A stretch of DNA of 35,188 nucleotides from Spongiibacteraceae bacterium (GTDB lineage: Bacteria > Pseudomonadota > Gammaproteobacteria > Pseudomonadales > CAMLJR01), in assembly GCA_036502545.1 (NCBI GenBank), contig DASXYH010000234.1:1-35188 (forward strand). Reading direction: 5' to 3'. The first letter of the stretch is position 1, and every line of letters begins with the position of its first letter. Position numbers and translations under genes: made by a program. A model generated the notes under the pieces. The model saw nothing but the letters and a program-made list of their open reading frames with translations, did not search any database and had not been told where the DNA came from. Positions 1 to 35,188 of this stretch are shown here, one piece after another.

Positions 1-1
1 C

Positions 2-664
2 GAGCGCGCCGCCGCTGAAATTATCGCCGCGAGCGGCGGCGAAGCGATCGGTCTGTCCGCCGATGTACGCGATTACGATGCGGTTGAAAATACGCTGCGC
101 GCTGCGCGCGATAAGTTCGGCGCCATCAATATTGTGATCGCCGGCGCGGCCGGCAACTTCCCGGCGGCCGCGGTCAATCTCTCGGCGAAAGGCTTCAAAA
201 CGGTGGTCGATATCGATTTGATCGGTACCTACAACGTATTTCGCGGCGCTTTCGATTACATCGAGAAAAAAGGCGCTTCGCTGATCGCAATCACCGCCGG
301 GCAGGCGGTCAATCCGTGGCCGCTGCAGGCGCATGTCTGCGCCGCCAAAGCTGGCATAAATATGCTGATCAAATGTCTGGCGATGGAATGGGGGCCGGCC
401 GGCATTCGCGTCAACGGTATTTCACCGGGTCCGATCGAGGGCACCGAAGGCATTGCGCGTCTGCTGCCGACCGCGGAAGTGAAACAACAATGGCTTGATA
501 AAATTCCGCTGCGCCGCTTTGGCACGCGCGAGGAAATCGCCAACGCCGCGATTTTTTTAAGCTCGTCGCTGGCACAGTACATTACCGGCACCATTCTCGA
601 CTGCGAAGGCGGTTCGCAGCTCGGCGATGCCAGCGCGGATTGCTTGACGGTTATTCCGCGCTAA
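2..664 (+). CDS. SDR-family oxidoreductase, 2,4-dienoyl-CoA reductase (DECR2)-like; 5' end cut by window edge
   Basis: The frame is open from base 2, so the track M at 134 is an internal GTG. The translated region (AGNFPAAA..., HVCAAKAGI, ISPGPIEGTEG, ITGTILDCEGG) is collinear with peroxisomal-type dienoyl-CoA reductases. Confidence 0.8.
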   Translation, partial: ERAAAEIIAASGGEAIGLSADVRDYDAVENTLRAARDKFGAINIVIAGAAGNFPAAAVNLSAKGFKTVVDIDLIGTYNVFRGAFDYIEKKGASLIAITAGQAVNPWPLQAHVCAAKAGINMLIKCLAMEWGPAGIRVNGISPGPIEGTEGIARLLPTAEVKQQWLDKIPLRRFGTREEIANAAIFLSSSLAQYITGTILDCEGGSQLGDASADCLTVIPR

Positions 665-677
665 TTATTTAAGGAAG

Positions 678-943
678 CTCTGATTAAGTGTTCCTTTTTA
701 TGGCGCCTTGTAGCAGAGCATGAGGCGCCGTTGGCGGGTTCTCTTTTTCAGGACAAGAAGGTGATTTTATCGAAGTTGCGGTGCCATTCGTCATCGGAGA
801 AGTCGTCGAATTCCGCTAGGCCGACCACACCGAAGTTACCGGAATGCTCGCCACGGAAGTCCTGAAAAAGAGAACCCCCAACGGCGCCAACCCGCTGCAA
901 GAGTGGTGCAATGGCCGGGCTAACAAAAAACACTTAATCAGAG
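678..943. repeat. Large nested inverted repeat between convergent genes (MITE-like element or long stem-loop)
   Basis: The outer arms ctctgattaagtgtt (678-692) and aacacttaatcagag (929-943) are perfect reverse complements. The inner arms 724-754 and 859-888 match at 30 of 31 positions, with about 100 nt between them. Confidence 0.6.
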
Positions 944-992
944 TTTACTTAACGACATTGAAACGCAAACCGCTTGTTGCAGCCGTTCTCGC

Positions 993-1493
993 TTAAGTTT
1001 CCGTTTCAATTTTATTAAGTTTGTCGACCAGCAGCGCAACAATATTGACCAGCTCGCGCGTCTTGCGTTCGCCGATTAACTGCTCCAAATCGGCAACGAT
1101 TTCCTCGACGCCAGCGCTGGTGTCTTCCACCAATTTGACGCCCTTCGGGGTGAACTTCAGATATTTATTGCGCCCATCCTGCACGCTGACTTCCTGATGA
1201 ATATAACCCATCCGTTCGAGCGTGCGCACGGTTTTGCCGATCGCCTGTTTCGATAAATCGGTTTTTTCCGCGATATCGATCGCGCGCGTTCCCGACCTGG
1301 CAATATGCAACAGCACCGGCGCAAATGCCATGCGCATATTTTTATGCCCGCGCACGGCATTTTTTTCCAGCAATTGCTCGTTGAAAATTTCGGCGAGAAA
1401 AATAAGATCGCGAACGAAATTTCGATTAAATAATTCAGTGCTACCTGCACTGGGTTTGCGTTTCGCTTTCGGTTCAGCTTTTGCTTTAGGCAA
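993..1493 (-). CDS. MarR-family transcriptional regulator
   Basis: Winged-HTH signature AIDIAEKTDLSKQAIGKTVRTLERMGYI...DGRNKYLKFTPKG. The start is uncertain: TTG at 1493 has GGAG 7 nt upstream, and TTG at 1508 is the alternative. Either start overlaps the end of the upstream LLM gene. Confidence 0.75.
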   Translation of the reverse strand: MPKAKAEPKAKRKPSAGSTELFNRNFVRDLIFLAEIFNEQLLEKNAVRGHKNMRMAFAPVLLHIARSGTRAIDIAEKTDLSKQAIGKTVRTLERMGYIHQEVSVQDGRNKYLKFTPKGVKLVEDTSAGVEEIVADLEQLIGERKTRELVNIVALLVDKLNKIETET

Positions 1494-2349
1494 GGTGCCG
1501 CTCCGCAAACTTTTCCATGTCGGCGAGCTTTTGCGCCAGCGTCATCACGCTGGCGCGGCCGTTTTCGTCGAGCCACGCATTACGCAAAATTCGAGTGACG
1601 CCGATATCTTCGGCGCGGTGAAAGTTTTCGGGAGTCGGTTGTTTCAGCGCAACAATAATATCGAACGGATCCGCCGCGGTTTTACCCAATGCGGCGCGCT
1701 CCTGTTTGAGCGTCGCGACCATCGGCGGCAGCTCTTCAATGTCGTGCTCGGCGCCGATCCAGCCGTCGTTGCGCGCGGCGCGCTTATATGCAGCCGAACT
1801 GAAACCGCCGATCAGCACCGCCACGCGCTTGTTAACACCAGGCGACATTTGCAACGGTTCGAAATCGTAAAACTCGCCGTGAAATTCGACCACCTGTCCC
1901 GACATTAATAATTCCATCACCGTCAGCATTTCATCGGTACGCCCGCCGCGATTGCGAAACGATTGGCCAACCAAATCGAATTCGGACTCCTGCCAGCCGA
2001 CGCCGACACCGAGCATGATACGATCGTTGGAAATTCGCGCCGCGGTGGAAATCGCCTTCGCGGCGCTGAACGGATCGCGTATCGGCAATACGTAAACGCT
2101 GCTCATGAATTTCAATGTCGTCGTCACCTGCGACAGCGCCGCCACCTGCACCCACGGATCGGGCCAATGTGTTTCCGGATACCACAATACGCGTCCATCA
2201 GCGCTGTACGGGTAGGATTCATATTGCGTCGCGAACGTCACCGGATGATCGCCGAGGGTAACGCCTTCGAAGCCTAACTCCTCCGCGCGTTTAGCCAGCG
2301 TCGGCAATTGATCGATATCGGTCATCGCAATCGCCTGCCAGAATCTCAT
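1486..2349 (-). CDS. Luciferase-like monooxygenase (LLM) class flavin/F420-type oxidoreductase
   Basis: Translation MRFWQAIAM...LGFEGVTLGDH...LGVGVGWQESEF...RNRGGRTDE is typical of the LLM TIM-barrel Rv2161c-like group. ATG at 2349 is preceded by aaagga; the longer track ORF to 2448 has no such signal. Confidence 0.8.
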   Translation of the reverse strand: MRFWQAIAMTDIDQLPTLAKRAEELGFEGVTLGDHPVTFATQYESYPYSADGRVLWYPETHWPDPWVQVAALSQVTTTLKFMSSVYVLPIRDPFSAAKAISTAARISNDRIMLGVGVGWQESEFDLVGQSFRNRGGRTDEMLTVMELLMSGQVVEFHGEFYDFEPLQMSPGVNKRVAVLIGGFSSAAYKRAARNDGWIGAEHDIEELPPMVATLKQERAALGKTAADPFDIIVALKQPTPENFHRAEDIGVTRILRNAWLDENGRASVMTLAQKLADMEKFAERHLA

Positions 2350-2463
2350 GTAACGTCCTTTGCCGAAGTTAAATGGAATGATACGAGCGTATCGACATAT
2401 GCACTTGCTATGTGCAGCAGAGGTACCGACAAACTGCGAAATCTGCACAAAGTATAGGAAAAC

Positions 2464-2503
2464 CCGGCCACAATAGTCAACTAGAGTTGTCTATTGCGGC
2501 TGG
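2464..2503. promoter_or_regulatory. Candidate operator: imperfect 19-bp-arm palindrome upstream of the LLM-MarR pair
   Basis: ccggccacaatagtcaact-ag-agttgtctattgcggctgg has 16 of 19 arm positions complementary. A second palindrome, ggcattatc-N8-gatagtgcc, lies at about 2520-2545. Both sit in the 233-nt gap upstream of the start at 2349. Confidence 0.35.
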
Positions 2504-2582
2504 GCGTTATCTGTTGAATGGCATTATCTATTGAGTGATAGTGCCTATTGAAATGATATAAATCACGAAGCGGGGTTTTAAA

Positions 2583-3371
2583 TTATTTGACCAACCACTG
2601 ACCGCCGTTGACCGAGATCGCCTGGCCGGTGATGACGCGCGCCAGATCCGAAGCGAGAAACAGCACGGCGCCCGCGCATTCGTGCGGCGGCGGCACGTAA
2701 TGCAGCGGGAATTCCGCCTGCAGAAATTCATCGAGATATTGTTCCGCGCTAACGCCCTTCTGCCGCGCCACATCGGCAATCCACGGCCGAAAATTTTCGC
2801 CGTCGACCGGCCCCAAATGCACGCCGTTGCAACGAATACCGTCTTTGCCGTTTTCGATTGCGATAGATCGCACCAGTGAGGCCATCGCCGCCTTCGAAGC
2901 CGCGTACGATGCGAGATATTCCGGTGGGCGATTATTAGCGGCACCGGAGTTAACGAAAATCACGCGACCGTCACCGCGCTCTTTCATCGAAGGCAAACAG
3001 GCGCGAAATAAATGCAGTGCGCCAAACAAATTGCAGTCGAACGCCTGTTTCCAACGTTCGATATCGGCGTTTTCGATCAAATTCATATCGCCGGTATCGT
3101 GGCCGTTTTGCACCAGAATATCGACGCCGCCGAAGCGTTGAATTGCCGCATGCACAATCGCTTCGCACGAAGCGCGATCGGTCAAATCGGTGCGCAATGC
3201 AATCACCTCATGACCCTCGTCGGCAATCTCTTTCGCCACCGAATTCAGGAATTTTTCATTGCGCGCGCCAATGGCGAGCTTGGCCCCATTGCGCGCGAAT
3301 AACAAAGCGATTTCCCTGCCCATACCGGGACCAATACCGGTTACCACAGCGATACGATTTTTTATCAGCAT
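2583..3371 (-). CDS. SDR-family oxidoreductase
   Basis: N-terminal VVTGIGPGMGREIA Rossmann motif, YAASKAA catalytic YxxxK, and C-terminal ITGQAISVNGG. ATG at 3371 lies 6 nt after agaggg. Confidence 0.85.
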   Translation of the reverse strand: MLIKNRIAVVTGIGPGMGREIALLFARNGAKLAIGARNEKFLNSVAKEIADEGHEVIALRTDLTDRASCEAIVHAAIQRFGGVDILVQNGHDTGDMNLIENADIERWKQAFDCNLFGALHLFRACLPSMKERGDGRVIFVNSGAANNRPPEYLASYAASKAAMASLVRSIAIENGKDGIRCNGVHLGPVDGENFRPWIADVARQKGVSAEQYLDEFLQAEFPLHYVPPPHECAGAVLFLASDLARVITGQAISVNGGQWLVK

Positions 3372-3417
3372 CACGAGCCCTCTTCGAATAATTCACCGCG
3401 CTTAAGCGCAGCGGGAT

Positions 3418-4491
3418 TTATTTTTTTGGATTGAATGCATTGACCGCACGAATCATCGGCAAATCGAGCTGCGTGACGATGCCGGGTTTCGCCGCTACAA
3501 CTAATGGCGCGGTATTCATGCAATTCATCGCCGTGCATACCAGGCCGAGCCGCGCCGAATCGCGGCCATCCGGTGCGCCGCAGGTGAACGTCAATTTCAA
3601 ATTGGGATCGCCTTCGATAATGACGTGATACGCCCACGGCTCGTCGAACGGCCAGTTCGGTTCGAGATCCTTACTCATTTTCCAGTACGTTTTAAAATCG
3701 ATAACGGTCTTACCGCCGACCTTGCCCATGTAATTGAAATTTTGTCCGGCAACATGATCCTTGCGTACGACGCCGGTTTTATTGCCCATATCGAGTATCA
3801 CTTCGATATCGTGTTGCGCCAGCGCGAACTCGTGGGTCTTTTCGTAACTCTCGATTTGCAGGCCGAGTCCTTGCGCTACCAATGCGATCGACTCGAAAAA
3901 AATCGTGCTCAGCACTTGCAGCAAACCGGGCGGATTTTTACGCGCCTCGTCGGCGGTCATATCGAAGCCGAGAATTTTCACCATGTCCCAGCTTTCGTTG
4001 ACCAATGACATGTCGACGATTTCATACACGGTAATTTTATCGATACGGCGCGACATGCCCGATAAAATCAGCGGCAAGCGATCGCCGGAAAATCCCGGAT
4101 GAATACCGGAGCCATGAAACGATACGCCGCCTTTTTTACAAGCGGCTTCGAGTTTGGCGGCATCGGCTTTATTGCTGACGGTGGTGAACCCCGACGGCGT
4201 GATGACATTTTTGCCGGCTTCGAGAATGCGACAGATTTCATCGACATTCGACAGCAGCGGCGCGTACTGCACGATATCGGCCTCAAGCGCGAGCACTTCA
4301 TCGATGTTGTTGCTCGCCTTGATACCGATCGGACCGATGCCGGCGATTTCGCCCGCATCCTTGCCGTGTTTTTCGGCGCTGTGCACATACACGCCAACTA
4401 ATTTAAATGCCGGATTTTGATGACACGTTAAAATATTGCATTTGCCGATGGCACCGGTCGCCCATTGAATAACGCGTAAAGGTTTAGTCAT
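3418..4491 (-). CDS. DapB-like / NAD(P)H-dependent amine-dehydrogenase-family oxidoreductase, paralogue 1
   Basis: N-terminal RVIQWATGAIGK dinucleotide-binding motif of the DapB_N type, followed by ...GKNVITPSG...HGSGIHPGFSGD... ATG at 4491 has a GAGG site upstream. It is clearly paralogous to 6674-7756, 19115-20230 and 20745-21821. Confidence 0.7.
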   Translation of the reverse strand: MTKPLRVIQWATGAIGKCNILTCHQNPAFKLVGVYVHSAEKHGKDAGEIAGIGPIGIKASNNIDEVLALEADIVQYAPLLSNVDEICRILEAGKNVITPSGFTTVSNKADAAKLEAACKKGGVSFHGSGIHPGFSGDRLPLILSGMSRRIDKITVYEIVDMSLVNESWDMVKILGFDMTADEARKNPPGLLQVLSTIFFESIALVAQGLGLQIESYEKTHEFALAQHDIEVILDMGNKTGVVRKDHVAGQNFNYMGKVGGKTVIDFKTYWKMSKDLEPNWPFDEPWAYHVIIEGDPNLKLTFTCGAPDGRDSARLGLVCTAMNCMNTAPLVVAAKPGIVTQLDLPMIRAVNAFNPKK

Positions 4492-4573
4492 TATTTTTGC
4501 CTCGTTCTGTATCGCGGTAACTGAATGATCGATAAAATCAGCGGCCCGGATCGACACGAACCGCCGCAAGAGG

Positions 4574-5377
4574 TTATGCGGTAGGTATGGATTCCAATTC
4601 CTTTACAATGCGTTGCCCCGTCTTCACTTCGATAAATTCGGGCGCAACGGTCGGCGGATATTCGAAGCACTGTGCAATCGCTTCTCCCATAATTTCCGGC
4701 GTGGTACTGCCGCCGTAATAAGTGCCTTTATCTTTCCACGCGGCGAGCGCCAGCTGCGTGGCTTGCGGATCGAAATTCTCGATGCTGCCAGTGAATACGC
4801 TGCCAGAGCTAAATAGCGTAACCAAAATATTGTCGGCGCGCACTTCATCGCGTAATTCAGTGGTAAAAAAATCGACTGCGGCCTTGCAGGCGCTATAAAT
4901 CGCGATGTGCGCAAATTCGTTGCGATCGCGCACCGACGACGATGTGATGTTGATGATGCGCCCGCCGCCATTTTTGCGCAGCAATGGAATTGCGCTCTGA
5001 CAGCCGAATACAGTGCCGATAAAATTCAATTCGACCATGCGTCGCACTTCATCCGGCGGCATATCTTCGACGCGACGAACGAATTGAAAACCGACGTTGT
5101 TAACGATGCCGTCGAAGCGGCCCCAACGCTGCCGCACTCGCTGCAACGCATCGCTCATCGCGTTTTTATCGCAGACATCGACAGCGATGCCAAACGCGCG
5201 TTCATCGCTCAACTCACCATTCAACTCGGCCACTGCGCGTTGCAATCGCTCCGCATTGCGCGCCAACAAAGCCACGCGCGCGCCGCGTTGAATTAAACAT
5301 TGCGCCGCACCGAAGCCGATGCCCTTCGATGCGCCGGTCACGACGATGACTTGGTCTTGCACGCGCCACTGCACCAT
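4574..5377 (-). CDS. SDR-family oxidoreductase
   Basis: VVTGASKGIGFG Rossmann motif and YSACKAA catalytic motif. Its ATG directly abuts the TAA of the upstream gene (TAAATG at 5375-5380). Confidence 0.85.
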   Translation of the reverse strand: MVQWRVQDQVIVVTGASKGIGFGAAQCLIQRGARVALLARNAERLQRAVAELNGELSDERAFGIAVDVCDKNAMSDALQRVRQRWGRFDGIVNNVGFQFVRRVEDMPPDEVRRMVELNFIGTVFGCQSAIPLLRKNGGGRIINITSSSVRDRNEFAHIAIYSACKAAVDFFTTELRDEVRADNILVTLFSSGSVFTGSIENFDPQATQLALAAWKDKGTYYGGSTTPEIMGEAIAQCFEYPPTVAPEFIEVKTGQRIVKELESIPTA

Positions 5378-5767
5378 TTATTGCTCCGCAAATGCACCGA
5401 GTGTTTCGGCGGCGTATTTCGAATCGTTGTATTCTTTTGAACAGCGGATTTTACCGTTTTCGAATTCAAACAAAAAATGGTAGGTGTTGTTATACAACTT
5501 GCCGTTGATCAATTCGACAAATGATTCCGCTTCCACCGCGACGCGATCGTTCTCCGCCGTCACGCCGTGTATCACCATGCGCCCTTCTCCGCGGCGCATT
5601 TTGCCGAATGCATCCATCAATTGCTGAAATTCGGCGCGGGTAATTTTACCGCGCCCCGGTATCCACCAATAGGCGTCGGGCGCGACCAACGTATCGTCAA
5701 TGATTCCGCGCGTGATCTGCTCGATCATTTTCAACGCAATCTGTTTATTGTGTTCGTTGCTGCTCAT
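5378..5767 (-). CDS. NTF2/SnoaL-like (ketosteroid-isomerase-fold) protein
   Basis: About 129 aa, starting MSSNEHNKQIALKMIEQ..., with a pattern typical of SnoaL/NTF2 small alpha+beta barrels. The ATG at 5767 is 1 nt from the upstream gene's stop (TAAtATG). Confidence 0.6.
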   Translation of the reverse strand: MSSNEHNKQIALKMIEQITRGIIDDTLVAPDAYWWIPGRGKITRAEFQQLMDAFGKMRRGEGRMVIHGVTAENDRVAVEAESFVELINGKLYNNTYHFLFEFENGKIRCSKEYNDSKYAAETLGAFAEQ

Positions 5768-5768
5768 A

Positions 5769-6557
5769 TTACAGATCCGGTAATTTAAATGGCAGATTGG
5801 TATCCTGAATGCCGCCGTCGATATTGAGAATGGCGCCGGTGACATACGACGCGCCGGGCGAGCATAAAAATAATGCCGCAAGACCGATGTCGTTGGTATC
5901 GCCGACCGATTTCAGCGGTGTTTTCTCGATTAATTTCTCGCGAAAATTCGCATCCATATCGAATGTCTGCTGCAGCGCAGGCGTCATGATCGCGCCCAGC
6001 GCTAAACAGTTGACGCGAATTTTCGGCGCTAATTCCTCGGCCATGCTTTTCGTCAAATGATCCAGACCAGCTTTCGCGACGCAATACGACATCATGCCGC
6101 GGATGCCGATATGACCGGCGCCCGACGAAATATTCAAGATGGTGCCGCCATTTTTGAGCAGCGCCGGTGTCGCGATGCGGCTGAGCAAAAATGCCGAGGT
6201 CGTGTTCCAATCGAAATGATATTTAAAATCGGCTTCGCTAATTTCGAGAAACGGCTTGTAATCATTGCCGCCCGCGTTATTGACAACGATATCGATGCGC
6301 CCAAATTTCTGCAGCGTCGCATCGACCAATGTCTGCAAATCGCTTTCTTTCATCACGTCGGCGACGATCGCCACGGCGCTGCCGCCCTTCGCTTTGATTT
6401 CGCTGACCGTGTTATCGATTTCCTTTTGCGTGCGCGCCGAACACACCACCGTCGCGCCGCCTTCGGCCAGGGCATGCGCAATACCGTGACCGACACCGCG
6501 TCCCGCGCCGGTAACAATCGCCACTTTGTCGTCGATTCGTAAACGTTCGATTGCCAT
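5769..6557 (-). CDS. SDR-family oxidoreductase
   Basis: VTGAGRGVGHGIA Rossmann motif, NNAG, YCVAKAG catalytic motif, VTGAILNIDGG. ATG at 6557 is preceded by gaggt; the track's longer N-terminus lacks a signal. Confidence 0.85.
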   Translation of the reverse strand: MAIERLRIDDKVAIVTGAGRGVGHGIAHALAEGGATVVCSARTQKEIDNTVSEIKAKGGSAVAIVADVMKESDLQTLVDATLQKFGRIDIVVNNAGGNDYKPFLEISEADFKYHFDWNTTSAFLLSRIATPALLKNGGTILNISSGAGHIGIRGMMSYCVAKAGLDHLTKSMAEELAPKIRVNCLALGAIMTPALQQTFDMDANFREKLIEKTPLKSVGDTNDIGLAALFLCSPGASYVTGAILNIDGGIQDTNLPFKLPDL

Positions 6558-6609
6558 ATGAATTACCTCGATCGTTGTGCAAGAATTTATTAACGAAGCT
6601 CTGACCGGT

Positions 6610-6630
6610 TCCCTCTCGCGGAGAGAGGGA
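6610..6630 (-). other. Intercistronic stem-loop inside the minus-strand operon
   Basis: tccctctc-gcgga-gagaggga forms an 8-bp stem between the stop at 6674 and the start at 6557. No U-run follows, so it is more likely an mRNA stability or processing element than a terminator. Confidence 0.3.
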
Positions 6631-6673
6631 GAAAACCATCTCATCAAAACTATTGTGCTCTTATTTTCGAAAT

Positions 6674-7756
6674 TTATTGCAAACCGCCGAAGCTGCCGAT
6701 AATCGGCAAATCCAAAAATGTTCTGATGCCGGGTTCGGCATTACATACGTACGGAATTGCATTGACGGCATGAATACCCGTGCCGATCACCGCCGCCTCT
6801 TCACCGCCCGTGTTGAATTTTGGATTTTCGGGATCGAAGCTTGCGCACGTTTCCAATTTAATTCGATACGACGGCGTGCCTTCGACAGTGATGGTCCATT
6901 CGACTTCTTTTTCGGAGCCGATCGGCCACATCGGCTCGATATCCATCGTCGTTTTCCAGTACGTGCGCAAAATAATCGCAGGCTTGCCGTTGACAATGCC
7001 CTGCCATTCGAAGCGCCGACAGCCGACGGTGCCCGCTTCGATAACACGATCCTTGGAAATAACGACGCGCGTTTTTGCAATCGCGACTTGATGATTGTCG
7101 ACGACTTTTTCCAGCGTCACGCCGAGATGGTCGGCGATCATTTCCATCGATTCGCGAAAATACGCGCTCATCCATGCGATGAACGGATTATTCGGCTGCA
7201 GTGCCTCTTCCGGCGATTTACCGAAACCGATGTTATCCATCATGATGCCCGGTGCTTCGGCGGTATAAAGTCGCACATCCGAAACTTCCTGCACGATGAT
7301 TTGTTTCGCGCGCAAACTCAATCCCGACAATGTGAGCGGCAGCACATCGCTCATGAAGGCAGGATTGATTCCCGAGCCGTGAAAAACACTTTTGCCTTCG
7401 AGGCAGGCATTTTGAATTTTGTCGAATACCTCGTGACCGTACGTTTTCGGATACATGTTCGCGGCGGTGGTGATTACGCTAACGCCTGCGCGCAACAGCT
7501 GCGCGATTTCATCGTAATTCGGCAGCATCGGAATATAGAGAACGCAATCGGCATTGCGCAGCGGCAGCTCGTTGATATCGACAACCGCTTTGATGCCGGT
7601 CTTCGGCAAGCCGACGATGTCGCCCGCATCGAGGCCCGCTTTGCTTTCGCTGTACACCTTGACGCCAACCAGTTCCAGTTGCGGGTGGTCGATCACGGCG
7701 CGCAATGTATGCTTGCCGACCGTGCCGGTTCCCCATTGAATAACGCGGTATGCCAT
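6674..7756 (-). CDS. DapB-like / NAD(P)H-dependent amine-dehydrogenase-family oxidoreductase, paralogue 2
   Basis: Begins MAYRVIQWGTGTVGK and continues ...HGSGINPAFMSD...; ATG at 7756 has GGAGG 5 nt upstream. It is collinear with the other three paralogues. Confidence 0.7.
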   Translation of the reverse strand: MAYRVIQWGTGTVGKHTLRAVIDHPQLELVGVKVYSESKAGLDAGDIVGLPKTGIKAVVDINELPLRNADCVLYIPMLPNYDEIAQLLRAGVSVITTAANMYPKTYGHEVFDKIQNACLEGKSVFHGSGINPAFMSDVLPLTLSGLSLRAKQIIVQEVSDVRLYTAEAPGIMMDNIGFGKSPEEALQPNNPFIAWMSAYFRESMEMIADHLGVTLEKVVDNHQVAIAKTRVVISKDRVIEAGTVGCRRFEWQGIVNGKPAIILRTYWKTTMDIEPMWPIGSEKEVEWTITVEGTPSYRIKLETCASFDPENPKFNTGGEEAAVIGTGIHAVNAIPYVCNAEPGIRTFLDLPIIGSFGGLQ

Positions 7757-7952
7757 GATTGCCTCCGGGCTGTGTGACATTTTTTATCGATTGTGACGTG
7801 TTATCAGTGATTATGTTGCGCCGTTATTGATTGTCTTGCGCAGATGATTAGGGCATATTACGGCCGCTTCAGCCATATTCTAATAGGCAAATACGCCAAC
7901 TAGTGGCCGTTCTGGCCGCGCCTAAACGGCATAGAGACAGGCAGAGACGATT

Positions 7953-8900
7953 ATGCGTGTTGCGCTTGCTGTCACCCGCGAATCGATTATTTCAGTCGTT
8001 GCCACCGCTTACGAAGTTATCGATTTTTGCGCGCGTATGCAGCATGTTGGCGTCAATGACAGTCAGCTGTTCGCCGTCAGCAGCGAGCCCGAATCCGCGT
8101 TTATGCGCCGCTTTGGTTTTATCGAATTTCTGGATTCGCGCTTATCGGTGCCGGTCGATTGGGTATTCATACCCGCGCTCGAAATCGCGCGGCCGTGGAC
8201 CGCCGCGCAATACAAACCGCTACTGCAATGGCTGCGTCGCAGCGCCGAACGCGGCGCGCTGATTACCAGCGTCGGCACCGGTTCATTTCTGCTCGCCGAA
8301 GCCGGTCTGCTCGATGGCAAGGAAGCGGTGACCTATTCGCAGCACGCCGATTATTTTGCGGCGCGTTATCCGAATATCTATTTGCGGCGCGATACCAATT
8401 GCGTGCGCAGCGAAAAATTATTGTTGTCGGGCGACATGCCCTGGCAGGAATTGCTGCTCACCGTTATCGGCGAACATTGGGGCACGGAAACCGCGCAGAT
8501 GGCTGCGAATACTTATGCGTTGCACTGGGAACATTTGATCGATGCGCCTGCAGTAACAACCGCGTTGCTCGATCCCGTCACGACCAAAGCGCAGCAATGG
8601 CTCAGCGAGCACATCGACGAGCATGATTTGCTGAATCGTTGCTGTGAGCATTTATCGTTGTCGCGGCGCACGTTCAATCGCCGCTTCAAGGAAGCAACCG
8701 GCATGACGCCGCTGGATTTCGTTCACCATGCGCGCTTGCAAACGAGTCAAAATTTGCTGATGTTTACCAATCGCAGCGTCGAGGAAATTTGTTACAACAT
8801 CGGTTATGACGATATCGGCGCGTTTTATAAATTATTTCGCCGGCACCTCGGTACTTCGCCCAATAAATTCCGCAAGCAGTTCGCCGGCGGACGCTTGTAA
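7953..8900 (+). CDS. AraC-family regulator with DJ-1/PfpI-like (GlxA-type) N-terminal domain
   Basis: C-terminal dual HTH: LSRRTFNRRFKEATGMTPLDFVHHARLQ...IGYDDIGAFYKLFRRHLGTSP. The N-terminal roughly 190 aa is GATase1-like. It is divergent from the minus-strand oxidoreductase operon. Confidence 0.8.
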   Translation: MRVALAVTRESIISVVATAYEVIDFCARMQHVGVNDSQLFAVSSEPESAFMRRFGFIEFLDSRLSVPVDWVFIPALEIARPWTAAQYKPLLQWLRRSAERGALITSVGTGSFLLAEAGLLDGKEAVTYSQHADYFAARYPNIYLRRDTNCVRSEKLLLSGDMPWQELLLTVIGEHWGTETAQMAANTYALHWEHLIDAPAVTTALLDPVTTKAQQWLSEHIDEHDLLNRCCEHLSLSRRTFNRRFKEATGMTPLDFVHHARLQTSQNLLMFTNRSVEEICYNIGYDDIGAFYKLFRRHLGTSPNKFRKQFAGGRL

Positions 8901-8908
8901 TCCGGCAA

Positions 8909-10111
8909 TTACGCCGCGTTCAGTTTGACCTGCAACTCTTTGATATTCGTCACCGCCGCATAGGGCTCCCATTTAATTTGGGAATCGCACAGCTCGATCG
9001 AATCGAGCGAACGGCATAGATTCGTAAAAAATTGATGCAGCTGCGCGCGCGCCAGCGCTTGACCCAAACAGAAGTGCGTGCCCAGACTCAACGCAAAATG
9101 CCGCTGCTGCTTGCTTTGCAGATCGACGCTGTCGGGCTGCGGAAATACGCGCGGATCGCGATTGGGCGACGGCAACGGCACCATCACAATTTCGCCTTTC
9201 GCGAAAGGTACGCCGCAAAATTCCATATCGTCTTTCGCCACCTTGTTGGCGAGCAGCGTATTGGGCGGATACAGCCGTAAATCCTCCTCGACAAAACGGG
9301 TTATCAGTGCAGGATTATTTTTCAATTGAAAAAACAGCGCGGGATCTTTGGCCAGCAGCCATAAACCGGTGACCATCGCGCTGCCGGTGGATTCGCCGGC
9401 GCCAATAAATAAATTCAGAAAAAATACGATGATCTCCTGCTGCGTCAGCGTTTGATTTTCAACCTCGGCGCTGAGCAGGCGCGTCAGTACATCGTTTTTT
9501 GGCGACAGCTTACGGCCTTCGATCTGCTGCGTGATGAAACGCATCAATTCGGTAAAAATCGCGTTGACGTTATCGCGAATCCCCTGCGTGACTTCGCGTC
9601 CAAACGCTTTGGCCTGGCCTTCGCGCACGAGGTTATCGACAGTCTGCCTATCCTCGGCATCGATGCCGAGAAATTCGCCAATGATTTCGAGCAGCAGCGG
9701 CTGCGTCAATGTTGGAATCGCATCGATTCTGCGATTGAGCAATGGCGGCAACAACCTCTGCATATGCCGGGTTGCAATCGGACGAATCAGCTCGACATGT
9801 TCCTCGGTGAGCGCGCGTCCGACCAGCATGCGAAAGCGGCGATGATTGTCGCCGCTCAAGGCACCGAGCGCGAGCTGGCGGTACTCATACAGCGCATCGC
9901 CCGGTTTGAAACCACGTCGTGTGAGCAGTGAAATGCCTTCGTTGAGAAACTTGCCCGATGTCAGCAGCTCTTGCACATCGGCGTGACGCAAAACAACTTT
10001 TACGCCGTCTTCAGTAATCGCCACGCGCGTCTGCTCGCGCAGCTGATTCAGAATGGGAAAACAGTTTTGCCAGAACGCGGGATCTTTGAGATTCAATAAA
10101 GGCAAATTCAT
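8909..10111 (-). CDS. Cytochrome P450
   Basis: Heme loop FALSLGTHFCLGQALA (FxxGxxxCxG), I-helix AGESTGS and ExxR motif EEDLR are all present. ATG at 10111 has GGAG 6 nt upstream. Confidence 0.9.
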   Translation of the reverse strand: MNLPLLNLKDPAFWQNCFPILNQLREQTRVAITEDGVKVVLRHADVQELLTSGKFLNEGISLLTRRGFKPGDALYEYRQLALGALSGDNHRRFRMLVGRALTEEHVELIRPIATRHMQRLLPPLLNRRIDAIPTLTQPLLLEIIGEFLGIDAEDRQTVDNLVREGQAKAFGREVTQGIRDNVNAIFTELMRFITQQIEGRKLSPKNDVLTRLLSAEVENQTLTQQEIIVFFLNLFIGAGESTGSAMVTGLWLLAKDPALFFQLKNNPALITRFVEEDLRLYPPNTLLANKVAKDDMEFCGVPFAKGEIVMVPLPSPNRDPRVFPQPDSVDLQSKQQRHFALSLGTHFCLGQALARAQLHQFFTNLCRSLDSIELCDSQIKWEPYAAVTNIKELQVKLNAA

Positions 10112-10175
10112 TTCCAACTCCGAAACGCGCAATGTTGTCCAAAAAAAGTCGTCTGAAAAAACAGGCACTATCGTA

Positions 10176-10207
10176 TAAAAAAAGGGCGCATTGCGCGCCC
10201 TTTTTTA
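10176..10207. terminator. Rho-independent, bidirectional-type terminator
   Basis: ataaaaaaa-gggcgc-attgc-gcgccc-tttttt lies directly downstream of the SDR stop at 10217. Confidence 0.7.
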
Positions 10208-10216
10208 AACAAGCGA

Positions 10217-10960
10217 TCACACGCGCATGACGTGGCCACCATCGACGTTCAGAATTACACCGGTCACCCATCCTGCATCTTCCGATAACAGGAATGCCAG
10301 CGCCTTGCACAAATCGTCCGGCGTGCCCAGCCGCGCGATCGGTAAAGCCGCCACCATTTGCTGAATATATTCTTCGGGCACTTTATCGCGCAACGCTTTG
10401 GTGTCGGTCGGTCCCGGGGCGATCGCATTGACGCGTATGCCTTTCGGTCCCAATTCACGCGCCAGCACACAGGTGATGCCGTTGGTAGCCAGTTTCGTGA
10501 AGGAATAATAATCCATGCTCATCCATGCTGCAGTGGACGATTGGTTGACAATCGCACCGCCGCTCTTCATATAAGGCATTGCGGCGCGCGACATAACGAC
10601 GGAGCCAAGCATGTTCACGCTGATTACTTTATTCAAATAAGCCAGATCGACCGTGAGCAACGGATTGAATTCCAGATTGCCGAACAGCGCCGCGTTATTG
10701 ACAAGGTAGTCGATACCGCCCCACTCTTTGGCAACGGCCGCTGTCGCCGCTTTCGCCGATTCCTCGTTCGAGACATCGACTTTCACGAACAGGGCGGTAC
10801 CGCCCGCCTGCTTGATTTCCTGCACCACGCGTGCGCCCTGCGCTTCGTTGACATCGGCCACCGCAACTTTGCAGCCGCGCGCCGACATACCTTTAGCGTA
10901 CCCCTCACCGATGCCTTGGCCGGCACCGGTAATCAACACAACTTTTCCGGAAAAGCTCAT
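10217..10960 (-). CDS. SDR-family oxidoreductase (FabG-like)
   Basis: ITGAGQGIGEGYA, NNAA, YSFTK (YxxxK) and VTGVILNVDGG motifs. A ggaga RBS lies 7 nt before the ATG. Confidence 0.85.
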   Translation of the reverse strand: MSFSGKVVLITGAGQGIGEGYAKGMSARGCKVAVADVNEAQGARVVQEIKQAGGTALFVKVDVSNEESAKAATAAVAKEWGGIDYLVNNAALFGNLEFNPLLTVDLAYLNKVISVNMLGSVVMSRAAMPYMKSGGAIVNQSSTAAWMSMDYYSFTKLATNGITCVLARELGPKGIRVNAIAPGPTDTKALRDKVPEEYIQQMVAALPIARLGTPDDLCKALAFLLSEDAGWVTGVILNVDGGHVMRV

Positions 10961-11008
10961 GAGAAAATCTCCACTCGTCTAAGAAAAAATCGGCGTGAAT
11001 TAACCGCC

Positions 11009-11518
11009 TCAACCGTGCGCGATGCGCACATCCCGAACCAGATAAAGTCGGACCATCAACGCAGTAAAAATAAACAGCCATAAACCATTGCCGATAATGA
11101 CCGCCGTCAAGTCGGCGTGCGTTTCATCGATGCTGAGAATTTGCCAGGTCAGATAAAGGATCATCGAATAGGTCATCATTCCCGCCATAAAAGTGGCCAG
11201 GTTCCGGTACCAACCAAGGTGCGCTTGCGCACGGATAAAAATGATCAGCGAAAGCACGTAAAACCATCCGAACAGAAATACGTCAAACTCATTGACCAAT
11301 TGAATCCAGCGCGGTGCGTTGGCGTATATCGGTTCGGTTTGCAAGTAACCGAGCCAAGCCCGTCCGACCCAAGTCTGCGCGCATGGTCCATCGGCGCCCA
11401 GACTGAGGCCGTGCCAACCGCAATCGACGAAGTACAGAAACGCCGGCTCATAAAACAGTGCAATAAAGGTGGCGAATGCAAACAACAGTATTAGAAATCG
11501 ATCGTACCAACGCGCCAT
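11009..11518 (-). CDS. 4-TM membrane protein, EXPERA-like (EBP / TMEM97 sterol-isomerase fold), paralogue 1
   Basis: About 169 aa with four hydrophobic helices. Motifs FYEP...CGW, W.GYLQTEPIY, NEFDVFLFGWFYV and YSMILYLTW line up with EBP/TMEM97 blocks (LWKEYAKGDSRY, CELVFQLPFF, YGDVLYFLTE). ATG at 11518 follows ggggagg. Confidence 0.55.
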   Translation of the reverse strand: MARWYDRFLILLFAFATFIALFYEPAFLYFVDCGWHGLSLGADGPCAQTWVGRAWLGYLQTEPIYANAPRWIQLVNEFDVFLFGWFYVLSLIIFIRAQAHLGWYRNLATFMAGMMTYSMILYLTWQILSIDETHADLTAVIIGNGLWLFIFTALMVRLYLVRDVRIAHG

Positions 11519-11838
11519 CGTGCGCACCTCCCCACCATTTTTTTGTGCTATCAATCTTACTGCGTAAGGTAGCGTCGGCAGTTTTATCTGCAAGACATTT
11601 ATTCGCAAGGTCTTTTGTATCAATCCTGAATTAATGCGTCAGCGTAATAGAAATTATTTAAGATTATAAATTCGTCGTAACTTATTACATTATATGTATT
11701 TTTTAATGCTAACTGTTTTCGCTAAGGATGGCAATTACAAGCACAAAAAACAATTTGCATGAAATGTTTTTGGGCGCTATGATCTGCCTCAATTAAATTT
11801 GATACCCTAGCCATCAATTATCACTGGAGCTTAGAGCG

Positions 11839-12990
11839 ATGAGCGACAACTTAATGAAAAGCAGCGCGGCGACAATCCAGCGCAACCTGTTAACAGTACC
11901 CCGTCTTGCCGATGGTTCACCGCGTTTCGCGCGCGGCTGGCACATGGTAGGTTGGAGCGACGAATTCGAAACCGGCAAACCGGTGGCGCGCGATTATTTC
12001 GGCCAACGCCTCGCGCTGTTTCGCGGCGAAGACGGCAAAGTCCGCTGTGTGGAGGCGTTTTGTCCACACCTTGGCGCCGATCTTTCCGCCGGTACGGTCA
12101 TCGGTACCTCATTGCAGTGTCCATTCCACCATTGGCGCTTCGACGGTCAGGGCCAGTGCGTCGAAATCCCCTACTGCGACAAAATTCCGCCACGCGCAAA
12201 AACGCGCGCGTTTCCCACCCATGAAATCAACGATACCGTCATGATATGGTACGACCCCGAGCACGGCGAGCCCGAGTACGACATTCCCGCTTTGCAAGAA
12301 TTTCTGCCGAAGTCTGCAGCGGATGACAACGGCTGGACCAAGGGCTGGCACCGCTTCAAAATCACGATTAAAACCCATGCGCGCGAAGTTATGGAAAACG
12401 TGGTCGATAAAGGCCATTTGCTGCCGATTCACGGCTTCAAAGTCGACCAATGGCTGCCGGTATGGAATGGCCATATGTGCGGCGAATTGACTTGGGGCAC
12501 GCATACCCGTCTGGCGAAAGACGTCCAAGACGACAAACTGTACGTGCGCAGTATCAGCCACGGTCCTTCTTATCAATACACCTGGCAATCGCAGGACAGC
12601 AAGCAATTCGACAGCCTCATCCTGACCGCTTGGTGCCCAATCGATGAAGGCACGCTCGATTATTGGTTTGGCGTAATCGTGCGTGCAAACGGCGCGCATT
12701 TCACGCCGGAAATTATCGAGCAGGCCGCCGAGCGTTATTGCAAAGACTCATTCGATGCATTCGCCGAAGACGTATTTATCTGGGAACGTAAATTGTATCG
12801 CCCAGAGCCGGTATTGTGCGCAGGCGATGGTCCGGTAGCACAACTGCGCCGTTGGTATACGCAGTTTTATACCGATCGCACGCAGGTGAACAACGCAAGC
12901 TTCAATAACCACAACCAAAACTGGACAGTGGAAGATTTGCGCGACAATAAAGCCACGGTTCTCGCCGCGCAAAATAAATCGGCTGCTTGA
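11839..12990 (+). CDS. Rieske [2Fe-2S] non-heme-iron oxygenase, KshA-like (3-ketosteroid 9-alpha-hydroxylase oxygenase type)
   Basis: Rieske motif CPHLGADLSAGTVIGTSLQCPFHHW and mononuclear iron motif NVVDKGHLLPIH (DxxHxxxxH). The N-terminal RFARGWHMVG block is collinear with KshA. Confidence 0.8.
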   Translation: MSDNLMKSSAATIQRNLLTVPRLADGSPRFARGWHMVGWSDEFETGKPVARDYFGQRLALFRGEDGKVRCVEAFCPHLGADLSAGTVIGTSLQCPFHHWRFDGQGQCVEIPYCDKIPPRAKTRAFPTHEINDTVMIWYDPEHGEPEYDIPALQEFLPKSAADDNGWTKGWHRFKITIKTHAREVMENVVDKGHLLPIHGFKVDQWLPVWNGHMCGELTWGTHTRLAKDVQDDKLYVRSISHGPSYQYTWQSQDSKQFDSLILTAWCPIDEGTLDYWFGVIVRANGAHFTPEIIEQAAERYCKDSFDAFAEDVFIWERKLYRPEPVLCAGDGPVAQLRRWYTQFYTDRTQVNNASFNNHNQNWTVEDLRDNKATVLAAQNKSAA

Positions 12991-13061
12991 TAACACCGAT
13001 TGCGCTCCAGTTCATCGAGCGTAATCGGTAACTGTTTTAATTGAATAAAAATCGACGCAAT

Positions 13062-13094
13062 AAAAATGGGGCTTAACGCCCCATTTTTATTTTG
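13062..13094. terminator. Bidirectional rho-independent terminator
   Basis: aaaaatggggc-ttaac-gccccattttt forms a perfect 11-bp stem between the convergent stops at 12990 and 13112. Confidence 0.8.
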
Positions 13095-13111
13095 GATAAT
13101 TAATTATCCGC

Positions 13112-13408
13112 TTAGAAAAGGCTGCCCAGCGCCATCGCGGCCATCATGTCGCCCTGCAATTTCAATTTGCCCGACATAAATGCCATTTGCGCATTCAGTT
13201 GTTTGTTCATGATTTTTACGAAGTCTTCAAGCGTTGCGGTGATGGTGACATCACTGGGATTGTCTTCATTCGAAACGGCCGGTGGATTGGTGGTACCGTC
13301 CAAAAACACAGTGTTGCCGTCGAGCGAAAACTTGATCTTCTTGCCAAACGGTTTAGCGGTTGCCAATTTCTGCGCGAGGGTGGAGGTGACTTCTTCAATT
13401 GACGACAT
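13112..13408 (-). CDS. SCP2 sterol-carrier-domain protein
   Basis: 98 aa. The C-terminus AQMAFMSGKLKLQGDMMAAMALGSLF is the canonical SCP2 signature. An aaggag RBS precedes the ATG. Confidence 0.85.
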   Translation of the reverse strand: MSSIEEVTSTLAQKLATAKPFGKKIKFSLDGNTVFLDGTTNPPAVSNEDNPSDVTITATLEDFVKIMNKQLNAQMAFMSGKLKLQGDMMAAMALGSLF

Positions 13409-13692
13409 GATTTTTCTCCTTATGAAAAAAGTCTTCTAGGTCTGATACGGCGCGACTTTTCGATCGCGCTGCTTAATGCTGCAATATACCCAAGCAGAGG
13501 CGGAAATTCACGGCAACTGCGTTGCGTCGATTATAAACAAAACGGCACAGTCGTCACCCGTGTAAAATTAATTTTTCTTAACGCTAGCGAAGCGCACCCA
13601 AGCAATAGTGGCTTTCCTCACCGGCTTAAGTTGTTATGACTCGTCGGAGCATATTCATTACAATTAACCAAACCAGCGAAGAGGCAACAAAA

Positions 13693-14064
13693 ATGAGCAA
13701 ACCGTACGACCGCGAAAAAGGCATCGAAATGTTCAACACCGTTTATTGTGGCGATCTGCCGCCATTGCCGGAAAAAGGTGCAAACAAATTTACCGACTTC
13801 ATGCTCGAGACGTTATTCGGCACATTATGGGCAGATGAAACGCTGTCGATTCGCGACCGCCGTCTTCTGCTGCTCGGCGCAATAGCCGCACAGGGTGAGG
13901 AAAATACCTTTACAATTCAAGCGCGCTCTGCGCTGAAACGCGGCGAATTGACGAAAGAGCAACTGGAAACTGTTGTCGTTTTTCTTACCCAGTACGTCGG
14001 TTATCCGAAAGGTTCAAAAATGCATATGGCGCTAGGGCGCATCGTTGCTGACCTGGGTTTATAA
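13693..14064 (+). CDS. Carboxymuconolactone decarboxylase (CMD/PcaC-like) family protein
   Basis: FGTLWADETLSIRDRRLLLLGAIAAQG...YVGYPKG resembles gamma-CMD. ATG at 13693 follows gaagagg. Confidence 0.65.
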   Translation: MSKPYDREKGIEMFNTVYCGDLPPLPEKGANKFTDFMLETLFGTLWADETLSIRDRRLLLLGAIAAQGEENTFTIQARSALKRGELTKEQLETVVVFLTQYVGYPKGSKMHMALGRIVADLGL

Positions 14065-14104
14065 GCGCTGCGAAAGCAAGGATGCTTATAGGCGCACGCC
14101 GCGT

Positions 14105-14713
14105 TTACTTTCCGTTCAGCATTGCGTCGAGCATTGTTTTGATGCGCTGCAAAAATTGCGGCGTGTTGTTGGTTTTCGCTTCGAATACGCTTTCGACGGT
14201 AAGGCCAGTCAAAAAGCAGTGCACGAACTCGAGCGTGTCCAGCACTTGGCGATCGGTGAGTTTGATGTCGGGAAAAATTTCACGCATCGTTTTGACGTGG
14301 CCGCGCGATTGGCGCTCCGTAATAATCGATTGCACGCTCACTTGACGACCGCGCGCAGCGAGCAGAATCTCCAGCGCGGCAAGATAAACATCGCTTTGAT
14401 AGTGCTTCCACATCAAATCGATAAAAGCTTCAATGCGTTCGCGCCGCGAGCCAATGCGCAAGTGCGCGCCATCCATCAGGCGCGTGTATTCGGCGTGCGA
14501 TAAATCTAATACCGCATCGAGAATTTCTTCTTTCGAGCCGAAGTGATGTTGCGCAGCACCCCAGGTAAAACCGGCTTGCTGCGCAATTTTGCTGGAACTG
14601 GCCGCCGCGAAACCGCCGTTGCGAATCAGAGAAATTGCCGCGCCGATGATTTTCTCGCGCGCGATTTTCGTTTTCATAGCCTGGCGGCCGAGCACAGGTT
14701 TTTCGTCGGTCAT
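14105..14713 (-). CDS. TetR/AcrR-family transcriptional regulator
   Basis: N-terminal HTH IIGAAISLIRNGGFAAASSSKIAQQAGFTWGAAQHHFGSKEEIL. ATG at 14713 has ggggag 6 nt upstream. Confidence 0.85.
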   Translation of the reverse strand: MTDEKPVLGRQAMKTKIAREKIIGAAISLIRNGGFAAASSSKIAQQAGFTWGAAQHHFGSKEEILDAVLDLSHAEYTRLMDGAHLRIGSRRERIEAFIDLMWKHYQSDVYLAALEILLAARGRQVSVQSIITERQSRGHVKTMREIFPDIKLTDRQVLDTLEFVHCFLTGLTVESVFEAKTNNTPQFLQRIKTMLDAMLNGK

Positions 14714-14790
14714 CTCACACTCCCCGGAATATTTGCAGAATACTAGAGCGAGCGCGAAGTTGGCCAGATTGCGGCGATACTTTTGGAAAA

Positions 14791-14813
14791 GGAGCGCGAG
14801 GCGCGCCATTCAC
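14791..14813 (-). terminator. Stem-loop downstream of the KstD-like gene (weak terminator or attenuator)
   Basis: gcgcgcca-ttcacat-tggcgcgc forms an 8-bp GC stem about 27 nt after the stop at 14840. On the minus strand it is followed only by a short ccttttcc tract. Confidence 0.35.
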
Positions 14814-14839
14814 ATTGGCGCGCAGTACTGAGTTGTGAA

Positions 14840-16534
14840 TTAAGATGCGGAACCGCAAGCGTGTTCGGCGGCTAGAAAACCAAACGTCATCGCCGGACCC
14901 AGCGTTGCTCCGGCACCGGGATAATAGCGGCCCATAACCGACGCCGAACAGTTGCCGATTGCGTACAAACCGGGAATCGCATTGCCGCTTTGATCGACCA
15001 CCTGCGCATTCGGATTGGTTAGCAGGCCGCCCTTGGTGCCGATATCTCCGGGATAAACTTCGATCGCATAGAACGGCGCTTCAACCAGCGGTGCGAGACA
15101 CGGATTGGGCTTGATGCGCACATCGCCATAAATCAGATCGTAACTATTTTCGCCGCGTCGATAATGCTCGTCTTTGCCGGTCTGGGCGAATTGATTGAAT
15201 TGCTGCACGGTATCAGCCAGTCCGCGCGCCGGAATATTCAGCAGCTCCGCAAGATCGTCCAAGCTGTCGGCGCTTTTCAACAACTGTGTGCGAATATGGC
15301 CGGGCTGCAGCCAATTCAAATGCATACCACCGGGCAACAGCGGTCCAAATGGATAATCGCGTTTGTAACGGCTATCGAAAATCAGATACGTCGGCAGATT
15401 GCCGGGCTCGTACATAGCCTGCACGGCGGTGGTGTACGCAACCGATTCGTTGACGAAACGTTTGCCGAATTGATTGACCAGAATCGCCCCCGGCATCGAA
15501 CGCTCGGTGAACAGCGCGCGTGCGCGATCCTCGCCCTCCACGACAATGCTCGGCCCCCACCACGCTTCATCGAGCAACGATGTCGCTGCGCCGATCGCCT
15601 GCCCAGCCACCAGCATATCGCCGGTGTTATAAGGACTCGCGGCGGACCAGGTCGCGCTGGTCGGCGACGGCAAATAACGTTCGCGCAGCGCTTGGCTGTG
15701 CTCGAAACCGCCGCTACCGAGAATCACGCCGCGCTGCGCGCGAATTTGAATCGGTGTGCCGTTACGCAGCGCTTTGACGCCGACCACCGCGCCATTTTCA
15801 ACAATCAACTGCTGCGCCGGACACTGCAGCCAGATCGGCACATCGAATTTTTTCAGCGATTTGCGCAGACGGCCAATCAACGCGTTGCCCATCGTCAAAC
15901 GCCGCGAGCGCATCGATTTAAACCGCCATGGAATATCGGCAAAATATTCGAACGCGAGTTTCATCACCAGCTTGAACCAGCCCGGCGATTTACTCAGCAG
16001 GATTGCCCCTTCGATATTGCTGTAGCCCATTAAGCCGAGCACCCGTGTCTGGCGATGCGATTCCTGCATATTTAAAAAATCATCGCCGAGCTCGCGCGCA
16101 TCGTACGGCAGCGGATCGATCGAACGCCCACCGGGACGCGCGCCGGGCAATTGCTGGTAATAGTCGGAGTAATGTTCCATCGCCATGTATTCGACATCGC
16201 TGTTGCCGCACAGCCATTCGAGCATGCGACGGCCGTTGGTGACGAATGCTTCGACATTTTCGCGCGGCACATCTGAACCGGTTAGCGCGAGTAAATATTG
16301 CAGCGCGTCCTCGCGATTGTCCTCGATATTTACCGCGGGCATTAAATGGTTGCAAGGAATCCACAGACCGCCGCCCGAGGTCGCCGAAGTACCGCCGTAA
16401 TAACGGCTCTTTTCGATAACCAACACTTTCGCGCCGGTATGCGCGGCGCGCAATGCCGCGGTCAGTGCGCCGGCTCCGGAGCCGACGACAAGAATATCGA
16501 CGGTGTGATCCCAATTAATTTGCGATTGACTCAT
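14840..16534 (-). CDS. FAD-dependent oxidoreductase, 3-oxosteroid 1-dehydrogenase (KstD)-like
   Basis: DILVVGSGAGALTAA...EKSRYYGGTSATSGG at the N-terminus and GDIGTKGGLLT...LYAIGNCSAS...YPGAGATLG at the C-terminus. It is collinear along its full length with KstD enzymes. Confidence 0.8.
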   Translation of the reverse strand: MSQSQINWDHTVDILVVGSGAGALTAALRAAHTGAKVLVIEKSRYYGGTSATSGGGLWIPCNHLMPAVNIEDNREDALQYLLALTGSDVPRENVEAFVTNGRRMLEWLCGNSDVEYMAMEHYSDYYQQLPGARPGGRSIDPLPYDARELGDDFLNMQESHRQTRVLGLMGYSNIEGAILLSKSPGWFKLVMKLAFEYFADIPWRFKSMRSRRLTMGNALIGRLRKSLKKFDVPIWLQCPAQQLIVENGAVVGVKALRNGTPIQIRAQRGVILGSGGFEHSQALRERYLPSPTSATWSAASPYNTGDMLVAGQAIGAATSLLDEAWWGPSIVVEGEDRARALFTERSMPGAILVNQFGKRFVNESVAYTTAVQAMYEPGNLPTYLIFDSRYKRDYPFGPLLPGGMHLNWLQPGHIRTQLLKSADSLDDLAELLNIPARGLADTVQQFNQFAQTGKDEHYRRGENSYDLIYGDVRIKPNPCLAPLVEAPFYAIEVYPGDIGTKGGLLTNPNAQVVDQSGNAIPGLYAIGNCSASVMGRYYPGAGATLGPAMTFGFLAAEHACGSAS

Positions 16535-16634
16535 ATGCTTGCGCTACTCGTTGCAAAAATGGCTCGATCCGTTATTCGCATCGGCGCTGGCGAACAACGA
16601 TCACCTGTACCGCACATTAAAATGAAATTACTTT

Positions 16635-18620
16635 TTATTCGCCCAGCGTAAACGCGACTATCGCATCGCCTGGCGCGGTGCCGAGCGGACCGTGACCGCC
16701 GGCTGCGATTACCACGAATTGCTTGCCGTCGTTTTTAACCTGATAGGTCATCGGCGTCGCGTTGCCGGCAAATGGCAATTCGTAATGCCATAACTCTTCG
16801 CCGTTATCGGCATCGAATGCGCGAAAATATTTATCCATCGTAGCCGCAATAAATACTAAACCGCCTGCCGTTTGCATCGAGCCGCCCGAATTCGGCGTGC
16901 CCCAGTTCAACATTTTGCCGATCACCGGCGGCGCTAAACCATTTAAATTGCCGAGTGGTTTTTCCCACAGACGCGCGCCGGTTTTAAGATCGATAGCAAT
17001 AATTTTGCCCCACGGCGGCGGCACGCACGGTGTTTTAAGCGGTGAGAGATAAACGCCGCGCTGCGCAATGTACGGAGTGCCCAATTGCGGATTGATGCCG
17101 ACCAGATCGCCGCCTTCGGAGGCGGCACCGTCTTTCGGACGCGGCGCCAATTTAATAATGAATGGCACCACCTGCATGTTGAGCACCATTCGATTCTTGA
17201 TCGGATCGATCGATACCGATGCCCAGTTCACACCGCCGCCCAACCCCGGATATTCCAGCGTACCCTTGAACGAAGGCGGCGTGAATAAACCGCGGTATTC
17301 GAGCGTATCGAATTGCTCCTGGCATTTGTGTTTATCCCACGGCGTCAATCCCCACAGGTCATCGCGCGCAATCGTTTGCGGATGCACGGGAGCAGGCATG
17401 GTAGGAATCGGTTGCGTCGGCGAATTGCGCTCGCCGGGCACATCGGATTTTGGCACCGGACGCTCTTCGACCGGAAATAACGGCGCGCCGGTTTCGCGAT
17501 TCAACAAAAAAATATTGCCAACTTTGGTGGCCTGCACGAGCGCCGGCGTATCACCGATTTGATAAGTGACCGGCTGTGCGGCGACATCGTAATCCCACAG
17601 ATCGTGATGCACGGTTTGAAAATGCCAGCGCACGGCGCCGGTATCGGCATCCAATGCGACCGTCGAACTGCCGTAATAATCCATGTCACCGCGCTCTTTG
17701 CCGCGATAATGATCGGGCGCGGGATTACCGGTCGGCAGAAACACAAGATTGCGGGCCGGATCGGCAGACATCAAACCCCACACATTCGGCGTGCCGTGCG
17801 TCAACGTGGCACCCTGTTTCAGCTGTTCCGCAGTCACTGCCGGCATGCCGGGTGGCACCGGATCGAACACCCATTTCAGTTCGCCAGTGCGCGCATCGTA
17901 GGCGCGCACCGCACCGCCGGGTGCATCGATGCGCTGACCGTCTTTAATAAACGCACCGGTCAATACGACATTGTTAATCACCAGCGGCGGCGATGTTGGA
18001 TAGTATTCGCCGAGTTCGACTTTACCGAGACCATCGAGCAGATTGACCGCGCCGCCTTTGCCGAAATCGGCACAGGCTTTACCGGTTTTTGCATCGATCG
18101 AAAGCAAACGCGCATCGACTGTATTAACGAAAATACGATCTTTACAAACCTGTCCGGCAGCGGCTTGCGCATCGCGCCCCATTTGATTGTCACGATAGCC
18201 CGCTTGATTGTCACGATAGTAAGTGACGCCGCGGCAGGTCGGAGTGTAAACACCATTCAAATTGGTTTTCGGATCGAACGTCCATTTTTCATGGCCGGTT
18301 TCAGCATCGAGTGCAATCACGCGATTGTACGGAGTGCAAAAATACATGGTGCCATCGATAACAATCGGCGTCACTTGAAACGCGGTGGCGCCGTGTTCTT
18401 TATCGCCGGTTGAAAAATCGCCGTGATGATAAGTCCACGCCACGTGCAATTGTTTGACGTTGTTTTTATTGATCGAGGTCAATGCGGAAAAACGCTGACC
18501 GCCAATCGAACCGCCCACATAAGGCCATTCGTTCGGACCTCCCAATGCGGCGGATTCGGCGCCGGCAAAATCCACGGCAAATAGCGACAACAGAAAACAA
18601 ACGACACGCGCCAATTTCAT
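16635..18620 (-). CDS. PQQ-dependent dehydrogenase (glucose/quinate/shikimate family), secreted form with signal peptide
   Basis: N-terminal MKLARVVCFLLSLFAVDFAGA signal, then WTYHHGD...FQVTPIVIDGTMYFCTPYNRVIALDAETGHEKW and repeated W-motif propeller blades. A ggtggag RBS precedes the start. Confidence 0.8.
   Translation of the reverse strand: MKLARVVCFLLSLFAVDFAGAESAALGGPNEWPYVGGSIGGQRFSALTSINKNNVKQLHVAWTYHHGDFSTGDKEHGATAFQVTPIVIDGTMYFCTPYNRVIALDAETGHEKWTFDPKTNLNGVYTPTCRGVTYYRDNQAGYRDNQMGRDAQAAAGQVCKDRIFVNTVDARLLSIDAKTGKACADFGKGGAVNLLDGLGKVELGEYYPTSPPLVINNVVLTGAFIKDGQRIDAPGGAVRAYDARTGELKWVFDPVPPGMPAVTAEQLKQGATLTHGTPNVWGLMSADPARNLVFLPTGNPAPDHYRGKERGDMDYYGSSTVALDADTGAVRWHFQTVHHDLWDYDVAAQPVTYQIGDTPALVQATKVGNIFLLNRETGAPLFPVEERPVPKSDVPGERNSPTQPIPTMPAPVHPQTIARDDLWGLTPWDKHKCQEQFDTLEYRGLFTPPSFKGTLEYPGLGGGVNWASVSIDPIKNRMVLNMQVVPFIIKLAPRPKDGAASEGGDLVGINPQLGTPYIAQRGVYLSPLKTPCVPPPWGKIIAIDLKTGARLWEKPLGNLNGLAPPVIGKMLNWGTPNSGGSMQTAGGLVFIAATMDKYFRAFDADNGEELWHYELPFAGNATPMTYQVKNDGKQFVVIAAGGHGPLGTAPGDAIVAFTLGE
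18183..18224. repeat. 21-bp in-frame tandem duplication inside the PQQ dehydrogenase gene
   Basis: The units ttgattgtcacgatagcccgc and ttgattgtcacgatagtaagt share their first 16 nt. They encode YRDNQAG followed by YRDNQMG. Confidence 0.8.
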
Positions 18621-19114
18621 CGGACCACTCCACCCGGAAAATCATTGAGAGACTGCACAGCATGCGATCGGGCACAGGACTTTTGGCAACATATAATTCT
18701 GCGCAATATATTCGCCGCGATAACGAAAGCGCCTGCAGATTTATTATTGATCCTGTTTCAAGAATCCATCGGCAATTTATACTTTATTGCCACGCGATCG
18801 CATTGCACTGATACGCGGTATTACACCGTATATCGAAAGGTAACGCCCCAGATTGGGCCGCCGGCTAGCCTACCCGATTTACATTTTGCAGGCAATGTTT
18901 TGAGCGGGAGCCACGACATTACGATTCCGCAATGTCGGCGTGTTAGCCGTCGCCTATACAGGCAAAATATTGCGCAGGAAAAAGCGCTTTTTTTGCGCGT
19001 TTAGCCCAATAAATACCACGCTCCCGATGAGCCGATATGCGGCAAAAAAACATTTTACTCATAATGTATTTGCGCTAATATCCGGGCCCAATCGAACGTC
19101 CGGAAATAAATTCT

Positions 19115-20230
19115 ATGAGCAGACTTCGAATTATTCATTGCGGTACCGGTATTGCCGGCAAGCAAGCGCTGCAGGCAATTCTGACGAATAAAGCATTGGA
19201 ATTGGTCGGCCTGCTGGTGCACAGCGCCGATAGCGTCGGTCGCAACGCAGCCGACCTCGCCGGTTTATCCGATGTGCAAACTTCTGTAACCGCGACCAAC
19301 GATTTTCAGCAGATCGTCAAACTGCAAGCCGATGCCGTGTGTTACATGCTGCTGCTGCCGGATATCGAACAAATTTCCGCGCTGCTCGCTTCGGGAAAAA
19401 ACGTCGTCACCACCGCGGGACAAATTTACCCGGCGTGGCATTCGCAGGAAAATGCGCAGCACCTGCAACATGCGTGCGAACAGGGCAACAGTTCGTTTTA
19501 TGTCAGTGGTATCAATCCGGGCTGGGTGGATGAAATTCTGCCGCTGACGATGTCGGCGCTGTGTCGTCGCATCGAACAAATTCATATTCGCGAATATGCC
19601 GATTGCTCGAAATATCCGGCGCCGCACATTTTAAATGTGATGGGTTTTGGTTTTTCGCAGGCCGATATTCAAGCCGGCAAATTGCTCGACCTCGGCGTGA
19701 TGCGCGAATTTTTTCAGCAATCGATTGCGGCACTGGCACACGGACTCGAATTACAACTCGATGAAATTACCGAATCGCGCGATTTTGTTTTCTCGAAACA
19801 CGCGTACGACATCAAGGCCGGACATATTCCGCAGAATACGATTGCCGGTCAGCGCTGGCGCTGGGTCGGCATCGCCGATGGCAAAGAGCGCATCGTGCAG
19901 GAAACATTCTGGATCACCGCGTTCGATCTGGAACCGGGCTGGCCGCGCAGCGGTGAAATCGATAACGACACGCAATGGCAAGTGACGATCGAAGGTTCGC
20001 CGTCGCTGCGCTGTACTTTCGAACCGCGCCTTACTTTTACGGAAAGAGCATTCACTGACAGAGCTCTCAGTTTTGTGCCCGATTACAACCCGTCGGGATT
20101 GGCCACTGCGATGGCGGCGGTAAATAGTTTGATTCCGCTGTGCGAAGCGCCTCTCGATATAAAGAAAACAAGAGGGGGCTTACTGACCAGCGGCGATCTC
20201 GCGCTGCCGCATTGCCGGCAATTGGCGTAA
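19115..20230 (+). CDS. DapB-like / NAD(P)H-dependent amine-dehydrogenase-family oxidoreductase, paralogue 3
   Basis: Begins MSRLRIIHCGTGIAGK and continues ...GKNVVTTAG...SGINPGWVDE... Its stop TAA (20228-20230) overlaps the next ATG (TAATG). Confidence 0.7.
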   Translation: MSRLRIIHCGTGIAGKQALQAILTNKALELVGLLVHSADSVGRNAADLAGLSDVQTSVTATNDFQQIVKLQADAVCYMLLLPDIEQISALLASGKNVVTTAGQIYPAWHSQENAQHLQHACEQGNSSFYVSGINPGWVDEILPLTMSALCRRIEQIHIREYADCSKYPAPHILNVMGFGFSQADIQAGKLLDLGVMREFFQQSIAALAHGLELQLDEITESRDFVFSKHAYDIKAGHIPQNTIAGQRWRWVGIADGKERIVQETFWITAFDLEPGWPRSGEIDNDTQWQVTIEGSPSLRCTFEPRLTFTERAFTDRALSFVPDYNPSGLATAMAAVNSLIPLCEAPLDIKKTRGGLLTSGDLALPHCRQLA

Positions 20231-20748
20231 TGAACAAACTCGCGCAATCACCCTATCCGGGCTGGGATAAATTTTTTCTCGTTTGTTTCGTGTTATTTAT
20301 TTTGGTGGCGTTCATTCACGAACCGCTGTTTTATATTTATTGCGGTTGGGATGGATTGCACAACAACACTTGCACCAACGCGACGATCGCCAATCTCTGG
20401 ATCGACTACGCAAGATACGATCCAGTGTATTTCGATATGCCGCTGTGGATGGCGCTGATGATCGGTTTCGATTCGTTTTTATTGAGTCCGTTCTACGTGT
20501 ATTCGGTATATGCACTGTGGGTCGGTAAGGCCGACACACCGCTATATCGCACCATCGCGTACGTTGTTTGCGGCGGCTTGATCTACGCGATGATTTTGTA
20601 CATCACCTGGGAAGTCATGACCGCGGAAAAATATCACGCGGCGTTAATGCCGGTGATCGGTTACAACATTCCGTGGGGCATCGTTCCACTCTTATTTGTT
20701 TTCAGATTGTATTTCGGCGCGAAAAAACTTGGAGAAAACTTGCGATGA
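20230..20748 (+). CDS. 4-TM membrane protein, EXPERA-like (EBP / TMEM97 fold), paralogue 2
   Basis: FIHEPLFYIYCGW, LWIDYARYDPVY, GFDSFLLSPFYVYSVYAL and YAMILYITWE, with four predicted TM helices. It is about one-third identical by eye to 11009-11518. The start overlaps the upstream stop and the stop overlaps the downstream start. Confidence 0.55.
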   Translation: MNKLAQSPYPGWDKFFLVCFVLFILVAFIHEPLFYIYCGWDGLHNNTCTNATIANLWIDYARYDPVYFDMPLWMALMIGFDSFLLSPFYVYSVYALWVGKADTPLYRTIAYVVCGGLIYAMILYITWEVMTAEKYHAALMPVIGYNIPWGIVPLLFVFRLYFGAKKLGENLR

Positions 20749-21821
20749 AAAAAATTCGAGTCATCCAATACGCCACCGGCGGTGTCGGCCAGCAATCGAT
20801 TAAAGCGTTTGTCGGTCATCCGCAACTCGAATTGGTCGGCCTCGTCGTGCATAGCAAAGACAAAGTCGGCAAAGACGCCGGTGAGCTCGCCGGTATCGCG
20901 CCGATCGGTATTAAAGCCACCGACGACGTTGCAGCGATGATCGCGATGCCAGCCGATTGCGTGTTGTTCGTCGCGCTGTGGCCCGATGTCGATTTGATCT
21001 GCCGCATTCTTGAATCCGGCAAAAATGTTGTCACCACTTCGGGACTTTTATATCCGAAATTTTTCGGCCCCGAACTCGTGAATAAACTCGAAGCCGCTTG
21101 CAAAAAAGGCGGCACATCGGTGCACGGCACCGGTATTAATCCCGGCTTCAGTGGCGAAGTACTGCCATTAACTATGTCGGTATTGAATCGTCGTATCGAG
21201 CACATCATGGTGCGCGAATTTGCCGATTACGCGACTTACAACTCGCCCGAACTGAATCACGCACTGCTCGGTTTCGGCCGCAAGCTCGACGATGTGCAAG
21301 CGAACAAACATCCGAATTTCGATTTGGCGATGCAGTTTTTCCATCAATCGATTGCAATGGTCGCGGACGGTCTCGGCGTCGCACTCGATCGCATCGAGCA
21401 AACTGTCGAGTACGGTATCACCAAAAGTGGCACCACGATCGCATCGGGCGCCATTCCGCCCGGCACGATCGGCGGCATCAAAGTTCTTTTTTCCGGTATT
21501 GTCGGCGGCAAACCGATGATCGAAATTCTGCTCACCTGGCTCGCGACTTACGACAACGGTCCGGGTTGGCCGACTCCGTCCGATAAAGGCGATCATACGC
21601 ACTGGAGCGTGACGATCGAAGGCGAACCTTCATTGCGTTGCAAATTCGAACAAGCCAGCTCGTTTAAAGAAAGTGCTCCGGCGCAAGCGCATACCGAACC
21701 GGCGATGATCTGCACGGCAATGCATGCGGTGAACGCGATTTCGTATGTGTGTGCCGCCGATCCGGGTATCAAAACTTTTATCGATCTGCCGCTGATGGCG
21801 GGACGCTTCACGATGCGCTAA
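20745..21821 (+). CDS. DapB-like / NAD(P)H-dependent amine-dehydrogenase-family oxidoreductase, paralogue 4
   Basis: Begins MKKIRVIQYATGGVGQ and continues ...GKNVVTTSG...KLEAACKKGGTSVHGTGINPGFSGE. Its ATG at 20745 overlaps the TGA of the EXPERA-like gene (ATGA). Confidence 0.7.
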   Translation: MKKIRVIQYATGGVGQQSIKAFVGHPQLELVGLVVHSKDKVGKDAGELAGIAPIGIKATDDVAAMIAMPADCVLFVALWPDVDLICRILESGKNVVTTSGLLYPKFFGPELVNKLEAACKKGGTSVHGTGINPGFSGEVLPLTMSVLNRRIEHIMVREFADYATYNSPELNHALLGFGRKLDDVQANKHPNFDLAMQFFHQSIAMVADGLGVALDRIEQTVEYGITKSGTTIASGAIPPGTIGGIKVLFSGIVGGKPMIEILLTWLATYDNGPGWPTPSDKGDHTHWSVTIEGEPSLRCKFEQASSFKESAPAQAHTEPAMICTAMHAVNAISYVCAADPGIKTFIDLPLMAGRFTMR

Positions 21822-21836
21822 TAATCTTTAGCCGAT

Positions 21837-21864
21837 AAATCCCCGCGTGCGCATGCGGGGATTT
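21837..21864. terminator. Bidirectional rho-independent terminator
   Basis: aaatccccgc-gtgcgcat-gcggggattt forms a 10-bp stem between the convergent gene ends at 21821 and 21863. Confidence 0.75.
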
Positions 21865-22507
21865 ATTTATCCAGATGTTCGTAACTTTTGTTTTTGGCGC
21901 CGATTAATTTTCGATAGCGTACCCATGTCACAACTCCAGAAGCAGCCACTGCGGCAAGCAATAAACCCACAAAAGTTTCTGCGCCCTTGCCGGGATCGCT
22001 GAAATGATTGATCGCCATTGCCGCCGCACCTGTGACCGCCGCCAGCGCCAGCAACAACGGCAGTGCATTGTTGCGCTGGTATTCGCTCTCGCGCGGCTGC
22101 AATAACAATTGAAAGTTGCGCTGCTGTTCGAGCTCGCCATCGCAACATTCGCACCCGGTGGAAAAACTGGCGATTTCCTCGACCGAGCGTATCGGAAAGC
22201 CAAAGGTGCCGGTTCCGAGTTTACCGATGTTGATGCCGATACCGATTTCGCACGCCACGAAATACTTAATTTCAAATTCGTATTTAACCGCCCGCGCGCA
22301 ATCGTCCTGCGCGCACGGCAATAATTTTGCGCGATGCACGAACGCATCGATTTTATCTTCGTAACTGATAATAAAACCGAACCGCGTGAAGCCGACCATT
22401 CTGTTGCCGACAATGGCGGGTTTATTGAGACAATCGTATTGAACGGTCGACTCGACCGTCACGCCAAATGTATTCTTCGGTTTATGCGTAAAATTTTTTA
22501 CGGCCAT
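21863..22507 (-). CDS. Hypothetical Cys-rich protein with C-terminal double-TM anchor (no family recognised)
   Basis: ATG at 22507 follows gggaga. There is a roughly 150-aa soluble N-terminal domain with several Cys (including CECC), then two hydrophobic helices (LPLLLALAAVTGAAAMAI and FVGLLLAAVAASGVVTWV). Confidence 0.5.
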   Translation of the reverse strand: MAVKNFTHKPKNTFGVTVESTVQYDCLNKPAIVGNRMVGFTRFGFIISYEDKIDAFVHRAKLLPCAQDDCARAVKYEFEIKYFVACEIGIGINIGKLGTGTFGFPIRSVEEIASFSTGCECCDGELEQQRNFQLLLQPRESEYQRNNALPLLLALAAVTGAAAMAINHFSDPGKGAETFVGLLLAAVAASGVVTWVRYRKLIGAKNKSYEHLDK

Positions 22508-22710
22508 AACGTCTCCCTGTGAATGGGCGCTCAGGCTTAGCTTTCTCGATCGCCCTGCGTGCACAATCGACCCTTGCGCATATAGTAGCCGTGATAACTT
22601 TGTCTCGGCAATTTCAACCGTTTATACTGCGCACTTTCCCTATGGGTGCGATCTAGCTTCGGATATGGCCGAAGCCGCTATCGCAGCCTCATCGTTAAAG
22701 GTAATGACTG

Positions 22711-23880
22711 ATGTTAAAGCGCGACTTTACCGAGGATCATCACGCATTTCGCGACGCCTACCGCAAATTTCTGCACAAGGAAGCCGTGCCGAATATGGAG
22801 CGCTGGCGCGAAGAAGGCATCGTCGATCGCAATCTGTTTCGCAAAGCCGGCGATCAAGGCTTCCTCATGTTATGGCCCGATGAAGAATACGGCGGCGCCG
22901 GCCTCAACGATTTTCGTTTCGAACAGATCATTATCGAAGAGACGTGCTACGCGCTGTGCTTCGAATGGTACAACTCGCTGCACAGTCGCCTGTGCGGCCC
23001 GTACATTTCGCGCTTCGGCAGCAAAGAACAATGCCAGCGTTTTCTGCCGAAATGCGTCAGCGGCGAACACATCCTCGCGATCGGCATGACCGAACCCGAC
23101 GCCGGTTCCGATCTCGCCGGCATTCGCACCACCGCGAAAGACATGGGCGATCATTGGCTGCTGAACGGTTCGAAAACGTACATTTCAAACGGCATCAACG
23201 CCGATATCGTCATCGTCGCGGCAAAAAGCGATGCGGAAAACGGCCGCGCGATCGGCCTGTTTTTAGTCGAACGCGGCATGCCCGGTTTCGAGCGCGGCCG
23301 CAATCTGAGCAAACTCGGACAACCGGCGCAAGACACTGCCGAATTATTTTTCAACAATGTCAAAGTGCCGAAAATAAATGTGCTCGGCGATGCCAAGCGC
23401 GGTTTTTATTACATGATGGAAGGCCTCGCCGAGGAGCGTTTGATCGGGGCGGTCGGCTACCTCGGCAGCGCGCAGAAGGCATTCGATATCACCGTCGATT
23501 TCGTCAAACAGCGCAAGGCGTTCGGCAAACGCATCGCCGATTTTCAAAATACGCAATTCAAAATGGCGGAAATGCGCACCGAGCTCGATCATGCGCAGGT
23601 GTATCTCGATCAGTGCGTCGCGGTACACAACCGCGGCGAATTGAGCGCGGTCGATGCAGCCAAAGTGAAATTGTTTTCGAGCGAAGTGCAATGCCGCGTC
23701 GTCGACGAATGTTTGCAATTGCACGGCGGCGCCGGCTATATGGACGAATATCCGATTTCGCGCATGTATCGCGACGCGCGTATTTCACGCATTTACGCCG
23801 GCTCCTCGGAAATCATGAAGCTGATTATCAGCCGCGATATTTTCGGCGAAGACCACGTGCCGTTTGTCGATCGGCAGTAA
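22711..23880 (+). CDS. Acyl-CoA dehydrogenase
   Basis: GMTEPDAGSDLAG, WLLNGSKTYISNG, and the C-terminal YAGSSEIMKLIISR block with the catalytic Glu context. Confidence 0.9.
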   Translation: MLKRDFTEDHHAFRDAYRKFLHKEAVPNMERWREEGIVDRNLFRKAGDQGFLMLWPDEEYGGAGLNDFRFEQIIIEETCYALCFEWYNSLHSRLCGPYISRFGSKEQCQRFLPKCVSGEHILAIGMTEPDAGSDLAGIRTTAKDMGDHWLLNGSKTYISNGINADIVIVAAKSDAENGRAIGLFLVERGMPGFERGRNLSKLGQPAQDTAELFFNNVKVPKINVLGDAKRGFYYMMEGLAEERLIGAVGYLGSAQKAFDITVDFVKQRKAFGKRIADFQNTQFKMAEMRTELDHAQVYLDQCVAVHNRGELSAVDAAKVKLFSSEVQCRVVDECLQLHGGAGYMDEYPISRMYRDARISRIYAGSSEIMKLIISRDIFGEDHVPFVDRQ

Positions 23881-23893
23881 TTTTTCAGAACGT

Positions 23894-23923
23894 AAAAGAG
23901 CCCGCGTGGAAGCGGGCTTTTTT
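23894..23923. terminator. Bidirectional rho-independent terminator
   Basis: aaaagagcccgc-gtggaa-gcgggctttttt lies between the convergent stops at 23880 and 23936. Confidence 0.8.
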
Positions 23924-23935
23924 ATTTGCGAATAT

Positions 23936-24823
23936 TTATTTGCTGTAGTTACCGAGTCCCGCGATCAATTCCGGCACATGCTCGACGCTCGCCACACTCC
24001 AGCCGACGCCGATACCGAAAACCGTCACGCCGATCGAATGATAATAGTCGGCCTTCGTGAATGTTTTATCGAGATCGAGTTTGCCGTTGGCGCCGAACGC
24101 GCCCTGTATTTGATGGCGCACTAGCAACGTGTTCGGATCGCGTCCGTATTTTTTCATTGTCGCGCGAATCAGATCGATGCCCTCTTTCAATTTATCGTCA
24201 GGCAAAAACAGCGGAATCCAGCCGATGCCCATTTCGGCGATGCGATCCGCCGTTTTCTGCGTAACCGGCCCCGCCCACCAGATCGGCATTTCTTTTTGCA
24301 CCGGCGGCGGCACCGCGATCACATCGCTGAAATTAAATGTCGGCGATGCGAACGAACAATATTTTCCACTCCACAATGCTTTGCACGCGCGCATCGTATC
24401 GTCGAGCCGCTGTCCGCGCCCTTCGAATGGAATACCGCACGCATCGAATTCCTGCTGCTGCCAACCGACGCCGATGCCGATATCGACGCGTCCTTTTGAC
24501 AGCGAATCGAGTGTGGCCAATTGTTTCGCCAATAACGCCGGCGGACGCAAAGCCGCAATCAGAATGCCGGTGGTCAAACGAATTTTATTTGTCACCGCCG
24601 CAACGGCGGCCAACGCCAGCATCGGCTCGGGCCACGGCTCATCGAGTGGCAATGGATATTTACCGTTCGGATAACCCTTGCCGTCGCCCATCAACAAATG
24701 CTCGGCAAAATCGAGCTGATAAATGCCGGCGGCATCCGCCATTTTCGCGACATCGATAATTTTCGAAAGATCATGGCCGTACAAACGGCCGTAATCGGAG
24801 GTAACCGTCAGACAGATTTTCAT
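23936..24823 (-). CDS. Luciferase-like monooxygenase (LLM) class flavin/F420-type oxidoreductase
   Basis: RLTTGILIAALRPP...GRVDIGIGVGWQQQEF...FEGRGQRLDD, the same family signature as 1486-2349. A ggagaaataaagc sequence precedes the ATG. Confidence 0.8.
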   Translation of the reverse strand: MKICLTVTSDYGRLYGHDLSKIIDVAKMADAAGIYQLDFAEHLLMGDGKGYPNGKYPLPLDEPWPEPMLALAAVAAVTNKIRLTTGILIAALRPPALLAKQLATLDSLSKGRVDIGIGVGWQQQEFDACGIPFEGRGQRLDDTMRACKALWSGKYCSFASPTFNFSDVIAVPPPVQKEMPIWWAGPVTQKTADRIAEMGIGWIPLFLPDDKLKEGIDLIRATMKKYGRDPNTLLVRHQIQGAFGANGKLDLDKTFTKADYYHSIGVTVFGIGVGWSVASVEHVPELIAGLGNYSK

Positions 24824-25042
24824 GCTTTATTTCTCCGATACGATTACTGACGTAGTTGACTGCAATATTGAAAGTAAAAGTGGGCGTGCGCAGACTAACA
24901 AATTTAATACGATGCCGTTCGGCGGTTGTAAACAATCCGGCAGCGGTCGCGAGTCGGGGCGCGATGCTGGATTTATACACGGAAAGTAAATCGGTATCGA
25001 GGATGTTGTCGAGAAATTTAAAAATCGGAAATCGAATCGGTA

Positions 25043-26095
25043 TCAGGAATAATCGATTTTTTTCTCGAAGTGACGGCGCAGCGGCTGCCATTCGCCGAGC
25101 GCTACCTTAACGCCATGTCCGGTCAGATAAGCGGCTAGATCGAGCAAATAGGCCATATCGGCTTCACCGCCGCATAAATGGAATATCTGCTTGCCGATTG
25201 CCGTCAGTCGCAACACCGGCAGTAATACGCCGGTTGAATTCAATCCCGATAATTGCAATGCACGCCGATGGTTGATCAGCAGCAATGGCTCCTGCTCGTC
25301 TCCCGATTGACTGTGCAGATTGACATGCCGATGCGTGTCGATCGGTTGCAGCAATCCGAGCGTCTCCGCATTCGCCAACCACGTATCGTGCAGTTGTGGC
25401 TGAAAATAACGGCCGCGCGCGTCGAAAATAAATTCGCCGAAGATATAGCGCGCCAATAACGCAATGCCGGCGACATCGCCCTCGCCGATGGCGCCCAGCG
25501 TTTCCACCGTGGCCAAATTGTAGCGTCCCGGCGCTGCCACTTCGCGCGCCAGCAAGCGCGCCCACAAACGCTGCAAATCCGTGTTGTGAATGTCCTGCGC
25601 CCACTGCCGCCAGCGCTGCAACCAATGCGCGCCAACCTCGTGCTCGGAGAGCGCCTGCAACGTGTAACTGTGGATAATTTCCTCTTCGGCCAGCAATGCT
25701 ATGCGGCGAATATTCAATGAACGCTCGACATCGCGATGACTGACATCATTGGCGACCGCATCGAACAGATTCTGCGGCCTGGTGAGTCGCGCGAAGATTT
25801 GATCTTCATCGGCAGCGGGCTGCTCGATGAAACTGTACATCGGCACATCGCCGACGGCGATCGCATCGACCACCTGTCCGCCGTAGCCGACGACTTTACG
25901 ACCACTGCGCAAACCGGCCAGTTCGCGTTCGGTCGCTGCAATGGCGGCCAGCTCGGCCTGGCGTACGCGCGCACGATCGAGACCTTCGCGCCGAATCTGG
26001 CCCGGGGTGATCAGACCGCCGCTATCGCCGAACAAATACATCCACACCTTGTCCAGCCAGCGCTCCTGCATTTGCTGGTTTCTCAACATATCCAT
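25043..26095 (-). CDS. DUF2806-like protein of unknown function
   Basis: The central block HWLQRWRQWAQDIHNTDLQRLWARLLAREVAAPGRYNLATVETLGAIGEGDVAGIALLARYIF matches the DUF2806 signature as I remember it (..W...F...aqdvs.eemq.lWa.iLagEv..PGsfS.rtL). The start is ATG 26095 or 26089; the track's TTG at 26191 is less likely. Confidence 0.55.
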   Translation of the reverse strand: MDMLRNQQMQERWLDKVWMYLFGDSGGLITPGQIRREGLDRARVRQAELAAIAATERELAGLRSGRKVVGYGGQVVDAIAVGDVPMYSFIEQPAADEDQIFARLTRPQNLFDAVANDVSHRDVERSLNIRRIALLAEEEIIHSYTLQALSEHEVGAHWLQRWRQWAQDIHNTDLQRLWARLLAREVAAPGRYNLATVETLGAIGEGDVAGIALLARYIFGEFIFDARGRYFQPQLHDTWLANAETLGLLQPIDTHRHVNLHSQSGDEQEPLLLINHRRALQLSGLNSTGVLLPVLRLTAIGKQIFHLCGGEADMAYLLDLAAYLTGHGVKVALGEWQPLRRHFEKKIDYS

Positions 26096-26295
26096 CAACT
26101 CCAAAACGGTCGTATTGCGTAAATCGAAATGTCTCTTCCATTGACATCTCGTATACAGTGGAGTGTGCACGTTTTCGGCTGCGCTCGGCAAGAGCTTGGC
26201 AGTTGTGAACGAACGCGCGTTACGGTGTTACATCGCGTTCAGAAACTGGAAATCTCTTTAACTTATGACAATAATACCGTGGGGAATAGAGAATT

Positions 26296-26520
26296 ATGCC
26301 AATGGATCGGATCAGTGCCATCTTTGCGATGTACATGAGACGACCCGATAACAAGCGGGCCGCTATGCTACAAGTGATACAACAGTACAAATCAGATTTT
26401 CCAAATGATTATCTGGCTATCCAGTACCAGCGCCGTCAATTCGCGTACGGCTTGGGCCCGATGACCTGTCAAACCGCACGATTCAACGCCGACGAGTATC
26501 GTTGCCGTTGCTCTCGTTGA
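26296..26520 (+). CDS. Possible small protein (74 aa) just upstream of yfiR; unverified
   Basis: The ATG has a weak purine-rich upstream stretch, and the stop lies 7 nt before the yfiR ATG. No recognisable family, and it could be non-coding leader. Confidence 0.25.
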   Translation: MPMDRISAIFAMYMRRPDNKRAAMLQVIQQYKSDFPNDYLAIQYQRRQFAYGLGPMTCQTARFNADEYRCRCSR

Positions 26521-26527
26521 GGCTGAT

Positions 26528-27067
26528 ATGCGAATTGGCCTGATTTCACGCATTCTGCTGTCCACGCTGGCGATAATCCCGCTGACTGTCCGCGGCGCTA
26601 GCGACGATCTGTCACGCGAGTACCGCATTAAAGCGGCTTATCTGTACAACCTGAGTAAATTCATCACCTGGCCCGATGAAGAAAACATGGCCAAAGATAT
26701 GCCGATCACCTTGTGTGTATACGGCTACAACCCATTCGAAACCTATCTCGAAAAATTGCAGGATCGACAGATCCGCGGCCGCGCAATCGCGGTGCGCTAT
26801 GTAGGCGAGCACGATTCCGTCGATGGTTGTCAGCTGCTGTTTATTTCGCAACACAACACGACCGAGCCCAAGCTGCTCAACGCGCCGCCGCCGTATCCAC
26901 CGATATTAACCGTCAGCGACGATCAGGATTTTCTCAGCCGCGGCGGCTTGGTGACCCTGGTTACTGTCAGCAATAACGTGCAGCTCGATATCAATCTCAC
27001 TCGGGCCAAGGCGGCCGGCTTCAGCGTCAGCGCCAATCTGCTCGAAATCGCGCATAGGATTCAGTAA
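26528..27067 (+). CDS. yfiR: YfiR-family (DUF4154) periplasmic regulator
   Basis: Signal peptide followed by the hallmark IKAAYLYNLSKFITWP motif. A gagg RBS precedes the start. It sits immediately upstream of a diguanylate-cyclase-type gene, as in yfiRN loci. Confidence 0.75.
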   Translation: MRIGLISRILLSTLAIIPLTVRGASDDLSREYRIKAAYLYNLSKFITWPDEENMAKDMPITLCVYGYNPFETYLEKLQDRQIRGRAIAVRYVGEHDSVDGCQLLFISQHNTTEPKLLNAPPPYPPILTVSDDQDFLSRGGLVTLVTVSNNVQLDINLTRAKAAGFSVSANLLEIAHRIQ

Positions 27068-27070
27068 AAG

Positions 27071-29566
27071 ATGAACGCCGAGCGTGCGCCAAGCAAAAAA
27101 CCGCGTCAATGGTCGATGCGCCTGCATAACTGGTCGATCGGCAGCAAGCTGATCCTGTTATCGCTTGCGACCAGCTTGATTGGTCTGCTCGCCGCGATCA
27201 CTGCCATCGCCGCGTACGATCAATACAGCTTGCGCTCGGTTTTGCGCGAAGAGTTCAGCGTGCTCGCCAACGTTATCGCCAACCGCAGCAGCGCCGCCGT
27301 GGTATTCGAGGATGAGGCATTAGCGCAAAACAACTTGAGCGCATTGCAGTATCGCAGCAGCGTGACGCTCGGCTGTATTTATCGCACCACCAATTCGGAC
27401 GGCGCGGAAAAGCCCAACAGTCCGGTTGTGCTCGCCACTTTTCACAGCAATGGCGAGCACGAATGCCCCGAGGTGAAAACTCCCGCGCAACAACAAATCA
27501 ATATCGGCCAGCGCTATCTGGAGGTGTTGCAGCCAATCGTACTCGACGATGCCACTGTCGGCGTGCTGTATCTGCAGGCATCGCTCGATGAAACCTACAA
27601 CCGTCTGCAGCACAAACTGCTGATCATGATTCCGGTCGTCATTTTTGCGGCCGCCATTGCGGTGCTGATCGGCACGCTGCTGTCCCGCCATATTTCGCAC
27701 CCGCTGAAAATGCTCGGCAAGGCTGCGGCACTGGTAGCGGAGCACGACAATTATTCGATTCGCGCCGATAAATTCAGCGAGGACGAAGTGGGACAAGTGG
27801 TCGATTCGTTCAACCATATGCTGTCGGTCATCGAGCGCGAAAATGCGCACCTGCGCGAGAGCGAGGAAAAATTCCGCCTCATCAGCGAATCGTCGAAGGT
27901 TGGTATTTTTCAACTCGATCGCCACGGTAATTGTATTTACTCGAACGAAGAAATGTCGGCTATCTCCGGGCTCGATGGCGAAACGCTGCTACAACAAAAC
28001 TGGCTGCACGTGGTGCATCCCGACGACAAGCGCCGCATCACCGATCAGTTCCAACTGTTAGTGCAAAAAAATGCACCGCATATCAATCTCGATTGTTGCC
28101 TGATGCTGCCGGACGGCGCGCTTAAATGGGTAACCGGCGATGTCGCGCCGATGTTCGATGCCGATCAGCAGCAGATCGGTTTTCTCGGCACGCTATCGGA
28201 TATTTCCGAGCTCAAGGAAGCCTACGATCAACTCGAACAAATGGCGTTTTACGATACGCTGACGGGGCTCGCCAATCGTCGTTTATTCCGCAATCGCCTC
28301 GAACACATGCTCAGCAATATTCCGCGCAGCGGTGCCGGCGTCGCCTTGATTCTGATCGATCTCGATCATTTCAAACACGTCAACGATTCGATGGGGCATG
28401 ATTCCGGCGATTCACTGCTCACTGTGGTTTCCGAACGCCTGAAACACTGCGTGCGTTTCACAGATACCGTGGCGCGTCTCGGCGGCGACGAATTCGCCGT
28501 CATTCTGCCGAACGTGCCGGACACGCTGACCGCTTCGGCCATCGCCGAAAAAATCATGCAGGCACTGAGTAAACCGGTATTGCTCGGCGATCAGGAAATT
28601 ACCATTAGCGGCAGCATGGGCATTTCGATGGCGCCTGAGGATAGCAATACGGCGGAAGTGCTGATCAAAAACGCCGACCTCGCGCTGTATAAAGCAAAAG
28701 ATGAAGGCCGCAATAATTTCAAATTCTTCACCACCGAAATGAATACATTATTGGTGCGGCATTTGAATCTGGTGCAACAACTGCGTCAGGCCATCGATAA
28801 TCAATCGTTTCTGTTGCAATACCAACCACAGATCGATTTGCTCAGCGGTCAATTGGTCGGCTTCGAAGCATTGGTGCGCTGGCAGCAAAAAGATCGCGGC
28901 ATGGTGAGCCCGATGGAATTCATTCCGGTCGCGGAAGAGACCGGCTTGATTATTCCGCTCGGCCGCTGGATTTTACGCACCGCGTGTCAGCAGATGCGCG
29001 CACTGGTCGATGCCAAGCTCGTCAATAATCGCGCCGTGATGGCGGTGAATTTATCGGTCAAGCAATTCGAAGATATGCAGTTGATCAAATTTATCGGTGA
29101 AACGCTGATCGAATTCGGTTTGCGTCCGGCACAGCTTGAGCTCGAACTGACCGAAAGCGTGCTGATGGAAAATATCGAAGATACCGTCGAAGCGCTCAAC
29201 AATTTAAAAGCGCTCGGCGTCGGTCTTTCGATCGATGATTTCGGCACCGGCTATTCGTCGCTGAGTTATTTGAAACGGCTACCGGTGAATGTGGTAAAAG
29301 TCGATCGCTCGTTCGTAATGGACATTCCCCACGATATCGAAGATATGGAAATTACGGCGGCGGTAATCGCGATGGCGCACAAGCTGCGTTATAAAGTCGT
29401 CGCCGAAGGTATCGAGACCGATGAGCAGTACAAATTCCTGCGCGAATCCGGTTGCGATTATGGTCAGGGTTATTTCTTCAGCCCGCCGTTGTCACCCGAT
29501 GCGCTGGTCGATTTCTGCCGTCATTATCAAGCCGAGCTCGAAAGTGAAATGAACAAGGGCCGCTAG
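27071..29566 (+). CDS. Membrane sensor with CHASE8-like periplasmic domain, HAMP, PAS, GGDEF and EAL domains (c-di-GMP turnover)
   Basis: Two TM segments flank a roughly 150-aa periplasmic domain. HAMP is marked by HPLKMLG...FNHMLSVIE and PAS by EEKFRLISESS. The GGDEF motif is intact (RLGGDEFAVIL) with an RxxD I-site (RFTD) 5 aa upstream. The EAL motifs are intact (GFEALVRW, DDFGTGYSS, KVDRSF). Confidence 0.9.
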   Translation: MNAERAPSKKPRQWSMRLHNWSIGSKLILLSLATSLIGLLAAITAIAAYDQYSLRSVLREEFSVLANVIANRSSAAVVFEDEALAQNNLSALQYRSSVTLGCIYRTTNSDGAEKPNSPVVLATFHSNGEHECPEVKTPAQQQINIGQRYLEVLQPIVLDDATVGVLYLQASLDETYNRLQHKLLIMIPVVIFAAAIAVLIGTLLSRHISHPLKMLGKAAALVAEHDNYSIRADKFSEDEVGQVVDSFNHMLSVIERENAHLRESEEKFRLISESSKVGIFQLDRHGNCIYSNEEMSAISGLDGETLLQQNWLHVVHPDDKRRITDQFQLLVQKNAPHINLDCCLMLPDGALKWVTGDVAPMFDADQQQIGFLGTLSDISELKEAYDQLEQMAFYDTLTGLANRRLFRNRLEHMLSNIPRSGAGVALILIDLDHFKHVNDSMGHDSGDSLLTVVSERLKHCVRFTDTVARLGGDEFAVILPNVPDTLTASAIAEKIMQALSKPVLLGDQEITISGSMGISMAPEDSNTAEVLIKNADLALYKAKDEGRNNFKFFTTEMNTLLVRHLNLVQQLRQAIDNQSFLLQYQPQIDLLSGQLVGFEALVRWQQKDRGMVSPMEFIPVAEETGLIIPLGRWILRTACQQMRALVDAKLVNNRAVMAVNLSVKQFEDMQLIKFIGETLIEFGLRPAQLELELTESVLMENIEDTVEALNNLKALGVGLSIDDFGTGYSSLSYLKRLPVNVVKVDRSFVMDIPHDIEDMEITAAVIAMAHKLRYKVVAEGIETDEQYKFLRESGCDYGQGYFFSPPLSPDALVDFCRHYQAELESEMNKGR

Positions 29567-29570
29567 CGGC

Positions 29571-30206
29571 TCAGCGCGGATCCGGCGTTAAGCGTAAATA
29601 CGGTTTCACTGCGCGATAGCCTTTCGGAAAACGGCGTTTGATTTCGTCGACATCCTGCAGCGAAGGCACAATCACCACCTCCTCTCCCGCCTGCCAATTC
29701 GCCGGCGTCGCCACCTTATGGTTATCGGTCAATTGCAGCGAATCGATCACACGCAAAATCTCATTGAAATTGCGTCCCGTGCTGGCTGGGTACGTGATGA
29801 TCAGGCGAATTTTTTTATTCGGATCGATCACAAATAACGAGCGCACGGTCAAGGTATCGTTGGCATTTGGGTGAATCAGATCATACAGCGCGGATACTTT
29901 GCGATCGGCGTCGGCGATGATCGGAAAATTCACCTGTGTGTTCTGCGTTTCGTTGATATCGCCGATCCAGCGCGTGTGCGAATCGACCGGATCGACGCTC
30001 AGCACCAGCACTTTCACATTGCGTTTGGCGAATTCGTCTTTCAATTTTGCGGTGAAACCCAATTCGGTAGTGCATACCGGCGTGAAATCGGCCGGATGCG
30101 AAAACAAGATACCCCAATGATTGCCGAGCCATTCGTGAAAATGAATTTCACCCTCACTCGATTGTTGAGTGAAATCGGGCGCGATATCGCCGAGTCGTAA
30201 TGTCAT
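29571..30206 (-). CDS. 1-Cys peroxiredoxin (Prx6 type)
   Basis: Peroxidatic motif PADFTPVCTTEL with no resolving Cys, and length and C-terminus typical of 1-Cys Prx. An aggagg RBS precedes the start. Confidence 0.9.
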   Translation of the reverse strand: MTLRLGDIAPDFTQQSSEGEIHFHEWLGNHWGILFSHPADFTPVCTTELGFTAKLKDEFAKRNVKVLVLSVDPVDSHTRWIGDINETQNTQVNFPIIADADRKVSALYDLIHPNANDTLTVRSLFVIDPNKKIRLIITYPASTGRNFNEILRVIDSLQLTDNHKVATPANWQAGEEVVIVPSLQDVDEIKRRFPKGYRAVKPYLRLTPDPR

Positions 30207-30282
30207 GGTTGCCTCCTAAAAAAAATCAGTTTTGCCACTCAGGATTAACATAATCGCAACGCAACGTTGCATTGAACGTCAA

Positions 30283-30849
30283 TTAAACCGCGATCGGTAA
30301 ATAATATCGGTGCCGTTGCGGACGTTGGTGCTGCTCACAAAATTGTTGCAATAAATACCAGCCTTCGCGCCATGCACCGTGACCGGATTCGGCATTGATA
30401 TGCCCGGCGCTACCGGCGCTCACGAGCGGAATTTGCCAGCGCTGCGCCCATTGTTCGGCGCGACTCCAGCTCAGCCACGGATCGTTGCGACTGCCAACCA
30501 GCAGTGCCGGTACGGGCAATGCCGTCTGCGGCAAAACAGCGGCGATATTGAATTTGGCCGGATCGGCCGGCGCGACTAAAAATAAGCCGCGCACTTGTGC
30601 GGCCGGCAATCGGGCTAACGCGTTGATACTCGCCAGACAACCGAAGCTGTGCGCAATCAACCAGCTCGGCCCTTGCCTGCGTACGCTGTCGACCACACTG
30701 CGTGTCCACAGTTCTAAATCGGGCACATCCCAACGCGTCTGCTCGATGCGAACGGCGTGCGGCAGCTGACGCTGCCAATGCGATTGCCAATGTTGCGCAC
30801 CGCTATCATGCAAACCGGGAACAATGATTACCGAAGTCATCGATGCCAT
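30283..30849 (-). CDS. Alpha/beta serine hydrolase, YdeN/RBBP9 family
   Basis: VIIVPGLHDSG...HWQ start, nucleophile elbow AHSFGC, and C-terminal GHIN. The start (GTG 30852, ATG 30849 or ATG 30840) is uncertain. Confidence 0.7.
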   Translation of the reverse strand: MASMTSVIIVPGLHDSGAQHWQSHWQRQLPHAVRIEQTRWDVPDLELWTRSVVDSVRRQGPSWLIAHSFGCLASINALARLPAAQVRGLFLVAPADPAKFNIAAVLPQTALPVPALLVGSRNDPWLSWSRAEQWAQRWQIPLVSAGSAGHINAESGHGAWREGWYLLQQFCEQHQRPQRHRYYLPIAV

Positions 30850-30947
30850 CACCGCGAGAGTTTTAATTACAACTGACAGCGATGGTAAGCAGTGGCGAAT
30901 TAGCTGAGAAAGATTTTTTTACGCTCAGCTTATAACGCCAACGACAA

Positions 30948-31799
30948 TTAACGTCCCACCGAGGGAAATAGCATGATCCAGGCGATATTGACGAGAAAGT
31001 GACTGAGTACGCTGAGCGACAGCACGCCGGTGCGCCGGTATATGAAGCCATGCAGCAAACCGGAAATCGTCGCCAGAATCACAAATTCCCAGCCGCGATA
31101 AATATGCACGAGGCCGAACAACACGGCAGCAATAATAATTGCCGGCGCCGGCGCCAGATACAACATCAATTCGCGCTGCAGCGCGCCGCGAAAAAATAAT
31201 TCCTCGGCAAAACAGGTTTCCATCAGATTCACAAATAAAAAAGCGGCGGCATATTGTGGAATAGTGAATTGCACCGGATGCCCAAGCAGGCGCACCAGCA
31301 ATAAAAAACCGCCAACGCCGGCCGGAAGCAGCCAAATGTAGCGCCAGTTTTGTTTCTGCGGATGATATTGCGCGGCGATCAGCGCGAGCAGCAAGCCCGC
31401 GTAAGCCTTATCCAATGGAAAATTAAACGCGAGCAGTTTGCTGCCGTATTCCCACCATCTCGAATACAGCGGCACCGTTTCAATGCCGTGCACCTGATGA
31501 AATCCGGCGAGCAATCCCAGCACCATGCCACCATAGCGCACCTGCCGTCTCCAGAATTCGGACAGCGTTAAATAAACCGTCGCCACCAAGGTGAAACTGA
31601 TCATTGCGACGATCGTGGTCGGATACGCGACGAAACCCGCTGCGGTAAAACCGAGCAGACCGATCAGAATAATCGTCGCGAGATAAGGTACCCATTCGCG
31701 CCGGCCGCTATCGATGATCAGCAGCGCAAATGCCACCGACATCGCATAGAACACCTGCGATGCGGCGAGCAAAATCAATTGCGTCGGTTCGGCAGTCAT
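30948..31799 (-). CDS. CPBP-family intramembrane glutamic endopeptidase (CAAX protease-like)
   Basis: Multi-TM protein with the motifs EELFFRG, FGLVH and HFLVN. Confidence 0.8.
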   Translation of the reverse strand: MTAEPTQLILLAASQVFYAMSVAFALLIIDSGRREWVPYLATIILIGLLGFTAAGFVAYPTTIVAMISFTLVATVYLTLSEFWRRQVRYGGMVLGLLAGFHQVHGIETVPLYSRWWEYGSKLLAFNFPLDKAYAGLLLALIAAQYHPQKQNWRYIWLLPAGVGGFLLLVRLLGHPVQFTIPQYAAAFLFVNLMETCFAEELFFRGALQRELMLYLAPAPAIIIAAVLFGLVHIYRGWEFVILATISGLLHGFIYRRTGVLSLSVLSHFLVNIAWIMLFPSVGR

Positions 31800-31856
31800 G
31801 AATCCACCCTGTTATATTTTTTCATGTACTCGAAACAATCGCGCCACCGATAATTT

Positions 31857-34445
31857 TTACTTGGTAAAAACGCCTCTGACGCCGCCCGATATCAATGTGG
31901 TCACCGCCAGCAATACCGATGCGGTGGATAAACCCGCCGGCGCCGCCAGATAGCGCGGCCGCCATTCCGGATCGAATTTATCCTTGTATTGATAAAGCCC
32001 TTTGAAATTATAAAATTCCTGGCCAAACCGAAATACCGTATTGCCGATTTTATGCCACATCGGCGCCAACGGATGCTGCTCCAATCCCGACAGCGGTGCC
32101 ATGCCGAGATTGAACCAGCGATAACCCTGCGCCCTGGCCCATAGCATCACCGACAACGTGAGATATTCCATCACACCGTTTGGTGCATCGCTATCGTAGC
32201 GCATCAAATCGATCGATAACTCGTCCTTCGTTTCGAGCTGCCATAAATTTGCGAACGCGACCACGCGACCTTCGATCCGCACCACCGCGATATCGCAGCG
32301 GCGTAAATAATCGCGCGAATAAAAACCCAGCGAAAAGCGTTTCTCGCGCACCTGCTTTTGCATCATCCACACGTTGGAAACGTGATAGATCTGATCGAGC
32401 ACAGGTTCCGGCGCAGGCGCGGCGAAGATTTCAAATTGCGCGCCATCGCGCTGCGCTTTGCTGAAGGCGTGGCGCAAATTTGCGCGGCGTTTGCCTTCGA
32501 GCCCGAAGGTGCTGAGATCGACGCGCGCCTCTTCACCCAATTTGCTCAACGCCAAACCCATGTCGAGATACAGCGGCAAATCCTCGGTGCCAACTTGATA
32601 AAACGCAATACGAGCGCCGTGGCGATCGGCCATCTCGCGCAGTTTCCACACCAGATCGACATGCTCCTCCGCAGCACCGACCGGATCGCCCATCGCGATC
32701 CAAAATTTGCGGGTGATATCGAACATCAGAAAACTATTACCGCTGTCACTCCACAGCAGATATTTATCGCCGGTCAGGGCGAGATGGGCCGCTGTATCGC
32801 GTGCGCGGCGAGCGATAATGAGCGCGCGCTGCAATTCTTCCGCGGTTGGCCGCGTCAACGTTGCCGGTATATGCGTCATCAAGCGATACACGACGAACGC
32901 GCTCACCACCAGACACAGCGCGAATAGCGAACGCAAAAAACGCGAAGCATCGCCGTGAAACGAAAACTGCCACCATAATTCGTGCGAATATTCGATATGT
33001 TTATAGGAAAAAAATCCGAGCCATGTCGATGCGACCAGAATAATGCCGATCAGCACCAGCCACTCGCCGGACAGATCGAATTGCAGCAGCGCCGATTTAC
33101 GATAGAAATGGCGCTTGGTCGGCAGAAACACCAGCAGCATCGCACTCAGAATCAGCGCTTCTTCGTAATCAAAACCTTTCATCAACGACGCAGCCACACC
33201 AACGCCCAATAGCGCGATCGCCGCATAATAGGCAGCATCGATGCGGCTGCGCACCGCACGCGCGAGGAACAGCAATAATAAACCCGCGATACTGCCGACC
33301 AGGTGCGACAGTTCCATAATCGGCAGCGGCAAAAAAAAACGCAGCCAATGAATGCGCTCGGCTACGCCGGGTGTGGCGCCCGAAAATAATAAAATGGCAC
33401 CGGCCAGTAACAACAGCAGCGAAAAAACTTGCGGGATACTGGTCTCAACCACGCCAAAGGCCGAACGCAGCGGCGGCGAACGCAAAAACTTGCTGTGGCG
33501 CACTTCGTATAAAACCAACCACAACGCTGCGCATGCGAGCGGCAAAAAATAATAAATGATGCGATATGCGATCAGCGCCGCAAGCACATGCGCTGCCGGA
33601 AAGCGAGCGCCGATCAAAAATAGAAAGCTGCCTTCGAATACGCCGATGCCGCCGGGCACCTGACTGGCCAGACCGGTTAACTGCGCCAGCAAAAACAACA
33701 CCAGAAAAGCCGTGTAGGGCAAGTCGATCTGTGCCGTTAGCGGCACATACAAAACCAATGACGCCAACAATAAATCGACAACGCCGATCAGCATCTGCCG
33801 CAATGCTAAATACGGCTCCGGCAAGCGCAGTGTAAAACCGCCGATATGAATATCGCCCTGCCAAAACAACACCGCTGTCCACCAGGCGACGAGCGCAAGA
33901 GAAATTATCGCGACAATAAAATCAATCGATTGCGCCGGCAATTTATCCGTCAACACAACATGCGACGGCAATGCCAGATAAGAGCACAGCAGCAAAAATG
34001 CGGTACCGATTAAATAAGTCACCGATAAAAACAATAACGCGCGCGCGATGGCCGCAACCGATAAACCCCAGCTGCTGTACAAGCGATAACGCATCGAACC
34101 GCCTGAAATTAGCGCATGACCGACATTATTGCTGATTGCGTAACTCAAAAACGAAACCATGCCGACTTTCGCATACGGCAAACGCTGTCCTGCGTATTCG
34201 AGCGCCAGCCAATCGTAAATCGTGAGCACTGCGTATCCGCACAGCATCAGCGCAAATGCCGCGAGCAAACGCAGCGGCGGCAGAGACAATAACGATTGCT
34301 TTATATGCGACCAATGGTACAACTCGATTTCGTGATGGACCACGACGAGCGCGAGCGTGAATAGCGCGATGCCGATCAGCGGTGTCAGCCGTTGCAGATT
34401 GAACGCGAGGTTTTGCAGAACAGGACGCAGCTTCGATTCACTCAT
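31857..34445 (-). CDS. mprF: Bifunctional aminoacyl-phosphatidylglycerol synthase/flippase MprF
   Basis: 862 aa, with a roughly 14-TM N-terminal flippase region followed by a C-terminal DUF2156-type aminoacyl-PG synthase domain. Confidence 0.85.
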   Translation of the reverse strand: MSESKLRPVLQNLAFNLQRLTPLIGIALFTLALVVVHHEIELYHWSHIKQSLLSLPPLRLLAAFALMLCGYAVLTIYDWLALEYAGQRLPYAKVGMVSFLSYAISNNVGHALISGGSMRYRLYSSWGLSVAAIARALLFLSVTYLIGTAFLLLCSYLALPSHVVLTDKLPAQSIDFIVAIISLALVAWWTAVLFWQGDIHIGGFTLRLPEPYLALRQMLIGVVDLLLASLVLYVPLTAQIDLPYTAFLVLFLLAQLTGLASQVPGGIGVFEGSFLFLIGARFPAAHVLAALIAYRIIYYFLPLACAALWLVLYEVRHSKFLRSPPLRSAFGVVETSIPQVFSLLLLLAGAILLFSGATPGVAERIHWLRFFLPLPIMELSHLVGSIAGLLLLFLARAVRSRIDAAYYAAIALLGVGVAASLMKGFDYEEALILSAMLLVFLPTKRHFYRKSALLQFDLSGEWLVLIGIILVASTWLGFFSYKHIEYSHELWWQFSFHGDASRFLRSLFALCLVVSAFVVYRLMTHIPATLTRPTAEELQRALIIARRARDTAAHLALTGDKYLLWSDSGNSFLMFDITRKFWIAMGDPVGAAEEHVDLVWKLREMADRHGARIAFYQVGTEDLPLYLDMGLALSKLGEEARVDLSTFGLEGKRRANLRHAFSKAQRDGAQFEIFAAPAPEPVLDQIYHVSNVWMMQKQVREKRFSLGFYSRDYLRRCDIAVVRIEGRVVAFANLWQLETKDELSIDLMRYDSDAPNGVMEYLTLSVMLWARAQGYRWFNLGMAPLSGLEQHPLAPMWHKIGNTVFRFGQEFYNFKGLYQYKDKFDPEWRPRYLAAPAGLSTASVLLAVTTLISGGVRGVFTK

Positions 34446-34552
34446 GGTGGAGTCCGCAATGGAGCTGGCGGCATGGTAGCGGTTGTGAGTTTAAACGCAA
34501 GTCGTGCACATCACCGCTGCTGACGATTCGTTCGCCGCGCGCGCCTGCATGT

Positions 34553-35188
34553 TCAACAACGCGCTGCGAGCAACTGCTGCTCGATTGCCAACCAATCGAC
34601 GTCGTCGTCAGCGATCATTTCGACGGCGCTATTAATAGCGCCGTCGATTTCGTTGACGGCAAGCACACCGTCATCGGCGTTGAAAATATAACCGCCGCGA
34701 TCGGTTTGCAGCACGCCTTTCATGCGCCGCACGTTCAATCCACTCATCAAACTCAACAAGCGTTGAAAATTAAAGCGCGTATCCGCGGCGAATAACCAGC
34801 CGCAACTGGAGTAATCGTCGTTACGGTGCTCGCGGCGCGCGAACGGCGTGCCGGGCAGCAATACTACCGGCAGCGGCGCCGTCGAATCAGGAAACAGCGG
34901 CCTCGATAACGGCGTATCAACCTGCGACAATTTTTGAGTCGTCGCAATGCGCGGTGCGGCATGCGCGCAATCGAACCAACTTAAATCGAAATGACCGTGC
35001 GCCACCCAACCGATATGTTTTTTCTGCAACTGCTGCGCGACAAAATTGCGAAACACCCGCTCGTCTTCTTCATTGCATAAATCGGTTTTATTCGCGACGA
35101 CGATATCGGCGACGCGTAGCTGCTCGCTAAAAATGGAATTATCGAGATAGCGCGGCTCGCGCATTTTTCGCGGATCGATCAGGCACAA
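34553..35188 (-). CDS. COG0523 (CobW/YjiA-like) metallochaperone GTPase, N-terminus cut by window edge
   Basis: G4 motif VANKTDL followed by a CobW_C-like C-terminal domain. The frame is open to the window end. Confidence 0.75.
   Translation of the reverse strand: MCLIDPRKMREPRYLDNSIFSEQLRVADIVVANKTDLCNEEDERVFRNFVAQQLQKKHIGWVAHGHFDLSWFDCAHAAPRIATTQKLSQVDTPLSRPLFPDSTAPLPVVLLPGTPFARREHRNDDYSSCGWLFAADTRFNFQRLLSLMSGLNVRRMKGVLQTDRGGYIFNADDGVLAVNEIDGAINSAVEMIADDDVDWLAIEQQLLAARC

Follow-up and report, generated by a model that had tools for sequence, protein, structure and literature searches.

A conserved operon places the gene of an EXPERA-fold membrane protein between the genes of two predicted NAD(P)-binding oxidoreductases

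The window, by which we mean the whole analysed stretch of 35,188 nucleotides, contains three consecutive plus-strand genes, A, X and B, with the following flanking elements.

18621-19114, no strand: intergenic stretch of 494 nt that, in the ORF map, separates ORF A from the divergent PQQ dehydrogenase gene, presumed promoter/regulatory region
19115-20230, plus strand: ORF A, 371 aa, predicted cytoplasmic NAD(P)-binding oxidoreductase of the A type, with DapB_N Rossmann and DAP_DH_C domains
20230-20748, plus strand: ORF X, 172 aa, four-TM membrane protein of the EXPERA fold, EBP/TMEM97-like, representing a new 'CGW' subfamily
20745-21821, plus strand: ORF B, 358 aa, paralogous to A and of the B type, likewise a predicted cytoplasmic NAD(P)-binding oxidoreductase
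21834-21867, plus strand: GC-rich hairpin of 15 bp followed by UUUAUUUAU, likely the terminator that ends the A-X-B operon, common to the convergent ORF

The original prediction described three plus-strand genes joined by stop/start overlaps, TAATG at 20228-20232 and ATGA at 20745-20748, and these coordinates are exact in the ORF map. At the first junction, the TAA of A (20228-20230) and the ATG of X (20230-20232) have one base in common, and at the second, the ATG of B (20745-20747) overlaps the TGA of X (20746-20748). The start codons at the overlaps stand, since the starts of X homologues and the positions of the first Rossmann strand in A and B agree with them: the same Met, within a few residues, is the start of X in 25 homologues, and strand beta-1 begins at residue 3-5 of A and of B in all orthologues. 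The sequence GGAG lies 11-14 nt 5' of the ATG of B. Overlaps as short as the 1 and 4 nt seen here are commonplace in bacterial operons; taken alone, they are evidence of co-expression, not of a protein complex, and the fixed stoichiometry of A, X and B that had been read from them is something we only infer.

In the intergenic region upstream of A, we found one sigma-70-like site (18683-18712), which is not above the level of shuffled sequences, and two weak palindromes; a search of this region for a KstR-type box gave none. The RNA fold of the hairpin downstream of B has an energy of −23.8 kcal/mol (z = −4.8), and none of 200 shuffles was equally stable. A consensus terminator scan misses this hairpin because its T-run has four T and the scan wants five.

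A, X and B form one conserved operon. The expected conservation of the triad in related genomes was borne out: the order A-X-B is found in nine of nine independent loci (Solimonas, Nevskia and related MAGs), with proteins 60-83% identical to those of the window, A orthologues (62-75% identical) upstream of X and B orthologues (70-83% identical) downstream of it in every locus. At such levels of identity, the arrangement is not due to chance. Eight of the nine loci have overlaps of 1-8 nt at both junctions, the exception being L002, where 171 nt separate X and B. Other neighbours of the triad are reshuffled from locus to locus and the A-X-B order is invariant. The steroid-type context shows in two of the loci: L007 carries the single co-directional string X2-AldDH-SDR-SDR-HIBADH-like-SDR-FAD enzyme-KshA-like-A-X-B, and L011 the string A-X-B-KshA-like-X2. 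B-type orthologues with at least 66% identity are as many as the members of the X family, and A-type and B-type orthologues at the identity level of the triad were seen only flanking X; among B relatives at 48-58% identity, which lie in similar catabolic clusters, no EXPERA neighbour was found. The triad is carried by the cultured Solimonas sp. K1W22B-7 (CP031704), whose genome is complete.

X is a genuine EXPERA protein of the inner membrane, with the fold of EBP and TMEM97. This homology, first proposed from sequence blocks, is upheld by Pfam PF05241, a PDB profile search and Foldseek of the AlphaFold model. The Pfam match is marginal (27.1 bits against a gathering cut-off of 25.7, E = 5.5e-6, profile positions 3-112 of 113), with relatives reaching 32-37 bits and precomputed PF05241 matches for most X homologues. 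Human EBP is the top PDB match of the X family profile. The AlphaFold2 model (pLDDT 91.6, pTM 0.85) has helices at 10-38, 72-98, 104-135 and 148-171, in line with the predicted protein of about 172 aa with four TM helices. Its top three Foldseek matches are EBP 8W0R, EBP 6OHT and TMEM97 7M93 (TM 0.67-0.73, probability 1.00, with a modest E of 2e-3); beyond EBP and TMEM97, all others have E > 3 and TM < 0.45, the next match having TM 0.29. All four sequence blocks quoted in the original prediction exist, and most of the family's invariant columns fall within them. Both termini of X are probably cytoplasmic, and a polar pocket probably lies in the periplasmic half of the membrane, lined by His30/Glu31 (TM1), Trp57/Tyr60/Asp64/Tyr67 (loop helix), Asp81 (TM2), Glu128 (TM3) and Asn146/Trp149 (TM4). 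The cytoplasmic-loop motif DTPxxR (Asp102-Thr-Pro-x-x-Arg107) and the N-terminal SPYP (SPYPxWD) are invariant or almost so in triad-type X and were not found in X2 or in the eukaryotic relatives of X, and they are candidate docking motifs.

Eleven mutational determinants have been listed for EBP, with acidic residues 80 and 108 occurring superfamily-wide (PMC4263179), and the roles of E80, N193 and W196 have been described (PMC6549186). Aligned with hhalign, X retains seven of the eleven, including the superfamily acidic pair: E31 corresponds to E80, W57 to W101, Y60 to Y104, D64 to D108, Y67 to Y111, N146 to N193 and W149 to W196, and all seven are invariant across 25 X homologues. In the same alignment, EBP His76 falls on the invariant Ala27, with His30 nearby and off the aligned column, and EBP Glu122 falls on Ile78, with Asp81 one helical turn on, at the position of Thr125. 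His76 and Glu122 are thus not retained, so the EBP catalytic triad His76-Glu80-Glu122 is not intact in X. We considered X as an EBP orthologue and rejected it on account of these two residues and of its four TM helices instead of five.

The acidic residues that had been assigned to the DP motif and to TM2 do match those of EBP and TMEM97, aligning with EBP D108/TMEM97 D56 and with TMEM97 E73, respectively. In the hhalign comparison of X with TMEM97, D56 of the Asp29/Asp56 pair equals D64 and the topology agrees, with TM1 outside the alignment and a similarity below that of EBP; the nearest relatives of X form a clade apart. TMEM97 itself binds sterols as a receptor of the eukaryotic ER and lysosome. 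To our knowledge, TMEM97 and the TM6SF proteins have the EXPERA fold and acidic residues without proven enzymatic activity, so that fold plus acids is no proof of catalysis. That X may bind sterols or sterol-like cationic ligands is supported by context, through the KshA-like, AcmB-like and SCP2 genes nearby.

A and B are 41% identical paralogues and, judged by their sequences, soluble NAD(P)-binding proteins of the native amine dehydrogenase/2,4-diaminopentanoate dehydrogenase fold; neither was found to have a signal peptide. Pfam gives DAP_DH_C at 5.7e-9 for A, and DAP_DH_C at 2.8e-13 and DapB_N at 4e-7 for B. In the PDB, A matches 7XDU and AmDH4, and B matches AmDH4 6G1H at 5e-21, its family profile doing so at 3e-38 over the full length. 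Two more specific assignments were tried and rejected: the DapB equivalog (TIGR00036) scores 21.7 and 36.3 bits for A and B against a cut-off of 122, and the 2,4-diaminopentanoate dehydrogenase Ord (NCBIfam NF040740) scores 97.6 and 125.9 bits against a 400-bit cut-off. Pairwise and profile alignments to AmDH4, MsmeAmDH and CfusAmDH-type chains place at position P3 (AmDH4 E102) the Gly of 'TTAG' in A and that of 'TTSG' in B, both almost invariant; the corresponding motifs are 'TTAA' in paralogue C and 'TPSG' in paralogue D.

Around the triad, the window holds the following genes.

16635-18620, minus strand: secreted PQQ-dependent dehydrogenase (glucose/quinate/shikimate type), divergent from the triad (Pfam PQQ 3e-228)
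14840-16534, minus strand: AcmB/KstD-type 3-ketosteroid delta-1-dehydrogenase homologue, matching PDB 7P18 (3-oxosteroid 1-dehydrogenase) at 7.5e-165 and 553 bits over the full length
14105-14809, minus strand: TetR-family regulator (Pfam TetR_N), co-occurring in L002, L004, L009 and L011
13636-14064, plus strand: CMD-family protein, with a CMD gene near the triad of L001 and of L004 as well
13112-13408, minus strand: SCP2 sterol-transfer-family protein (Pfam SCP2 8.9e-19)
11839-12990, plus strand: KshA-like Rieske oxygenase (Pfam KshA_C 1.7e-49 and Rieske; PDB KshA 4QDC 2.3e-61, 211 bits)
11009-11518, minus strand: X2, second EXPERA paralogue, 169 aa, ATG at 11518, heading the string X2-SDR-P450 (BLASTP against X 32% identity, E 1e-28)
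10217-10960, minus strand: SDR downstream of X2, with 73-76% orthologues in L004, L007 and L011
8909-10168, minus strand: cytochrome P450, with a 59% orthologue adjoining the triad in L009
6674-7780, minus strand: C, third DAPDH-like paralogue (Pfam DAP_DH_C 5e-15)
3418-4569, minus strand: D, fourth DAPDH-like paralogue (Pfam DAP_DH_C 1.8e-13)

X2, C and D are additions to the window genes listed originally. X2 has a Shine-Dalgarno sequence at its start and orthologues in L007 and L011, and it was not detected by Pfam. Given this additional EXPERA gene and the two extra DapB-like paralogues, the triad is one unit of a larger paralogue-rich island.

The KshA-like, KstD-like, SCP2 and P450 genes named earlier as neighbours are confirmed, the bit scores against 4QDC and 7P18 being those listed above. 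The KstD-like gene has orthologues in L002, L009 and L011 and scores 598 bits with NCBIfam PRK12844, under the cut-off of 789 bits. Orthologues (70%) of the KshA-like gene adjoin the triad in L001, L004 and L010; its score is under the NCBIfam equivalog cut-off, and its match to NCBIfam SdmA (sterol C4-methyl oxidase) is weak (69 bits, cut-off 600). The PQQ dehydrogenase, which covers only positions 154-782 of the NCBIfam PQQ_membr_DH profile and is devoid of the N-terminal membrane domain, adjoins the triad in the window and in L002, L004, L009 and L011. Ring-cleavage genes of the HsaC/TesB type are absent from the window, and for this reason the gene content is a strong hint, not a demonstration, that the triad belongs to a steroid-type catabolic island. 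The host is a Nevskiales-like gammaproteobacterium of soil or freshwater.

Outside the triad bacteria, X has its closest relatives (E 1e-35 to 1e-17) among eukaryotes: uncharacterised EXPERA proteins of the 'CGWEGL' kind, which come from protist data (Bolivina argentea, Didymoeca costata; EukProt) and from environmental contigs with genes for RHD3-GTPase, Myb and phosducin. Gene exchange between eukaryotes and bacteria is likely to lie behind X. A more distant bacterial EXPERA family, P0046, adjoins KstD-family flavoproteins and has no DAPDH-like neighbour.

Taken together, X is most likely a membrane sterol-binding or isomerising subunit that partners two cytoplasmic oxidoreductases. Our working model, which we favour tentatively and with a confidence just short of even, is that X isomerises a sterol-like lipid in the membrane and that an A/B heterodimer docked on X performs NAD(P)-linked redox steps. 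X would draw a sterol-like polycyclic lipid from the bilayer and subject it to acid-base chemistry of the EBP type, most likely a shift of a ring double bond by way of a carbocation or enol that Trp149 stabilises. The conserved cytoplasmic loop Asp102-Thr-Pro-x-x-Arg107 and the SPYPxWD motif of X would hold A and B, probably paired as a heterodimer, at the membrane. NAD(P)-linked reductions by A and B, of the alcohol/ketone or ene kind, would precede and follow the step of X. The product might then pass to the AcmB/KstD-like dehydrogenase, KshA-like oxygenases, SDRs and P450 encoded nearby. The predicted pocket of X faces the periplasmic leaflet and A and B must work from the cytoplasm, which leaves no obvious route for direct channelling.

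Alternatively, X may not be an enzyme but, as TMEM97 and the TM6SF proteins may be, a sterol- or lipid-binding anchor or delivery subunit that recruits A and B to the membrane and offers them the hydrophobic substrate, leaving all the chemistry to these two. We regard this as possible, although on the unlikely side. It would suit the loss of EBP His76 and Glu122 at the aligned positions, the match of D81/D64 to E73/D56 of the ligand-binding receptor TMEM97, the cytoplasmic, triad-specific DTPxxR and SPYP motifs, and the strict gene order with overlapping junctions. The seven invariant EBP determinants, however, exceed what a passive anchor needs, four buried acidic residues are costly in a membrane unless used, and X2 and P0046, which have no DAPDH-like neighbour, indicate a separate role for the EXPERA fold in such clusters. 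Clearly unlikely, in our view, is that A, X and B are merely co-expressed in one pathway and act independently, the overlaps reflecting operon compaction: an order invariant in nine loci amid shuffled neighbours, and A- and B-type orthologues found at triad identity only beside X, speak against it, even though overlaps of 1, 4 or 8 nt are frequent in bacteria, 171 nt separate X and B in L002, C, D and X2 are mutually non-adjacent in the window, and B relatives occur in similar catabolic clusters without EXPERA.

Two further readings concern the chemistry itself. The module could be biosynthetic and act on a polycyclic lipid that the bacterium makes itself, such as a sterol or a hopanoid, instead of an external one, as would fit the EBP homologues of myxobacteria (Nannocystis) assigned to sterol biosynthesis (PMC10152446) and the weak SdmA match of the KshA-like gene. 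We hold this to be improbable, because the window and those related loci that were inspected lack squalene/oxidosqualene cyclase, squalene monooxygenase and CYP51, the genes around the triad have a catabolic character (AcmB/KstD-like, KshA-like, acyl-CoA dehydrogenase, aldehyde dehydrogenase, luciferase-like monooxygenases, TetR repressors), and Hydrocarboniphaga, a genus of the Nevskiales, is a predicted steroid degrader (PMC4810484). The original prediction had also speculated about reductive amination of a keto-sterol; A and/or B would then aminate one made or presented by X. This idea drew on their superfamily, which includes native amine dehydrogenases and 2,4-diaminopentanoate dehydrogenase, and an orthologue is indeed named 'NAD(P)H-dependent amine dehydrogenase family protein' by NCBI. 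It is not supported, and we give it hardly any credence: Gly or Ala replaces the catalytic Glu in A, B and the two further paralogues, which makes amination unlikely, family members without the P3 Glu (group G5) are reported to be inactive in amination, with a 'divergent activity' (PMC11164908), the Ord scores of 98-126 bits are far from the 400-bit cut-off, and there is no aminotransferase or nitrogen-handling gene nearby.

The EXPERA proteins EBP, TMEM97/sigma-2 and TM6SF1/2 are of medical importance. As far as we know, a reaction has been proven for EBP only, and the studied members are all eukaryotic. X, as a small bacterial member selected for co-production with two soluble enzymes, would be a tractable model of the fold, and the presence of the triad in a cultured Solimonas with a complete genome makes it directly testable by genetics and biochemistry. 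In the boldest version of the favoured model, which we consider unlikely, A-X-B is a membrane complex and X, encoded by a gene transferred from a eukaryote, works in it as an enzyme proper, coupled to A and B: an isomerase of ring double bonds in sterols or a related carbocation-handling catalyst. Nevskiales could thereby break down sterols whose ring unsaturation is at delta7/delta8 or is awkward in some other way. A prokaryotic EXPERA protein, the Glu-less amine-dehydrogenase branch and the protist 'CGW' subfamily would each receive a first functional assignment in that case. The operon also points to a possible gap-filling step in bacterial sterol degradation. A 2024 survey of the native amine dehydrogenase family found the physiological role unassignable and the genomic context uninformative (PMC11164908); the triad offers the first informative context for the Glu-less branch.

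Among known systems, AmDH4 (6G1H), 7XDU, MsmeAmDH (6IAQ) and CfusAmDH (6IAU) have the two-domain architecture of A and B, with full-length alignment, and the G5 group likewise has no P3 Glu; unlike that family, A and B are a fixed paralogue pair that brackets a membrane protein in steroid-type clusters. The myxobacterial EBP homologues, compared here by description, resemble X as bacterial EXPERA-family genes tied to sterols, but they are predicted EBP orthologues in a biosynthetic setting with cyclase, CYP51 and related genes, without a DAPDH-like triad and outside catabolic islands. The eukaryotic 'CGWEGL' proteins have in common with X the CGW[DE]GL...C loop, E-P, D-P, D/E-TM2, N-x-P-W and the C-terminal Arg, whereas they are often fused to MORN, GST or low-complexity tails, have neither DTPxxR nor SPYP, and have no known DAPDH-like partner.

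TMEM97/sigma-2 receptor (7M93) is a four-TM EXPERA protein of equal size (TMt 0.71), in which D56 of the W-Y-A-x-x-DP motif equals D64 of X, E73 sits in register with D81 ahead of a conserved Pro, and Y150 takes the place of W149; it is the more distant of the two in hhalign (E 4e-3 versus 4e-4 for EBP) and the Cys-x9-Cys loop of X is missing from it. EBP, the human 3-beta-hydroxysteroid delta8,delta7-isomerase (6OHT, 8W0R), has the same fold and a pocket in the non-cytoplasmic half of the membrane, with an identity to X of about 20-24%. Its fifth helix is an extra N-terminal one, and the alignment begins at EBP residue 57. What sets X apart from EBP is that it is bacterial, lies in catabolic surroundings and is translationally coupled to two soluble oxidoreductases.

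The three plus-strand reading frames of the original prediction, together with their overlaps, were confirmed at exactly the predicted positions:

19115–20230, + strand: ORF A, DapB-like oxidoreductase, 371 aa
20230–20748, + strand: ORF X, EXPERA-like membrane protein, 172 aa
20745–21821, + strand: ORF B, DapB-like oxidoreductase, 358 aa

At the A/X junction, TAATG (20228–20232), one base is common to the TAA of A and the ATG of X, and at the X/B junction, ATGA (20745–20748), the TGA of X and the ATG of B form a four-base overlap. Longer upstream starts are available for X (GTG at 20140, TTG at 20212) and for B (TTG at 20568, GTG at 20673). These are disfavoured because the N-termini of 25 X homologues fall no more than a few residues from the ATG of X, the first Rossmann strand begins from residue 3–5 in every orthologue of A and B, and a correctly spaced GGAG precedes the ATG of B; the overlapping ATGs are thus upheld as starts. 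Folding of the RNA 3′ of B revealed a 15-bp hairpin with a U-rich tail (−23.8 kcal/mol, z = −4.8), which the consensus terminator scan did not pick up, and a 494-nt divergent intergenic region lies 5′ of A, so the triad looks like a self-contained three-gene operon. The A protein of the window carries two short insertions absent from all six aligned orthologues, one of about five residues within 'TFTERAFTDRAL' and one of seven residues, PLDIKKT, near the C-terminus (window about 20036–20050 and 20150–20170).

X belongs to a small family: among 5.8 billion proteins, a word-indexed search gave 38 clusters at an identity of at least 60%, and an HMM scan of 1.84 billion representatives with the X profile gave only 116 proteins at E ≤ 1e-3. 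With one genome per species (185,579 species), five loci were found, three in Nevskia, one in Solimonas, and one in a 'Salinisphaerales' MAG; the complete genome of Solimonas sp. K1W22B-7 likewise encodes X. The order A-type, X, B-type is kept in all nine independent loci, so that the triad is conserved in related genomes, a check called for in the original prediction, with orthologue identities of 62–75% for A and 70–83% for B and with both junctions overlapping by 1, 4 or 8 nt in eight of the nine. The sole locus with X and B apart (L002, 10516–10688) has a 171-nt gap and a GTG start for B. B-type proteins at an identity of at least 66% are roughly as many as X, and the next B relatives (48–58% identity) have no EXPERA neighbour, yet they too are surrounded by genes for a PQQ dehydrogenase, KstD-family flavoprotein, luciferase-like monooxygenase, Baeyer–Villiger-type monooxygenase, SDR and Rieske proteins. 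The A/X/B partnership is therefore specific and conserved, and the flanking genes are shuffled.

The following features of the window accompany the triad; the last three are absent from the original prediction:

14840–16534: KstD-like FAD enzyme, full-length match to the 3-oxosteroid 1-dehydrogenase 7P18 (553 bits), below the NCBIfam equivalog cut-off
11839–12990: KshA-like Rieske protein, matching KshA structures at 175–211 bits, below the NCBIfam equivalog cut-off
16635–18620, − strand: secreted PQQ dehydrogenase, divergent from the triad, a pairing conserved in five loci
11009–11518, − strand: X2, second EXPERA paralogue, 169 aa from the ATG at 11518, with an upstream GGAGG Shine–Dalgarno sequence
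3418–4569, − strand: DapB_N/DAP_DH_C paralogue
6674–7780, − strand: DapB_N/DAP_DH_C paralogue

The structure 7P18 is that of AcmB of Sterolibacterium denitrificans. The window also encodes an SCP2 protein, a CMD protein, a TetR regulator, a P450, several SDRs, a SnoaL-like protein, luciferase-like monooxygenases and an acyl-CoA dehydrogenase; neither ring-cleavage genes nor matches to the KstR-type operator TnnAACnnGTTnnA (0 matches) were found within it. The region upstream of A has only weak palindromes, which gave no regulatory link. In related locus L007 (416–11592), both EXPERA paralogues belong to one co-directional 11-gene string, X2–aldehyde dehydrogenase–SDR–SDR–HIBADH-like–SDR–FAD enzyme–KshA-like–A–X–B, and locus L011 has the string A–X–B–KshA-like–X2. 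One genus of Nevskiales, Hydrocarboniphaga, has been predicted to degrade steroids (PMC4810484). A recent horizontal origin of the island is unsupported, the GC content being 0.51–0.52 at the triad versus about 0.53 for the window.

Several other features of the window were recorded. For the PQQ dehydrogenase, the match to the membrane-bound glucose/quinate/shikimate family begins only at profile position 154, a signal-peptide-like N-terminus replacing the membrane domain. Convergent on the triad is an ORF of 233 aa (21863–22564, − strand) with a hydrophobic C-terminal segment, for which no Pfam or NCBIfam family and no counterpart in any related locus were found. Unrelated to the triad are a YfiR-like gene followed by a CHASE8-HAMP-PAS-GGDEF-EAL protein of cyclic-di-GMP signalling (26528–29566, + strand) and an MprF-type lysyl-phosphatidylglycerol synthase adjoining a CAAX-protease-like gene (31857–34445, − strand).

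A and B, which are 41% identical, each consist of the Pfam domains DapB_N (Rossmann) and DAP_DH_C. Since both begin directly with the Rossmann strand, without a signal peptide, they should be cytoplasmic. Their family profile gave full-length alignments to AmDH4 (6G1H/6G1M) and 7XDU (E 1e-36 to 1e-38), and weaker matches to the native amine dehydrogenases 6IAQ, 6IAU, 7QZL and 7R09; assignment as true 2,4-diaminopentanoate dehydrogenases (DAPDH) or DapB was rejected, the scores being far below the NCBIfam cut-offs. Reductive amination had been offered as a speculation in the original prediction. In every pairwise and profile alignment, the column of the catalytic glutamate (P3 Glu, E102 of AmDH4) holds the Gly of TTAG in A and of TTSG in B, and a 2024 survey found members without this residue (group G5) to be inactive in reductive amination and divergent in activity (PMC11164908). 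On these two grounds amination by A and B is disfavoured, and a role as alcohol/ketone or ene oxidoreductases is more likely. According to the same survey, genomic context is uninformative on the physiology of the amine dehydrogenase family (PMC11164908). The two further paralogues, interspersed among SDR and SnoaL-like genes, bring the Glu-less members of the amine-dehydrogenase fold in the window to four.

X scored 27.1 bits against Pfam EXPERA/EBP PF05241 (E 5.5e-6), just above the curated cut-off of 25.7, and the predicted family assignment also agrees with the profile, model and Foldseek matches. X alone had no phmmer match in the PDB, and no NCBIfam model matched it; with the profile of 25 X homologues, human EBP ranked first in the PDB (E 0.023). 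A confident AlphaFold2 model, built on the 25-homologue alignment without templates, has four long helices (pLDDT 91.6, pTM 0.85), and its top three Foldseek matches in the PDB were human EBP twice and bovine sigma-2/TMEM97 (TM 0.67–0.73, probability 1.00), the remainder being noise (E > 3, TM < 0.45). The AlphaFold2 weights are older than both crystal structures, so this agreement is not memorisation. Our literature search on bacterial or prokaryotic EXPERA proteins found only the 2014 founding paper, on eukaryotes, and annotation-level myxobacterial EBP homologues of sterol synthesis; beyond the latter, it gave no paper on a bacterial EXPERA protein.

X2 is 32% identical to X (E 1e-28) and was detected only through tblastn cross-hits; Pfam reported no family for it, and an exact-sequence look-up gave no match. 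It differs from X in having Gln in place of Glu128 and Glu in place of the DP-motif Asp, and it is the first gene of an X2–SDR–P450 string divergent from the KshA-like gene. In a related bacterial family from Pseudomonadales-type MAGs (P0046), the EXPERA gene neighbours genes for KstD-family flavoproteins, and a DAPDH-like gene is lacking. Two loci from such MAGs (L012, 5024–5868; L013, 8001–8845) have an X2-like gene translationally coupled, through a 1-nt overlap, to an uncharacterised 107-aa ORF; two KstD-family FAD genes lie on either side, and there is no DAPDH-like partner.

After the Nevskiales orthologues, the best matches to the X profile are eukaryotic (P0040–P0065, loci L017–L020; E 1e-35 to 1e-17). 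Fusions to MORN or GST, or low-complexity tails, occur in these proteins. Their contigs encode an RHD3-type GTPase, Myb and phosducin or show sparse, eukaryote-like gene calls, and two of the proteins are EukProt entries, from the foraminiferan Bolivina and the choanoflagellate Didymoeca. X shares its CGW[DE]GL...C loop and its pocket residues with these relatives. That the closest relatives of X beyond Nevskiales come from eukaryotes suggests an uncharacterised protist EXPERA subfamily and makes an exchange of genes between the two domains of life, in either direction, likely.

Positive charge in X is clustered at the N-terminus, in loop 99–107 and in the C-tail, and loop 39–71, which carries both invariant cysteines, is net acidic; from this distribution we infer an N-in/C-in topology that places the pocket, along with the W-x-x-Y-A...DP helix, in the half of the membrane facing the periplasm. 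Two motifs, DTPxxR on the cytoplasmic side and SPYP at the N-terminus, show little or no variation in triad-type X and are missing from the eukaryotic relatives, and for this reason they are proposed as a candidate docking surface for A and B.

Taken together, the EXPERA fold of X, the Glu-less DAPDH/AmDH fold of A and B, and the conservation of the operon in a steroid-type island are well supported. X may be an isomerase or a binding subunit in the membrane, acting together with a docked A/B oxidoreductase pair; the main rival is that X would be a non-catalytic anchor or substrate-presenting subunit. Pocket residues were mapped by hhalign against human EBP (E 4e-4; the reference sequence agrees with the PDB chain segment from the profile search) and TMEM97. 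In EBP, 11 residues determine activity by alanine scanning, and the acidic pair at 80 and 108 is superfamily-wide according to the founding paper (PMC4263179); in the paper on the EBP structure (PMC6549186), E80 is put forward as the base, with W196 stabilising the carbocation and the ligand amine bound by N193 and E122. X keeps seven of the 11 determinants, the acidic pair included: E31 corresponds to E80, W57, Y60, D64 and Y67 to W101, Y104, D108 and Y111, and N146 and W149 to N193 and W196. In contrast, His76, the proposed proton donor of EBP, is an invariant Ala27 in X, Glu122 is Ile78, and Thr125 is Asp81.

None of the residues matched to EBP and TMEM97 varies among the 25 bacterial homologues, and the same holds for H30, E128, R159 and the loop cysteines C38 and C48. 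X is accordingly a genuine EXPERA protein whose polar pocket looks intact; it is not an orthologue of EBP, and probably not of TMEM97 either. The inferred periplasmic orientation of its pocket would mirror the luminal one of EBP, and D64 and D81 of X would correspond to D56 and E73 of TMEM97, the latter in the same register before a conserved Pro.
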